From: an uncultured Bacteroidales bacterium | Lineage (GTDB): Bacteria > Bacteroidota > Bacteroidia > Bacteroidales > UBA11471 | Length of the DNA stretch: 64,000 nt | Direction of reading: 5' to 3' | NCBI GenBank assembly: GCA_944325415.1 | Contig: CALUZW010000003.1 | Span: 10,496-74,495, forward strand | Shown: positions 1 through 64,000 of the stretch, in pieces | Numbering within the stretch: the stretch's first letter is position 1 | Layout: every line of letters starts with the position of its first letter | Translations under genes and position numbers: made by a program | The notes under the pieces: model-generated | The model's input: the letters and a program-made list of their open reading frames with translations, nothing else | The model's database searches: none | Told to the model about the DNA's origin: nothing

Positions 1-1449
1 CTGCTCATCGACCGCAGCCTTGTAATCGGCCGCCAGTATCAGGCCCTGTGCCGTGAGAGCCCGACGGCTCTCTCCCAGGACTATCTCGGGGGCACCTTTG
101 ACATAAAGCACCTTTTTGCCCAAGAGAGGCGACTCGACAATAGTCGCCATGTATTTACGTTCGGTCGAGAAGGTCAACTGGTCGACTACGGCAGCTCCTT
201 CGCGCAGGGTAAGGTAGTTCTCGCCCTTGGCTTTCAACCACAGCAACAGTGCCCCCTCGGTGGGGTTACCAATGACACGGGGTTTATCGCCGGCCTCGTC
301 GAGGAAGGCCGTCGAGTTGACGGCAATGCCTTCGCGTATAAGATTTCCCAATTCATTATCGGTAAGCGAGCGGTCGCCCAAGGCCCAGAAATCGGCCTGA
401 GCCACCTGCATCTGGTTCTTGGTGAGGGTACCGGTCTTGTCGGTGCAGATAACCGATACCGCCCCCATCGTCTCGCAGGCGTGCATCTTGCGCACCAGGT
501 TATTGGTAGCCAACATGCGCTTCATGCTCAGCGCCAGACTCAGCACGATACTCATAGGCAACCCCTCGGGCACCGACACCACAACGAGGGTGATGGCTAT
601 CATGAGGGTCTGGAAGATATAGGTGGCCGTCTCGGTCCAGTCGGGCGAGGCGTTCTGCGTAAAGAAGAGGACAAGCCGTGCCACAACAATCAGCGTAGCA
701 ATCGTGTAGCTGGCATAGGAGATGAGGCGCCCCAGCCCGTCGAGCTGACGGTTGAGGGGGGTCTTGGTATCGTTCTGTATCTGCGAGCCCTCATACACCT
801 TGCCATATTCGGTAGCATCGCCCACGGCAGTGATTCGGCACACACCGTGCCCGTCGACGACAGTGGTACCGCGCAGCACCTCGTTGGAGGGATAGGTAGC
901 ATCGGCGTCGAAATCGGCCTCGACCGTTGTCTTCGACACCACCGGCTCACCGGTAAGGGTCGACTCGTTGATTTGCAGCGAGACGCTTTCGAGCAGCACG
1001 GCATCGGCCGGCACCTCCTCGCCCAGTTCAAGTACCACAACATCGTCGACCACCACCTCTTTCTTGGAAATCTCGCAGATGCTGCCGTTGCGTATCACCT
1101 TCACCGGTATATCATCGTTGACCTGATTGAGAATGTCAAACTTTTTGTTGGCGCTCAGCTCAAAGAAGAACCCGACCGCCGTGGCCAGTATTACCGCCAC
1201 AAAGATGCCTATCGGCTCGAAAAATACTTCGGCTCCGTGACCGAGGCTCACAAACTCATATACGGCCACACCTACCGAGAGCAGCAGGGCTATCAACAAT
1301 ATCTTGATAATGGGGTCGTTGAACTTTTCCAGGAAAAGCAGCCACACCGACTTCTTCTTGGGCGGTGTCAACACGTTCTCCCCATGCAAACGACGGCTCT
1401 CGACCACCTGTTCGTCGGTCAGACCCGTATAAGTATGCTTCTGTTCCAT
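1..1449 (-). CDS. Calcium-translocating P-type ATPase (PMCA-like, type II), 5' part; runs off the window start
   Basis: Not in the ORF track because there is no stop in the window. Manual translation from ATG at 1449 gives MEQKHTYTGLTDEQVVESRRLHGENVLTPPKKKS...FLEKFNDPIIKILL, then TGES-like LTGEP, VPEGLP and the phosphorylation motif ICTDKTGTLT (about 420-450). Confidence 0.93.
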   Translation of the reverse strand, partial: MEQKHTYTGLTDEQVVESRRLHGENVLTPPKKKSVWLLFLEKFNDPIIKILLIALLLSVGVAVYEFVSLGHGAEVFFEPIGIFVAVILATAVGFFFELSANKKFDILNQVNDDIPVKVIRNGSICEISKKEVVVDDVVVLELGEEVPADAVLLESVSLQINESTLTGEPVVSKTTVEADFDADATYPSNEVLRGTTVVDGHGVCRITAVGDATEYGKVYEGSQIQNDTKTPLNRQLDGLGRLISYASYTIATLIVVARLVLFFTQNASPDWTETATYIFQTLMIAITLVVVSVPEGLPMSIVLSLALSMKRMLATNNLVRKMHACETMGAVSVICTDKTGTLTKNQMQVAQADFWALGDRSLTDNELGNLIREGIAVNSTAFLDEAGDKPRVIGNPTEGALLLWLKAKGENYLTLREGAAVVDQLTFSTERKYMATIVESPLLGKKVLYVKGAPEIVLGESRRALTAQGLILAADYKAAVDEQ

Positions 1450-1486
1450 GTCTATGAGAGTTGTTGTTTTTAAAGATTACGTCTTG

Positions 1487-1560
1487 CAAAGATACGCTAT
1501 TCCGGGCAAAACTGTTTTCCGACAGCGCGGTAAACGTCGTTTTGTAACACGATTGTAACA
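1487..1560 (-). promoter_or_regulatory. Probable promoter of the P-type ATPase with upstream direct repeat
   Basis: TATCTTTG (-7 box, minus strand 1487-1494); two TTGTAAC heptamers 11 bp apart at 1542 and 1553. Confidence 0.5.
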
Positions 1561-1575
1561 TCTGTTTACGCATAA

Positions 1576-1718
1576 CAAAAGAGCCGCTCTTCCACAGAGA
1601 AGCTCCTTCAACACACTATAACGAAAAAACAATAACAATCTTTTACCTGCCAAAGGAGGAAATGACTCCTACGAAACCTAAAACAGAATCTCACAAACCT
1701 TTCGTCCTCCTTATTTCG
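1576..1718 (-). ncRNA. Candidate small RNA (sRNA-1), about 140 nt
   Basis: It has its own -7 box (TACCTTTG, 1723-1730), a 5' hairpin closed by AAGGAGGA/TCCTCCTT, a U-rich linker and a terminal hairpin GAGCTTCTCTGTGGAAGAGCGGCTC followed by TTTTG. No credible ORF; the downstream gene has its own promoter. Confidence 0.5.
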
Positions 1719-1722
1719 AGGG

Positions 1723-1758
1723 CAAAGGTAGGTGAGTTTTGTAACAAAATGATGACAA
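1723..1758 (-). promoter_or_regulatory. Promoter with two Pho-box-like heptamers
   Basis: The minus strand reads TTGTCAT-N4-TTGTTAC-N10-TACCTTTG, the same 10-nt spacing to the -7 box as the array at 36607-36668. Confidence 0.55.
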
Positions 1759-1910
1759 AACGGTCTCTTTTCTGTGAAATATCGCACCGGTACCGGCTCC
1801 ACGGTCCCGCAGGAAAGTGAATTTTCTTACACGCTTTCTGCCTCCGACACAGCCACATCTCATTTATTTCTGTAATTTTGCACTTCACATTTTTTTAAAT
1901 CTCTATTTCT

Positions 1911-2987
1911 ATGATTTCCGAACAGAAAGCTGCCGTCTCGCATGGCATTCTCCTCATCGCTCTGTTTTCGTTCTCAGCCTTTTACATCAGCGAATTCCAA
2001 TGGGTAAAAGACCTGTCGCTCAGTCCCCTCATCGTAGGTATCATTCTGGGTATGCTCTACGCCAACAGCCTGCGCAACTACATTCCCGAGACCTGGGTTC
2101 CCGGCATCAAGTTCTGCACCAAGCAGATTCTGCGCACGGGTATCGTTCTCTACGGATTCCGTCTCACGTTCCAACAAGTGCTTGCCATCGGCCTTCCGGC
2201 CATCATCATCGATGTCATCGTCATCTTCATCACCCTGCTCCTGGGCGTCGTGGCCGGGCGTCTGCTGAAAATGGACGAGAAAACCTCGCTCATGGTATCG
2301 ACCGGTAGCGCCATCTGCGGAGCAGCCGCCGTACTGGGAGCCGAGCCCGTTGTGAAATGTGCCCCGCACAAGACAGCCATCGCCGTGTCGACGGTAGTCA
2401 TCTTCGGTACGCTCTCGATGTTTCTTTACCCCATTCTCTACCGTGCTGGCATCTTCGACCTCTCGGCTCAGGAGATGGCCATCTACTCCGGCGCCACCCT
2501 GCATGAGGTGGCCCACGTGGTAGGCGCCGGCAACGCCATGGACCCCGACGGCGCCCTGCACCTGGCCGACCAGGCTACCATCACCAAGATGATTCGTGTC
2601 ATGATGCTGGCCCCCGTACTGCTCATCATGAGCTACATCATAGCCCGTGTGCGCCGTGCCCGCCACACCGACGTTGCCGCCGACGGAAAGAGCAAGATAT
2701 CGGTTCCCTGGTTTGCGTTCGGATTCCTGCTGGTCATCGCCATCAACTCCCTGCTGCAATCGTTCACCTTTATTCCCGCCGACATCATGACCGCCGGTAT
2801 CAGTGCCATCAACAGCTTCGACAACTTCCTGCTCACCATGGCCATGACCGCCCTCGGTGCCGAGACCAGCATCGACAAGTTCAAACAGGCCGGAGCCAAG
2901 CCCTTCTACCTGGCCGGCATCATCTACCTGTGGCTCCTCTTCGGCGGATATGCCCTGTGTAAATACCTCGTACCGGCCCTATCCTAA
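1911..2987 (+). CDS. YeiH family (UPF0324) putative sulfate/sulfite exporter membrane protein
   Basis: Polytopic protein with family motifs LRTGIVLYGFRLT, GSAICGAAAV, GATLHEVAHVVGAG and KMIRVMMLAP. Confidence 0.9.
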   Translation: MISEQKAAVSHGILLIALFSFSAFYISEFQWVKDLSLSPLIVGIILGMLYANSLRNYIPETWVPGIKFCTKQILRTGIVLYGFRLTFQQVLAIGLPAIIIDVIVIFITLLLGVVAGRLLKMDEKTSLMVSTGSAICGAAAVLGAEPVVKCAPHKTAIAVSTVVIFGTLSMFLYPILYRAGIFDLSAQEMAIYSGATLHEVAHVVGAGNAMDPDGALHLADQATITKMIRVMMLAPVLLIMSYIIARVRRARHTDVAADGKSKISVPWFAFGFLLVIAINSLLQSFTFIPADIMTAGISAINSFDNFLLTMAMTALGAETSIDKFKQAGAKPFYLAGIIYLWLLFGGYALCKYLVPALS

Positions 2988-3042
2988 GCCGATAACAGGA
3001 GAAAACGGTTTCGGTAAAAACTGTTAAATATCGACCGGGTCA

Positions 3043-3070
3043 TGTAACTTTCGACCCGTTTCCGGGTCTT
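3043..3070 (+). promoter_or_regulatory. ECF sigma-type promoter
   Basis: TGTAAC-N16-GGTCT; same motif and spacing as 5351-5378. Confidence 0.5.
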
Positions 3071-3075
3071 ACGTT

Positions 3076-3258
3076 CAGAGGGCCCGGAAAAATGCACCCG
3101 CACACAGGTAGCACTTCCGGGCTCGGCTAAACAGTTTTTGTGTTTTTTCCGTTATAAGTTCGAGGAAAAAGGTTCTGGCCTCTTTCCCCAAGATTGAAAA
3201 AGGTTACAACAGAGGAGAGCCCCTTTCAAAAAAATGAAGGGACTCTCCTCGCTTTTTT
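3076..3258 (+). ncRNA. Candidate small RNA (sRNA-2), about 180 nt
   Basis: Follows the ECF-like promoter. It has a 5' hairpin (GGGCCCGGAA/TTCCGGGCTC), a U-rich linker and a terminator GAGGAGAG...CTCTCCTC-GCTTTTTT (3212-3258). The next gene has its own TACGTTTG -7 box. Confidence 0.5.
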
Positions 3259-3305
3259 ATAAAAAAAACAGTACGTTTGTAATACATCAACACATTCTTA
3301 ACCCC

Positions 3306-4403
3306 ATGAATATATTCCAACGCCTCATCCTCCTGGTATCGATATGCGGCTACGCTCCGCTCTTTGCTCAGACCGGCACTCCGGTACCCTCACTCTCCGG
3401 CACCGCCGACGGCCAGTTCTACATAGGTGCCGCCGTCGAGCCCCGCCAGCTGCAAGGCCCGGAGGGCGAACTGCTGAAAAGACAGGTCAACACCCTCACC
3501 GCCGAGAATGCCATGAAGATGTATGCCCTGTGGACGGGCAACGACAGTGCCGCCTACCGCTGGGCCGCTGCCGACCGCATCGTCGACTTTGCCCGCGAAA
3601 ACGGCATGAAAGTGCGGGGACACACCTTGATATGGCACAACGCGCCCGCCGCATTTTTCAAAGACGAGAACGGCAACGACCTCGACTCGGCCGCACTCTA
3701 CCGCCGCACCGAAGCCTATATGCGCGCCGTACTCATCCACTTCGACAGCACCGTCTTCTGCTGGGACGTCGTGAACGAGGCCATCGCCGAGCGCGACGGC
3801 GAAGGGAGCATCTACCGGCAAGACTCGCCGTGGTACCGCATCTGCGGAGCCGATTACATTGCCTGGGCTTTCCGCACGGCCCATCGCATACGCCCCGACA
3901 TGAAACTCTTCTACAACGATTACAGCCTCGTCTACCCCGACAAGCTGCAACGCACCCTCACCATGCTGCGCCAGCTGCTGGCCGAGGGGGTACCCATCGA
4001 CGGTGTGGGTATGCAGGCCCACTGGAACAACGCGGTTACCGCCGAACAGATACAGACAGCCGTCGACTCCTTTGCCATGCTGGGACTCGACATACACATC
4101 ACCGAGCTCGACCTCACCATCTACGGCAACTATCACGACGGCGCCCGCCAGGCGACCACGGCCACCCTCCCCTACGATGCCGAGACAAGCCGGCGGCAGG
4201 CCGAGGCTTACGCCCGCTTTTTCGAGCTATTCCGCCGCAACAGCGACAAGATTTCGTCGGTTACCCTGTGGGGCATCGCCGACAACCATACCTGGCTCAA
4301 CAACCACCCCGTAAAGGGGCGCCGCGACTACCCGCTGCTCTTCGATACGCTGCAACAACCCAAGGAGGCATTCTTCCGGGTCATCGACAAGCTGACGGAG
4401 TAA
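3306..4403 (+). CDS. Endo-1,4-beta-xylanase, glycoside hydrolase family 10, with signal peptide
   Basis: TAENAMK, RGHTLIWH, WDVVNE (acid/base Glu), YNDY, GMQAH and HITELD (nucleophile Glu). Start moved to ATG 3306, downstream of the -7 box. Confidence 0.93.
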   Translation: MNIFQRLILLVSICGYAPLFAQTGTPVPSLSGTADGQFYIGAAVEPRQLQGPEGELLKRQVNTLTAENAMKMYALWTGNDSAAYRWAAADRIVDFARENGMKVRGHTLIWHNAPAAFFKDENGNDLDSAALYRRTEAYMRAVLIHFDSTVFCWDVVNEAIAERDGEGSIYRQDSPWYRICGADYIAWAFRTAHRIRPDMKLFYNDYSLVYPDKLQRTLTMLRQLLAEGVPIDGVGMQAHWNNAVTAEQIQTAVDSFAMLGLDIHITELDLTIYGNYHDGARQATTATLPYDAETSRRQAEAYARFFELFRRNSDKISSVTLWGIADNHTWLNNHPVKGRRDYPLLFDTLQQPKEAFFRVIDKLTE

Positions 4404-4472
4404 CCCGCATCACATTCTCCCGAGAACCCTTCTCTCCTTTGAAATAACAAAAACCCGAAATCCACAACAACC

Positions 4473-5168
4473 ATGAAACGACTGTTGCTTATCGGCCTGC
4501 TGGCAACCGTCCTTCTCCCGCTGGCGGCGCAAAAAAAAGAACGGTCGATAGAAATCGACCCAAACGCCGGCATCGACATCGACGAAGTATTCGATGCCAT
4601 GGGGATAAAAATTGTAAACTACGATTTAAGTACACTTCGCGACGATACCTACAAGCTCTCCCTCTACATCGACGAATACAAGAATGGTAAAAAAGTAAAA
4701 CGCGACTACGAACTTACCATCGGAGACAACTGGCAACCCCTACCCGAAGATGCCGACAAGCGCAAAGAATTTATCAAAAAGAAAAATCTCGATGTTCCGA
4801 GAAAAGCCACACGCTGGCACATTGATAAAATGAACATCTATCTCGTACCCAAAAACGACAGTATCTCAAAAATAGTTATTCGCACACCGCGAAGGAATGC
4901 GATAAAAGAAGTGCGGTTGCAGGCCGTACCCCAATATTACTACAAGCTGATACGCTATGATTTCCGCCCCTTCGCCATAGCACCTCTTACCGACCAACAA
5001 CGGCAGGAGATACCCTTGGCCATTTACAACTCCTTCTGGTTCGATCCGAAAATCGACATATGCCGCTCTTGCTACGGCGACATTACAGCCAGTATGAGCG
5101 AAGAAGTCTTCACGTTGTCGCCCCACTACTATGTAATAGGTATCCGGCTCGACAAGCGGGAGAAATAA
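4473..5168 (+). CDS. DUF5041-like exported protein (paralog 1)
   Basis: Signal peptide; YDLS...LYIDEY...IPLAIYNSFWFD...SCYGDIT...PHYYVIG resembles Bacteroidetes DUF5041. Confidence 0.7.
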   Translation: MKRLLLIGLLATVLLPLAAQKKERSIEIDPNAGIDIDEVFDAMGIKIVNYDLSTLRDDTYKLSLYIDEYKNGKKVKRDYELTIGDNWQPLPEDADKRKEFIKKKNLDVPRKATRWHIDKMNIYLVPKNDSISKIVIRTPRRNAIKEVRLQAVPQYYYKLIRYDFRPFAIAPLTDQQRQEIPLAIYNSFWFDPKIDICRSCYGDITASMSEEVFTLSPHYYVIGIRLDKREK

Positions 5169-5190
5169 TTCACCACCCAATTTATCAACA

Positions 5191-5226
5191 GGCGAGGGCC
5201 GGCAAAATTTCTTGCCGGCCCTCGCC
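5191..5226. terminator. 15-bp perfect stem-loop after DUF5041 paralog 1
   Basis: GGCGAGGGCCGGCAA / TTGCCGGCCCTCGCC. There is no clear U-tract, so it may be a stability or processing hairpin instead. Confidence 0.5.
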
Positions 5227-5350
5227 CGCATATCACAGTCAGGACAGCCCCCCCTGGCACAACGGCCATTGGTGGCGGATAATATCCCGTCTAAAAAACA
5301 AATTACATCGTAGCAGGCTTTCAAATGTTTAAACTAATTTTGCAGCAGAG

Positions 5351-5378
5351 TGTAACCTTTCTGTTTACCGTGCGTCTA
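5351..5378 (+). promoter_or_regulatory. ECF sigma-type promoter of DUF5041 paralog 2
   Basis: TGTAAC-N16-CGTCTA, about 30 nt upstream of the ATG; AAC/CGT is the classic ECF -35/-10 core. Confidence 0.6.
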
Positions 5379-5406
5379 TTGTATAAAATCTAAACACCCC
5401 GAAATC

Positions 5407-6105
5407 ATGAAACACCTGTTCCTGACATTATTATTTGCAAGCCTATTATTACCCGTCAATGCCAAAGAAAAAGAGCCTCGCATAAAAGCCGACAAGATAT
5501 CCCATACAGATATTATAAATGTCCTCGAAGAAATGAATATCCACATGGCCCATTTCGATTTGAGCGAACTCGACAAAAAAGAATACAATATCAACTTCTA
5601 TATCGATGAATACAGACTCGGGGAAAAAACCAACCGTATCGCCAATTTCAAAATAGGGAGAAACAGGCAAGACCTGCCTGAAAAGGCCGATGAACGTGCT
5701 GCATTCATAAAGGCTCTTAACCTCGACATCTCAAAAAAGGCGAAATATTGGACACTAAATCAGATGAGCATATACGTTACACCGGAAAGCGATTCTACCG
5801 TGACCATCACCATGAGCTGTCCTCTTGGGTCGATTAACAAACAAGTAAAAATTGAGGCCCTCCCTCAAAACAAAAAACCCATATACGATTTTCGCACATT
5901 CGAAATTGCCCCGGTAACGGAAAAAACGCAAGAAATTCCTCTCATTATCTACAACTCTTACTTCTTCGATGAGAAACACAACATGTCCCGCTCATGCTAC
6001 GGAAACATTACCGCGGAAATGACAGAAGAGATTTTCGATAGACTCCCGCACTATTATGTCATGGGGATTACGCTCAAAGAAATAGAAAAACAGCATAAGC
6101 GATAA
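5407..6105 (+). CDS. DUF5041-like exported protein (paralog 2)
   Basis: Signal peptide; collinear with paralog 1 (FYIDEY, EIPLIIYNSYFFD, RSCYGNITAEM, PHYYVMG). Confidence 0.7.
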   Translation: MKHLFLTLLFASLLLPVNAKEKEPRIKADKISHTDIINVLEEMNIHMAHFDLSELDKKEYNINFYIDEYRLGEKTNRIANFKIGRNRQDLPEKADERAAFIKALNLDISKKAKYWTLNQMSIYVTPESDSTVTITMSCPLGSINKQVKIEALPQNKKPIYDFRTFEIAPVTEKTQEIPLIIYNSYFFDEKHNMSRSCYGNITAEMTEEIFDRLPHYYVMGITLKEIEKQHKR

Positions 6106-6139
6106 AACAACGGGCTGCATAAGATGCAGCCCGTTGTTT
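6105..6139. terminator. Bidirectional intrinsic terminator
   Basis: AAACAACGGGCTGCAT-aag-ATGCAGCCCGTTGTTT between convergent genes. Confidence 0.75.
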
Positions 6140-6197
6140 ATATCATTTCTCATGTCTATGGCAGGAGGGCACAATCTGTGCCTTTGCACCCAACCGC

Positions 6198-7154
6198 TCA
6201 ATACACGAGCGAAACATTGTCTATCCAGAAGCAGGTACCCACAGCACCTATAAAGGCGCCCTTGTCGCCCGAAGAGATGCGCAGCATCAGATGCGTGGGC
6301 TGAGCATCGGCGTCGGCCCAACCCACCACCTGTATGGGCACATTCTCGCCCCGGCTGTTGGTCGTGTAGCGGGGGCCGTCGGGCAAAATGAGTGCCATCT
6401 CGGGGGTGTAACAGGGTTCATTACTGATATCGCCGTAATAGATGGGTATGCGATAGCCATTCTGCCACTCGGCAACAGACTCGGAAAACTTGTGGTAGGC
6501 CGTACCCACCCGACGGGCATAGACATTGCCCTCCTCGTCTTCCCAGCGCTGTATGAGATAGAGGCTTATCTCGGCATTGTCCTTGCCTTCAATCTCCGAC
6601 GAGCGGAGGCCGGTAGCCTTCACCAACTGGTCGGCCAACTGCAATTTATAGTCGAGTTGCAACGCTTTGGGTCGTTGAGTAAAAGGAATTCCCTGGTCGA
6701 GTTTCCCTTGCGGATTCTTGGCATTCTTCACGGGCTCTTTTACCGCACCCAGAAACACCGAACCGGTGGCGACCACCGTAATGTTCACCATACCGAGAGC
6801 CTTGCAGGTCTCCTTGCGCACTTCGAGCCGCGCACACCGGTTGCCCGGCTCACGCTCCTCGGGAAAGACGGTAACACTCACCTTGTCGATACCCACAGGG
6901 CTGGCCCATACACTCGAACCTCCCCACGGCGAGTCGCTCGACTCCCGCACCCAGGGCTGAGCCCCGTTGATGGTCTGCTCAGGACCTAAGTGATATACCT
7001 CCTTGGTGGCACCGCCCAGCAGGGCCGACTCCTTGATGATGCGGGTCGTCCATCGCTCCATGTCGCCATAAGGTAACAACTCTACCCTCTCCGACTGGGC
7101 ACTAAGCACTCCCGGCAGGCACATCGCACAAACAAGCAATAGATTCTTTGTCAT
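6198..7154 (-). CDS. PCMD (putative carbohydrate metabolism domain) protein
   Basis: Signal peptide from MTKNLLL; YGDMERWTTRIIKESALLGG, GIPFTQRPKALQLDYK and PTHLMLRISSG...WIDNVSLVY are typical of Bacteroidales PCMD proteins. Confidence 0.75.
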   Translation of the reverse strand: MTKNLLLVCAMCLPGVLSAQSERVELLPYGDMERWTTRIIKESALLGGATKEVYHLGPEQTINGAQPWVRESSDSPWGGSSVWASPVGIDKVSVTVFPEEREPGNRCARLEVRKETCKALGMVNITVVATGSVFLGAVKEPVKNAKNPQGKLDQGIPFTQRPKALQLDYKLQLADQLVKATGLRSSEIEGKDNAEISLYLIQRWEDEEGNVYARRVGTAYHKFSESVAEWQNGYRIPIYYGDISNEPCYTPEMALILPDGPRYTTNSRGENVPIQVVGWADADAQPTHLMLRISSGDKGAFIGAVGTCFWIDNVSLVY

Positions 7155-7417
7155 ATACAGTTGTTGAATTCCCGGCAAAGATAGGCAATCGGACAGAAAA
7201 CGCACAGAAGCGCCCGAAGTTTTTTCGGTAAATTCGCCTTTTTCTACACATTCTCCACCATACAACAGCACATCTGTCGCCGATGGTACCGGTCACGACC
7301 GCGCATTTTCTCGCGACTTGCGGCAGTCAGGCTCGATTCGTGGCACAAAAACAGGCTTTTCCATAAAAAATAACTACCTTTGTGCAGTTTTTACAAAAAC
7401 ATTATAACCTAACGATT

Positions 7418-8299
7418 ATGAAAGCATTTGTATTTCCGGGACAAGGCGCCCAATTCGTAGGCATGGGCAAAGAGCTGTACGACACCAACAGCGAAGCCAA
7501 AGCCATGTTTGAGAAAGCCAACGAGATATTAGGTTTCCGCATCACCGACCTGATGTTTGCCGGTACCGACGAAGACCTGCGTCAGACCAAGGTTACCCAA
7601 CCGGCCATCTTCCTGCACTCGGTGATTCTCGCCAAAACAATGGGCGATGCCTTCTGCCCCGAAATGGTAGCGGGCCACTCTCTCGGCGAATTCTCGGCCC
7701 TGGTTGCCGCCGGAGCCCTTTCGTTTGAAGACGGCGTGCGCCTGGTAGCTGCCCGTGCCCGCGCCATGCAGAAAGCCTGCGAGGCTACTCCCTCGACCAT
7801 GGCTGCCGTACTGGCTCTCCCCGATGAGAAAATAGAAGAGATATGCGCTTCGGTAACCGAAGGCGTTGTCGTTCCGGCCAACTACAACTGCCCGGGACAG
7901 GTCGTTATCTCGGGCGACGAAAAAGGTATCGACGCCGCTTGCGAGAAGATGCTCGCCGCCGGTGCCAAACGTGCCCTGAAACTGAAAGTAGGCGGTGCCT
8001 TCCACTCGCCCATCATGGAGCCGGCCCGTGCCGAACTGGCCGAGGCCATTGCCAACACACAGTTCTTCGAGCCCAAATGCCCCGTTTACCAAAACGTGAG
8101 CGCACAGGCTGTAACCGACCCTGCCGCCATCAAAGCCAACCTGATAGCCCAACTCACCGCTCCGGTACGCTGGACACAATCGGTGCTGAACATGATTGCC
8201 GACGGTGCCACCTCGTTTACCGAAGTAGGTCCCGGCAGCGTGCTGCAAGGCCTTATCAAGAAAATCAACAAAGAGGTAGAAACCTCGGGCGTGCAATAA
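7418..8299 (+). CDS. fabD: Malonyl-CoA:ACP transacylase
   Basis: FVFPGQGAQ, TQPAIF, GHSLGE (catalytic Ser), ANYNCPGQVV and GAFHS. Confidence 0.97.
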   Translation: MKAFVFPGQGAQFVGMGKELYDTNSEAKAMFEKANEILGFRITDLMFAGTDEDLRQTKVTQPAIFLHSVILAKTMGDAFCPEMVAGHSLGEFSALVAAGALSFEDGVRLVAARARAMQKACEATPSTMAAVLALPDEKIEEICASVTEGVVVPANYNCPGQVVISGDEKGIDAACEKMLAAGAKRALKLKVGGAFHSPIMEPARAELAEAIANTQFFEPKCPVYQNVSAQAVTDPAAIKANLIAQLTAPVRWTQSVLNMIADGATSFTEVGPGSVLQGLIKKINKEVETSGVQ

Positions 8300-8370
8300 A
8301 CCGTCCATCAACCTCTCAACGGGTCGTTGACATTCTATCCAACCCGTCGACTTTGTAAACCTTTATATCC

Positions 8371-8410
8371 GAAGGGGCATAACAAATCCAAACGATTGTT
8401 ATGCCCCTTC
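8371..8410 (+). terminator. Stem-loop after fabD
   Basis: GAAGGGGCATAACAA / TTGTTATGCCCCTTC, 15-bp stem. Confidence 0.6.
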
Positions 8411-8484
8411 AAAATTATATTGCCGGCCCGTTAGCATTGCGGCACATACAGTAGAAAAGCGTGAATCGAGACATATGAAAAACG

Positions 8485-8516
8485 AAGGCGTCGGGAAAGA
8501 AACTTCCCGACGCCTT
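8485..8516 (-). terminator. Terminator of the nuo-atp cluster
   Basis: AAGGCGTCGGGAA / TTCCCGACGCCTT followed by CGTTTTT on the minus strand, 25 nt after the nuoN stop. Confidence 0.75.
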
Positions 8517-8541
8517 ACCTGTCGTAACTATTTATCGAAAA

Positions 8542-9963
8542 TTACATTCCAAAGGAAAGAGGTACAATCGACGAGTAGATGCCGCTAATGAGGCCCACGA
8601 GCAGCACACCGAGCACACACAGCGAGATGCTGAGCTTCGAAGCTCCGTCGCTCTGAATGGTCGGTATCACACAATCGTCCTGACGGATAAACATCGCCTT
8701 CACCACCAGCAGATAGTAGTAGAGCGAGATAATGGTATTGAGCAGGGCGATGAACACCAGCACATAGAACCCTTCCTCGACGGCAGCATAGAAGATAAAG
8801 AACTTGCTGAAAAATCCGGCAAAGGGAGGAATACCGGCCAGAGAGAAAAGCGCCAGCATCAAGGCGACACTCAACTTGGGATTGGTGCGGTAGAGGCCGT
8901 TGTAATCGTCCATGTCGACCTTGCCCGTAGCGTTCTCGATAACCGAGATTACACCGAACACGGCCAGATTGGAGAATACATACACCAGCACATAATAGAT
9001 GAGCGAGGTCATACCCACGGCCGAACCGGCAATAACACCCAGCAGAATATATCCGGCTTGGGAAATCGAAGAGAAGGCCATGAAGCGTTTGAGGTTTTTC
9101 TGACGCACGGCAAAGAGGTTACCGATGGTGATGGTGATGACGATAAGTCCCCACAGTACCGGTTGCCAAACAGCGGCCACCGAAGAGAAGACCTTGAAGA
9201 GTACCACCATCAGGGCAAAGGCGGCAGCACCTTTGGAGATGACCGAGAGATAGGCCGTAATGGAGGTCGGAGCTCCCTGGTACACATCGGCCGTCCAGAG
9301 ATGGAAGGGCACGATGGAAATCTTGAATCCCATACCGGCAAGGAAAAGCACAAGGCCCACATAGAGAAGCGGCGTACCTACCAGGCTGGCAGCAATATCT
9401 TCAAAGTAGAGCGTACCCACCGCACCATAGACGAAGGAGATACCCAACAGCATGAGCGACGAGGAGAAGAGTGCCACAAAGACATACTTGGCAGCAGCCT
9501 CGTAAGAGAGCTGGTGATACTTCTCAATAGCAACAAGAGCCGTGAGCGGGAGCGATGCCATTTCAAGTCCGATGAAGAAGAGCAGGAAGTTGCCCGACGA
9601 AATCATCAGATACATACCCAGCAGGGTCATCAGCGTAAGGACATAAAACTCACCGCGACGCACCTGCATATCGGGCGACTTGGCCCACACATTTGCCTGG
9701 ATAAGCACCAGCAGTGTTCCTATGTTGAGAACGATTTTTACAATATTAATAACCGGAGATGTCTGATACATACCACCGAATGCCTCGCCCGTCGCGGGAT
9801 TGACGAAGAGGAAAGCCGTCTGCACGGCCAGCAACAGGCAGGCTACCCACGAGAAGGCCCGACGGCTCTTCTCGGTAGCGAAGGTGTCGTAGAGAAACAG
9901 GACAAGAATGACTGCCAAAAGCGACAACTCATCGCGCATCCACAAAAAGTTTGAAAAATCCAT
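8542..9963 (-). CDS. nuoN: NADH-quinone oxidoreductase subunit N
   Basis: [34 protein letters not shown] and [14 protein letters not shown]. Confidence 0.95.
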
Positions 9964-9977
9964 ATACTTTTTCTTGA

Positions 9978-11477
9978 TTAGATATATTGCAAAATACGTT
10001 CACTTATCACACTCATGCTGTCGCTGATGAGATTGGAAATCCAACCCGGAGCCATACCTATGGCGGCAACACCTACAATAAGGGTAATGGCCGAGAGACG
10101 CTCAAACCAGGCAGCATCGGTAAGCTCGCGGTGATGCTCATTCTGCACCTTACCGTAGAGCAGCTTGCCAACCACGCGCAGGATATAGACAGCGGTAATC
10201 ACAATCGATGTACAAGCCACAATGGTGAAGACACGGCGGAAGGTGTCGTCCCACTGGAACGATCCGACAAAGACAGTCATCTCGGCTACGAAGCCGCTCA
10301 ATCCGGGGAGACCCAGCGAAGCGAGACCGGCTATCACATAGGCGACCGAAAGGAAAGGCATAATCTTCATCAGACCGCCCATCTCACGAATGTCGCGGGT
10401 GTGGGTACGGCCATAAATCATACCGATGAGGGCAAAGAAGAGAGCTGTCATCAATCCGTGCGAGAGCATTTGCAGCACGGCACCCGTCATGGCTGTCGTG
10501 TTCCACATGAGCAGGGCAAAAAGCACAAGACCACAGTGGCTCACCGAAGAGTAGGCGTTGATGTATTTAAGGTCGGTCTGCACACAGGCACTGAATGCAC
10601 CGTAAACCACACTGATACCGGTAAGAATCAGGAATATCCACGACAACTCGGTGGTGGCCCAGGGCATGAGATACATGGCCACACGGAAGCAGCCGTAACC
10701 TCCCAGTTTCATGAGCACGCCGGCGTGCAACATCGACACGGCCGTGGGCGCCGAAGCATGACCGTCGGGCGACCATGTGTGGAAGGGGAACATGGCTCCC
10801 AGCACACCGAATCCCACAAAGGTAAGGGGGAAGAGATAATACTGCATCTCGTGGGGTATGGCATTGTTCTTGGCAATTTCGAGAATGTTCATGGTGAGGT
10901 TGCCGTCGGCCGAAGAGTGGAAATATATACCCAGGATACCAATCAGCAGGAGAGCCGAACCACCCATGAGCATAAGAGTCAGCTTCATGGCCGAATAGGT
11001 CTTGTTGCCACTACCCCACACGCCGATGAGCAGGTACATGGGGATAAGGGCTATCTCGTAATACATAAACATCGTAAAGAGGTTTATCGAGATGAAGAAG
11101 CCGAACACACCGATAGAAAGAAGTATCAGCCACAAGAAAAACTCTTTGGGCAGCGGGTCGATTTTCCACGAAGCGAAGACACCGGCAAAGACTACGATAG
11201 CCGAGAGCAGCAACATGGCCACCGACACACCGTCGACACCCACCGTATAATGAATGCCCAGCGGGGCGTACCACACGGTATCGGCCACGAAAAGCATTTC
11301 GGCCGTATTGCCGGCAGCACGTTCGCCCAGGAACATAAACAACACGATAAAGGCGAAGACAAGCTGCAACGACGACCCTATCACGGCAACAGTCCGTATC
11401 TGTTTCATATTCCTCGAAAGGGCCAGTCCGGCCATCATCAGCAGAGGAATAAGTACGAATAATGATAAGAAGTTCAT
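9978..11477 (-). CDS. nuoM: NADH-quinone oxidoreductase subunit M
   Basis: [29 protein letters not shown] and [12 protein letters not shown]; start at MNFLSLF. Confidence 0.95.
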
Positions 11478-11517
11478 AACTGTATTAAACTCGTTTTTTC
11501 TGTTTCTACATACTGGA

Positions 11518-13422
11518 TTAGATACAATACAACACGATGGCGGCAATAATCATGGCGCCCAGCAGGAATACGACGGCATAGGATTGCAGTCGACCCGATT
11601 GCAGACCCCGTATATGGTAAGAGGCCGATTGGGTGAGGGTAGCCATGAGGTTCATCGTACCGTCGACCACGTGACGGTCGAACCATGCGATAGGCGTGGA
11701 AATGTATCGGAATATGATTTTGTGGGTAACGAACATATAGACCTCATCGATATAGAAACGATGGTAGGCCCAGCGGTGCAACGAACTCAGCGACTCGGCC
11801 ATGCGTGCAGGCTTGTCGTTGGGTTTCATATAGAGCCATGTGGCCAGTGCAATGGCAACAACAGCGATGCAGATGCTCGTCGCAGCCACGGTCCAGTTGA
11901 GATGTATCGTGTAGGAAAGTCCGCTGGCGGTTACAAAATGACCGAAAGGTATGAAACCGGCGAAGCAGGTTACCAGAGCCAGGAACACGAGAGGTATCGA
12001 CATGGTCTTGGGAGCCTCGTGGGGGGTATGCTCGTGATGAGCCTCTTTACCCCAGAAGATGTTGAAATAGAGACGGAACATATAAAACGCCGTCAGACCG
12101 GCTACCAGCGACATCCACACGCCCCAGAAAGCGCTCTTCTCAAAAGCGGCGGCGAGAATCTCGTCTTTACTGAAAAAGCCCGAGAAGGGAGGTATACCGG
12201 CTATGGCCAGACAGGCTATAAGGAAAGTGATGTGGGTAATGGGCATATACTTGCGCAAGCCTCCCATCTCCGACATCTCGTTGGAGTGTACGGCGTGAAT
12301 AATGGCACCGGCACCGAGGAAGAGGAGAGCCTTGAACATGGCGTGGGTGAAGAGGTGGAACATCGAAGCCATGTAACCCAGCGCGCCGTGGCCATTCATC
12401 TCGGTCGTTACACCCAGAGCCACCATCATGAAGGCAATCTGCGAAATGGTAGAGAAGGCGAGAACACGCTTGATGTCGGTCTGCACACAAGCCACTACCG
12501 CTGCATAGAGAGCGGTAACAGCACCTATGACGGTGATGAAGGTCAACACCTCGGGAGTGGTTACATAAACCGGGAAGAGACGGGCTACCAGGAACACACC
12601 GGCCACCACCATCGTTGCGGCATGGATAAGGGCCGATACGGGAGTAGGACCTTCCATGGCGTCGGGCAGCCAGATGTGCAACGGGAACATGGCCGACTTA
12701 CCGGCACCACCCATGAATACAAGGGCCATGGCCCACGAGGCCACCGAGATACCGAGGAACGTCTTTCCTTCGGTGGTACCTACCAGAGAGACATCGCCGC
12801 TTGTCAAGGTAGCGAAGTCGAAGGTCTTGGTATAGTAAGAGAGCAGCAAAATACCGAGGAGGAATCCCAGGTCGGCAAAGCGGGTAACAATAAAGGCCTT
12901 CTTAGAAGCGGCAACAGCCGACTGACGGGTGTAATAGAAGCCGATGAGCAGGTAAGACGACACACCCACAAGCTCCCAGAAGATATACATCTGGAAGATA
13001 TTGGTGGCCACTACCAGACCAAGCATCGAGAAGGTGAAGAGCGAGAGAAATGCGTAGTAACGCTGGAAACCGACTTCACCGTGCATATAGCCGAGGCTGT
13101 AAAGATGCACCATCGACGAAACTGTGGTGATAACCACCAGCATCATGACCGAAATGGGGTCGAGCATGATACCCAGGTCGATGTGCAACCACTCGGTAAA
13201 GCGCAACCACTCGAAATGGTAGGGAGTCACCGTGGGATAAATGCCATCGACACGCGGCTGCATGAAATATTGAGCAGCGACGATATACGAGAGAATGGTA
13301 ATGATGAAAAGGCCCGATGTGCCTAACAATCCGGCCGTGCGATGCGACATCTTGTGGCCGCAAAGTCCGAGCGTGATAAACATCAGCATCGGCAACAACA
13401 GTATGATGTAAGAGTATTCCAT
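11518..13422 (-). CDS. nuoL: NADH-quinone oxidoreductase subunit L
   Basis: WELVG, GKSAMFPLHIWLPDAMEGPTPVSALIHAATMV and HAMFKALLF. Confidence 0.96.
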   Translation of the reverse strand: MEYSYIILLLPMLMFITLGLCGHKMSHRTAGLLGTSGLFIITILSYIVAAQYFMQPRVDGIYPTVTPYHFEWLRFTEWLHIDLGIMLDPISVMMLVVITTVSSMVHLYSLGYMHGEVGFQRYYAFLSLFTFSMLGLVVATNIFQMYIFWELVGVSSYLLIGFYYTRQSAVAASKKAFIVTRFADLGFLLGILLLSYYTKTFDFATLTSGDVSLVGTTEGKTFLGISVASWAMALVFMGGAGKSAMFPLHIWLPDAMEGPTPVSALIHAATMVVAGVFLVARLFPVYVTTPEVLTFITVIGAVTALYAAVVACVQTDIKRVLAFSTISQIAFMMVALGVTTEMNGHGALGYMASMFHLFTHAMFKALLFLGAGAIIHAVHSNEMSEMGGLRKYMPITHITFLIACLAIAGIPPFSGFFSKDEILAAAFEKSAFWGVWMSLVAGLTAFYMFRLYFNIFWGKEAHHEHTPHEAPKTMSIPLVFLALVTCFAGFIPFGHFVTASGLSYTIHLNWTVAATSICIAVVAIALATWLYMKPNDKPARMAESLSSLHRWAYHRFYIDEVYMFVTHKIIFRYISTPIAWFDRHVVDGTMNLMATLTQSASYHIRGLQSGRLQSYAVVFLLGAMIIAAIVLYCI

Positions 13423-13448
13423 AATCGTTGTTCAGTAGCGATAGTTTC

Positions 13449-13760
13449 TCAATATTTCATTTTGTCGACGTTATCGACATTGATGTTACGAATGTTCCGG
13501 TAGATGTTGATGATGATGGCGATGGCTATCGCTGTCTCGGCGGCGGCAATTGCCACGGCGAAGAGGGTGAAGAAAAAGCCTTCGAGCTGCCCGGGGAAGA
13601 GATAGCGGTTGAAAACGACAAAGTTGATGTCGACCGCGTTGAGCATGAGTTCAAGCGATATGAGAATAGCCAACAGGTTATGACGGGTTACAAAGCCGTA
13701 AACACCGGCAAAAAACATGAGGGTACTCACCACAACATAATAAATCATGGGTATTTCCAT
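13449..13760 (-). CDS. nuoK: NADH-quinone oxidoreductase subunit K
   Basis: LELMLNAVDINF and AIAAAETA; 103 aa, three transmembrane segments. Confidence 0.95.
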   Translation of the reverse strand: MEIPMIYYVVVSTLMFFAGVYGFVTRHNLLAILISLELMLNAVDINFVVFNRYLFPGQLEGFFFTLFAVAIAAAETAIAIAIIINIYRNIRNINVDNVDKMKY

Positions 13761-13768
13761 AGTATTTC

Positions 13769-14281
13769 TTATCTTTTACGGGCAATCATAATGCCTCCGA
13801 TTATACAAGCGAGTAACAGCACACTGATGGCTTCAAAGGGCAACAGATACTGATATTTGTCCATGCCCATAAGCGCATGTCCCACCGTCTTCATGTCGAG
13901 CTCGCCACCCTGGGCAAACTGCGAGGGGAAGAAGTCGTGGGTCAGGAGGGTATATCCGCAGATAGCGGCTCCCAGCACAGCGGCCAGCAGGCCCCAGGCC
14001 CGCTTGCGTGAGGAGATGCGGTCGCTCTTCTCGCCCAGTTTGCTGGTAAGCAGAATGGCAAAGACGAAAAGCACGAGAATACCTCCGGCATAAATCGTTA
14101 CCTGAACAGCTCCCAAGAAATGATAGTCGAGCTGAAAGTAATACCCGGCTGTTGCAAAAAGCACAAAAAGCAGGTAGGTTGCAGCGCGCAAGATGCGACG
14201 ACTGGTCACGGCCATAATCGAGCAGACGACAATAATTGCCGAAAGCAGGAAGAATATGACTTGATTGGCTACTTGTTCCAT
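13769..14281 (-). CDS. nuoJ: NADH-quinone oxidoreductase subunit J
   Basis: QVTIYAGGILVLFVFAILL and YLLPFEAISVLLL. Confidence 0.94.
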   Translation of the reverse strand: MEQVANQVIFFLLSAIIVVCSIMAVTSRRILRAATYLLFVLFATAGYYFQLDYHFLGAVQVTIYAGGILVLFVFAILLTSKLGEKSDRISSRKRAWGLLAAVLGAAICGYTLLTHDFFPSQFAQGGELDMKTVGHALMGMDKYQYLLPFEAISVLLLACIIGGIMIARKR

Positions 14282-14291
14282 ATCGAGAATG

Positions 14292-14753
14292 TTATTTTAA
14301 ATTTTCAGGTTTACGGTTGAGATGCTTTACCAATTTGGTACGGTCAAAGACGGCCTGTTCAAATTCGTTGGTAAATTCCAAGGCATCGTGAGGACAGGTG
14401 TTCACACACAACTGGCAGAAGACGCAGCTACCCAGATCGTAGATGTAATCATCAAGCACACGTTTGGTCTTACCGTCTTCGGTCTCGACTTTCTTGGAGA
14501 TAATCTGTATCGTGTGGTTGGGACAGTTCATCTGGCATATACCACATGCAATACATTTGTGATGGCCTTCGGCATCGAACTTTAACGTAAGTGTTGCTCT
14601 GAATCGGTCGCCTATCTTCAACGTTTCACGATTCTCGGGATACTTCTCGGTAACTTTGGGGGTAACAAACTCGGTTCCTGTTACCTTCATGCCAACAAGA
14701 AGACTCCACAGACCTTTCCAGAAATTGACAAAGTAATTTTTTAAACTTTCCAT
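14292..14753 (-). CDS. nuoI: NADH-quinone oxidoreductase subunit I (2x[4Fe-4S])
   Basis: TEKYPE, CIACGICQMNCP and CVFCQLCVNTCP; start at MESLKNY. Confidence 0.93.
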   Translation of the reverse strand: MESLKNYFVNFWKGLWSLLVGMKVTGTEFVTPKVTEKYPENRETLKIGDRFRATLTLKFDAEGHHKCIACGICQMNCPNHTIQIISKKVETEDGKTKRVLDDYIYDLGSCVFCQLCVNTCPHDALEFTNEFEQAVFDRTKLVKHLNRKPENLK

Positions 14754-14800
14754 AAATGGTAATGTAGCTCTTTCTTTTCTTTTTAGTTTATCTCTCATAT

Positions 14801-14830
14801 AAAAGTACCAGGCCGGAACCCGGTACTTTT
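14801..14830 (-). terminator. Stem-loop between atpG and nuoI (possible partial terminator)
   Basis: Minus strand AAAAGTACCGGG-ttccgg-CCTGGTACTTTT, followed by ATAT. Confidence 0.55.
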
Positions 14831-14843
14831 GTTTTTTTGGTTT

Positions 14844-15722
14844 CTATCGCACTGAACCGCCCATGATATCGAGCAGTTCGTTGGTGATTCCCTGCTGACG
14901 TAACTTGTTGTATTCGATGCGCAACTCATCAATCAACTTACCGGCATTGTCACTGGCCGTCTGCATGGCAAGAATACGGGCTCCCTGCTCCGAAGTGCGG
15001 CTCTGCAAGCAGGCCTCGATAAGCGAAGCATTGACAAAAAGCGGCAGTACCGTTTCAAAAATGGCAGCACCGTCGGGCTCATAGATATAGGGGGTAACCC
15101 GCGCCGCTGTCTTACCGGCCGATTGCATCTCTTCGACCCGAATAGGCAACAGTTGACGGGTACGGACCGTCTGCGTGGCCACACTCTTATAGTGGGTATA
15201 GATGCACTCTATCCGATCATACTCGCCTGACAAGAATGAGGCCGTCAGTTCGCCGACAAGCTGTTTCAATTCGTCGGGCGTACTCTTGGCGTGGAAATAA
15301 TCCTTGCGACAAACGGTTATTCCGGCCGTATGTTCTACCGCCGACATCACTTTCTTGCCTGCCGGATAGACATCAATGGCAAGTTGACCAGAACAGGTAG
15401 CTCGCAACTCAGACAATCGGGAGAGCAAAGCCTTGTAGAGATTGGAATTGTAGGCTCCACATAGGCCTTCGTCCGATGCCAATAAGACCAGTGCCACTCG
15501 ATGCACAGGACGTTCCTGTATCAAAGGCGACTCATACTCACGGTCGGCTTCCAACAGATTGTTGATTGTAAGCTGCAACTGTTCCCGGTACGGTGCCATG
15601 CCACGCAAAGCCTGCTCAGCCTTGCGCAACTTTGCCGAAGATATCATCTTCATGGCACCGGTTATTTTCTGGGAAGACTCTACCGAGCCGATTCTTCCCT
15701 TCAACTCGCGCATTGTCGACAT
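14844..15722 (-). CDS. atpG: F1Fo ATP synthase gamma subunit
   Basis: KITGAMKMISSAKL, SDEGLCGAYN, SEQGARILAMQTASDNA and RQQGITNELLDI. Confidence 0.96.
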   Translation of the reverse strand: MSTMRELKGRIGSVESSQKITGAMKMISSAKLRKAEQALRGMAPYREQLQLTINNLLEADREYESPLIQERPVHRVALVLLASDEGLCGAYNSNLYKALLSRLSELRATCSGQLAIDVYPAGKKVMSAVEHTAGITVCRKDYFHAKSTPDELKQLVGELTASFLSGEYDRIECIYTHYKSVATQTVRTRQLLPIRVEEMQSAGKTAARVTPYIYEPDGAAIFETVLPLFVNASLIEACLQSRTSEQGARILAMQTASDNAGKLIDELRIEYNKLRQQGITNELLDIMGGSVR

Positions 15723-15728
15723 AGCAGA

Positions 15729-17309
15729 TTATTTCTTATATCGTTTTACTACTTCTTGTGCTGTTTCCTGCAAGATGGTCTCTACCTCGGGGGTAAGTTT
15801 TCCTTCGCGCAGAGAAGACAACACGTCTTTTTCGTGACGACTCCGTAATATTTCCAGGAAATATTTTTCAAACTCGGCCACGTTCTCCAACGGCACATCG
15901 CTCAGCAGGCCTCGCGTACCGCAATACACAACGGCAATTTCTTCCTCTACGGGCATAGGTGTATATTGGGGTTGTACCAGCAGCATACTGTTCTTACGGC
16001 CTTTGTCGATAACCATGGCGGTTACGGGGTCGAGATCGCCGCCGAACTTGGTAAAGGCTTCGAGCTCACGATATTGGGCCTGGTCTATTTTCAGCGTACC
16101 GGCCACCTTCTTCATGGCTTTTACCTGGGCGTTACCGCCGACACGCGACACCGAGATACCCACATTGATGGCGGGGCGCATACCTTGGTTAAAGAGGGCG
16201 GTTTCGAGGAATATCTGTCCGTCGGTAATGGAGATGACGTTGGTGGGGATATAGGCCGAAACGTCTCCTGCCTGAGTCTCGATAATGGGCAATGCCGTGA
16301 GCGAACCTCCACCTTTTACGATAGGACGCAAAGCTTCGGGCAGGTCGTTCATGGTAGCGGCTACTGCATCGTTGTCGATAATCTTGGCAGCACGCTCCAA
16401 CAGACGGGAATGGAGATAGAAGATATCGCCGGGATAAGCTTCACGACCCGAGGGTCGGCGCAGAATCAGCGAGATTTCGCGATAGGCCACGGCCTGCTTG
16501 GAAAGGTCGTCATACACGACCAGAGCGTGACGGCCACTGTCGCGGAAATACTCTCCGATGGCGGCTCCTGCAAAGGGTGCGTAATAGCGCATCGAAGCCG
16601 AGTCGGAGGCATTAGCAGCCAACACAATGGTATAATCCATGGCACCATGCTCACGGAGGGTATTTACCAAGGTGGCTACCGAAGAGGCTTTTTGACCGAT
16701 GGCTACATAGATACAGTATACGGGGTCACCGGCCAGATAGTTCTTGCGCTGGTTGATAATGGTATCGATGGCAATGGAGGTCTTACCTATCTGGCGGTCG
16801 CCGATGATAAGCTCGCGCTGTCCACGGCCTATGGGCACCATAGAGTCAACGGCTTTTATACCTGTCTGCAACGGCTCGTTTACCGGCTGACGGAAAATAA
16901 CTCCGGGAGCCTTCCGGTCGAGAGGCAAGGTAATCGTGTCTCCGGCAATGGGACCGGCTCCGTCGATAGGGTCGCCCAATGTGCTGATGACACGGCCTAT
17001 GAGACCATCGCCTACAGGTATTGAAGCGATTTTCCCTGTACGCCGCACGGTCATGTTCTCCTTTACGGTATTGCTTTCGGCTCCCATCAAGATGACACCG
17101 ACATTGCTCTCCTCGAGGTTCATGGCCACACCGCGCACACCGTTTTCAAACTCGACCAGCTCGCTTGAACTGACATTGTCGAGCCCGAAGACGTGAGCCA
17201 CACCGTCACCCACTTCGAGTACGGTGCCGACTTCCTCAAAAGAGACCTTCGACTCGACCTCATCGAGTTGCTGTTTCAGTATATCAGAAATCTCATTAGG
17301 TTTAATCAT
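15729..17309 (-). CDS. atpA: F1Fo ATP synthase alpha subunit
   Basis: [25 protein letters not shown] and [13 protein letters not shown]. Confidence 0.98.
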
Positions 17310-17866
17310 AATCGTGTTTTGCTGTTTATTAATTTTAAACGCAATTGTTTCAGTTCCTTTTCGATAGATGCATCGAGACGTTCACCGCCCACGGTCAGCA
17401 CAAAACCGCCGATAATAGAGGAATCGATTTTATGCTCAAACTCCAAATGGGCGTCAGGGCAATGCCGGGCCACAATGCTTTCTATGCGGGAAAGGATATT
17501 CTTGTCGAGAGGGGCTGCCGTTATGATTTGGGCACAGACAATATGATTGACGTCGCGATACAGCTTCTGATACATGAGCATGATAGAGCGCAAATAGCTC
17601 TCGCGTCGTTCATGCAGGAGCAGACGTGCAAAACGAAGGTATTCTTCCGAAGAAGCGGCATCGACACCGGCAGCAGAGAGCATTAACGCCTCTTTCTGAG
17701 TTGCATTGAGCACCGGATTGAGCAGAGTCTCTTGCAAATCGGGACGGGCGATGAAACTCGCTTCTACTTGCCGAGCGGCTTCATACACGGGAAGGGTTAC
17801 ATCCTTCTCTTGCGCATACTTGAGCAAAGCCTTGGCATATCGGCGGGCTATAAGTCCTTCGTTCAT
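17306..17866 (-). CDS. atpH: F1Fo ATP synthase delta subunit
   Basis: IARRYAKAL...[11 protein letters not shown]...LDAS; lies between atpF and atpA. Confidence 0.93.
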
Positions 17867-17872
17867 ATTGGA

Positions 17873-18370
17873 TTAGTTTTTATTCTCGATATCACTTAAT
17901 AGTTTGTCGACCAACTCGGATTGTTGCTTATCTCCGGACAACTCTTTCCGCACAAGTTTTTCAGCTATCTGCAAAGCAAAATCACTGACCTGCTGACGGA
18001 ATTGCCGTTCCGACTCTTTCCGGGCCAATTCTATCGACACATTGGCGGCATCGATTATCTTCTTGGCCTCTACTGTCGCTGCCTTACGGGCCTCCTCGAT
18101 GATTTGGGTTTTCATCTGGGCCGCTTCGCGCAAGATTTCGAGCTGTTTCTGCTGAGCCTCGTTAATGAGTACACGAGCATTGTCGGTAGCATGTTCGAGC
18201 TGGCTTTTGGCCTCCTGTGCATAGGTTACGCCTTTATCGATAAGGTCGGCACGCTCGTCGACACTTTTCATAATGGCGGGCCATGCATATTTGGCCAATA
18301 TCACAAAGAGAATGACAAACACAAGGAACATCCAGAATACCAATCCGAAATCGGGGGTAAACAGTTCCAT
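17873..18370 (-). CDS. atpF: F1Fo ATP synthase subunit b
   Basis: PDFGLVFW, a single transmembrane segment, KYAWP...ER, then a coiled coil. Confidence 0.95.
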   Translation of the reverse strand: MELFTPDFGLVFWMFLVFVILFVILAKYAWPAIMKSVDERADLIDKGVTYAQEAKSQLEHATDNARVLINEAQQKQLEILREAAQMKTQIIEEARKAATVEAKKIIDAANVSIELARKESERQFRQQVSDFALQIAEKLVRKELSGDKQQSELVDKLLSDIENKN

Positions 18371-18392
18371 GGTGTATCCTTTCTACTTTTGA

Positions 18393-19764
<1,372 letters not shown>

Positions 19765-19794
19765 CTCATTTTGTTTTATAGATAAGCATCGGGC

Positions 19795-20028
19795 TTATTT
19801 GAGGCACACAACAACTCTGTTGTTGTTCACGTCTACAAATCCGCCTTCGGCTGCGAGTTTTTTTACCTCCCCTTGGCTTTCATACTCGATTTCACCGGCA
19901 GCAAGAGTCGACAAGAGTGAGGCATGGTCTTGCAGGACGGTAAACGAGCCCACCGTTCCCGGCAAAGTAACGCGGGCGACTTCGCCTTGGAACAGAACGC
20001 CTGTGGGAGAAATTATCTCGAGTGTCAT
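19795..20028 (-). CDS. atpC: F1Fo ATP synthase epsilon subunit (short form, N-terminal domain only)
   Basis: LEIISP...LPG...FTVLQDHASL...GGF; 77 aa. Confidence 0.93.
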   Translation of the reverse strand: MTLEIISPTGVLFQGEVARVTLPGTVGSFTVLQDHASLLSTLAAGEIEYESQGEVKKLAAEGGFVDVNNNRVVVCLK

Positions 20029-20048
20029 AGTGTAGACGATTTAACCGA

Positions 20049-21587
<1,539 letters not shown>

Positions 21588-22664
21588 CTAAAAATGTATA
21601 CCGAAAATGGTTATCAGCACCACAAGGAGCAGATTGACAAATCCTATGGGTACCAGATATTTCCATTCAAGGTTCAGGAGCTGGTCGATACGCAGACGGG
21701 GGAATGTCCACTTGAACCACATGATGATAAACATCACAACGGCAGTCTTTCCAAAGAACCAAACGACCGAGGGGATATAATCCATCACCTGATTGAAAGC
21801 GTCCCAGCCGCCAATGTGCAGGGGCATCCAGCCACCCAGGAAGAGAAGGCTGGCTATTCCGGCCACGATAAACATGTTCAGGTATTCTGCCAGATAATAG
21901 AATCCGAAATGGATACCCGAATATTCGGTGTGATAACCGGCCGTCAGCTCCGACTCGGCCTCGGGAAGGTCAAACGGGCCACGGTTGGTCTCGGCCGTTC
22001 CTGCGATGAGATAGATGACAAAGGCAATGATCATGGGAATGTGTCCCGTGAAAATGAACCAGCCGCGGCTTTGCAACTCAACCAACTGTGAGGTCTGCAT
22101 CGTACCGGCGAAGACAACGACGGCAAGCATCGAGAGGCCGATGGAAAGCTCGTAGCTCACCATCTGCGCGCCGCTTCGCATGGCGCCGATGAGGGTAAAC
22201 TTGTTATTACTCGACCAGCCGGCCAGGAGTATACCCAGCACACCTATCGACGAAACTGCCATGATGAAGAATACGCCGATGTTGAAATCGAGTACCTGCA
22301 ATCCGCGACCGAAAGGCATACAGCCGAACGTAAGCATCGAGGCGAGTATCACCAGATATGGGGCGAGATTGAAGAGGAATCTGTCGCTGTGCTTGATGGA
22401 AATAAGCTCCTTGATGAGGATTTTTATCATGTCGGCCACGCTCTGAAAGAGTCCGTAAGGGCCTACCCGGTTGGGACCGAGACGACACTGGAAGAAGGCA
22501 CATATCTTACGTTCGCCGTAAATCAATGCCAGGGCGATAAGTGCATATAGCAACAGGAGGGCAACCCCTATCAGCACAAACTCGACCAAAAGGGCGCCCC
22601 ACTCGGGCATATACTCTCTCAGGAAAGTGTCAATCCAGCGTGTTACTATCGAAAAATCGAACAT
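21588..22664 (-). CDS. nuoH: NADH-quinone oxidoreductase subunit H
   Basis: ERK...[16 protein letters not shown] and [27 protein letters not shown]. Confidence 0.96.
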
Positions 22665-22714
22665 ATTGTTTGCGGGTTATATTTGATTCTACTTAATAAG
22701 GTGATTTCTGGAGG

Positions 22715-24343
22715 TCAACGGTCGATATCGGGTACTACATAATCGAGCGAACCGCCGATGGTGATAAGGTCGGCTATCTTGGCTCCTCTCACGAGATGGT
22801 CTACGACACCCACCAATGCAAATCCCGGCGATACGACTTTGAGACGGTAAGGTGTCTTGTCGCCCCGGCTTTCGAGGTAGATGCCGAAAGCTCCACGCGA
22901 GGCTTCCACCTGTTTGAAGTAGCGGCCCTCGGGTACCTTGATAATGGGTTTGGTCTTGACGGCATAGTCGCCTTCGGGTATATTATCGACGAGCTGTTCG
23001 AGAATGTGAAGCGATTGCACAATCTCTTCGAGACGCACGTTGTAACGGGCATAGGAGTCGCCCTCGTGCGACAGCACTTCGTCGAACTGTACCTTGTCAT
23101 AGGCAGCATAGGGAGTGCGCTTGCGCACGTCGCAGGCCCAACCCGAGGCACGACCCGTAGGACCGGTCGCATTGTAACGTATGGCATCTTCGAGCGAAAG
23201 GTGTCCGACGCCTATCATACGGTTACGGGCGATAACATTGCCGGTAAACACTTCATTGTATTCTTTCAGGCGCGCGGGCATGATTTTGATGAATTCCTTG
23301 ACCTTGCGCTGGAAATCGGGGTGTATGTCGGCCATGACACCACCGATGGTGTTATAGTTCATCGACATGCGGGCACCGCAGGTCTCCTCAAAGATGTCGA
23401 GTACCAGCTCCCGCTCACGGAATCCGTAGAAGAAGGCGGTCAAGGCACCGAGGTCCATGCACAGGGTTGAGAAGAAGAGCAGGTGCGAAGAGATACGCAT
23501 CAACTCGTCCATCATCGTGCGGATATACTGGGCACGCTGGGGAACTTCGAGTTGCAGGGCATCTTCGATACACATGCACAGGGCGTGACGGTTCTGATGG
23601 GCCGAGAGATAATCGAGACGGTCGGTCATGTGGAGGGTCTGCGGATAGGTCATGCCTTCCCACAGTTTTTCTATACCGCGGTGTATGTAACCGCAATGCA
23701 CATCGACCTTCTTGATAATTTCACCTTCGAGAGAGGTGCGGAAACGCAATACACCGTGGGTAGCGGGGTGCTGCGGACCGATATTGACGATATAATCGTT
23801 TTTCTCAAAGATGTCGACAACTTTCTTTTCTACCTTTCCGTCAGGGCTCATGGCCAGCGAAATGGTTGTGTCGGCACACTCTTCGTTGGTCTCGGGTATG
23901 GGGTTGTTTTCCCGGCTGGTGTCGTAATCTTTACGCAGGGGGTAGCCGTTCCAGTCTTCACGGAGGAAGATGCGACGCATATCGGGGTGGCCAATAAAAC
24001 GAATACCGTAGAAGTCGTAGACCTCACGCTCTTCAAAATTGGCATTGGCCCAGATATCGCTCACCGAATAAAGTATCGGATCTTTACGGTCGGCCGTTGC
24101 GGCTTTGAGAATCACCCAATGGTTGTATTTTACCGAGTTGAGGTAGTAGACCACACCCAGCGTCTCGCCCCAGTCCATTCCGACAAGGGCCGCCAGGTTA
24201 TCAAACTGCAACTCGCCGTCGTCGTGCAAGTAACGGGCCAAGGCGGGCAGTTTCTCGGCCGGGACGGCGAAGGTAGGGTATTGACCCTCTTCATAAACAG
24301 CTTCCGGGAGGAAAGCGGCTATCTTTTCTTGTATATTTGCCAT
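22715..24343 (-). CDS. nuoCD: Fused NADH-quinone oxidoreductase subunit C/D
   Basis: EREVYDFYGI...GHPDMRRI...PLRKDY (NuoC part) followed by GPQHPATHGVLR, HRGIEK, DRLDY and C-terminal DIDR (NuoD part). Confidence 0.95.
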   Translation of the reverse strand: MANIQEKIAAFLPEAVYEEGQYPTFAVPAEKLPALARYLHDDGELQFDNLAALVGMDWGETLGVVYYLNSVKYNHWVILKAATADRKDPILYSVSDIWANANFEEREVYDFYGIRFIGHPDMRRIFLREDWNGYPLRKDYDTSRENNPIPETNEECADTTISLAMSPDGKVEKKVVDIFEKNDYIVNIGPQHPATHGVLRFRTSLEGEIIKKVDVHCGYIHRGIEKLWEGMTYPQTLHMTDRLDYLSAHQNRHALCMCIEDALQLEVPQRAQYIRTMMDELMRISSHLLFFSTLCMDLGALTAFFYGFRERELVLDIFEETCGARMSMNYNTIGGVMADIHPDFQRKVKEFIKIMPARLKEYNEVFTGNVIARNRMIGVGHLSLEDAIRYNATGPTGRASGWACDVRKRTPYAAYDKVQFDEVLSHEGDSYARYNVRLEEIVQSLHILEQLVDNIPEGDYAVKTKPIIKVPEGRYFKQVEASRGAFGIYLESRGDKTPYRLKVVSPGFALVGVVDHLVRGAKIADLITIGGSLDYVVPDIDR

Positions 24344-24361
24344 TAAAGGAAAACTTGCGGG

Positions 24362-24958
24362 TTAATCTTCGGATTCTTCTATCGGTTTCTGCTCCTGACG
24401 GTTTACGCCGCCGAAATATTTTTCGAGCTTGACTTTGCGCTGCAACTGCATCATGCCGTAAAGCATGGCTTCGGGCCGGGGCGGACAGCCGGGTATATAC
24501 ACATCGACGGGCAATATCTCGCCTACACCGTTGAGCACATGATAAGAGTTTTTGAACGGACCGCCCGAAACAGCACAACCGCCAACGGCTATGACATATT
24601 TCGGCTCGGCCATCTGGTCGTAAAGACGCCGCAGTACGGGGGCCATTTTGTGTACTATCGTGCCGGCGACCATGATAAAGTCGGCCTGACGCGGACTGGC
24701 ACGGGCCACCTCAAACCCGAATCGCGCCATGTCATAGCGCGCAGCTCCTACCGACATAAATTCGATACCGCAACAGCTGGTAGCGAACGTAAGCGGCCAG
24801 AGAGAATTGGATCGGCCCCAATTTATAACGTCGTCGAGGACCCCCATCACCACATTTGTACCGTTGGCGCGGAGCTCCTCAACCATTTTTTCGAGCGACT
24901 CATTATCCTTGAAGTCCTCGTATTTCATCGACTTTATCTTCGGTTTTTTCATTTCCAT
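24362..24958 (-). CDS. nuoB: NADH-quinone oxidoreductase subunit B
   Basis: [20 protein letters not shown] and PGCPPRPE; start at MEMKKP overlaps the nuoA stop. Confidence 0.95.
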
Positions 24959-25299
24959 TCCAATGCTCCTTTCTTCCATGCATAGGCAAGGCCGAATACA
25001 AGGATTACCAAGAAAAACAAAATGTTTACCAATCCGGCAACACCCAAATCACGGACGATAACCGCCCACGGAAAGAGAAGCACCGTCTCGACATCGAACA
25101 TCAAGAACAGAATGGCAAACAGATAATATCCCACCTTAAACTGCATCCACGATGTTCCGTGTGTGGGAATACCGCACTCATAGGCCTCTCCTTTCTGCCT
25201 GTTGTATGAGCGGGGTGAGATGAACCATGCGATGAGCAGGGCTGCCGTCACCAGCACGATGCCGGTAAGGAAGACGACTACTAACAATGACAAATTCAT
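24949..25299 (-). CDS. nuoA: NADH-quinone oxidoreductase subunit A
   Basis: YECG, FLMFDVE and WKKGALEW. Confidence 0.96.
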
Positions 25300-25651
25300 T
25301 TTACCTATATCAAACTAACAACTTGTTATTCAATACTTTGTTAAATAAACAGAAATAACGAAGCCCTTTCTGCAAGACTTCGAAAAGAATGGGTATGAAC
25401 CTCTTTTTTCAAAACTGCTTCAAAGTAACAGAATAAAATGCAGCTGGGCAAATTATTTCCTCAAAAATCGACTTTGCGAACAACTTTTTTAGCACTTCCC
25501 AAACATTTATTTACACTTCTCCGCCACATCATTTTTCTTTATTAAATAGGTGCAGCAAATTGTCTTTTTGACAAAAATACACTATCTTTGCTAAGAGTTA
25601 TCGGCACAACCCGTACCTTTATATGTTATACCGACAGAAACAACCCGTCTC

Positions 25652-26782
25652 ATGAACAACCAACCGTCTGCCTCCGAAATGAAACTATACCCATTGCTCA
25701 CCCCTCTTTCGTGGCTTTACGGGGCTGCCGTATGGGTACGCAACCAACTGTTTGACTGGAACATATTACCCACAGAGAGTTTTGAAATTCCCGTCATCAG
25801 CGTCGGAAACATTACGGTCGGAGGCACCGGAAAAACACCCCACATCGAGCATCTCATACGCGCACTCTCGGAGTCGTCGTTCAAGATAGCGGTTCTGAGC
25901 CGCGGATACAAACGGCACACGCGGGGGTTCAGGCTGGTCACCATGTCGTCGACCGCTGCCGAGGTAGGCGATGAGCCGTTACAAATCAAGCACAAGTTTC
26001 CGACGGCCGTCGTCGCAGTCGACGCCAACCGCCGTCGCGGGATACGCAAGCTCATGGAACAAGCGCCCGACATCGACCTCGTCCTGCTCGACGACGCCTA
26101 CCAGCACCGCTATGTCACCCCCTCGATGTCGATACTCCTCACCAGCTACGAACGCATGATTTACGACGACAAGCTGCTGCCCGCCGGCAGGCTGAGAGAA
26201 CCTGTCGACGAAAAGTCGCGCGCCAACATCGTCATCGTCACCAAGTGCCCCGAAACGCTCAAACCCATCGACTACCGGCTGCTGGCCAAACACCTCAACC
26301 TCTACCCCTACCAGAGCCTCTACTTCACCAGCCTCCTCTACGACGAGCTGAAAGCCGTATTCCCGGCCGAGAACAGCCGGCGCATCACCGTAGAACAACT
26401 GCGCGAAGAGCCCGACGAGGTACTGCTCGTCGCCGGTATCGCCTCACCCGAACTCTTTGCCGGATACATCGGGCAATACACCACCCACACACGGTTGTGG
26501 AACTTCGGCGACCACCACGAATTCTCCTCCCGCGACCTGCGCAAAATCGAGAAGTGGATAGCCTCGGCCGACGAAAACGGCCGCCATGGATACGTCATCG
26601 TAACCGAAAAAGATGCCGCCCGCCTGCTCCACAGCCCGAAAGTTTCGCCGCTGCTGAAAAGCCGGCTCTATTACCTGCCCCTGCGCATACACTTCATGCT
26701 CGGACAGGAAAGCGCATTCAACCAGCAAGTCAAGGAATCTGTCGTGCGTTTCCGCCGGCAGATGATTCAGAAGAAAAAATAA
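25652..26782 (+). CDS. lpxK: Tetraacyldisaccharide 4'-kinase
   Basis: VGNITVGGTGKTP, LSRGY, GDEP, LDDAYQH, LLPAGRLRE and TEKDA; TATCTTTG promoter at 25583. Confidence 0.95.
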   Translation: MNNQPSASEMKLYPLLTPLSWLYGAAVWVRNQLFDWNILPTESFEIPVISVGNITVGGTGKTPHIEHLIRALSESSFKIAVLSRGYKRHTRGFRLVTMSSTAAEVGDEPLQIKHKFPTAVVAVDANRRRGIRKLMEQAPDIDLVLLDDAYQHRYVTPSMSILLTSYERMIYDDKLLPAGRLREPVDEKSRANIVIVTKCPETLKPIDYRLLAKHLNLYPYQSLYFTSLLYDELKAVFPAENSRRITVEQLREEPDEVLLVAGIASPELFAGYIGQYTTHTRLWNFGDHHEFSSRDLRKIEKWIASADENGRHGYVIVTEKDAARLLHSPKVSPLLKSRLYYLPLRIHFMLGQESAFNQQVKESVVRFRRQMIQKKK

Positions 26783-26801
26783 CCCTCAAAAAACGACCGT
26801 C

Positions 26802-27614
26802 ATGCTCGAACAGATAAAAGAGACCGCCGCCTACATATCCAGGCAATTCGGGTCAATTCCCTCCGTCGCCATCATTCTGGGAACCGGACTGGGCGAACTG
26901 GCCGGACACATTACCGACCGCCAGGAGTTACCCTATGCACAGATTCCACACTTCCCCCTGTCGACCGTCGAAGGGCACAGCGGCAAGCTTATCAAGGGTC
27001 GCCTCGGCAACCGCGAGATAATTGCCATGCAGGGCCGTTTCCACTACTACGAAGGCTACACCATGCAGCAAGTAACCTACCCGGTGCGGGTCATGCAGCA
27101 ACTGGGGGTAAAAACGCTTTTCGTATCCAATGCGGCCGGCGGCATGAACCCTGACTTCAAGGTAGGCGACCTCATGCTCATCACCGACCACATCAACACC
27201 TTTCCCGACCACCCTCTGCGCGGGAAAAACTACGATGAACTCGGGCCCCGTTTTCCCGACATGAGCGGCGCCTATACCCCCCGGCTCATAGCCAAAGCCC
27301 TCGACATAGCCCGCCGCAACGGCATTACCGTGCAACAGGGCGTCTACGCCGGCACCCAGGGGCCCTCGTTTGAGACACCGGCCGAGTACCGCTACTTCCG
27401 CACCATAGGGGGCGACGCCGTAGGCATGTCGACCGTACCCGAAGTCATCGTTGCCCACCATGCCGGCATGGAGGTCTTTGCCATCTCGGTCATTACCGAC
27501 TTGGGCGGCTTCGGCGACATCGTCAAATGCTCGCACGAAGAGGTACAGAAGGCAGCCGCCGAAGCCCAGCCCCGCATGACCCTCATCATGCGACAGCTCA
27601 TCGAAGAAATGTAA
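26802..27614 (+). CDS. punA: Purine-nucleoside phosphorylase (trimeric type)
   Basis: ILGTGLG, GRFHYYEG, NAAGG, GPSFETPAE and GMSTVPE. Confidence 0.93.
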   Translation: MLEQIKETAAYISRQFGSIPSVAIILGTGLGELAGHITDRQELPYAQIPHFPLSTVEGHSGKLIKGRLGNREIIAMQGRFHYYEGYTMQQVTYPVRVMQQLGVKTLFVSNAAGGMNPDFKVGDLMLITDHINTFPDHPLRGKNYDELGPRFPDMSGAYTPRLIAKALDIARRNGITVQQGVYAGTQGPSFETPAEYRYFRTIGGDAVGMSTVPEVIVAHHAGMEVFAISVITDLGGFGDIVKCSHEEVQKAAAEAQPRMTLIMRQLIEEM

Positions 27615-27659
27615 ACCTCACAACCAGTCTCTTCATACACACACATTCACAACACACCC

Positions 27660-28730
27660 ATGGAGCATAAACCCCAGACCGATATTTCCACCCTCGGCGA
27701 GTTTGGCCTCATACGGCACCTCACCGAGAATTTTCCTCCCCGAAACGCATCGACCCTCAAAGGTGTGGGCGACGATGCCGCCGTACTCGACTACGGAAAC
27801 AAGCGCACCCTCGTCACCACCGACCTGCTGCTCGAAGGCATACACTTCGACCTCACCTACGTCCCGCTGAAACACCTCGGCTACAAATCGGCCGTCGTCA
27901 ACTTCTCCGACATCTACGCCATGAACGGACGTCCCCGCCAGATTACCGTCTCGCTGGGACTCTCCAAACGCTTCTCGGTCGAAGACATGGAAGAGCTGTA
28001 TGCCGGCATACAGCTGGCCTGCAACATCTACGGCGTCGACCTGGTAGGCGGAGACACCTCGGCCTCACTCACCGGGCTCACCATCAGCATCACCTGCATC
28101 GGCGAAGGTGAAGAGGGAAAAATCGTGTACCGCAACGGCGCCCGGGAAAACGACCTCATCTGCGTAAGCGGCGACCTCGGTGCCGCCTACATGGGGTTGC
28201 AACTGCTCGAACGCGAAAAACATGTCTACGCCGGCGAAAGCGACTTCACCCCCGCCTTTGAAGGCAAAGAGTATATTCTCGAACGCCAACTCAAACCCGA
28301 AGCCCGGAAAGACATCATTGCCGAGCTCGACAAGCGGCACATTGTCCCCACCGCCATGATGGACATCTCCGACGGACTCTCTTCGGAACTGCACCACATC
28401 TGCACCCAGAGCCACACCGGCTGCCGCATCTACGAAGAGCGCATACCCATCGATTACCAGACCGCCGTCATGGCCGAAGAGCTCAACATGAGCCTCGTTA
28501 CCGCCGCCCTCAACGGCGGTGAAGACTACGAACTGCTCTTCACCGTGCCGCTCGGCAGCCACGACGAAGTAGCCGCCATACCCGGTGTACACATCATCGG
28601 CCACATCACGGCCCCTTCGCTGGGACTCTACATGATTTCCCGCGACGGCAACGAAATAGAACTTCGCGCACAAGGCTGGAATTCTCTCTCGGAAGAGAGC
28701 GACGACAAAACGACAGAGGCCTCAGAATAA
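27660..28730 (+). CDS. thiL: Thiamine-monophosphate kinase
   Basis: GEFGLI, GDDAA, NFSDIYAM, GGDT, DISDGL and GGEDYEL. Confidence 0.96.
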   Translation: MEHKPQTDISTLGEFGLIRHLTENFPPRNASTLKGVGDDAAVLDYGNKRTLVTTDLLLEGIHFDLTYVPLKHLGYKSAVVNFSDIYAMNGRPRQITVSLGLSKRFSVEDMEELYAGIQLACNIYGVDLVGGDTSASLTGLTISITCIGEGEEGKIVYRNGARENDLICVSGDLGAAYMGLQLLEREKHVYAGESDFTPAFEGKEYILERQLKPEARKDIIAELDKRHIVPTAMMDISDGLSSELHHICTQSHTGCRIYEERIPIDYQTAVMAEELNMSLVTAALNGGEDYELLFTVPLGSHDEVAAIPGVHIIGHITAPSLGLYMISRDGNEIELRAQGWNSLSEESDDKTTEASE

Positions 28731-28762
28731 ACCCTATCTTACCACATAAAGGACAGACCGCC

Positions 28763-29833
28763 ATGCAAGCAAAATTTTTCGGAGCCGCAGCCCTGCTGTT
28801 TTTAGCAACAGCCTGTGGCCAGAAATTCACCGTAACGGCCGAATGCGACGCCAGCAGCAACGGCAAGCAGGCCTACATCATCGACTTCACAACCGAGCAA
28901 CCCATCGACAGCGTCGTGGTAAACAGCAATCGGGCCGTATTCAAAGGGAAGACCGACGCGACACGGCTGTGCCAACTCTTCGTCGACTCGCCCAGCGGCG
29001 AAAGCGCCGTCTTCATTCTCGAAAAGGGCAACATCGCCATCGACCCCCTGAACTGGACCGTAGCAGGCACCCCGCAGAACGACTCCCTGCAAAACTTCTA
29101 CACCGCTGTCAGAGAGATGCAGGAACAATTCTTTGCCCGCCATCAGGCCCTGGCCGGCACCGATTCCGACACCGAAGCCCAGAGCATCGCCCTGCAAAAA
29201 GAGATGATAGCCTCGCTCGGCAATATCTCCTCGCGGTATGTAAAGACCATGCCGGGAAGCTGCGTCGCCACATACGCCTTGGCCAACTGGCTCAATGCGC
29301 TGGTAGGTAGCGACGACTTCGACGAAGCCGCGGCTCTCGTAACGGAACACGACATGCAATATCCCATCGTGAGCCGAGCCATCGAGACCGACAAACAGCT
29401 CAAAGCCACCCGGCCGGGAGCCATGTTTACCGACTTCACCGTCCTGAACGGCAATCTCGACGGCACCTCGGTATCACTCTCCGACTATGTAGGCAAAGGG
29501 AAATATGTGCTGGTCGACTTTTGGGCATCGTGGTGCGGCCCCTGCCGGGGCGAGATACCCAACCTCAAAGAAATCTACAAGCAACATGCCGGCGACGATT
29601 TTGAAATCGTAAGCGTTGCCGTATGGGACAAGCGCGAAGCTACCCTCAAAGCCCTTGAAGAAGAGCAACTGCCCTGGCCCCAGATTATCGACGCCGGACA
29701 GATACCGACCGAACTTTACGGCATTGACGGCATACCCCAAATCATGCTCTTCGCCCCCGACGGCACCATCGTTGCCCGCGACCTGAGAGGCGACAACCTG
29801 AAACAGCTCATTTCCAAAACACTTCCAAAATAA
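28763..29833 (+). CDS. TlpA/ResA-like thiol-disulfide oxidoreductase lipoprotein (DUF4369-like N-terminus), paralog 1
   Basis: Lipobox LATAC; VDFWASWCGPC; cis-Pro motif GIP. Confidence 0.9.
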   Translation: MQAKFFGAAALLFLATACGQKFTVTAECDASSNGKQAYIIDFTTEQPIDSVVVNSNRAVFKGKTDATRLCQLFVDSPSGESAVFILEKGNIAIDPLNWTVAGTPQNDSLQNFYTAVREMQEQFFARHQALAGTDSDTEAQSIALQKEMIASLGNISSRYVKTMPGSCVATYALANWLNALVGSDDFDEAAALVTEHDMQYPIVSRAIETDKQLKATRPGAMFTDFTVLNGNLDGTSVSLSDYVGKGKYVLVDFWASWCGPCRGEIPNLKEIYKQHAGDDFEIVSVAVWDKREATLKALEEEQLPWPQIIDAGQIPTELYGIDGIPQIMLFAPDGTIVARDLRGDNLKQLISKTLPK

Positions 29834-29842
29834 CCCTGCTCT

Positions 29843-30919
29843 ATGAAGAAATTCTTTCTCTTCCTGGCTCCTGCCCTGCTGCTCACCGCATGCAGCAAAC
29901 CTTACAGCATAACCGTAGACTGTGAGGAAATCAACGACAGTACGACTGTTTACCTCACCGACTATTTCACGGGCGACACGCTCAACAGCACCCACTTCAC
30001 CGACGGTAAAGCCCTCTTCTCGGGCGAAACCGGAAAAGATTTCGTCGGAGAAGTTGTTTTCCAAGAAAAGTCGGCCATCTTTGTCGTAGAACCCGGAGAT
30101 GTACAAATCACCTTCAACCCGGTATTTGACATCATCTATGAAATAAGCGGCACCGAACTCAACGACTCACTGGCTACCATACAAGCCCAGAGCATCAGCC
30201 AACAGTTCGGCCACCTGTTCCAAGTACTTGCCCTCGACTCCAAGGCACCCACCTTTGAAAAGACCCGCGACAGCATCAACGCCGTCAACAACGACATTCT
30301 GCTCAACATCTACAAGGAGGGCGCCCTCAAATACACCGGCACCCCCATCGGCGACTACTGCGTAAGCGAGTGGCTCAGCTACGCCATCGGAAGCGACGAC
30401 TTCGACGAGGCTCTCAGCAACGTACCCTCAAAAATCAAAGAGTCGGCCGCCATACAAAAGTCGGTAACCATACACCGCGGCATGCAGACCAACCGTCCGG
30501 GCAGCCGCTTTGTCGACTTCACCATCGAGAACGGTAACCTCGACGGCACCCCCGTATCTCTCTCCGATTATGTAGGCAAGGGCAAATATGTGCTGGTCGA
30601 CTTCTGGGCATCGTGGTGCGCTCCCTGCCGGGGCGGTATACCGGGCATCAAGAAACTCTATGAGAAATATGCCGGCGACAACTTCGAAGTGGTAAGCGTA
30701 GCCGTATGGGACGAACGTGACGCCACCCTCAAAGCTCTCGAAGAGGAGCAGATGCCCTGGCCGCAAATCATCGACGCACAAGACATTCCCTCGGGAATCT
30801 ATGGCTTCAAGGGCATACCCCAGGTTATCCTCTTCTCGCCCGACGGCACCATCATCGCCCGCGACCTGCACGGCAAAGCCATCGACGAGGCCGTAGAAAA
30901 AGCCCTGAACAACCTGTAA
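29843..30919 (+). CDS. TlpA/ResA-like thiol-disulfide oxidoreductase lipoprotein, paralog 2
   Basis: Lipobox LLTAC; VDFWASWCAPC; GIP. Confidence 0.9.
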   Translation: MKKFFLFLAPALLLTACSKPYSITVDCEEINDSTTVYLTDYFTGDTLNSTHFTDGKALFSGETGKDFVGEVVFQEKSAIFVVEPGDVQITFNPVFDIIYEISGTELNDSLATIQAQSISQQFGHLFQVLALDSKAPTFEKTRDSINAVNNDILLNIYKEGALKYTGTPIGDYCVSEWLSYAIGSDDFDEALSNVPSKIKESAAIQKSVTIHRGMQTNRPGSRFVDFTIENGNLDGTPVSLSDYVGKGKYVLVDFWASWCAPCRGGIPGIKKLYEKYAGDNFEVVSVAVWDERDATLKALEEEQMPWPQIIDAQDIPSGIYGFKGIPQVILFSPDGTIIARDLHGKAIDEAVEKALNNL

Positions 30920-31001
30920 TCCTTCATACACACAACAACATTATTATTAACCTCGTACAGAATCGCCCGTTCAAAGCGGGCGATTCTACCGTAACCACAC
31001 T

Positions 31002-31376
31002 ATGGAAACATTTTTAGTAACTGCCATCGTAAGCATGACACTGGCTCTTACATTCTATTCTATCGGCACATGGGGCGAACACATTGAGAAACGTCTCCGC
31101 CTGTGGCACATCGTTTTCTTCATTCTGGGTCTTTGCGCCGACTCGTTCGGCACAGCTCTGATGACCGAAATGGCCGACCCCGCAAAAAAAGACCTTCTGC
31201 ACGGCATCACCGGTGCAGCCGCCCTCTTTCTAATGGCCGTACACGCCCTTTGGGCCATTCTCACCTATTGGAAAGGAAGCCCGAAGGCAAAACGCAATTT
31301 CAGCAAGTTCAGCGTCTTTGTCTGGGCCTTCTGGCTGATACCCTACGCACTGGGCATCGTACTGGGCATGAAGTAA
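31002..31376 (+). CDS. HsmA / TIGR03987-family four-TM membrane protein
   Basis: LALTFYSIGTW, WH...GL..D..GT..M, HGITG, HALWA and FSVFVWAFWLIPY; His residues lie within the TM helices. Confidence 0.75.
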   Translation: METFLVTAIVSMTLALTFYSIGTWGEHIEKRLRLWHIVFFILGLCADSFGTALMTEMADPAKKDLLHGITGAAALFLMAVHALWAILTYWKGSPKAKRNFSKFSVFVWAFWLIPYALGIVLGMK

Positions 31377-31405
31377 GAGTCCATCTATCGGCTTCATACA
31401 AAGAG

Positions 31406-31437
31406 AGAGAGGCGGCCTTTCACAAGGCCGCCTCTCT
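31406..31437. terminator. Bidirectional terminator
   Basis: AGAGAGGCGGCCTT / AAGGCCGCCTCTCT between convergent genes. Confidence 0.7.
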
Positions 31438-31487
31438 TTCGAATGGGGATATGGTTCCCCCTTTCGCTTATCACGACAGTATGGTAG

Positions 31488-32435
31488 TTATTTCTCTATC
31501 GAAAAGCTGTAAATAATTTTTCCCTTCCCGTTGATCATATACAGGGTGAGTGTATCGTCGTCGGCCGACACCACCGAGAATCCGGCCTCGGAGCTGCAAA
31601 AGAGAGTTCCATCGATGGGCTTGACATCGCGTGCCAGCGATCCCGACGAATTGACCACATACTGCACCTTGCTGCCGGCCGGACGTATGTGCTGGAAATT
31701 GTGTATATGACCGCACAGATAGAGGTCTACGCCGTAGGCATCGAGCAGCGGTTTGAGACGGGCCTGCATATCGAGACGCTCCGAATCGCCCTTGTAGGTC
31801 TCGGCAAAGACCGGGTGATGGCCCATCACGATTTTCCACTTGGCCGTACTGCTTTTAAGCGTCTTTTCTATCCAGTCGAGCTGTTTTTTGAGATTCTGCT
31901 TTCCGGCATCGGCATACTTGTCGCCCTCCTCGCGGTACTTGTCAATCATCGGGGTAGTATCGATAAAGACAAGAAGCATCTTCTCATTGTCGCCGGCCTC
32001 CTGCTCCACAGCATAGTAACGGCCCTTGGTCGACCAGCGACGGCTCACCTTGGTGTAATCGAGAACAGCCTGGGTATTGCCACGATATTCGTGGTTACCG
32101 AGTATGGCATACCAGTCAATCATCAATTCGGGGTGAGAATAGATGAGTTCATAGTTGGTCATCCACAGCGGGTCATCGACCGAAGCCACACCCTCGAAAT
32201 GATGCACATCACCCAGAGCGGCCACAAATTCAATATCGATATTCTCGGCCAGCTCGCCCATCAGTTCGGCAATGGGCTTCTGCTCGTAATAGCCGTTGCG
32301 GCCGAGGTCATTGGCCACGATGAACGAGTGAGCCTCCTCATTTACAGCAGGTACTTCGACTGTGGTCTGGGCCAAGGTGCTGCCAGCAAAGCAGGCCGAC
32401 AGCAGAAGGGTATAGAAAAGATTCTTGATTTTCAT
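31488..32435 (-). CDS. Exported calcineurin-like metallophosphoesterase (acid phosphatase, TRAP/PAP-like)
   Basis: Signal peptide; NDLG, GDVHH, GNHE, VMGHHP and CGHIH metal-ligand motifs. Confidence 0.88.
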   Translation of the reverse strand: MKIKNLFYTLLLSACFAGSTLAQTTVEVPAVNEEAHSFIVANDLGRNGYYEQKPIAELMGELAENIDIEFVAALGDVHHFEGVASVDDPLWMTNYELIYSHPELMIDWYAILGNHEYRGNTQAVLDYTKVSRRWSTKGRYYAVEQEAGDNEKMLLVFIDTTPMIDKYREEGDKYADAGKQNLKKQLDWIEKTLKSSTAKWKIVMGHHPVFAETYKGDSERLDMQARLKPLLDAYGVDLYLCGHIHNFQHIRPAGSKVQYVVNSSGSLARDVKPIDGTLFCSSEAGFSVVSADDDTLTLYMINGKGKIIYSFSIEK

Positions 32436-32464
32436 AAGACGAATATTTAAATTGAGAATAAAAC

Positions 32465-33775
32465 TTATTTACTACCGAAAGCGCCGAAGAAGGCCGAAGG
32501 AGCGGGCGAGGTAAAAGTCGTCTGTGAATAGATTCCATTAAGGCCTTCAAAGGTCAGACCACCGGCAAAATGGCGGGTAAACGAGGTATTACCACCGGTA
32601 AGAGCCGGCGAACCAGCAGCCAGATGGAAGTCCCAGGCATCGTTCCACTCTTGGGGAGCGCCCTCTTCATTACCACCCACGTTGATATTAATATTGCTCT
32701 GGCGGGTAAAATTTACAAAGAGAGGATCTTTATCACCGGGCGTAGCGCTCATGATGTCGTTGGCTCCGTTGAGGATACCTTCGCTCTCGTCGGGCTGCAT
32801 CTGAGCCACACCGTCGGCAGTCGAAGCAAAATAGTAGTTGGGGGTAATCACACACTTCTCGTCTTCAAAAGCCTCGGTATCGTGTTTCAGCCCCCAGCGG
32901 CAGTCGTAAATCATGTTGTTGTACATCTCGGCATAGATACCCTCTTCGAGCCATATCGAACCACCTTTTTTCTTGGGACGACGCCAGCCGCTGTTCACAA
33001 TCGTATTGTTGTAGCAATAGAGATGCGACTGTACGTTGGTAAATCCCGAGTTGGAGAGTTTGAATCCGTTGGTATTGGCATCGTAGATGAGGTTATAGGC
33101 AATATCGGCCTTGCACTCCGACTTGTAGTTGATGGCTTCGCCTCCCTCTTCGCCGTTGCAGATGAAATAGTTGTTGGAAACAATCGACTCACCGCCGGTG
33201 ATGTAAATCTGGTCTTCGGCGTTGTTGCGGAACACACAGTTCTGAATCAACATCTTACCATCGGGGTTGCAGAAGTGTACAGCCGGTACACCCTCGCCGG
33301 TCTCTGTCTTGAAGAGCTGATTGCGGAACGAGAGAGAATTTTCGGTCGTCAGTGCGCCTCCATACTCGATAACGGTGTGGAGCAGCACCAGCTCGGGACA
33401 ATCATATCCGCAGATAATACCACCCCAGTTGCGGGAGAAGCGATTACCCTTCGACGAGGCCTCCACGGTGAAGGTAACAGGATTCTCTTCGGTACCAAGG
33501 CAGTACATGCTGCCGAGAACCACGATTTCGGGTTTCACTTCGGTATTGGCAGCTATCACGGTGGCACCCTCTTCGACAACGAGCACCTGGCCTTCGTCTA
33601 CAAGGAAGTGGTCGGTAAGCGTTACCGTAGTGTCTTTGGGCCAAACGATAACATTGCCGGGCAGGCTATTGGAACCGGAATCAATACCGTCGTTGCTCTT
33701 CTCCTCCTCGGAGCAGGCCGTTGTCAGAATAGTAGTTGCGGCAAAAAACATTGCCAAAGTTCTTGTCAGTTTCAT
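32465..33775 (-). CDS. Surface lipoprotein with probable right-handed parallel beta-helix
   Basis: Lipobox LTTAC plus an acidic export signal (SEEEK); ENPVTFT...WGGI, repeated xNNxI/F strands and DFHLAAGSPA. Confidence 0.7.
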   Translation of the reverse strand: MKLTRTLAMFFAATTILTTACSEEEKSNDGIDSGSNSLPGNVIVWPKDTTVTLTDHFLVDEGQVLVVEEGATVIAANTEVKPEIVVLGSMYCLGTEENPVTFTVEASSKGNRFSRNWGGIICGYDCPELVLLHTVIEYGGALTTENSLSFRNQLFKTETGEGVPAVHFCNPDGKMLIQNCVFRNNAEDQIYITGGESIVSNNYFICNGEEGGEAINYKSECKADIAYNLIYDANTNGFKLSNSGFTNVQSHLYCYNNTIVNSGWRRPKKKGGSIWLEEGIYAEMYNNMIYDCRWGLKHDTEAFEDEKCVITPNYYFASTADGVAQMQPDESEGILNGANDIMSATPGDKDPLFVNFTRQSNININVGGNEEGAPQEWNDAWDFHLAAGSPALTGGNTSFTRHFAGGLTFEGLNGIYSQTTFTSPAPSAFFGAFGSK

Positions 33776-33823
33776 GTCTGTTAAAAAATTGATTGGAAAA
33801 ATGTTCTATTTTGAAAAAGTATA

Positions 33824-36556
33824 TCACAGTTTATAGCGTACTCCCACCATAAATCCTATGCCGGAATAGTTGTCGCGTATGAGGGTGCGGTCTTGGCTCT
33901 GCGACGGGAAGTCGTAGTTATAGGCGTTGGTGGTCTTGATGTAGCGTTTGTAATGGGTGTTGAGCAGATTGGTAGCCTTGGCATAGAGCGAGAAGTTGCC
34001 CAGTTTTTTCTCGACCGAGGCGTCGAGCGAGAAAACGGGACTGTCCCAGTAGTCGGCCTCGTAATAGTGCGACACGACGGCCATCTTCTCACCGGTGTAG
34101 GAGAATGAGAGTTGGGCGTCCCACCCCTTCTCGGTATTCTTATAAAGGAGCGAGAGGTTGGCCACATGCGGAGCCTGGCCTACGAGCGGGCGGGTCTGGT
34201 CGACCGAGAGGCGTTGGAGCGAACCGCTCTCGCGGGAATAAAGCGTCTTGGGGGTGGTAATCTGCGAATGGGTGTAGGTGTAGTTGGCCTTTATGCCGAT
34301 GTAGCGGAAATATTTGATGACATCGACCTCGACCCCCACGTTACGGGCGTTACCCAGGTTGGCCGGTCCGTAGCCGAACTGACGGTTGTTGACCGAGTAA
34401 TAGGCATATTCGATGGGGTCCTGTATGTTCTTGTAGAAGAGGCCCACCATCACCTGGTCGGTTACCGAGGGGAACCACTCCCAGCGCAGGTCGACATTGT
34501 CGATGCGGGCCCGTTTCAAATCCTTGTTTCCGAACTCGGTGTAGTCTTCGTTGATAATCGAATAGGGAACGACTTCGAAGAAACCGGGGCGGTTCACCGA
34601 ACGGAAGTATGAGAGGCGCAGGTTCATCGCCTCAATGGGCGAATATTTGAGATGAAGCGACGGCAGGAAGTCCCAATACACCTGACCGCCGTCGGGGTCG
34701 TCCTTGTAGTTGGGATAATACATGTGGTAGCCTTGGTCGGTGTGCTCGGCACGTACGCCGGCTATGACATTCCACACCTCGTTGCCGAGACGATACATGA
34801 GATAGGCTGCACCGATGCGTTCGTGGGCATCGTAATCGAGCGGACCTACACTACCTTGCGAAGCCTGCAACTTCCACTCGATGTCGGTAACCGAGCCGAA
34901 GTCTTCGCCCTGATACTGCTGACCATCGGGGGTAAAGAGGTACGACACATAGTCGTTGGTGCGGCGTTTGTCGCGATAGAGACCGCCCCACTTCAACGAC
35001 ATCGGGGCAAAGGCCTCGTCGTAGGCCCACTCAAAGTTGGCCGCAGCCGAGAGGTCGCGGTCGCTGTTGCTCTCCCAGCGGCGCTCCATGTGGTCGGCAC
35101 GTACCTTGTCGACATAGTTGTTGCGGTCGTTTTCGAGTACGACATAGGTGCGGTCGGGCGCATCGTTGGTGGCATTGGCCCACACGAGCGACCAGTCGGC
35201 CTCGACACCACGGCCCAGCCGGTGGTCGCCTTGCAGGGTAAACGAGATGATGTTCTGGCGTTCAAATATCGAACGGGTCTCCCACTCTTCGAGCGAATTG
35301 CCCTCTTCGGGAGCATAATTGAGCGAGAGGTCGGTAATCTTGCTGTCGCGCACTCCCATAGAATTGTTGCCCACATACACGCCATAGAGCGAGAAGGTAT
35401 TGTACTTGTTGAGGCGGAAATCACTTTTCATGTGCAGGGCATACTGCATCTTCATCTCGGAATAGAAGCGCTCACGCATCGACGAGAGGCGCACCGTCGA
35501 CTCGCTTTGCGGCATATTGTCTTCAAAAAAGAGCGACTCGGTGCCCCGGTTGAAATTCTGGAAACTACCCGAAAGCACAATGCCCAGACGGTCGTCGAAA
35601 TAACGGTCGCCCCATGAGAGGCCCAACGTCACATCGGGCAGTGCCGCCCGCTGTTTGTAACTCATCGTTCCCTGCTTGAAGTCGGCCGGCGTAGCGTGAT
35701 ACTCCTTGCCGAAGGCTTCGCGCGGCGAGGTCATCATCACGCCGCTGCGGTCGAAGGTCATAAACTGATTGTTGAAAAACAGCGAATTGTAACCCACCGA
35801 GGCATTAATATTGAACAGGCGCGACGAAGGAGCCTCTTTCATGATGAGGTTTACCACGCCGCCGGTAGCATCGCCCTCCATGTCGGGCGTCAACGACTTG
35901 GTCACTTCGAGGCGGTCGAGCATCTCGCTAGGGAAAATATCGAGGGCAATGTAACGGTCTTTGTTCTCGGGGCTGGGTATCTTCACACCATTGACCAAGG
36001 TATAGTTGTAGCGCTTGTCCATACCACGCAACACGGCATACTGACCCTCGCCCGAACTCTCCCGCTCCATCGTTACACCCGAGATACGCTGTAACACGTT
36101 GGCCACGGTAATGTCGGGCGATATTTCAATACTGCGGGCACTCATCACGTTCATCACCGTAGGTGCGCTCCGCTCGATGTAACGGGCACCCATATCGGTA
36201 GCCCGGTCATATCGGGCCTCGACCTTTACCTCGTGGAGGTCATGGCTCTGCGGTTCGAGTTCGATTCTCAGAGTTTCTGTCTCGGAAGAAATTTCATATA
36301 CCCCTTCGTTATATCCCAAATACCGGGCCACAAGGGTCATTTTCATGTTCTGGGGAAGGTCTTTCAACTGAAAGGTACCGTCGAGACCGGCGGCTGTGCC
36401 CACCGAGGGTCTCTCTTTCACGACGACCGTCGCACCGATAAGCACGTCGCCCGTACGCTTGTCTATCACAACTCCGTTCAGCGTATAAGCCGAAGCCGTG
36501 TGCGAAAGAATCACAAAAAGCACATGGATAAATAAGATAACTTTTGCCTTAAACAT
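33824..36556 (-). CDS. TonB-dependent transporter (non-SusC type)
   Basis: Carboxypeptidase-regulatory-like N-domain, plug LQRISGV...LRGM...LEVTKSLTPDMEGDATGGVVN, GNKDLK and C-terminal GVRYKL. Confidence 0.93.
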   Translation of the reverse strand: MFKAKVILFIHVLFVILSHTASAYTLNGVVIDKRTGDVLIGATVVVKERPSVGTAAGLDGTFQLKDLPQNMKMTLVARYLGYNEGVYEISSETETLRIELEPQSHDLHEVKVEARYDRATDMGARYIERSAPTVMNVMSARSIEISPDITVANVLQRISGVTMERESSGEGQYAVLRGMDKRYNYTLVNGVKIPSPENKDRYIALDIFPSEMLDRLEVTKSLTPDMEGDATGGVVNLIMKEAPSSRLFNINASVGYNSLFFNNQFMTFDRSGVMMTSPREAFGKEYHATPADFKQGTMSYKQRAALPDVTLGLSWGDRYFDDRLGIVLSGSFQNFNRGTESLFFEDNMPQSESTVRLSSMRERFYSEMKMQYALHMKSDFRLNKYNTFSLYGVYVGNNSMGVRDSKITDLSLNYAPEEGNSLEEWETRSIFERQNIISFTLQGDHRLGRGVEADWSLVWANATNDAPDRTYVVLENDRNNYVDKVRADHMERRWESNSDRDLSAAANFEWAYDEAFAPMSLKWGGLYRDKRRTNDYVSYLFTPDGQQYQGEDFGSVTDIEWKLQASQGSVGPLDYDAHERIGAAYLMYRLGNEVWNVIAGVRAEHTDQGYHMYYPNYKDDPDGGQVYWDFLPSLHLKYSPIEAMNLRLSYFRSVNRPGFFEVVPYSIINEDYTEFGNKDLKRARIDNVDLRWEWFPSVTDQVMVGLFYKNIQDPIEYAYYSVNNRQFGYGPANLGNARNVGVEVDVIKYFRYIGIKANYTYTHSQITTPKTLYSRESGSLQRLSVDQTRPLVGQAPHVANLSLLYKNTEKGWDAQLSFSYTGEKMAVVSHYYEADYWDSPVFSLDASVEKKLGNFSLYAKATNLLNTHYKRYIKTTNAYNYDFPSQSQDRTLIRDNYSGIGFMVGVRYKL

Positions 36557-36588
36557 ACTGTCGTTTTCGTATAATTATTTTGACAGCG

Positions 36589-36668
36589 CAAAAGTACCGG
36601 GCTCTTATTACAATAGAATAACAAGCCTGTTATAGAAGCGTAACAATTGTGTTAAGAAACCGTTACAA
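36589..36668 (-). promoter_or_regulatory. Promoter with six tandem Pho-box-like heptamers (11-bp period)
   Basis: -7 box TACTTTTG (36589-36596). Minus-strand heptamers TTGTAAC, TCTTAAC, TTGTTAC, CTATAAC, TTGTTAT and TTGTAAT at plus coordinates 36662, 36651, 36640, 36629, 36618 and 36607. Confidence 0.7.
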
Positions 36669-36754
36669 AGATTTTCGGAAATCGCCCCGCACATTCGGGA
36701 CAACCATCTAAAAACCAATCACCTGCAAACGACGAAAGAAACAGCCGACATGTT

Positions 36755-37603
36755 TCAGAAGAGGCGCATCTGGCTGTAACACGGCACGGCATCGTCGACC
36801 GGGAAGAGGTACAGTTCGCTCGCCGTGTTGCGGGGCAGAGGGGCCAACAGCACATCACGCCCCACGACGATATCGCTTTGCATAAGACGTTCCTCTATCG
36901 TGCGGCAGGCCAGTTCGGGCGTATTGTTCTCGCGACTGAGATGGCACAAGAAAATGTGTGAGAGGCCGGAGTGGTAATGTGTGGCAAGAAACTCGGCCGT
37001 ATCGTTGTTGCACAGGTGTCCCGAACGGGAAACGATGCGTTTTTTCAAATAATAGGGATAGGGGCCCTGCTGCAACATCGCCATATCGTAGTTGGCTTCA
37101 AGTACCAGGCAGTGGGCCTGTTGCAGATAGTCGGCCACACGGTCGGGAATATATCCCAGGTCGGTGGCAAAGACAAAACAGCGGCCGCCGGCCTCGATGC
37201 GGTATCCCACATTGTCGGTACCGTCGTGGGGCACCTCAAAGGCAGTAATGGTAAAGTCGCGTATGGCAAAGGGGGTATCTTTGAGTATGGGCCGTCCCAC
37301 GGAATAGATTTTCTGCGTCATGGCATAGCAGCGGTTCATGCCGTTGAGAATGGACTGTGTCGTATAGACGGGAATACCGCACTTCTCTCCCACATAGCCA
37401 GCCCCGCGGATGTGGTCGGCATGGTCGTGGGTAATGCACACCGCCACAATCGATTCAAAGGCGATGCCGTTGGCCGCCAGCGACTTCTTGATTTGCCGGG
37501 CCGAGATGCCTGCATCAACAAGGATACCGTAGGTATCGGTACCCAGATAGTAACAGTTACCGCTGCTGCCGCTCGACAGACTCAAAAACCGTATCTGATT
37601 CAT
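36755..37603 (-). CDS. MBL-fold metallo-hydrolase (YycJ/WalJ-like)
   Basis: SGSSGN, VDAG, THDHADH, PHD, TDLG, LEANYD, GHLCN and HLSRENN. The start may instead be at 37738. Confidence 0.88.
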   Translation of the reverse strand: MNQIRFLSLSSGSSGNCYYLGTDTYGILVDAGISARQIKKSLAANGIAFESIVAVCITHDHADHIRGAGYVGEKCGIPVYTTQSILNGMNRCYAMTQKIYSVGRPILKDTPFAIRDFTITAFEVPHDGTDNVGYRIEAGGRCFVFATDLGYIPDRVADYLQQAHCLVLEANYDMAMLQQGPYPYYLKKRIVSRSGHLCNNDTAEFLATHYHSGLSHIFLCHLSRENNTPELACRTIEERLMQSDIVVGRDVLLAPLPRNTASELYLFPVDDAVPCYSQMRLF

Positions 37604-37741
37604 CGTTTCTTTCTCTCCAATAGATAATTCGTGTGTGTTCTTCTCCACAGGCCGCACGATACGAGCCCGGGAGAAACCGGCACCGGAAGAGGGCGCGGCA
37701 GAAGCCACAACGGCCGTCTCCGGTTCTGTGTCGGGCACCCG

Positions 37742-38452
37742 CTACTTATACAATAAGAATATACAGGGTGTTTTGGGCAACGAGGGCTTGTGCCTGGCCC
37801 ACTCGGCCAGCGTGAGGGTGCGTATCGACTCCTCGGCCGTGGTGATGCCCAAGGCTATGCACAGGCGCGTCTGCGGACGGCAGTAGCGCAAGCAGTCGTC
37901 GACCATCTTGTCGTTGCGGTAGGGTGTCTCGATAAAAATCTGCGTCTCGTTCTCGTTGTAGATGCGCTGTTCGAGACGTTTCATGGCCTTGGCCCGCTCG
38001 CCTCCGTCGATGGGCAGATACCCGTGAAAGGCAAAACTCTGCCCGTTGAACCCCGATGCCATGAGCGACAGCAGTATCGACGAGGGGCCCACCAGCGGCA
38101 CCACCTTGTAGCCCTTGCGCTGGGCCACGGCCACCACATCGGCACCGGGATCGGCTACGGCAGGACAGCCGGCTTCGGAAATCACCCCCACGGGCAGCCC
38201 TTCGGCCAGCGGGGCCAGGAATCCGGCCACGGCTTCGGGCGGTGTGTGGCGGTCGAGCGTGTAAAAGGTGATGGCGTCGATGTCGGTCGACGGGTCGCAC
38301 CGTTTGAGGAACCGACGGGCCGAACGCACGTTTTCCACGATGAAGTGATGGATTCCCGACGTTATGTCGCGATTGTAGGGGGGCAACACCCGGTCGTGCG
38401 GCGTGTCGCCCAACGTAACGGGTATGAGGTACAGGGCTGCTTCGAGCATCAT
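37742..38452 (-). CDS. RsmI-like tetrapyrrole/SAM-dependent methyltransferase
   Basis: LYLIPVTLG, SEAGCPAVADPG, VGPSS, ASGFNGQSFAFHGYLP and FIETPYRN; start at MMLEAA. Confidence 0.87.
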   Translation of the reverse strand: MMLEAALYLIPVTLGDTPHDRVLPPYNRDITSGIHHFIVENVRSARRFLKRCDPSTDIDAITFYTLDRHTPPEAVAGFLAPLAEGLPVGVISEAGCPAVADPGADVVAVAQRKGYKVVPLVGPSSILLSLMASGFNGQSFAFHGYLPIDGGERAKAMKRLEQRIYNENETQIFIETPYRNDKMVDDCLRYCRPQTRLCIALGITTAEESIRTLTLAEWARHKPSLPKTPCIFLLYK

Positions 38453-38591
38453 ATTCTGGGTTTTCAGGGGAGAAATCGTATCATGTCCGGCGGGCTTTAC
38501 CATCGTCTTGGAGCGAATCGCCGACTTCGCCACCGATTTATCGGCAAAAATAGTTAATTTTGCCCGAAAACAGAACCGCATCGACTGAGAA

Positions 38592-40001
38592 ATGGAACTA
38601 CCTGCCGAGTTTTCCGCCCGCATGCACCGACTGCTGGGCGATGAATATGCCGCCTTCGAAGCGGCCCTCACGACCGAGCCGCAGACAAGCATACGCCTCA
38701 ATCCCGCCAAATGCGACCGACAGCCCGACTACCGACCGGTGCCGTGGTGCCGCCATGCCTATTACCTCGACACACGGCCGGCCTTCACGTTCGACCCCCG
38801 GCTGCACGGAGGCGTGTACTATGTACAGGAGGCCTCGTCGATGTTTCTCGACTACCTCCTGCGCCGGTACGTTAACCGTCCGGTACGCTATCTCGACCTG
38901 TGCGCCGCACCCGGCGGAAAAAGCACACTCGCCCTCTCGGCCCTCCCGGCAGGCAGCCTGGCCGTGTGCAACGAAGTGGTGCGCAACCGGGCCCATATCC
39001 TGGCCGAGAACATCGCCAAATGGGGCTTCGGCAACACCGTGGTAACCCGCAATTCGGCAGCCGACTTCGGCGCTCTGCACCACTACTTCGACGTGATACT
39101 GGTCGACACTCCCTGCTCGGGCGAAGGCATGTTCCGTAAAGATGCGCAGGCCATCGACGAATGGTCGCCCGCCCAGGTGGGTCTGTGTGCCGACCGCCAG
39201 CGCGAAATCCTCACCGACATATGGGACGCCCTGCGCCCGGGCGGACTGCTCATATACAGCACCTGCACCTACAACCGCGAGGAGAACGAAGAGATGGTTC
39301 ATTTCCTGATGAAGCATTTCGGAGCCACCCCGCTCGATGCCGCACCTCCCGAGGAGTGGCACATACACCCTTCGCTCGATGCCGACCTGCCTGCCTACCG
39401 CTTCATGCCCCACTACACCCGGGGCGAAGGCCTTTTCATGGCCGCACTACGCAAATCGGGCGATGAAGACGACTGCGAACGCGACAGCTGGCTCCGGCGC
39501 TCGGCCCGCCGCCAGGAGAAGAAAAAAACGGGTCGCCCTGCCGCCAAAGACGACAACCACGCCCTACGGTCGTGGATACTCTCGCCCGACGACTACCTCT
39601 TCGACACCGCAGCCGACACCGTAACCGCCCTGCCTGCCGCCTATGCCGCCGACCACGCCCTCTTCGCAACACGCTTCGATGTCGTACACCGCGGCATACC
39701 GGTCGCCACCCCCAAGGGTCGCGAATGGCTGCCCCACCCGTCACTCGCACTGTCGACCCATCTCAACAGAGAGGCATTCGACACCCTGTCGCTCACTCAG
39801 GCCGAAGCCATCGTCTACCTGCGGCGAGAGAGCCCGGCCATAATGCCCGACAGCCGGCGCGGCATACGCCTCGTTGCCTGCGACAACGTGCCTCTGGGCT
39901 GGTGCAACCACCTCGGCAACCGCATCAACAACCTCTATCCGCCTGAGTGGCGCATACGCAGCGGCTACCTACCCGACAACCCCAACCTGCCCGTGTGGTA
40001 G
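38592..40001 (+). CDS. RsmF/RsmB (NOL1/NOP2/Sun) rRNA cytosine-C5 methyltransferase
   Basis: YVQEASSM, DLCAAPGGKS, DTPCSGEGMFRK and YSTCT...ENE. Confidence 0.93.
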   Translation: MELPAEFSARMHRLLGDEYAAFEAALTTEPQTSIRLNPAKCDRQPDYRPVPWCRHAYYLDTRPAFTFDPRLHGGVYYVQEASSMFLDYLLRRYVNRPVRYLDLCAAPGGKSTLALSALPAGSLAVCNEVVRNRAHILAENIAKWGFGNTVVTRNSAADFGALHHYFDVILVDTPCSGEGMFRKDAQAIDEWSPAQVGLCADRQREILTDIWDALRPGGLLIYSTCTYNREENEEMVHFLMKHFGATPLDAAPPEEWHIHPSLDADLPAYRFMPHYTRGEGLFMAALRKSGDEDDCERDSWLRRSARRQEKKKTGRPAAKDDNHALRSWILSPDDYLFDTAADTVTALPAAYAADHALFATRFDVVHRGIPVATPKGREWLPHPSLALSTHLNREAFDTLSLTQAEAIVYLRRESPAIMPDSRRGIRLVACDNVPLGWCNHLGNRINNLYPPEWRIRSGYLPDNPNLPVW

Positions 40002-40194
40002 GCCCCGGCATATATCCACCGAAAACAAGGCACAACCGGCCGCCCCTCCATGAAGAGCCACGCAAACGGCTCAAAAATTTAAGGAGACAAACGATTATTA
40101 TCTTAATTATTTGATTATATTTGCAAGAAGTCGGGAAGCATTTTTCCCGACCAAGAAACAAACACGCTTTTTCAAACCAATAAAAAACAGCATC

Positions 40195-40641
40195 ATGATT
40201 TTAAACTCCCTGAAAGACTCCGCCTCGATAGAGTCGCTGCACCCTCTTTTCAAAAAAGCATTTGACTACATCAAAGCCACCGACTTCTCCAATGTTCCCG
40301 CCGGGAAAATCGTTCTCGATGGCGACAACCTGTACATCTCGGTAGCCGAACCCACCGGCAAGACCAAAGAGACTGCCCGCATGGAAACTCACGACAAATA
40401 CATCGACATACAGATGCCGCTGACCGCCGTCGAGACAATGGGCTGGAAAGCCACCAACGAGCTGAAAGAGCCCACCGCTCCCTACAACCCCGAAAAAGAC
40501 ATCACCTTCTTTGCCGACAAACCCACGACCTACATCGAGGTACAACCGGGCGAATTCGCCATATTCTTCCCCGAAGACGGTCACGCTCCCGGCATTGCCG
40601 AAGGCAACTTCCGCAAAGTCATCGTAAAAGTAAAACTCTGA
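40195..40641 (+). CDS. YhcH/YjgK/YiaL family protein
   Basis: ETHDKYIDIQ and FAIFFPEDGHAP...KVIVKV. Confidence 0.92.
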   Translation: MILNSLKDSASIESLHPLFKKAFDYIKATDFSNVPAGKIVLDGDNLYISVAEPTGKTKETARMETHDKYIDIQMPLTAVETMGWKATNELKEPTAPYNPEKDITFFADKPTTYIEVQPGEFAIFFPEDGHAPGIAEGNFRKVIVKVKL

Positions 40642-40726
40642 TTCCTCACTTTACCGAGACGACACCGCGCAAAGCGGCGTCGCCTCTCCTTTTTTACTCT
40701 CACCCCCAACTTTAAATCCCACACAT

Positions 40727-42751
40727 ATGCTCAATCTGGTAAAAAACGACCCGTGGCTCGAACCCTTCTCTCCCACCATCGAACACCGGCACCAACTGGC
40801 CATGGCAAAAGAGAAGGAGCTTTGCGGCCCCAAGGGCTCACTCTCCGACTTTGCCGACGGATACCTCTACTTCGGCCTGCACCGTAACGAAAAGGGCGAA
40901 TGGGTTATTCGCGAATGGGCACCCCATGCCACCGGCATCTATCTCATAGGCGACTTCTCCGGCTGGAAAGAGTTGCCGACCTACCGCTTCAAGCCTCTCT
41001 CCAACGGCGTGTGGGAGATAAAACTCAAACCCACCCAACTCAACCACCTCGACCTCTACAAACTGTCGATGCACTGGAACGGCGGGCAGGGCGAACGTGT
41101 ACCGGCCTGGGCCACCCGCGTCGTTCAGGACGAGACCACCAAAATCTTCTCGGCCCAGGTATGGGCCCCGGAGAAGCCTTACAAATTCAAAAAACGCAGC
41201 TTCAAGCCCGACACCTCCCCGTTACTCATCTACGAGTGCCACATAGGCATGGCGCAGGAAGACGAGCGCATCGGCTCCTACGACGAGTTCAGAGAGAACG
41301 TGCTGCCACGCATCATCGCCGACGGATACAACGCCATACAGATAATGGCCATACAGGAACACCCCTATTACGGCTCCTTCGGCTACCATGTGTCGAGCTT
41401 CTTCGCCCCCTCATCACGGTTCGGCACCCCCGACGAGCTGAAACACCTTATCGACGAAGCCCATCACAACGGCATTGCCGTCATCATGGACATCGTACAC
41501 TCCCACGCGGTGAAAAACGAAATCGAAGGGCTGGGCCGTTTCGACGGAAGCCCCGACCAGTTCTTCTACGGCGACAACCGGCGCGAACACCCCGCGTGGG
41601 ACTCGCTCTGCTTCGATTACGGCAAAAACGAAGTGATACACTTCCTGCTCTCCAACTGCAAGTACTGGCTCGAAGAGTTTCACTTCGACGGCTTCCGCTT
41701 CGACGGCGTAACCTCCATGCTCTACTACGACCACGGACTGGGCAAGGCCTTCTGCGGTTACGGCGACTATTACGACGGCGGACAGGACGAAAACGCCATT
41801 ACCTACCTCACACTGGCCAACCGGCTCATACACGAAGTCAATCCCCATGCCATCACCATTGCCGAAGAGATGAGCGGAATGCCCGGCCTTGCCGCCCGCA
41901 TCGAAGACGGCGGCATCGGCTTTGACTACCGCATGGCCATGGGAATTCCCGATTTCTGGATAAAAACCATCAAGGAGAAGAAAGACGAAGAGTGGCACCC
42001 GACAGGCATCTTTTGGGAACTCACCAACCGCCGCTCCGACGAAAAGACCATAAACTACGCCGAAAGCCACGACCAGGCCCTCGTCGGCGACAAGACCATC
42101 ATCTTCCGCCTCATCGACGCCGAGATGTACTGGCACATGATGAAAGACGACACCGCCAGCATGGCCGTAGACCGCGGAATGGCCCTGCACAAGATGATAC
42201 GGCTGGTTACACTCTCGACCCTCAACGGCGGCTATCTCAACTTCATGGGCAACGAATTTGGCCACCCCGAGTGGATCGATTTCCCCCGCGAAGGCAACGG
42301 CTGGTCCTACAAATATGCCCGCCGGCAATGGAGCCTTGTCGACCGCAAAGACCTGAAATACGGCTATCTCGGAGCTTTCGACAAAGCCATGATAAGCCTT
42401 GTGAAGAGTGTGCGGCACTTTGAGAAAACCCCCATCGTGAAACTGTGGGACAGCGGTGAAGACCAAATCCTGGCCTTTATGCGCAAAGACCTCATCTTCA
42501 TATTCAATTTCAGTCCCACGCACTCCTACGAAGGATACGGCATACTCGCCCCCAAAGGGTGCTACAAGTGCATACTCGACAGCGACCAGCCGCAATTTGG
42601 AGGCTATGCCCGCATCAATCAAGATGTCGAGCATGTTACCCAGCCCGACCCTCTCTACAAAAAAGAGAAAAAAGAGTGGCTGCTCCTCTACCTGCCTGCC
42701 CGCACAGCCATGGTACTGCAACTACAAAAGCCCGGCAAAAGCCCGAAATAA
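40727..42751 (+). CDS. glgB: 1,4-alpha-glucan branching enzyme (GH13_8)
   Basis: REWAP, IYECHIGM, DIVHSH, FRFDGVTSM, IAEEMSG, YAESHDQ and FMGNEFGHPEW. Confidence 0.95.
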   Translation: MLNLVKNDPWLEPFSPTIEHRHQLAMAKEKELCGPKGSLSDFADGYLYFGLHRNEKGEWVIREWAPHATGIYLIGDFSGWKELPTYRFKPLSNGVWEIKLKPTQLNHLDLYKLSMHWNGGQGERVPAWATRVVQDETTKIFSAQVWAPEKPYKFKKRSFKPDTSPLLIYECHIGMAQEDERIGSYDEFRENVLPRIIADGYNAIQIMAIQEHPYYGSFGYHVSSFFAPSSRFGTPDELKHLIDEAHHNGIAVIMDIVHSHAVKNEIEGLGRFDGSPDQFFYGDNRREHPAWDSLCFDYGKNEVIHFLLSNCKYWLEEFHFDGFRFDGVTSMLYYDHGLGKAFCGYGDYYDGGQDENAITYLTLANRLIHEVNPHAITIAEEMSGMPGLAARIEDGGIGFDYRMAMGIPDFWIKTIKEKKDEEWHPTGIFWELTNRRSDEKTINYAESHDQALVGDKTIIFRLIDAEMYWHMMKDDTASMAVDRGMALHKMIRLVTLSTLNGGYLNFMGNEFGHPEWIDFPREGNGWSYKYARRQWSLVDRKDLKYGYLGAFDKAMISLVKSVRHFEKTPIVKLWDSGEDQILAFMRKDLIFIFNFSPTHSYEGYGILAPKGCYKCILDSDQPQFGGYARINQDVEHVTQPDPLYKKEKKEWLLLYLPARTAMVLQLQKPGKSPK

Positions 42752-42761
42752 CAAATAAATA

Positions 42762-42810
42762 TCGTGTACGGACACGAATTCATAAAAATAACGGTCGTGT
42801 CCGCACACGA
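42762..42810. repeat. Two copies of the palindrome TCGTGT-N4-ACACGA, also inverted relative to each other
   Basis: TCGTGTACGGACACGA (42762-42777) and TCGTGTCCGCACACGA (42795-42810); a degenerate third copy lies at 43115-43130. Confidence 0.7.
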
Positions 42811-42961
42811 TTTTAAAAATATATTTCATACCATAAATTAAATTAAACATCTATTCATCAACCAAATACAGGTTTATAAGTGTATTTACAACACCTATAA
42901 TGTGTTATAAAACATACAACGATTGCTTGACCATATAAAAAAAAAGGCGCACCTTTGCCCC

Positions 42962-43058
42962 TGTAACCTATAACAATCTTTTTTACCTTAAAAAATTAAT
43001 ACCTATTGAAAACCTAATAAAGAAGGAGCTTTTGTGAAAAAGCCCCTTTTTGTTTTTT
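42962..43058 (+). ncRNA. Candidate small RNA (sRNA-3), about 95 nt
   Basis: -7-like box CACCTTTG (42950-42957), an unstructured AU-rich body and a terminator AAGGAGCTTTT-GTGA-AAAAGCCCCTT-TTTGTTTTTT; no ORF. Confidence 0.55.
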
Positions 43059-43246
43059 ATTAGACCCTGTAAATCAACAAGAAAGAGTAAATCTGTTTTT
43101 CCGGAGAGAAAAATCCGTGTGCGCACACAATCACAGAAGAGAAAGTCTATTTCACCATTCTATACAAAAAAGAAGACCTTTCCACGGGATTTTACAAAAA
43201 AAAACCGTATCTTAGCACATATTATACACCGGTATAAAGCAGGATT

Positions 43247-44698
43247 ATGTTCGGAACATTCAGTTATCCTTGGAGCGACTGGTTATACTTTGGTATCTAC
43301 ACGGGTTTCATTCTAACGATTATTTTCACCTCAATCGTTATAGTCCTCGAAAATCGCAACCCCGTGAAAAGCCTTGCGTGGATTGTCGTGCTGGTATTTC
43401 TACCCATCGGCGGATTTATTCTCTACCTCTTTTTCGGACAGCAATACCGCCACACGCGCATGATATCCAAGCGCAAAAGGCGCATCTTGCAGAAGATGTC
43501 GGGCAACACGGCGCACCTTGGTGTATCCAAACCCGGGAATAAACTCTCGCCCGAAAGCCAACAACAAATACAGTTAGGGCACCAACTGGGTGGCACACAA
43601 CTCTTCGTTCACAACCAGATAGAAATATTCACCGACGGTGAAAGCAAATTCAAGGCTCTCATCAAAGACATAAGTGGGGCCGAGACTTTCATACACCTCC
43701 AATATTATATCTTCGCCAACGACAAACTGGGAAAGAGCATCCAGCAACTCCTCATGGAGAAAGCCCGCCAGGGTGTGAAAATACGCATCCTCTACGACGA
43801 TGTAGGTTGCTGGAAAGTAAAATCCCGTTTCTTCAAGGAGATGCGCAAAGCCGGTATAGAAATAAAACCCTTCTTCAAGGTTACATTCCCGCAACTGGCC
43901 AACAAACTCAACTACCGCAACCACCGCAAAGTTTCCGTCATAGACGGAAAAATCGGGTACATCGGCGGCATGAACATTGCCGACCGATACTGCGACGGAC
44001 TCTCCTGGGGTATCTGGCGCGACACCCATGCACGCATCAAGGGGCCGGCCGTGTACGGACTACAATCGGCCTTCTCCATCGATTGGAGTTTCACCACACG
44101 GGAATTTCTCTCCGAAGCCTGCTACTACCCCCCTGTTGAGGAGTGCGGGGACACCGATATGCAGATACTCACCAGCGGCCCCCTGGGCGAATGGAAAGAA
44201 ATTGCCATCTCGTTTCTGAAAGCCATTGCCAACGCCCGCGAATGCATCTACATACAGACTCCCTACTTCCTGCCCACCGACAGCCTGCTCAAAGCCTTGC
44301 AGGCCGCCGCACTGGCCAAGGTCGACGTGCGCCTGATGATACCCAGCCACAGCGACTCACGGCTGCTGCAATATGCCTCGCAGTCGTACCTGAAAGAGAT
44401 TCTGCGTGCCGGCATAAAGGTATACTTCTACCAGGGGGGATTCCTCCACGCCAAAAGTCTGATTATCGACAATGAGTTTTCAAGTCTGGGCTCGACCAAT
44501 TTCGACTTCCGCAGTTTCGACCACAATTTCGAAATCAACGCCTTCCTGTACAGCCCCGAGACCAACGCTCAGATGAAAAAGATATTCATCAACGACATGC
44601 GCCAGTGCCGGCGCATCACCCTGAGTCGATGGAAACGGCGTCCGCTTGCCACAAAGGTGGCCGAGTCGTTTGCCCGCCTCATGAGTCCCATACTCTGA
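43247..44698 (+). CDS. cls: Cardiolipin synthase
   Basis: Two N-terminal TM segments and two HKD motifs (RNHRKVSVIDG, LHAKSLIID). Confidence 0.95.
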   Translation: MFGTFSYPWSDWLYFGIYTGFILTIIFTSIVIVLENRNPVKSLAWIVVLVFLPIGGFILYLFFGQQYRHTRMISKRKRRILQKMSGNTAHLGVSKPGNKLSPESQQQIQLGHQLGGTQLFVHNQIEIFTDGESKFKALIKDISGAETFIHLQYYIFANDKLGKSIQQLLMEKARQGVKIRILYDDVGCWKVKSRFFKEMRKAGIEIKPFFKVTFPQLANKLNYRNHRKVSVIDGKIGYIGGMNIADRYCDGLSWGIWRDTHARIKGPAVYGLQSAFSIDWSFTTREFLSEACYYPPVEECGDTDMQILTSGPLGEWKEIAISFLKAIANARECIYIQTPYFLPTDSLLKALQAAALAKVDVRLMIPSHSDSRLLQYASQSYLKEILRAGIKVYFYQGGFLHAKSLIIDNEFSSLGSTNFDFRSFDHNFEINAFLYSPETNAQMKKIFINDMRQCRRITLSRWKRRPLATKVAESFARLMSPIL

Positions 44699-44749
44699 AA
44701 GCCCAACAAACAAAAGAATATTGTCTCACGCCCGAAAAAAAGAAAAAAG

Positions 44750-45634
44750 ATGTTTGCCAAACTTGTCGCCATAGAACCCGTAAGCCTCATTCCCTCGGCC
44801 GAACAGGCCCTCCACCACTATGCACGCGAGGTCGTACTCTACCCCGACATACCCAGGGACAACGCAGAAATCGTCCGGCGCATAGGCGATGCCGACGCCG
44901 TTCTGTTGAGTTACACCTCGGCCATAGACCGCACCGTCATGGAACAATGTCCCGCCATCAAATACATCGGAATGTGCTGCTCGCTCTACTCACCCGAGAG
45001 CGCCAACGTCGACATACGCTACGCCCGGGAACGGGGCATCACGGTAACCGGCATACGCGACTACGGCGACGAAGGGGTCGTCGAATATGTCATCAGCGAA
45101 CTGGTACGCTGCCTGCATGGCTTCGGCCAACCTGCGTGGAACGGAGAGCCGCAGGAAATCACGGGGCTCAAAGTGGGCATCATCGGCCTGGGCAAATCGG
45201 GCGGCATGATAGCCGACGCCCTGAAATTCTTCGACGCCGACATCGCCTACTTCGCCCGCAGCGAAAAAGCCGACGCCCGCGCAAAAGGCTATACCTTCCG
45301 TCCCCTCGACGAGCTGCTGGCCGAGAGCGAAGTCGTGTGCTGCTGCCTGAACAAAAACACCGTACTGCTGCACGAGAATGAATTCAAGGCTCTCGGCAAC
45401 CACAAGATTCTCTTCAATACCGGACTCTCTCCGGCCTGGGACGAAACCCCTTTCCTGAAATGGATTGCCGGCGACAACCGCTGCTTCTGCGACACCGTGG
45501 GGGCACTGGGTGGCACACACCTGCTGGATCACCCGCACATTCACTGCATGCAGGTATCGACAGGACGCACCCGGCAAGCATTCGTCCGACTGAGCGAGAA
45601 AGTCCTGGCCAACCTGTCAGAATACAACCGGTGA
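44750..45634 (+). CDS. D-isomer-specific 2-hydroxyacid dehydrogenase-like NAD(P)-binding protein (divergent)
   Basis: NVDIRYARERGITVT, KVGIIGLGKSG and LDELLAESEVV. Confidence 0.75.
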   Translation: MFAKLVAIEPVSLIPSAEQALHHYAREVVLYPDIPRDNAEIVRRIGDADAVLLSYTSAIDRTVMEQCPAIKYIGMCCSLYSPESANVDIRYARERGITVTGIRDYGDEGVVEYVISELVRCLHGFGQPAWNGEPQEITGLKVGIIGLGKSGGMIADALKFFDADIAYFARSEKADARAKGYTFRPLDELLAESEVVCCCLNKNTVLLHENEFKALGNHKILFNTGLSPAWDETPFLKWIAGDNRCFCDTVGALGGTHLLDHPHIHCMQVSTGRTRQAFVRLSEKVLANLSEYNR

Positions 45635-46405
45635 TACCATATTGAGCAACGTACTCACCACCGACCAGCCGGCAATCTCGGCCGTTGCACTGTACACGTC
45701 GACCACGGCCCGCACCTGCTCGTTTACAATCTCTACCCGCTGGGTATCGCCCTTGAATCCGGGAGTAGAACGTATCGTTACCTGCATCGCCTCAGGGCCG
45801 ACCGAGGCCCGCGAAGCCGCCACGGTAACATTTACCTTCGTGGGGAAAAGCCGTATCGCCTCGGCGGCACTGCCCGCAAAGACCTCTCGCTGCTCATGCT
45901 GCAAGTCATCGGTATAAACAGGCGTTCCTTTCAAGGCATCGGGTCCCTTCTCATTAAAAAAGCGGGCCGTTGCTCCCCCCATAAGGGTTGCCGTGCGCAG
46001 CACATCAAAGCCTCCGGTAGCTCCCGAAGCCAGATAGATGCGGGAGCCACCCCGACGGGCCGCCTCAGCGACCTCGCAATAAAATTCTTCGTCGGCCAAC
46101 GCCCCGATAGAGAGCGTAACCACCGAGGTTCCACCCCGCAGGGCCGGGAGAGCAACCTCGCGAAGAGCTGCCGGAGAGGCCGTCTCCACCAAGACATCGG
46201 GCTTTAACGACAACAACTCCTCGACCGAACGGCACACGGCACAACTCCGGCCGGCATCGCGCATCTGCGCCGCAATGCCGGCGGCCTTCTCCTCGGTGCG
46301 AGAATAGACTCCCACCAAATCATACTCGGGCAGAAAGCCCTTGACAAGGGCATCCGACACAATATGTGCCAGCCGCCCACAACCTACAATGACAAACGTT
46401 TTCAT
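45617..46405 (-). CDS. L-aspartate dehydrogenase-like (DUF108) protein
   Basis: IVGCGRLA, VETAS, LSIGALAD, SGATGGFD and FAGSAAEAIRLFP. Confidence 0.8.
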   Translation of the reverse strand: MKTFVIVGCGRLAHIVSDALVKGFLPEYDLVGVYSRTEEKAAGIAAQMRDAGRSCAVCRSVEELLSLKPDVLVETASPAALREVALPALRGGTSVVTLSIGALADEEFYCEVAEAARRGGSRIYLASGATGGFDVLRTATLMGGATARFFNEKGPDALKGTPVYTDDLQHEQREVFAGSAAEAIRLFPTKVNVTVAASRASVGPEAMQVTIRSTPGFKGDTQRVEIVNEQVRAVVDVYSATAEIAGWSVVSTLLNMVSPVVF

Positions 46406-46503
46406 AAATATACGGCTTTATTTCCTGCTTATAAATCTCCACGCCTCAGGGGTCATCTCTTCACCGGTCGCCGACACAAGAGGTTGTACCCGCAGGAGCA
46501 GAC

Positions 46504-46851
46504 TCATCTCCGGTATTTCTTCTCAAACACCTCTGCATGACTGTTTCCCCACGCTATCATAGCGTCAATGATGGGTATCAACGTAGAGCCCAAAGACGAT
46601 ATGGCATATTCCGAACGGGGCGGCAACTCGGGATAAATGGTTTTCTCTACTAGGCCGTCTTCAACAAGCTCTTTCAGTTGAAGGTCAAGCACCCGGGGAG
46701 TTGCCTCGGGCAGAGCCTTGTGTAACTCACTGGGACGCATGGGGCCATGTCGGAGTTCATCTATAATACACGATTTCCACTTGGAATCAATCAGACTCAT
46801 GGTCAGCCTCAACGGGCAATCCAAATCGACTGGAATTTTTCGTTCGTACAT
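46504..46851 (-). CDS. HxlR-family winged-helix transcriptional regulator
   Basis: DCPL...KWK...RPSEL...QLKELVEDGLV...YPELPPRSEY; start at MYERK, downstream of TACCTTTG. Confidence 0.92.
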   Translation of the reverse strand: MYERKIPVDLDCPLRLTMSLIDSKWKSCIIDELRHGPMRPSELHKALPEATPRVLDLQLKELVEDGLVEKTIYPELPPRSEYAISSLGSTLIPIIDAMIAWGNSHAEVFEKKYRR

Positions 46852-46902
46852 ATATACCACCTCTTTGGAAACAAAGGTATAAATTCCTATCCACAAAGAG
46901 AG

Positions 46903-46926
46903 TATACCGAATATATTTTCGGTATA
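46903..46926. promoter_or_regulatory. Palindromic operator between divergent promoters
   Basis: TATACCGAA-N6-TTCGGTATA between -7 boxes at 46872-46879 (minus) and 46968-46975 (plus). Confidence 0.65.
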
Positions 46927-47008
46927 TGAATAATTTTACGGTACTTGTGAAAACCGGAACTACCCTCTACTTTTGGCCGAAAATAATCACCATTAATTAC
47001 ATAAACTT

Positions 47009-47392
47009 ATGAGAAGCAAACTGGCAGAATACAAAGCCGTAGAAGAAGCCGCACAAAAATTTGTAAAGAGTGTAGCCGAAGGCAACAGCCAATATGCCAA
47101 GACATTGTTTACCGATGAAGCCGTGCTGTTCGGCTTTCTCGACGGAAAACTGGAACATGGTTCCATAGAGCAATTCTACCACAACGTCGATACCGTAGGC
47201 GCTGGCGACCATTTCAAGGCCCGCATCGACATTCTCTCCATCGAAGAGACGGTGGCCGTGGTGCGTGTACTCGAAGAGAACTGGGGCGGAAGAATCGACT
47301 TTACCGACTATCTGCTGCTTCTGAAAATAGGCGAAGAGTGGAAGTGCGTAGCAAAAGCCTACAATCAAAATTCAGATACGATTCAAAAATAA
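47009..47392 (+). CDS. NTF2-like / lumazine-binding-2 family protein
   Basis: 127 aa; FTDEAVLFG...FTDYLLLLKIGEEWKCVAKAY. Confidence 0.8.
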   Translation: MRSKLAEYKAVEEAAQKFVKSVAEGNSQYAKTLFTDEAVLFGFLDGKLEHGSIEQFYHNVDTVGAGDHFKARIDILSIEETVAVVRVLEENWGGRIDFTDYLLLLKIGEEWKCVAKAYNQNSDTIQK

Positions 47393-47407
47393 AGGAGGAA
47401 AAGAGAG

Positions 47408-47947
47408 ATGAAAATTGTAGTCATCACCGGAAGTCCGAGAAAAAACGGCAACAGCTTCGCCATGACCGAGGCATTCATTCAGGAGGCCGAACATCGGGGA
47501 CACAGCATCAAGCGGTTCGACGCCGCATTCTTGAAGATAGGCGGTTGCCACGCCTGCATGACCTGTTACAAATCGGGAAAAGCCTGCTCGTTCGACGACG
47601 ATTTCAACCCCATCGCCGATGCCATACTCGAAGCCGATGCCATCGTCTATACCATGCCGGTATACTGGTATTCCATTCCGGCACAAATCAAAGGCGTAAT
47701 AGACCGCATCTTTTCATTGGTCGTAGGTGGGAAAAATATCGCCGGCAAGAAATGCGGACTTATTGCCTGCTGCGAGGAAGAAGACATGAGTGTCCTTGAT
47801 GGCGTGCGCATACCGGTTGAACGCTCCGCCTCCCTGCTGAAATGGGAAATGGCAGGCGAAGTTCTCATACCCGGTGTACTGAACATCGGCGATATCGAAC
47901 ACACCGACGGATGCAAACAGGCCGCCGCATTGGCCGACCAGTTTTAA
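47408..47947 (+). CDS. Flavodoxin-fold NAD(P)H-dependent FMN reductase / iron-sulfur flavoprotein
   Basis: GSPRKNGNS, CHACMTCYKSGKAC (CX2CX2CX6C), PVYWY and KGVIDR. Confidence 0.87.
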   Translation: MKIVVITGSPRKNGNSFAMTEAFIQEAEHRGHSIKRFDAAFLKIGGCHACMTCYKSGKACSFDDDFNPIADAILEADAIVYTMPVYWYSIPAQIKGVIDRIFSLVVGGKNIAGKKCGLIACCEEEDMSVLDGVRIPVERSASLLKWEMAGEVLIPGVLNIGDIEHTDGCKQAAALADQF

Positions 47948-47955
47948 TCAACGCA

Positions 47956-47990
47956 TCGAGGCGACCGAGGTATAATCTCGGTCGCCTCGA
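47956..47990. terminator. Stem-loop between convergent genes
   Basis: TCGAGGCGACCGAG / CTCGGTCGCCTCGA, 14-bp stem. Confidence 0.65.
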
Positions 47991-48017
47991 CACCATAAGA
48001 AAGATTATACAGGTCCG

Positions 48018-49445
48018 TCAGTCGGGAAGCTTATCGGCAAGATATTCAGGCGACACATTGATGAGCCAGAGCCGGCCTGTGGTGCGGGTAAAGGCCGTGT
48101 AAAGCCAGCGGTAGAAATCGATACCCAACGCATCGGGCCGGATATATCCCATATCGACAAAGACATTGCTCCACTGGCCACCCTGCGCCTTGTGGCAGGT
48201 AACGGCGTAGGCATACTTCACCTGCAAGGCATTGAACCAGGGGTCGTTTTTGAGCCGTTTGAGCCGTTCACGCTTGGAGGGCACATCGGCATAATCCTCC
48301 ATCACGGCATTGAACAGGCGAGCATTCTCCTCGGCTGTCAGCGAGGGCGACTCGGCATGTAACGTGTCGAGTATCACCTTGGCCTCGACCTCCTCTTCAT
48401 AGTCGGGGAAATAGAGCAGTACATCGGCAAAACGGAAACCGTACATCTCACACACGTTCCTGACCCTCACCACCCGGGCCACATCGCCGTTGGCGATAAA
48501 GTCGAGTTTTTCATACTTTTCGCTCCAATAGTAGTTGTTGCGGGCCACCAGCAGCAGGTCGCCCGAGGTAAGTTCCTCCTCGCGGTAAAGAATACGATTA
48601 CGCACCCCCTGGTTGAAAATGTTGGCCCGCTTGTTCGACCGCGTAATAATTATCGTTTCGTCCATTCCGTCACGATTGTAGGCCGACGACAGCACCTCTA
48701 TCAGTTCATCGCCCCCCACGCGACCCACATCGGGGAAACCATGCAACGCAATCGACGGCGCGGGCAGCGGTGTTTCCCACATATCCTGCCGCAGACGTGT
48801 CGCGTTGTAAAGCACTCCCGAAGCGCCGTCTTGCCGCACCACATGAGTCAACTCGCTCACCATCACCGGATAGCCGTAGCGTTGCAGATAGGCCTCGTCG
48901 AGAGCCGGACTGCACAACTGGCCGACGGGCGGCAACTGAGCCGTATCACCCAGCAAGATGAGCCGGCAACCGCTACCCGAATATACAAAATCGAACAGGT
49001 CGTCGAGCAACAGACCCGAGCCGTAATGACTGCCATCGGTCGGCTCGTTAGCAATCATAGATGCCTCATCTACAATAAAGAAGGTATTTTTATAGGCATT
49101 ATGCGCCAGTTGAAATCCTGAGAAATCGCCCGTAAAGGTGCGCTGCCGATAAATCTTCTTGTGTATCGTATAGGCCGGGTGCCCGGCATAGGCAGCAAAC
49201 ACCTTGGCAGCCCTACCCGTCGGGGCCAGCAACACACACGTACGCTCAAACGACTCCAACGTCCTGACCAGCGCACCGACCAGCGAAGTCTTTCCCGTTC
49301 CGGCGTAACCCTTCAACAGAAAAACCGAAGGCACACTGTCGTCCCAAAGAAAAGCCGAGAGCCGGGCCAGCAACCCGGCCTGCTCCTCGGTAGGCACATA
49401 GGGAAGATTCTCCGACAGGCATCGTATGAAATAATCGTTAAGCAT
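48018..49445 (-). CDS. RecD-like superfamily 1 ATP-dependent DNA helicase (AAA_30/UvrD_C)
   Basis: GYAGTGKT, APTGRAA, VDEASM, GDTAQLPPV, VVRQ, YAVTCHKAQG and YTAFTR. Confidence 0.9.
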   Translation of the reverse strand: MLNDYFIRCLSENLPYVPTEEQAGLLARLSAFLWDDSVPSVFLLKGYAGTGKTSLVGALVRTLESFERTCVLLAPTGRAAKVFAAYAGHPAYTIHKKIYRQRTFTGDFSGFQLAHNAYKNTFFIVDEASMIANEPTDGSHYGSGLLLDDLFDFVYSGSGCRLILLGDTAQLPPVGQLCSPALDEAYLQRYGYPVMVSELTHVVRQDGASGVLYNATRLRQDMWETPLPAPSIALHGFPDVGRVGGDELIEVLSSAYNRDGMDETIIITRSNKRANIFNQGVRNRILYREEELTSGDLLLVARNNYYWSEKYEKLDFIANGDVARVVRVRNVCEMYGFRFADVLLYFPDYEEEVEAKVILDTLHAESPSLTAEENARLFNAVMEDYADVPSKRERLKRLKNDPWFNALQVKYAYAVTCHKAQGGQWSNVFVDMGYIRPDALGIDFYRWLYTAFTRTTGRLWLINVSPEYLADKLPD

Positions 49446-49814
49446 GGTATAGACCTCCAATCAAGAGTAATTTGCTACAAAAATAAAAGAAAAAGAGTTC
49501 AATATTAAAAGATTTTTTCCTATTTTAGCGGAAAGGATAAAAGAGAAATCAGCACTCTCGAATATCAAATGATATTTCCTCAAAATCCAAAACATTATAG
49601 ATATCGTCACCACAAGCAACAAATTATCACAAAAAAAACGCATATAATTGCAAAAATAGAATTATTTCACCCCAAAAGCAGAAAAAAAAGATGTTTTTGG
49701 TCCCATCTCATAAAACTATTATCTATCTTTGCTGCCACAGATAAACCTTTATCAAAAAATTTTTTAAACTATACACAAGACAGTATCTATAACCACTTAA
49801 AAAACTCAACCACT

Positions 49815-51086
49815 ATGAAAATTCGCCTTATTGCCATGTTGGCTATCATGTTGCTCGTTTTCGACGCATCAGCCAAAGTGAAGAAGAGCAAGAAAACACA
49901 GAAAGAGACCACCGAACAACAAAGCACCCCTTCTGAGATTACCATCACAGGAAAAGTGCAATTTACGTATAAAGGATACTGGGACTATGACAAACCGGCA
50001 CCTGAGTTCAAAATGACAGTATATCAATATGAAGGCACCCAAAAGAAAGTATATGCCGAAGCTGATATCGACGAAAACAATGAATACACCTTGACCCTCC
50101 CCATTGAAACGCCGGGCGTCTACACAGTAGACTGTGGACATTGGCAATCGGTTCGTGTCTGGGGTGAAGACGAAGACCTCACCATCAACTTCCGCGGATA
50201 CGATACGGCACGGATTAAAATTAAGAATCCCCCTTACGTCTATATCCAGGGTGGCCCCAAAAACGAATTGATGAACCAGTACAACTTCTGCAACTACCGT
50301 AGCTATCAGGCCATGATTGCCATATCCAAAGCGATATACAATGCCAAGACCGATGAAGTAACACGCAAACAGTTGAGCGATGCCCTCTACGGATACAACA
50401 GCGACGATATGTCAGCCCGCATGCGTTACCTCGTAGAGCATAATGCAACGACAACCAGTGTACTGGCGCTCTTGCCCGGACTGAACCAGGAAAACGACAA
50501 GGAGCTTATAGACAAGACATTGCAACAACTCGAAGCTGCATATCCCGGCTATGCTCCTATCCAGGCCTACAAAGACAAGGTAGCCAAGGAGAAAGCACAA
50601 CGCGAACGTCTCAACAACGGCAATCCCGCTCCCGACTTCACCTATCCGCAAATCAACGGCAAGGAACTTTCGCTGTCCGACCTCAAAGGTAAAATCGTAC
50701 TGGTAGACTTCTGGGCTTCATGGTGCGGACCGTGCCGCAAAGAGATTGTCAACCTCAAAAAATACTATGAGGAGTTCAAAGACAAAGGGGTCGAGTTCCT
50801 GAGCGTATCAATCGATGCCGACAAGGATGCCTGGCTCAAAGCTGCCGAAGAAGAGAATATGCCTTGGCTGCAAATGCACGCCACCGATGGCGGAAAGAAA
50901 CTGATGAGCGACTATCAGTTTGGTGGAATACCCTTCATCGTACTCGTCGATGCCAACGGTAACCTCTATGCCAAAGGCTTGCGTGGAGAAGCTATCCGCG
51001 AAGCCATACAGAACGCGCTCAAAGGCGTCGCTCCCCAAAAACCGGCACCCCGCAAATCCATCTCCATGGGTGCCATGTCGATGTAA
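49815..51086 (+). CDS. Exported TlpA-like thiol-disulfide oxidoreductase with Met-rich C-terminal tail
   Basis: Signal peptide MKIRLIAM; APDF, VDFWASWCGPC and GIP; promoter TATCTTTG at 49724. Confidence 0.88.
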   Translation: MKIRLIAMLAIMLLVFDASAKVKKSKKTQKETTEQQSTPSEITITGKVQFTYKGYWDYDKPAPEFKMTVYQYEGTQKKVYAEADIDENNEYTLTLPIETPGVYTVDCGHWQSVRVWGEDEDLTINFRGYDTARIKIKNPPYVYIQGGPKNELMNQYNFCNYRSYQAMIAISKAIYNAKTDEVTRKQLSDALYGYNSDDMSARMRYLVEHNATTTSVLALLPGLNQENDKELIDKTLQQLEAAYPGYAPIQAYKDKVAKEKAQRERLNNGNPAPDFTYPQINGKELSLSDLKGKIVLVDFWASWCGPCRKEIVNLKKYYEEFKDKGVEFLSVSIDADKDAWLKAAEEENMPWLQMHATDGGKKLMSDYQFGGIPFIVLVDANGNLYAKGLRGEAIREAIQNALKGVAPQKPAPRKSISMGAMSM

Positions 51087-51134
51087 AACCCTACAAAATC
51101 ACAAACCAATAACCCTTTAATTTTAATCTTACTT

Positions 51135-52601
51135 ATGAAAAAACTGAATGCTCTGCTGCTTATGGCCTTGTGTGCCGTGTTCAGCTTCACATCGTGTAGC
51201 GATGACAGCAACGATACCGGATTCGGTATTACCGGTATAACGGTTGCCACCTCCGAGGGTGCATCCTATACCGGAACCATCAACCAATCGGCATTGACGA
51301 TTCAATGCATCGTTCCCATGACCACCCAGCCCTCTGAGTTGGAAGCCTGCTCGCTGACCGTAACGGCCACGATGAACACCTGCGTTACCGTAAACGGTGC
51401 CGCCGTTGACGGAGTAACGTTTGACTTGAACAATCCCATCGTTCTTACCGCCACTCACGAAGGCAGCAGCAAGAACTACACCCTCACGGTAGTCATCTCC
51501 GATACCGAAGAAGACCTGGCCGCTGGAAAACAAGTAAGTGCCGATATACGCGCCGGAGGTATCCCCAGCAATGTATACGACTACTCGGTAGCCCTCTACG
51601 ACGGTAAATTCTATGCCTTTACCTCGGGTTACACCGCAGCCGATACCACAGGTTTCTATCAAGTATTCACCTCGACCAACGGTGTTCGCTGGACCGAAGT
51701 CAATACCGAAGAAATCATCGGTGGTATGGGAGCCCGCCCCATCGTATTCGACAACAAGCTCTATGTGATGGGTGGTATTCGCGCACTGGGAACCGACCAA
51801 TCCGGTGAAGCTCCTGAGCTCGAATCGAACGGTTGGAGCACAAGCCTCACGCTGAAAAGCTTCCGTGTATTCACAACCGAGAACGGTAGCACATGGACCA
51901 ACGAAACCATCGAAGGCAACTCGGCACTGGCCGACGATATGTTCAAAATGTTGGTAGGATTGGGATCTTTCGGATTCGTTTGTCCCACACCTTTTACCTA
52001 CAACGACAACCTCTATATGGAAAGCGGCGTAATGATGGCATTCGGTATGTTCCAGGGTGCCAACTCGCAACTCTGGGCCAAAGCCGATACCACCTACGCC
52101 ATGGTATCGGGAGCATCGAGTTTCCTGAGAGCCCACTGCTCGACCTTCGTACTGAACGATGAGCTCTACCTCATGGGTGGTTCGAGAGGCTTTGTCGGCG
52201 CATCGAACCTGCAATCGGCCGTAGCCAAATCGACCGACGGTGAGAACTTCGCCACTGTTGCCGACTCAACGGCCGTAGGCCCCATCTGCGGTGCCACTGT
52301 CGTTACCAACAAAGAAGGCAACACGGCCTACCTCTTCGGTGGTCTCTACTACAATGAAGAGGGTGCCCGCGTAATGAACAACACCATCTACAAATCGACC
52401 GACGGTATCGAATGGACAGCCGTTGAAGGCATCAACAGCGCTTACACCGGAACATTCAATCCTTGCGTAGTTGTCGACGAAAACAACATTGCCTGGGTAT
52501 TCGGAGGTTTCAACACCTTCTCGGGTAACTATACTCCCTACTCACTCACTGTCGACGACATGGATCCCTCGTTTGCCGCATGGGCATTCGCTCTGAACTA
52601 A
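51135..52601 (+). CDS. Surface lipoprotein: Ig-like domain plus beta-propeller with Asp-box/kelch-like repeats (DUF6242-like)
   Basis: Lipobox SFTSC-SDD; repeats STNGVRW, TENGSTW, STDGENF and STDGIEW; LYVMGG, LYLMGG and AYLFGG. Confidence 0.65.
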   Translation: MKKLNALLLMALCAVFSFTSCSDDSNDTGFGITGITVATSEGASYTGTINQSALTIQCIVPMTTQPSELEACSLTVTATMNTCVTVNGAAVDGVTFDLNNPIVLTATHEGSSKNYTLTVVISDTEEDLAAGKQVSADIRAGGIPSNVYDYSVALYDGKFYAFTSGYTAADTTGFYQVFTSTNGVRWTEVNTEEIIGGMGARPIVFDNKLYVMGGIRALGTDQSGEAPELESNGWSTSLTLKSFRVFTTENGSTWTNETIEGNSALADDMFKMLVGLGSFGFVCPTPFTYNDNLYMESGVMMAFGMFQGANSQLWAKADTTYAMVSGASSFLRAHCSTFVLNDELYLMGGSRGFVGASNLQSAVAKSTDGENFATVADSTAVGPICGATVVTNKEGNTAYLFGGLYYNEEGARVMNNTIYKSTDGIEWTAVEGINSAYTGTFNPCVVVDENNIAWVFGGFNTFSGNYTPYSLTVDDMDPSFAAWAFALN

Positions 52602-52622
52602 TGACCTTGTCTTAAAACAACC

Positions 52623-52660
52623 AAGTACTCTGTGCATAATCCCTGCACAGAGTACTTTTT
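52623..52660 (+). terminator. Intra-locus stem-loop with U-tract before susC
   Basis: AAGTACTCTGTGCA-taatccc-TGCACAGAGTACTT-TTT. Confidence 0.65.
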
Positions 52661-52684
52661 CACTAATACCGGGACTTTAATATT

Positions 52685-55600
52685 ATGAAAAAATTTTGGA
52701 CAATATATACGGTACTGTGTTGTATATTCTGTTGCGAAATGGCCTCGGCGCAAAACCTTACACGAATATCCGGTACTGTTCTCGACGAAAACAACGCCCC
52801 AATGGCGGGCGTAACCATTTCGGTTAACGGCAAAGGGGCTACGTTATCCACCTCCGACGGAACCTTTACGCTCACCAACGTACCGACAGGAGCTACCATA
52901 TCTTTTTCGTTCATAGGATATGAAACCGAAAATGTTACCGTAGAGAACCCCAAAACCGTCGAAGCCATAAGACTCATTCCCGCCGAAAACGCCATGCGCG
53001 AAATCACCGTCGTAGGCTACGGCAAACAAGAGAGACGAGATATTACTGGCTCGGTATCCTCGGTAAAACTCGATGAACAAAAATCATTCCTTTCGGTCGA
53101 CCAGTTATTGCAAGGCCGTGCACCCGGTGTATTCGTCTCTAATTCTTCGGGCGCATTGGGCGGAGCCAACCTGCTGACCATACGTGGCGTAAGCTCCATC
53201 ATCGGCGAAAACAATCCTCTTTACGTTGTCGACGGTGTACCTATCTATGGAACCGACCGTTCGGCCAACTCGGTAGGAACAAGCGGCGGCTCGGTAAGCG
53301 CCATAAGCATGGGAGGTACGTCGACAGGTGGCGGTTCGCTGGTCAACGACATGGACCTCAACTACTCTTTTGAACAAAATCCGCTTCTCTCCATCAACCC
53401 CGAAGACATAGAGTCTATCGAAATTCTGAAAGATGCTTTTGCCACCTCAATTTATGGTTCGAGAGGTTCGGCCGGCGTTATTCTCATCACTACCAAAAGT
53501 GGTTCCAGAGACCGCACAGCTGTTAACGTTTCATACACGTTGAGTATCGACCAGCCTATTGGCAAACTCGACCTTCTCACCGGAGATGAATACGCACAAA
53601 TCTACTCCCTATACTATCCGTCAGACACCTATCGCTCGGGATATAATACCGACTGGCAAGATGCCGTTACGAGAAACGCCATCAGCCACAATCTCAGTGC
53701 ATCTGTTTCAGGAGGCAATAGCCGTTCGCGCTATTTTTTCAGCCTCTCGTATGCCAACAATGAATCATACATCATCAATAACGATTTACAACGTTACTCC
53801 GCTCGTCTGAATCTCGACACACAACTCAGTGACAAATTCACCCTCGGAGCCAACGTTACTTTATCCTTTGTCGACAACAATGCCTTGACAGCACCCACCG
53901 TATACAAAGACGCCATACTGCGTGCGCCCAATCTTCCCATATATAATGAAGATAATTCCTACTACTACGGCCACGGACTCAATACCAAAGGCAACAACGA
54001 CAATTATAACCCAGTGGCCTACGCCAATGACGTTACCTCTCAAAGCAAAAATATTACCACCATAGGTAACACCTATCTGCAATACGACGTTACCCCGTGG
54101 CTGCAACTCAAAACAGAACTCGGTATCAACATTGCCAATTCCAGAGCTTACGTCTACAAGCCCGAACTGCCCGAAGAGGTGGCCGACCTCACCCCCAACA
54201 ATCAGGCATCGGAAAGCAACGCCCTGAAATACCGCCTTGTCAACAACAATACCCTTACGATAAACAAGGTCTTCAACGAACGCCACTACCTGCAAGCCGT
54301 GCTGGGACAAAGCTATGAAATAGGACACGAATACAGCTCCATGATATACGGCTCGAACTTTTTCAGCACTGCCATCAAAGGTATCGGATCGGCACAGACT
54401 ACACGAGTAGGTTCTGCCGGTGAAGACACATGGGCCCTGCTCTCAGCGTTTGCCAGGGTCAACTACCAACTCATGCGGCGTTACCTCTTCGGCGTATCGT
54501 ACCGTCTCGACGGTTCCTCACGCTACAACCGGCTGCACCGGTTTATCAACATTCCCGCCGTATCGGCCGCATGGCGACTCTCCGAAGAAGATTTCATTTC
54601 CTACAACGCCCCCTGGATCGACGAACTGAAAATACGTGGTTCCATAGGCTGGACCAGCCAAGATGCCAACAACAGCTACTACGGTGCACAAGCCATTTAT
54701 GTACTCAATACCTCCTCTTCGTACGGTAACGAGCAGTTCCTCTCCATGTCGCAACCCAGTAACGTAAACCTCGACTGGGAAAAGACCATCACCTATGACT
54801 TGGGTGTCGATTTTTCGGCTTTCAAGGAACGGGTAAAACTCACCCTCGACTACTACTACAAACGCACGACCGATATGCTCTTCTCGTCGGACCTGCCAGC
54901 CTATACCGGATACTCAACTCAGTATCAAAACATCGCCGATATGCAGAACCAAGGTATCGAAGTGCAAATCATCTCCGACAACATTGTGCGTAAAGACTTT
55001 ATGTGGCAAACCATCTTAAACCTTTCACACAACAGCAATAAAATACTGAAACTCAACTTCGAGGGCAATCAGCTCGACCAAGCGAACAGTTCATATAAAT
55101 ATTATGCCGTAGGTTATCCTATGGCCCAATGGTACCTGCATGAGTGGGTAGGTGTTGACCCCAACACCGGAGAGCCACTGTGGCGACTGGCCGACGGAAC
55201 GGTAACCACCGTACCTCCCGCCTCCAATTATGAAACCTCAACGGACAACAAGAAAGTGTGCGGAACGGCTGAGCCCAAATTCTACGGAAGTTTCACCAAC
55301 ATTCTTACGTTCAAAGGTTTCGAGTTAAATGCCATGTTCACCTTCTCGGTAGGAGGCCACATGATAAACTCCTCCCGGGCCCAACTGCTCACCTATGCCA
55401 CCGAGACGGCCAACAACCTCTCGCGCGACATTCTTGACTTCTGGCAGATTCCGGGACAGACCACCGATATACCCAAGCTGAAAAACAGCTCTATCATCAA
55501 CAATTCCGACTACACCTCGTCCATCACATCGACGCGGTTCCTTGAAAACAGCTCATACCTGCGACTGAAAACCTTGGAGTTTTCCTACTCCCTTCCGAAA

Positions 55601-55798
55601 CAAATTTTAAGAAGGACACGCACCTTTAACCAAATCAAATTGTTTGTTGTTCTCACCAACGTATTTACCGTCAGCCCCTATTCCGGTCTCGACCCCGAGG
55701 TGAGCGCATTCGGATCGTCGGCCACAGCTGCCGGATATGACAACCTAACTATGCCATCGTCTCGAAGCTATCAATTCGGTGTAAGATTCGGACTTTAA
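52685..55798 (+). CDS. SusC/RagA family TonB-dependent transporter
   Basis: VVGYG, LQGRAPGV, PLYVVDGVP, INPEDIESIEILKDA...IYGSRGSAGVILITTK and LDWEKT. Confidence 0.96.
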   Translation: MKKFWTIYTVLCCIFCCEMASAQNLTRISGTVLDENNAPMAGVTISVNGKGATLSTSDGTFTLTNVPTGATISFSFIGYETENVTVENPKTVEAIRLIPAENAMREITVVGYGKQERRDITGSVSSVKLDEQKSFLSVDQLLQGRAPGVFVSNSSGALGGANLLTIRGVSSIIGENNPLYVVDGVPIYGTDRSANSVGTSGGSVSAISMGGTSTGGGSLVNDMDLNYSFEQNPLLSINPEDIESIEILKDAFATSIYGSRGSAGVILITTKSGSRDRTAVNVSYTLSIDQPIGKLDLLTGDEYAQIYSLYYPSDTYRSGYNTDWQDAVTRNAISHNLSASVSGGNSRSRYFFSLSYANNESYIINNDLQRYSARLNLDTQLSDKFTLGANVTLSFVDNNALTAPTVYKDAILRAPNLPIYNEDNSYYYGHGLNTKGNNDNYNPVAYANDVTSQSKNITTIGNTYLQYDVTPWLQLKTELGINIANSRAYVYKPELPEEVADLTPNNQASESNALKYRLVNNNTLTINKVFNERHYLQAVLGQSYEIGHEYSSMIYGSNFFSTAIKGIGSAQTTRVGSAGEDTWALLSAFARVNYQLMRRYLFGVSYRLDGSSRYNRLHRFINIPAVSAAWRLSEEDFISYNAPWIDELKIRGSIGWTSQDANNSYYGAQAIYVLNTSSSYGNEQFLSMSQPSNVNLDWEKTITYDLGVDFSAFKERVKLTLDYYYKRTTDMLFSSDLPAYTGYSTQYQNIADMQNQGIEVQIISDNIVRKDFMWQTILNLSHNSNKILKLNFEGNQLDQANSSYKYYAVGYPMAQWYLHEWVGVDPNTGEPLWRLADGTVTTVPPASNYETSTDNKKVCGTAEPKFYGSFTNILTFKGFELNAMFTFSVGGHMINSSRAQLLTYATETANNLSRDILDFWQIPGQTTDIPKLKNSSIINNSDYTSSITSTRFLENSSYLRLKTLEFSYSLPKQILRRTRTFNQIKLFVVLTNVFTVSPYSGLDPEVSAFGSSATAAGYDNLTMPSSRSYQFGVRFGL

Positions 55799-55816
55799 TA
55801 TCAGGAGGAAAACAAC

Positions 55817-57334
55817 ATGATGAAACCTATTTTACTATCCATATCTCTACTCACCTCGCTGGCCATTTTCAGCGCTTGCGAACTCGACTACGCACCGCAG
55901 AACACAATGGTCGACGAAACGGTCTACAAAGACGAGAAGACCTCACAAGCAGCCCTCATGGGAGCTTACACCCGCTTATGCGTTCTGCTGGCAGGTGCGC
56001 CCAACGACCAAAACAACTATACCAACAGTTACTTTGCCTTTCAACTCGCCGACATCGGTACCGAGAATATCACCGTACAAAACGGTGCATCGAGTTTTCT
56101 TGCCATGGAAAAGTGCGAATACACGACCGATGAACATGATGGTTTTATCAAAGACATCTACCAATACGGATACAATGCCATCGACTATGCCAACAACATC
56201 ATTGCCGGCATTAATGAATTTGGCCAATACGACCCCAAAATGATGAAGCAACACATTGCCGAAGCCAAATTCCTGCGCGCTTACGAATACTTCACCCTAC
56301 TCTGCCTTTACGGCGACGGAGCCCTCGTGGGCGAAGACAACGGCTTGGGCCTTGTCATGCGACTCTCCCCCTACGATGGCTACAAACCCGAAGATATTCA
56401 GGCTCGCGAAACAGTAGGCAATACATACGCCCAAATCATCAAGGACCTGACCGAAGCTGTTCCCGACTTGCCACAAACAGACTACACACCGGCACTCCGC
56501 TATCGAGCCACAGCCTCTGTGGCCAAGGCACTCCTCTCGCGGGTGTATCTCTACAAAGGTACATACACCAAGAATCTTACCGAACTGGAACAGGCGGCCT
56601 ATTATGCCGGGGAGGTGCTTAAATCGCCGAACATCACGTTCAACGACGCCTATAACGATCACCGTACCAACATCTTCCCCAGCAATGTGTATGAAAACTC
56701 GACCTATCCCGACCCGACCAACTACGCCACGGAGCTGATATTCTTCCAGCCCAGCCGCATCAGCACCAACGTATTCCCCTGCGGATGGACTTCGGTATAC
56801 TCCAAGACCAGTTTCTCTACGTCGGACTCGCTCATCAACAGCTACCTGCCTGGCGACCTGCGCGGATATGGTGAGACCAACGAATATCTGATACAACAAG
56901 GGTCGTCAACGTCAAACACCAACCTTAAAGCCTCAATGAAGTACGACAACGGAGGCTGCTACTGCGACGTTCAATATATCCGTCTCTCTGAAATAATGCT
57001 CACCCGTGCCGAAGCCCTGGCCTACACGACAAACAGCATTGATGCCGAGGCACTGGAACTTCTCAATGATATTCGTCGCAAACCTTTCCCCGACGGACAG
57101 AAACCGGCCGAACTCACCGCCGAAGATTTTCCTTCGGTTGAAGCCTTTGTCGACTCGATACTCGTCGAGCGCAACCGCGAGCTGGCCATGGAAGGACACT
57201 ACCGCTGGGACCTTATTCGCACCGGCCGCGACCTGAAAGTGAAAGGTCTGCCCAACAACAAAAAGATTCTGCCCATACCCGAATATGAAGTTCAGATCTC
57301 CGACGGAGTCATCAAACAAAACACCGGATTCTAA
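55817..57334 (+). CDS. SusD/RagB family lipoprotein
   Basis: Lipobox FSAC; AEAKFLRAY, ALLSRVYLY, RLSEIMLTRAEA and ERNRELAMEGHYRWDLIR. Confidence 0.94.
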   Translation: MMKPILLSISLLTSLAIFSACELDYAPQNTMVDETVYKDEKTSQAALMGAYTRLCVLLAGAPNDQNNYTNSYFAFQLADIGTENITVQNGASSFLAMEKCEYTTDEHDGFIKDIYQYGYNAIDYANNIIAGINEFGQYDPKMMKQHIAEAKFLRAYEYFTLLCLYGDGALVGEDNGLGLVMRLSPYDGYKPEDIQARETVGNTYAQIIKDLTEAVPDLPQTDYTPALRYRATASVAKALLSRVYLYKGTYTKNLTELEQAAYYAGEVLKSPNITFNDAYNDHRTNIFPSNVYENSTYPDPTNYATELIFFQPSRISTNVFPCGWTSVYSKTSFSTSDSLINSYLPGDLRGYGETNEYLIQQGSSTSNTNLKASMKYDNGGCYCDVQYIRLSEIMLTRAEALAYTTNSIDAEALELLNDIRRKPFPDGQKPAELTAEDFPSVEAFVDSILVERNRELAMEGHYRWDLIRTGRDLKVKGLPNNKKILPIPEYEVQISDGVIKQNTGF

Positions 57335-57352
57335 CCTATAAATACTCTCAAT

Positions 57353-58537
57353 ATGAAAAAATTCAAGTTATTGATTGCCGCGCTTCTCCCTCTTTGCGGA
57401 GTCACAGCCCAAGAGCAAACCGCTCCGGCACAACCTGAAACAGGCATAGTATTTCTTGAAAGCACCTACGCCGAAGCCTTACAGAAAGCCAAAGACAGCG
57501 GAAAGATTCTCTTTATCGACTGCTACACACAATGGTGCGGTCCCTGCAAACAACTGGCCCGTACCACCTTTAAAGACGCTCAGGTAGCCGAATTCTTCAA
57601 CGAATCGTTTGTCAACCTCAAACTCGACATGGAGACCCCTGACGGCGTAGCCCAAAAAGACAAACTCGGCGTAAATGCCTATCCCACGATGGTCTTCGTC
57701 GACCCGGCTTCCGAAGAAATCATTCACAAAATCGTCGGATACAACAATGCCCAATCGCTGCTCAAAAGCACGACCTCAGGCTTGTCGGGCCACAACCTCA
57801 AAAACATGAATGCCCGCTACGATGCAGGTGAACGCAGCGACGAATTTATCGAAGAATATATCGAAATACTCTCCGGCGCTTATGAAAAAGAACGTTTGGC
57901 CGAGGTCGTAACTCCGTACCTCGAAAACAAATACGAGCAAATGCTTACCAACCGCACCTTGTTCAGCCTGTTCATGAGCTACATAGAATCGCCATACTCC
58001 AAGCCCTTTGTCTTTTTCCATGAGAACAAAGACAAGTTCATTGCACAATATGGCGATACACAGGTTAACATGAAAGAACGTTTTACATGGAATCTCTACG
58101 GCCGTAAATATGTCGTGCAAGACAAAGATGGCAACTACACTTTCGACAAAGAGGGTTTCTCGGCCTACATGAAATACATGAAGAAAAACAAAGTAAAAGA
58201 GGCAAAAGAGATAGAACTCTCGACTTATATGTATTTAGCCGAATGCACCAAAGACTGGAAGAAATACATCTCTTACGGCGATAAACTCATCTCGAAATAC
58301 GATGCCGACATGCTCGAAGTCTATAACTGGGTACTTCGCATCAACAAATTCTGCGCCGACCAAAAACTGCGTGACCACGCTGCCATCTGGTGCGACAAAT
58401 ACGCCACCGTACTCGAACAGGAAGAGGCTCAACGCGCCCAGCAGGCCAAAAGCGGCATGACCATGGCCATGCGTATGGGCCCGCAAAGCAACAACTTCGT
58501 ACAGTTGGCCACCGAACTCCGCGCTCCCATAAAATAA
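57353..58537 (+). CDS. Exported thioredoxin-family protein with helical C-terminal domain
   Basis: Signal peptide; FIDCYTQWCGPCK and AYPT (cis-Pro). Confidence 0.87.
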   Translation: MKKFKLLIAALLPLCGVTAQEQTAPAQPETGIVFLESTYAEALQKAKDSGKILFIDCYTQWCGPCKQLARTTFKDAQVAEFFNESFVNLKLDMETPDGVAQKDKLGVNAYPTMVFVDPASEEIIHKIVGYNNAQSLLKSTTSGLSGHNLKNMNARYDAGERSDEFIEEYIEILSGAYEKERLAEVVTPYLENKYEQMLTNRTLFSLFMSYIESPYSKPFVFFHENKDKFIAQYGDTQVNMKERFTWNLYGRKYVVQDKDGNYTFDKEGFSAYMKYMKKNKVKEAKEIELSTYMYLAECTKDWKKYISYGDKLISKYDADMLEVYNWVLRINKFCADQKLRDHAAIWCDKYATVLEQEEAQRAQQAKSGMTMAMRMGPQSNNFVQLATELRAPIK

Positions 58538-58560
58538 GCATGGTATAACTTTTCATACAC

Positions 58561-58597
58561 AGGAGACGCGCCTCAATGAGGCGCGTCTCCTATTTTT
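58561..58597 (+). terminator. Terminator of the Trx-SusCD locus
   Basis: AGGAGACGCGCCTCA-a-TGAGGCGCGTCTCCT-ATTTTT. Confidence 0.8.
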
Positions 58598-58908
58598 GGG
58601 GGGAGTCATTTATTCCATACCCGCACCCTTTACTGATAGTAATCTCCGGCATATACAGGCTATCGGGAGGGTTTAATGCCATAGGAAGAAGGAGAAGGGG
58701 AAGAAGAGGAAGGGGCACTAAAATAAGAGAAAGCCCCCTATACATGTACAGAAGGACAACCTTACAGACATGGAATACCCGCTACCTTAACATTGTACCG
58801 TTCGACAACACGTCCAGACCACACCTGCCACACAAGAAAGAGAGAAGCCCATGTCTCCGAACGAAACACAGGCCTCTCCATGTCTGGACCGACACCTTTT
58901 ACACGCAA

Positions 58909-60534
58909 TTACGGTACCAAAGGATAGTACCCATCTTTCATGTCAAACTTTACAAAGTCTTCGTAGGAGTAGGTAAACTCACTGCCAAGGGCCCGGCTCA
59001 TCACCTCCTTATAGATAATGGCCCGACACGGTGCATTGAACTGCTGGTCGCGGTCGTAGGTATTCATGATGCTGTTATCCGTTGGGCGCCATACACCCTT
59101 GCCCCAATAGTTGGCACCTTCGTAGAGGCCTATCTCCTCGTCGGCATAACGTTCGTCGCCGATAAAGTCGGCCCACCATACCGAAGCCGTATCGTTCGAG
59201 AAAGCCACATTACGGCAATAGTCATAGCGGTTATAGTCCCATATCATATAATCTTTTGTTTCCTGAGGTATTTCGAGCAAAGCATTCTCGGAGCTGACAT
59301 ACTCATCGGCCAGCCAACCGATGGAATGTCCTACACACTCGTGCCATACTGTCTTGGCAAACTTCGGCTCAACGGTCGACACACTGAACGAGGTGCGGTC
59401 GGCCACATACTCCATACCGGCCGAACCTCCGTGTATCATGTTATGGGCTATAAGCATCACGATACCACCACGGGCCGAGATGCCAGTACTTTGGCTCACA
59501 AAGTCGAGGATTCCCGGGGTATCACAGAGGTAGTAACGGCCACTCACACTTGGCTGGCGCGTGTTGAACTTGGTCTCGACATACCAGTCCCAATCGTTTT
59601 CCTTGCCACTGGTAGAGTAGGTCATACCCTTCTCGGGCGACTCGGCATAGACGAGATAGACATCGAAATATTCACGCAACGAGGTCATCGGTTCGATGGC
59701 AAACATCTGCTCCACACTGAACTTCATCACCTTCTCAGCAATACCGTCTACCGCGTTACAGGAATAATCAAAACCGTCGCACACGATAAATATGTTGATG
59801 CCGTTTCCCTTGGTGTGAGTCTGGTATATTTCAAAGTCGCCATCGGCATGGTACTGCGTATGCAACGCACTGTCGGGGTCGTAAAGCGACAGGAAATAGC
59901 CGTTGGCCTGCGGGGCCAGCGAAGGAGATACTTCAAACTCTTCGGCATCAGAACAGAGCTTAATCCATGTATCGACCGGGAGCCCCGAGAAACGGCTGCG
60001 GGCAATATGCAACATAATGCGTTCGGCCGAGAGATCCATCAGACGTGGGGGAATATTTCCCTCCATAAAACTCTCGCCCACGGGAAAATAGGTAAAACCC
60101 GACAGCGAATCGGGCAACGTACCCCTGAAAACACCCGAGGCATCGAGATAGGTAAGATGTTTCATCGAAGCTATTTCGGCCGGAAACTCAATGAGAGCCT
60201 TGCCTATGTTGTTTTCTATCGTCAGCGAGTCGAGATTGACCAGTGCCGAGATACCTTCAAGTGTCGAATAATTCTTGGCACGCAGCGAGAGATTATGTAC
60301 CGTGGCCAGATTTTCGGCCGTCAGTTCATCGGTCTGCAAGAGAGTGAGCAGAGCAGCCCGCAAATTCTCGTCGGCAATGAGTACATCACCCGAAGGGACT
60401 GTATCGGTTGTCGGTGGAACTACAATATTATCGTCGGAAAACGGTTCTTCATCGGAGCACGACACCCACGAGAAGAGGCACAAGGCCAACAAAAAAGAGC
60501 GCCATGAAAGGCAACAGGTTGAAAAACGTTTCAT
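58909..60534 (-). CDS. Lipoprotein with N-terminal leucine-rich repeats and an M64 (IgA-peptidase-like) metallopeptidase domain
   Basis: Lipobox WVSC-SDEE; LRR-like LEGISALVNLDSL and MKHLTYLDAS; VCDGF, HECVGHSIGWLADEY, GLYEGA, WRPTDNSIM and FNAP. Confidence 0.82.
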   Translation of the reverse strand: MKRFSTCCLSWRSFLLALCLFSWVSCSDEEPFSDDNIVVPPTTDTVPSGDVLIADENLRAALLTLLQTDELTAENLATVHNLSLRAKNYSTLEGISALVNLDSLTIENNIGKALIEFPAEIASMKHLTYLDASGVFRGTLPDSLSGFTYFPVGESFMEGNIPPRLMDLSAERIMLHIARSRFSGLPVDTWIKLCSDAEEFEVSPSLAPQANGYFLSLYDPDSALHTQYHADGDFEIYQTHTKGNGINIFIVCDGFDYSCNAVDGIAEKVMKFSVEQMFAIEPMTSLREYFDVYLVYAESPEKGMTYSTSGKENDWDWYVETKFNTRQPSVSGRYYLCDTPGILDFVSQSTGISARGGIVMLIAHNMIHGGSAGMEYVADRTSFSVSTVEPKFAKTVWHECVGHSIGWLADEYVSSENALLEIPQETKDYMIWDYNRYDYCRNVAFSNDTASVWWADFIGDERYADEEIGLYEGANYWGKGVWRPTDNSIMNTYDRDQQFNAPCRAIIYKEVMSRALGSEFTYSYEDFVKFDMKDGYYPLVP

Positions 60535-60771
60535 AAAGTTTTTAAAGTAAATAAATTTTTGTGCAAATTTACAAGAAAACAGCATAAACCCCATCTGTTT
60601 TGCCACATTTATTTCTTTCCAGCCGGTTTTTAACACAGAATCGCAGCAAAAGACGATATCTATCTTCCAAAAATATATTTTTCACTACATTTGTACACAG
60701 AAAAAACGAAGTCGGCCAGCCCCGGGCCCAAGGAGCGCCGCCGGCCTCGTCAGTATCAGAAACCCTGCAAT

Positions 60772-61596
60772 ATGAGCACACCCCCCAACACGACTGTCAC
60801 CCTCACGGGCAAGCACCTGCTGGTCAACCTTCGTACCGACGGCATCTATTTTGCCACATTCGACCCGCTCGAAGACGACACCTACCAGCATTTTTCCATC
60901 GCTTTCACAGCCAAGAGTCAGACTCTGTGCGAGAATGTCAAGAACAGCATCTACGAAAATCCGCAGTTGCTGCAAGAATATGACCGCACCTATCTGCTTG
61001 TCGACACGCCGCGTTTCACCCTCGTGCCCGAAGAGATGGAGACGTGCGAAGAGAACCGCATCCCCTACTACGACTTCTGCTATCCGGGACACAACGATTA
61101 TATTGTGGAAAACCGCCTGACGTTGAACCGAGCCTATCTGCTCTTCGGGCTCGACCGGGAGTTATACACCTTCTTGTGCCGCACCTTCTCGGCACCGACG
61201 GTACTTCACCCGCTCACACCGCTCAGCGAATACTTTTTCCTGCACAGCCGCAACGGCAATGAAGCGAAGGTCTACCTGCATCTGCGACAGGAGCATTTCG
61301 ACCTCATCGTCTTCAAGCAGGGACGTTTGCTGCTGGCAAACACATTCGACTACACCACGGCCGACGACATTGCCTACTTCACCCTGCTCTCCTGGAAACA
61401 GTTGAGTCTCGACCAGGCGCGCGACAGGCTCTACCTCGCCGGCGAAAAGAGTATGCGGCAACCCCTTACCGAAATTTTACAGAAATACCTCAAAAGCGTC
61501 CTCCCCTATCCTTTCCCCTCGCAACTTTTCCGCATCGGGAAAGAGACCATCGACGCTCCGTTTGAACTGATAACCATACCTCTATGCGGATTATAA
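60772..61596 (+). CDS. DUF3822 family protein
   Basis: FTLVP, LLLANTFDY...DIAYF...W; overlaps the rsmD start, as is typical in Bacteroidetes. Confidence 0.85.
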   Translation: MSTPPNTTVTLTGKHLLVNLRTDGIYFATFDPLEDDTYQHFSIAFTAKSQTLCENVKNSIYENPQLLQEYDRTYLLVDTPRFTLVPEEMETCEENRIPYYDFCYPGHNDYIVENRLTLNRAYLLFGLDRELYTFLCRTFSAPTVLHPLTPLSEYFFLHSRNGNEAKVYLHLRQEHFDLIVFKQGRLLLANTFDYTTADDIAYFTLLSWKQLSLDQARDRLYLAGEKSMRQPLTEILQKYLKSVLPYPFPSQLFRIGKETIDAPFELITIPLCGL

Positions 61597-62147
61597 GCGG
61601 CAAATACGGCCGGCGGCGTTTTGACGTGCCGACCAACATCAAGGCAAGACCCACTACCGACTTTGCGCGGGAAAACCTCTTCAACGTATTGCAAAACCTG
61701 CTCGACTTCGACGGGCTCAAAGCCCTCGACCTTTTTGCCGGGACAGGGGCCATCAGTTTCGAGCTGGCATCGCGGGGTTGTGCGCGCGTCGTCTCGGTCG
61801 AGAACTACCCCGTACAGTACAACTTCATAAACAAAGTGGCTGCCCAGCTCGGCGCACACGAGATACGCCCCATCAAGGGCGACGTGTTCCGCTTCGTTCC
61901 GAGCTGCCGGGAAAAATTCGACTTCGTCTTTGCCGACCCGCCCTACGACCTGCCGCAGTTCGCCTCTGTGGCACCACTTGTCCTCAACAGCGGCATTCTG
62001 GCACCGGGCGCCCTCTTCGTACTCGAACACTCGCGGAAGTACGACTTCTCGTCGCTCCCGGGCTTCGACCAGCAGCGTACCTACGGCAGCGTCAATTTCA
62101 GTTTCTTCATCAACGGAGAGACCCGGGAACAACCCGACGGGGAATAA
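61584..62147 (+). CDS. rsmD: 16S rRNA (guanine966-N2)-methyltransferase
   Basis: MRIISG, RPTTD..RENLFN, DLFAGTGAISFELASRG and FADPPY. Confidence 0.93.
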   Translation: MRIISGKYGRRRFDVPTNIKARPTTDFARENLFNVLQNLLDFDGLKALDLFAGTGAISFELASRGCARVVSVENYPVQYNFINKVAAQLGAHEIRPIKGDVFRFVPSCREKFDFVFADPPYDLPQFASVAPLVLNSGILAPGALFVLEHSRKYDFSSLPGFDQQRTYGSVNFSFFINGETREQPDGE

Positions 62148-62157
62148 GATTGTCGAC

Positions 62158-63252
62158 CTACTCTTCCCAATCCAATGAGGGGCGGCGGCTGCTCTGTCCC
62201 AGATGGTCGAAGTAGAGACCGGTGAGGCGTGCAAAGGCATAGTGTTTCACATCGGCAAACGGCACACGCATATAAGAAGCCAGCCGGGGCGACGCCTTAT
62301 CTATTTCGAGGGTATAAAAGACAGCATGGATAACCCGGTGCGACAGCACATGCCGACGTTCAAAAGGGCGAGCCACCACCTTTACCTCCACCCCATCGAA
62401 AAGACTACGGTAAGAGGCCGTCTGCTGCAACTCCTCCATTGAGAGTGCCCCCTCGCTCTCTATGAGGACAAACTCATAGAGATTGCGCCAGATGTCACGC
62501 TTCTCGCGGCGGGAAATAAACACATCGTCGTCGCAATGTATCACCAGATAGTTGAAATAGCGGGGACGTACCTCGCTCTTACCCTGCTTTACGGGATAAG
62601 CCTCGGGACGTCCCAATGCAGCAGCCTCGCACCACTCCGACAACGGGCACACGGGGCATTGCGGCGAACGGGGCAGGCAGAGCAATGCTCCCAGCTCCAT
62701 GACAGCCTGATTGTACACGTCCGGCCGCCGGCGGTCGAGCCACTCGTCGGCCAAGGCGGCAAACAACTTGTGCCCCGCCGTCGTATCGATGGGCGTGTCG
62801 ATGGCAAAAAGCCGGGAGAAAACACGATACACATTGCCGTCGACCACCGCATGGGGCAACCCGTAGGCAAACGAAGCAATCGCCGCCGCCGTGTAGTCGC
62901 CCACCCCTTTGATGGAGCGTATCCCCTCGTAGGTATCGGGAAAACGTCCGCCGAAATCGTGCATTACCTGCCGGGCGGCGGCGTGCATGTTGCGGGCCCG
63001 GCTGTAATAGCCCAACCCCTCCCAATATTTCAGCACCTCGTCTTCATCGGCATCGGCCAGAGCCGCCACATCGGGAAAACGCGCCACAAAGCGGTTGTAG
63101 TAGTCGAGTCCCTGCGCCACGCGCGTCTGTTGCAAGATAATCTCCGACACCCAAATCAGGTAAGGGTCGGTTGTCTCGCGCCACGGCAGCAGCCGCTTAT
63201 TCTCCTCAAACCACCGTTCCAAGCGGACGGCAAGATGTTTCTTGTCGGACAT
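62158..63252 (-). CDS. mutY: A/G-specific adenine glycosylase
   Basis: LPWR, WVSEIILQQT, WEGLGYYSRARN, VDGNVYRV and Fe-S motif CLPRSPQCPVCPLSEWC. Confidence 0.96.
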   Translation of the reverse strand: MSDKKHLAVRLERWFEENKRLLPWRETTDPYLIWVSEIILQQTRVAQGLDYYNRFVARFPDVAALADADEDEVLKYWEGLGYYSRARNMHAAARQVMHDFGGRFPDTYEGIRSIKGVGDYTAAAIASFAYGLPHAVVDGNVYRVFSRLFAIDTPIDTTAGHKLFAALADEWLDRRRPDVYNQAVMELGALLCLPRSPQCPVCPLSEWCEAAALGRPEAYPVKQGKSEVRPRYFNYLVIHCDDDVFISRREKRDIWRNLYEFVLIESEGALSMEELQQTASYRSLFDGVEVKVVARPFERRHVLSHRVIHAVFYTLEIDKASPRLASYMRVPFADVKHYAFARLTGLYFDHLGQSSRRPSLDWEE

Positions 63253-63502
63253 AGCTATTGATTTTCCTGCAAAAGTAACGAAAGTCAAACGCAAAAATCC
63301 TGCCTGTTCCAGATTTTTACAGCAAAATACCACGCACCTGCGTATCGGCCGGAGAGCCGGGACGTGGGTGCAAGAGTCGCCGCACACTCACAGCCAAAGA
63401 GAGGTGCGCGCCATGGCCACTTCCCCCGCTTACCGAAACAGAAGAGAGCACAACGTCGGCAATTTTTACTAAGTTTGCAGCACAAATACCAACAACTACC
63501 AC

Positions 63503-64000
63503 ATGAAACACACTCTCACCCTTGTACTCCTGCTCGTCGCGCTGGCCGCACCAGCCCGAATCGTAGAAAAGGAAATCCGCAGCGACAAGATGAAGCGCTC
63601 CATCCCCTGCCTTATCGTTCTCCCCGACAACTACGACACTTGCGCCACATACCCTGTCGTCTATCTCCTGCACGGATACGGCGGCAACCAGCGCAGCTGG
63701 ATATACACCAAGCCGTCGCTCAACGAGATAGCCACCCGCGACAGCCTCATTTTCGTATGCCCCAATGGCGAAAGCAGCTGGTACTGGGACAGCCCTACCC
63801 AGCCCCAATCGCAGTTTGAGACCTTTGTCTCGCACGAACTCACCGCCTACATAGACCGTCATTACGCCACACGCGCCTGCCGCGAAGGGCGCGCCATTAC
63901 CGGATTCAGCATGGGCGGACACGGCGGCCTGTGGCTCTCGATGCGGCACCCCGACATTTTCGGGGCAGGAGGCAGCATCAGCGGCGGTGTAGACATTCGG
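63503..64000 (+). CDS. Exported alpha/beta-hydrolase esterase (CE1 / tributyrin esterase-like), partial
   Basis: Manual translation gives MKHTLTLVLLL...YPVVYLLHGYGG...SWYWDSP...RAITGFSMGGHG; runs off the window end. Confidence 0.88.
   Translation, partial: MKHTLTLVLLLVALAAPARIVEKEIRSDKMKRSIPCLIVLPDNYDTCATYPVVYLLHGYGGNQRSWIYTKPSLNEIATRDSLIFVCPNGESSWYWDSPTQPQSQFETFVSHELTAYIDRHYATRACREGRAITGFSMGGHGGLWLSMRHPDIFGAGGSISGGVDIR

Follow-up and report, generated by a model that had tools for sequence, protein, structure and literature searches.

The uncultured Bacteroidales bacterium studied here carries a complete F-type ATP synthase gene cluster inside the gene cluster of a complex I-like enzyme, between nuoH and nuoI. 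Such nesting is not new, as it is already in print for S24-7 (PMC4936053, in the accessible text of that paper). The explanation that best fits the data as a whole, with a probability of about 0.6, is that an atp operon was relocated once, that the 18 genes form a single transcription unit, and that the arrangement has become locked in. The structural and evolutionary part of this explanation, i.e. that the nesting is real, inherited and the product of one relocation, is close to certain.

Gene content and organization of the cluster

In the 64,000-nt stretch of DNA that was analyzed (the window), 18 consecutive ORFs of the ORF listing occupy positions 8542-25299 of the minus strand in the order nuoA-B-CD-H, atpD-C-B-E-F-H-A-G, nuoI-J-K-L-M-N. 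Each of them matched the expected Pfam family (NuoA, NuoB, a fused NuoCD, and NuoH to NuoN; ATP synthase alpha to epsilon, a, b and c), confirming the gene order that the initial annotation had read from the sequence. All coordinates given below are on the minus strand unless stated otherwise.

The cluster begins with nuoA (24949..25299, 116 aa; PF00507, E 3.6e-37), nuoB (24362..24979, 205 aa; PF01058, E 1.1e-29), the fused nuoCD (22715..24343, 542 aa; PF00329 and PF00346) and nuoH (21588..22664, 358 aa; PF00146, E 2.3e-117). The upstream junction is a spacer of 12 nt (21576..21587), with nuoH ending at 21588 and atpD starting at 21575, exactly the distance that had been claimed. The atp block then comprises atpD (F1 beta; 20049..21575, 508 aa; PF00006, PF02874 and PF22919), atpC (F1 epsilon; 19795..20028, a short protein of 77 aa with the beta-sandwich domain only; PF02823), atpB (Fo a subunit; 18670..19764, 364 aa; PF00119 at residues 124-342), atpE (Fo c subunit; 18393..18659; PF00137, and PDB sequence matches to c subunits), atpF (Fo b subunit; 17873..18370, 165 aa; PF00430), atpH (F1 delta; 17306..17866, 186 aa; PF00213), atpA (F1 alpha; 15729..17309, 526 aa; PF00006, PF00306 and PF02874) and atpG (F1 gamma; 14844..15722, 292 aa; PF00231, E 4.8e-83; stop codon at 14844-14846). 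The listed ORF of atpE starts with TTG, and an in-frame ATG lies 9 nt downstream.

The remaining nuo genes are nuoI (14292..14798, 168 aa from the first ATG; 4Fe-4S dicluster families of Pfam), nuoJ (13769..14281, 170 aa; PF00499), nuoK (13449..13760, 103 aa; PF00420), nuoL (11518..13422, 634 aa; PF00361 and PF00662), nuoM (9978..11546, 522 aa; PF00361) and nuoN (8542..9963, 473 aa; PF00361). A second, better-conserved ATG is found in nuoI at position 14753, and relatives align with the protein only from about residue 15; on sequence grounds, 14753 is more likely to be the start than 14798.

No spacer between the 18 genes exceeds 90 nt, too little to accommodate what a mobile element might have left at the junctions. 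A remnant was excluded on these spacer lengths, in agreement with the statement of the initial annotation that none was visible.

With NuoA, B, C, D, H, I, J, K, L, M and N all present according to Pfam (C and D fused), the nuo genes encode the 11-subunit headless complex I-like set. NuoE, NuoF and NuoG were not found in the cluster, and the organism's own genome (83% complete) gave no matches to PF01257 (NuoE-type) or PF10589 (NuoF-type). All eight F-type ATP synthase subunits (alpha, beta, gamma, delta, epsilon, a, b and c) were likewise detected by Pfam, and the c subunit matched solved F-type c rings in comparisons with PDB sequences. The Na+-site motif of c subunits consists of a Gln in helix 1 and of Glu-Ser/Thr together with a Tyr in helix 2. 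The c subunit found here reads ...GIGKIG... and ...ALVEGVALF..., and the missing Na+ signature in this sequence suggests H+ as the coupling ion. A putatively proton-pumping complex I-like enzyme and a putatively H+-type F1Fo ATP synthase would be expressed together if the cluster is transcribed as one unit.

Transcription of the cluster

A sigma-ABfr-type promoter for the whole cluster was predicted at 25421..25452, about 120 nt upstream of nuoA, using the Bacteroidetes consensus TAnnTTTG with TTTG at -33 (PMC7366714). It has the form TTTG-N20-TTACTTTG, in which the -33 TTTG (25452-25449) and the -7 box (25428-25421) are separated by a 20-nt spacer, and the -7 box has one mismatch to TAnnTTTG. 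The block AATAATTTG-N~20-TT(A/C/T)CTTTG was present upstream of nuoA in 9/9 aligned close relatives, and was kept while the surrounding intergenic DNA diverged. The predicted 5' leader of nuoA contains a small hairpin (25359..25382) that was scored as terminator-like. In four RNA libraries, contigs end between 25364 and 25401, placing their ends 20-57 nt downstream of the predicted -7 box; this may hint at the start of a transcript, but no more than that. The contig of one run (X1) ends at 25388 beside adapter sequence, and the lack of X1 cover over 25389-25610 proves nothing, as is the case for any uncovered stretch of such contigs.

In the window, neither atpD nor nuoI is preceded by a perfect TAnnTTTG motif on the coding strand, and degenerate promoters inside nuoH are possible. 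When nested loci were searched within 150 nt upstream of each gene, a perfect motif was present for nuoA in 18/58, for atpD in 8/61 and for nuoI in 0/50. Since it occurs before atpD in these eight loci, e.g. as TAATTTTG in the 59-nt nuoH-atpD spacer of L030, L032 and L034, some lineages may transcribe atp separately. The nuoH-atpD spacer ranged from 12 to 167 nt across 61 nested loci. Stand-alone atp clusters of other Bacteroidales differ from the nested block in having a promoter of their own (in 3/4, a perfect TAnnTTTG lies 49-88 nt upstream of atpD) as well as their own downstream hairpins. A scan for sigma-70-type promoters returned 26 sites against 19.4 expected, and is uninformative for the Bacteroidetes promoter type.

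Just after the atpG stop codon, the downstream junction contains a stem-loop of 13 bp and then UUUUAUAU (14801..14830). Its predicted folding energy is -18 kcal/mol (z -3.2), and none of 200 shuffled sequences folded as well. Of 49 atpG-nuoI spacers in relatives, 31 reach a folding energy of -9 kcal/mol or better, and the other 18 do not; in 7/49 only 6-10 nt separate the atpG stop from the conserved part of nuoI, leaving no room for a terminator or promoter. This hairpin may act as a leaky terminator or stabilize the mRNA, or it may be what is left of the terminator that once belonged to the atp operon.

The cluster ends in a terminator-like hairpin with a 14-bp stem and a T run (8485..8516), which lies between nuoN and a convergent fabD-like gene (7382-8299, plus strand; Acyl_transf_1 by Pfam). 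An Rfam scan of positions 8000-26000 at E<=0.1 gave nothing besides a sub-threshold match to HIV_FS2 on this hairpin (8484-8517), which was taken as chance.

Contigs assembled from RNA libraries were found to bridge both junctions. The nuoH|atpD junction is crossed in one run, by the X1 contig 20967-25388, and the atpG|nuoI junction in two runs from two studies, by the X1 contig 12688-16514, which includes the hairpin, and by contig 14670-14938 of run X13; these contigs carry no strand, ends or reliable depth, their libraries may contain DNA, and single molecules are not implied. The depths of the X1 contigs were 26.6 for nuoA-H, 26.7 for atp, 20.8 for atpA-nuoL and 13-16 for nuoL-N, each being a single value per contig that cannot rank genes.

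It is proposed that the 18 genes form one transcription unit, which would run from the conserved Bacteroidetes-type promoter to the hairpin after nuoN, no promoter being recognizable for the atp block itself. Transcription would read through the atpG hairpin, which is probably a remnant of the terminator of atp, and this hairpin may trim the nuoI-N message. Transcription from a single promoter, as put forward in the initial annotation, is somewhat favored by the data: the conserved promoter before nuoA, the lack of a perfect internal motif and the bridging RNA contigs speak for it, and the contigs' want of strand and ends, together with the atpG hairpin, speak against it. A terminator-like structure that recurs in 31/49 relatives would be odd if it had no effect, and this counts against the proposed explanation.

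A doubtful alternative is that the cluster, though contiguous, is transcribed as three units. In that case nuoA-H would be transcribed from the upstream promoter, atpD-G from a degenerate promoter in the 3' end of nuoH with a stop at the atpG hairpin, and nuoI-N from an unrecognized promoter in the 45-90-nt spacer. The recurrence of the hairpin in relatives, the perfect motif before atpD in 8/61 nested loci, and the tolerance of Bacteroidetes promoters for mismatches, with a weak -33 element (PMC7366714), are in line with this scheme. However, no perfect coding-strand motif precedes atpD or nuoI in the window, and none precedes nuoI in any of the 50 nested loci. Space is also short, with 12 nt between nuoH and atpD in the window and 6-10 nt before the conserved part of nuoI in the seven relatives mentioned above, and RNA-library contigs extend over both junctions.

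Rotary ATPase content and conservation of the nesting

Whole-genome tblastn revealed no second nuo or F-type atp set in the organism's own draft assembly (2.17 Mb, 28 contigs, 83% complete), and each of five high-quality nested genomes contained one copy of AtpG. The subunit I family of V-type ATPases (V_ATPase_I) gave a match in 0/6 nested genomes at E<=1e-3. At E<=1e-10 it was found in 0/24 nested genomes of an order-wide sample compared with 74/401 genomes overall, a contrast that is a lower bound only because this threshold is too strict: it missed the Bacteroides thetaiotaomicron control, which was detected at the default threshold. No rotary ATPase other than the nested atp block was detected in these genomes, which bears on the question, raised in the initial annotation, of a possible V/A-type enzyme.

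With atp as the sole rotary ATPase found, and nuoI-N without a promoter motif, the nesting would be hard to undo, and its long conservation could be explained without any special coupling of the two enzymes. Selection for physical or assembly coupling appears very unlikely; in this reading, pump and synthase would be inserted into the membrane as one mRNA is translated and would come to lie side by side, forming a supercomplex or a local proton circuit. The strict conservation of gene order since the split of the two families, without reversion among the loci examined, and the status of the nested atp genes as the only rotary ATPase found are indirect evidence for such selection, but dependence on one promoter explains the conservation equally well. 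Moreover, junction spacers and hairpins vary freely among nested lineages, and Pfam detected no extra domains in the Nuo or Atp proteins. It is just as improbable that the nesting enforces side-by-side co-translational assembly, with the headless complex I as the obligatory primary generator of pmf in Barnesiellaceae and Muribaculaceae.

Distribution of the nested order

Among 80 NuoH-related loci, nuoH was followed by atpD in 60 and by nuoI in the other 20. One of the nested loci lies on a 2.85-Mb single-contig chromosome (L001), and another belongs to a cultured isolate, Coprobacter secundus strain 177 (L016). In a second sample, centered on a Muribaculaceae NuoH and consisting partly of the same contigs as the first, atpD followed nuoH in 77/78 loci, the remaining one stopping at a contig end, and the full nested order was present in 65/65 loci with both nuoH and nuoI. 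Loci labelled Muribaculaceae have exactly the order of the window. The nearest named relatives of the window are labelled Caccoplasma, Porphyromonadaceae or Coprobacter, not S24-7.

In a sample of 401 genomes, which spans the order rather than the phylum and was tabulated by hand, NuoI was found in 150 genomes, and 24 of the 144 that could be resolved were nested. In 22 of these 24, nuoH and nuoI lie on one contig, 6.67-7.24 kb apart; the other two are split by a contig end, and their nesting was verified. The order was canonical in 120 genomes, with nuoI no more than 468 nt from nuoH, and six of the 150 stayed unresolved. The nested genomes fall into seven anonymized family codes (f1, f21, f28, f63, f104, f105 and f135), and no nesting was found in any other family code of this sample. 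The expected contrast with Bacteroides held: in all canonical loci labelled Bacteroidaceae nuoH adjoins nuoI, and the nuo genes of B. fragilis are contiguous (PMC7002350, in the text available). No reversion to the canonical order was seen among the loci examined.

Misassembly, the outcome against which the initial annotation had warned, as well as faulty binning or foreign DNA inserted recently in this genome alone, might be suspected in an 83%-complete draft of 28 contigs, but this reading is refuted because 60/80 related loci from many independent assemblies have the same order, including single-contig genomes and one cultured isolate, atp and nuo proteins diverge in parallel among relatives, GC content is even along the cluster, no second atp or nuo copy exists in the assembly, and RNA-library contigs of other studies reproduce both junctions.

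Evolutionary origin

In a tree of NuoB, NuoCD and NuoH, 66 nested and 34 canonical rows were separated by one branch (SH-aLRT 99), requiring one change, and an earlier tree with 61 nested and 20 canonical rows showed the same split. The mapping of the two adjacencies on a phylogeny, proposed in the initial annotation and carried out within the order, thus placed the nested genomes on one side of a single branch. That branch holds all nested rows, including those of S24-7, which indicates common descent with the arrangement of that group. Both are quick gene trees without an outgroup, and the nested order is regarded as derived because the canonical order is the general one.

A stand-alone atp cluster with the same gene order as the nested block was found in 5/5 canonical relatives (G251, G132, G091, G019 and G171; in G019 the contig ends after atpA), with AtpD identities of 72-81%. 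In a free quick tree of AtpD and AtpA, the stand-alone atp genes of G251 fell within the nested group. Transfer or reversion was dropped as a reason for this placement because the AU test favored the constrained tree: monophyly of the nested atp genes was not rejected (p-AU 0.66), and the constrained tree was better by 11 lnL.

The even GC content along the cluster likewise fits the relocation of a native operon. These data point to a complete stand-alone atpDCBEFHAG operon that moved once into the nuoH|nuoI spacer of an 11-subunit 'headless' complex I-like operon without NuoEFG. The relocation very likely took place in an ancestor shared by the Barnesiella/Coprobacter/Caccoplasma group and the Muribaculaceae (S24-7), and the window holds an inherited copy of the ancestral nested arrangement.

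Comparison with known systems

The initial annotation knew of no described case, and in this it was mistaken. Ormerod et al. (2016, Microbiome 4:36) reported for 26 S24-7 genomes that the complex I locus contains an integrated ATP synthase, and in their genome tree Barnesiella and Coprobacter are the closest characterized relatives of S24-7 (PMC4936053, accessible text). As in their description of the 'Homeothermaceae' (Muribaculaceae/S24-7), a single locus of the window combines an 11-subunit complex I, lacking NuoEFG, with an F-type ATP synthase. The mention is one sentence in the accessible text, which gives no insertion site, no analysis of transcription and no nesting in Barnesiella or Coprobacter; a literature search for such nesting found no other report. 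The arrangement is thus both documented and widespread, in two families, and the claim of novelty falls. Being already in print and a clade-wide trait, it is a modest discovery. Relative to that text, the present study adds the exact insertion site between nuoH and nuoI and the extension to the Barnesiella/Coprobacter/Caccoplasma group, as well as the -33/-7 promoter before nuoA, the atpG hairpin, the lack of a motif before atpD and nuoI, and the RNA contigs that bridge the junctions.

The B. fragilis nuo operon (BF638R_0850-0841; Ito et al. 2020, PMC7002350, as are the following statements, in the text available) has the same internal order, with nuoA, nuoB, a fused nuoCD and nuoH to nuoN and without nuoEFG. 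Unlike the nuo genes of the window, it is one contiguous operon, with atp elsewhere. It was reported to be poorly expressed in rich medium, and the electron donor of the 11-subunit complex is not known. If there is one promoter only, atp expression in the nested clade would, in contrast to Bacteroides, need transcription through nuoA-H.

The sole rotary ATP synthase of both families appears to depend on transcription starting at nuoA. If so, the complex I-like enzyme would be made whenever the ATP synthase is made, which differs from B. fragilis with its poorly expressed nuo genes (PMC7002350, available text). Both of these families, Muribaculaceae and Barnesiellaceae, are abundant in the gut. 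For the question of what the headless complex I does in Bacteroidales, the nested clade would offer a natural experiment and cultured organisms to work with (Coprobacter certainly, Barnesiella and Muribaculum probably). The cluster is also a clean example of an essential operon long lodged in another, and may serve as a model of how this is tolerated, i.e. through promoter loss, a leaky terminator and stoichiometry.

In the Bacillus cereus group, an 11-subunit complex I operon adjoins the gene cluster for the ATP synthase (Moparthi and Hagerhall 2011, PMC3144371, in the text available). The headless complex I operon and atp are chromosomal neighbors there as well, but they are adjacent rather than nested, and the lineage is unrelated, making this an independent event. 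Within the Bacteroidales, the stand-alone atpDCBEFHAG clusters described above are identical to the nested block in gene order, and several of the genomes carrying them also encode V-type ATPase subunit I. The stand-alone cluster of G251 shares the compact atpC-atpB spacing of the window.

Gene arrangement and genomic context

According to the ORF listing of the window, 18 consecutive ORFs lie on the minus strand at 8542-25299. By Pfam, a first block of these encodes NuoA, NuoB, a fused NuoCD and NuoH, a middle block after NuoH encodes the ATP synthase subunits beta, epsilon, a, c, b, delta, alpha and gamma, and a last block after gamma encodes NuoI, J, K, L, M and N. The gene order and the 12-nt spacing from the end of nuoH to the start of atpD were borne out by ORFs, Pfam and tblastn as the initial annotation had described them. 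The atpG stop is at 14844-14846 and the first downstream ATG of nuoI at 14798. Since the alignment of relatives begins only at about residue 15, and conserved sequence lies directly before the second ATG (14753), nuoI probably starts at the latter, with a true atpG-nuoI spacer of 90 nt. All remaining spacers are at most 50 nt or the genes overlap, so there are no further genes within the cluster. On both sides the cluster is flanked by unrelated housekeeping genes, a divergent lpxK upstream (25652-26782, plus strand) and a convergent fabD-like gene downstream (7382-8299, plus strand), and the GC content is uniform over the whole cluster. In the 2.17-Mb assembly (28 contigs, 83% complete), of which the window covers positions 10496-74495 of contig C3, tblastn found just one nuo set and one F-type atp set.

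The atpC product (19795-20028, minus strand) has only 77 aa, and its sole Pfam match is the N-terminal beta-sandwich domain. The C-terminal helical part common to many bacterial epsilon subunits is missing, and where relatives have a stand-alone cluster its atpC match is just as short. The a subunit (atpB, 18670-19764, minus strand) has 364 aa, of which the Pfam domain covers only the part from residue 124, leaving the N-terminal ~120 residues outside; in three canonical relatives a gap of ~400-440 nt between the atpC and atpB matches lies where this part would correspond.

Distribution and earlier description

The nested gene order (atpDCBEFHAG between nuoH and nuoI) is inherited, clade-wide and mentioned before, so that no new type of system is involved; as far as structure and evolution go, this explanation is close to certain. 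A NuoH search with one genome per species gave 80 loci, of which 60 had nuoH followed by atpD, then by the full atp block and nuoI wherever the contig reached, and 20 had nuoH directly followed by nuoI (canonical order). An assembly artefact or a rarity is ruled out by these 60 loci, which include a single-contig chromosome (L001, 2.85 Mb) and an isolate in culture, Coprobacter secundus strain 177 (L016), and clade-wide occurrence is also seen in 24 nested genomes of an order-wide sample. Titles of nested records name Caccoplasma, Coprobacter, Barnesiella, Gallibacteroides, Muribaculaceae, Amulumruptor and Sodaliphilus, with a looser label ("Prevotellaceae" or "Porphyromonadaceae", for example) in some records; the labels on canonical loci are Bacteroidaceae, Phocaeicola, Dysgonomonas, Draconibacterium or plain Bacteroidales. 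With a Muribaculaceae NuoH as query, nuoH was followed by atpD in 77 of 78 loci, the last ending at the contig end, and the complete nested order was present in all 65 loci containing both nuoH and nuoI; some contigs occur in both samples.

The order-wide even sample comprised 401 genomes, with NuoH in 164 and NuoI in 150. Coordinate lists, tabulated by hand, gave 22 genomes with nuoH and nuoI separated by 6.67-7.24 kb on one contig (nested), two nested genomes with the locus broken at a contig end (both ends fetched and confirmed), 120 canonical genomes with nuoI at most 468 nt from nuoH, and six with unresolved arrangement. The 24 nested genomes fall into seven family codes, and the other codes had no nested genome. 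Three records titled Agathobacter rectalis, Bacteroides fragilis and Wujia chipingensis (L133, L134, L136) carry a Muribaculaceae-like nested nuo/atp locus, with 80% NuoH identity to locus L060, and are probably mislabelled or mis-binned.

The initial annotation named no described case, which is contradicted by Ormerod et al. 2016 (PMC4936053), the only source of nesting found by full-text searches. Its passages on the sister family S24-7 (Muribaculaceae) report a complex I with 11 of 14 subunits, NuoEFG missing, and an ATP synthase lying inside the complex I locus, and state that, as a consequence, an incomplete complex I goes together with an incomplete ATP synthase in the genomes concerned. 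On these passages the arrangement counts as published, as a passing remark; they contain no insertion site, no extension to Barnesiella or Coprobacter and no transcription analysis. Elsewhere, passages of Ito et al. 2020 (PMC7002350) describe the B. fragilis nuo operon as poorly expressed in rich medium, with an unknown donor, and as uninterrupted, unlike that of the window with its atp block between nuoH and nuoI. In the Bacillus cereus group, an 11-subunit operon adjoins the atp cluster, according to passages of Moparthi and Hagerhall 2011 (PMC3144371).

Origin of the nested state

In an unrooted tree of concatenated NuoB+NuoCD+NuoH (IQ-TREE, LG+G4, quick search), one branch with an SH-aLRT of 99 parted 61 nested from 20 canonical rows. 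Addition of 19 genomes, chosen for a similarity to the window equal to that of Muribaculaceae, left the split unchanged (66 nested and 34 canonical rows, one change of state). Adjacency of nuoH and nuoI is the general state, for which reason the nested one is taken as derived, and the tree points to a single origin. Passages on a published genome tree (PMC4936053) place S24-7 closest to Barnesiella and Coprobacter, in agreement with the nuo tree.

Stand-alone atpDCBEFHAG clusters in the same order were found in five of five canonical relatives (one, in G019, ends after atpA at the contig end), with AtpD 72-81% identical to that of the window. An AU test did not reject the grouping of all nested atp rows (p 0.66). 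On the shared order and this test, the nested atp genes are native Bacteroidales genes which were relocated, not imported. A free quick AtpD+AtpA tree placed the stand-alone atp genes of the canonical genome G251 amid the nested rows; the constrained nested grouping has the better likelihood.

The stand-alone atp genes of G251 (contig C8, loci L086 and L092) are nearest to the nested type (AtpD 81%). They begin at 26129 (plus strand) on the contig that carries nuoH at 50432-51505 (minus strand), with ~23 kb from atpD to nuoH; this closeness may be a relic or chance. In addition, L092 and locus L093 of G131, both of family code f131, fall into different major canonical clades of the NuoB+CD+H tree, a hint that nuo operons have been exchanged horizontally in the order or that the family code is heterogeneous.

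Rotary ATPases and physiological implications

The relocated atp operon was the only rotary ATPase detected in nested genomes, and each of five high-quality nested genomes had one AtpG. V-type ATPase subunit I was found in none of six nested genomes (G000, G317, G304, G359, G104 and G020) at E<=1e-3. At E<=1e-10 it was found in none of the order sample's 24 nested genomes, compared with 74 of 401 overall, a contrast which is a lower bound because this threshold is too strict. It was present in the nearest canonical groups (family codes f20, f131 and f91), and nesting may be accompanied by loss of the V-type ATPase. In the window's genome (83% complete), NqrA was found, and NuoE- and NuoF-type domains were not.

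Selection for physical coupling of complex I and ATP synthase is possible but unsupported, and is regarded as very improbable. A testable prediction is that the two gut families with the nested order (Muribaculaceae and Barnesiellaceae) co-express a headless complex I (11 subunits, no NuoEFG) with their sole ATP synthase.

Transcription signals

The Bacteroides promoter is described in passages of PMC7366714 as TAnnTTTG at -7 and TTTG near -33. Upstream of nuoA, alignment of nine close relatives revealed a conserved island amid diverged DNA, made up of AATAATTTG, a spacer of ~20 nt and TT(A/C/T)CTTTG, and the predicted nuoA promoter of the window consists of TTTG at 25452-25449 and TTACTTTG at 25428-25421 (minus strand). 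No perfect -7 motif precedes atpD or nuoI on the coding strand in the window. Across nested loci, a perfect motif was present at most 150 nt upstream of nuoA in 18 of 58, of atpD in 8 of 61 and of nuoI in 0 of 50, while three of four stand-alone atp operons have one 49-88 nt upstream of atpD. Since 8 of 61 nested loci have the motif before atpD, among them L030, L032 and L034, whose 59-nt nuoH-atpD spacer contains TAATTTTG, an atp promoter may have been kept in some nested lineages. For the window's genome, transcription from a single promoter, as the initial annotation proposed, is somewhat favoured.

Folding predicted a 13-bp stem-loop followed by UUUUAUAU after atpG (14801-14830, minus strand; -18 kcal/mol, z -3.2), and none of 200 shuffles folded as well. 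Among relatives, 31 of 49 atpG-nuoI spacers reach a folding energy of -9 kcal/mol or better, with unrelated hairpin sequences, and 18 fold less well, seven of these having 6-10 nt before the conserved nuoI part. The hairpin is probably what is left of the terminator of the atp operon itself, which some lineages seem to tolerate or to have in leaky form and which others seem to have deleted. At the cluster end, nuoN is followed by a 14-bp hairpin plus T run.

Ten of 20 listed runs containing the stretch are recorded as RNA, and four of them, from four studies, were compared over 8000-26000. One X1 contig (20967-25388) spans the nuoH-atpD junction, a second (12688-16514) spans atpG-nuoI including the hairpin, and an X13 contig (14670-14938) also spans atpG-nuoI. 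These are assembled contigs that carry no strand, ends or usable depth, from libraries possibly with DNA; they fit read-through transcription, short of proof. A 9-bp hairpin in the predicted nuoA 5' leader (25359-25382, minus strand) lies directly downstream of RNA-library contig stops. Within atpD (20640-21120, minus strand), many loose-ended contigs of other organisms attach in all four libraries, with depth inflated to as much as 274 in run X10; the stretch encodes the highly conserved nucleotide-binding region of beta, and the signal is not a feature of the locus.
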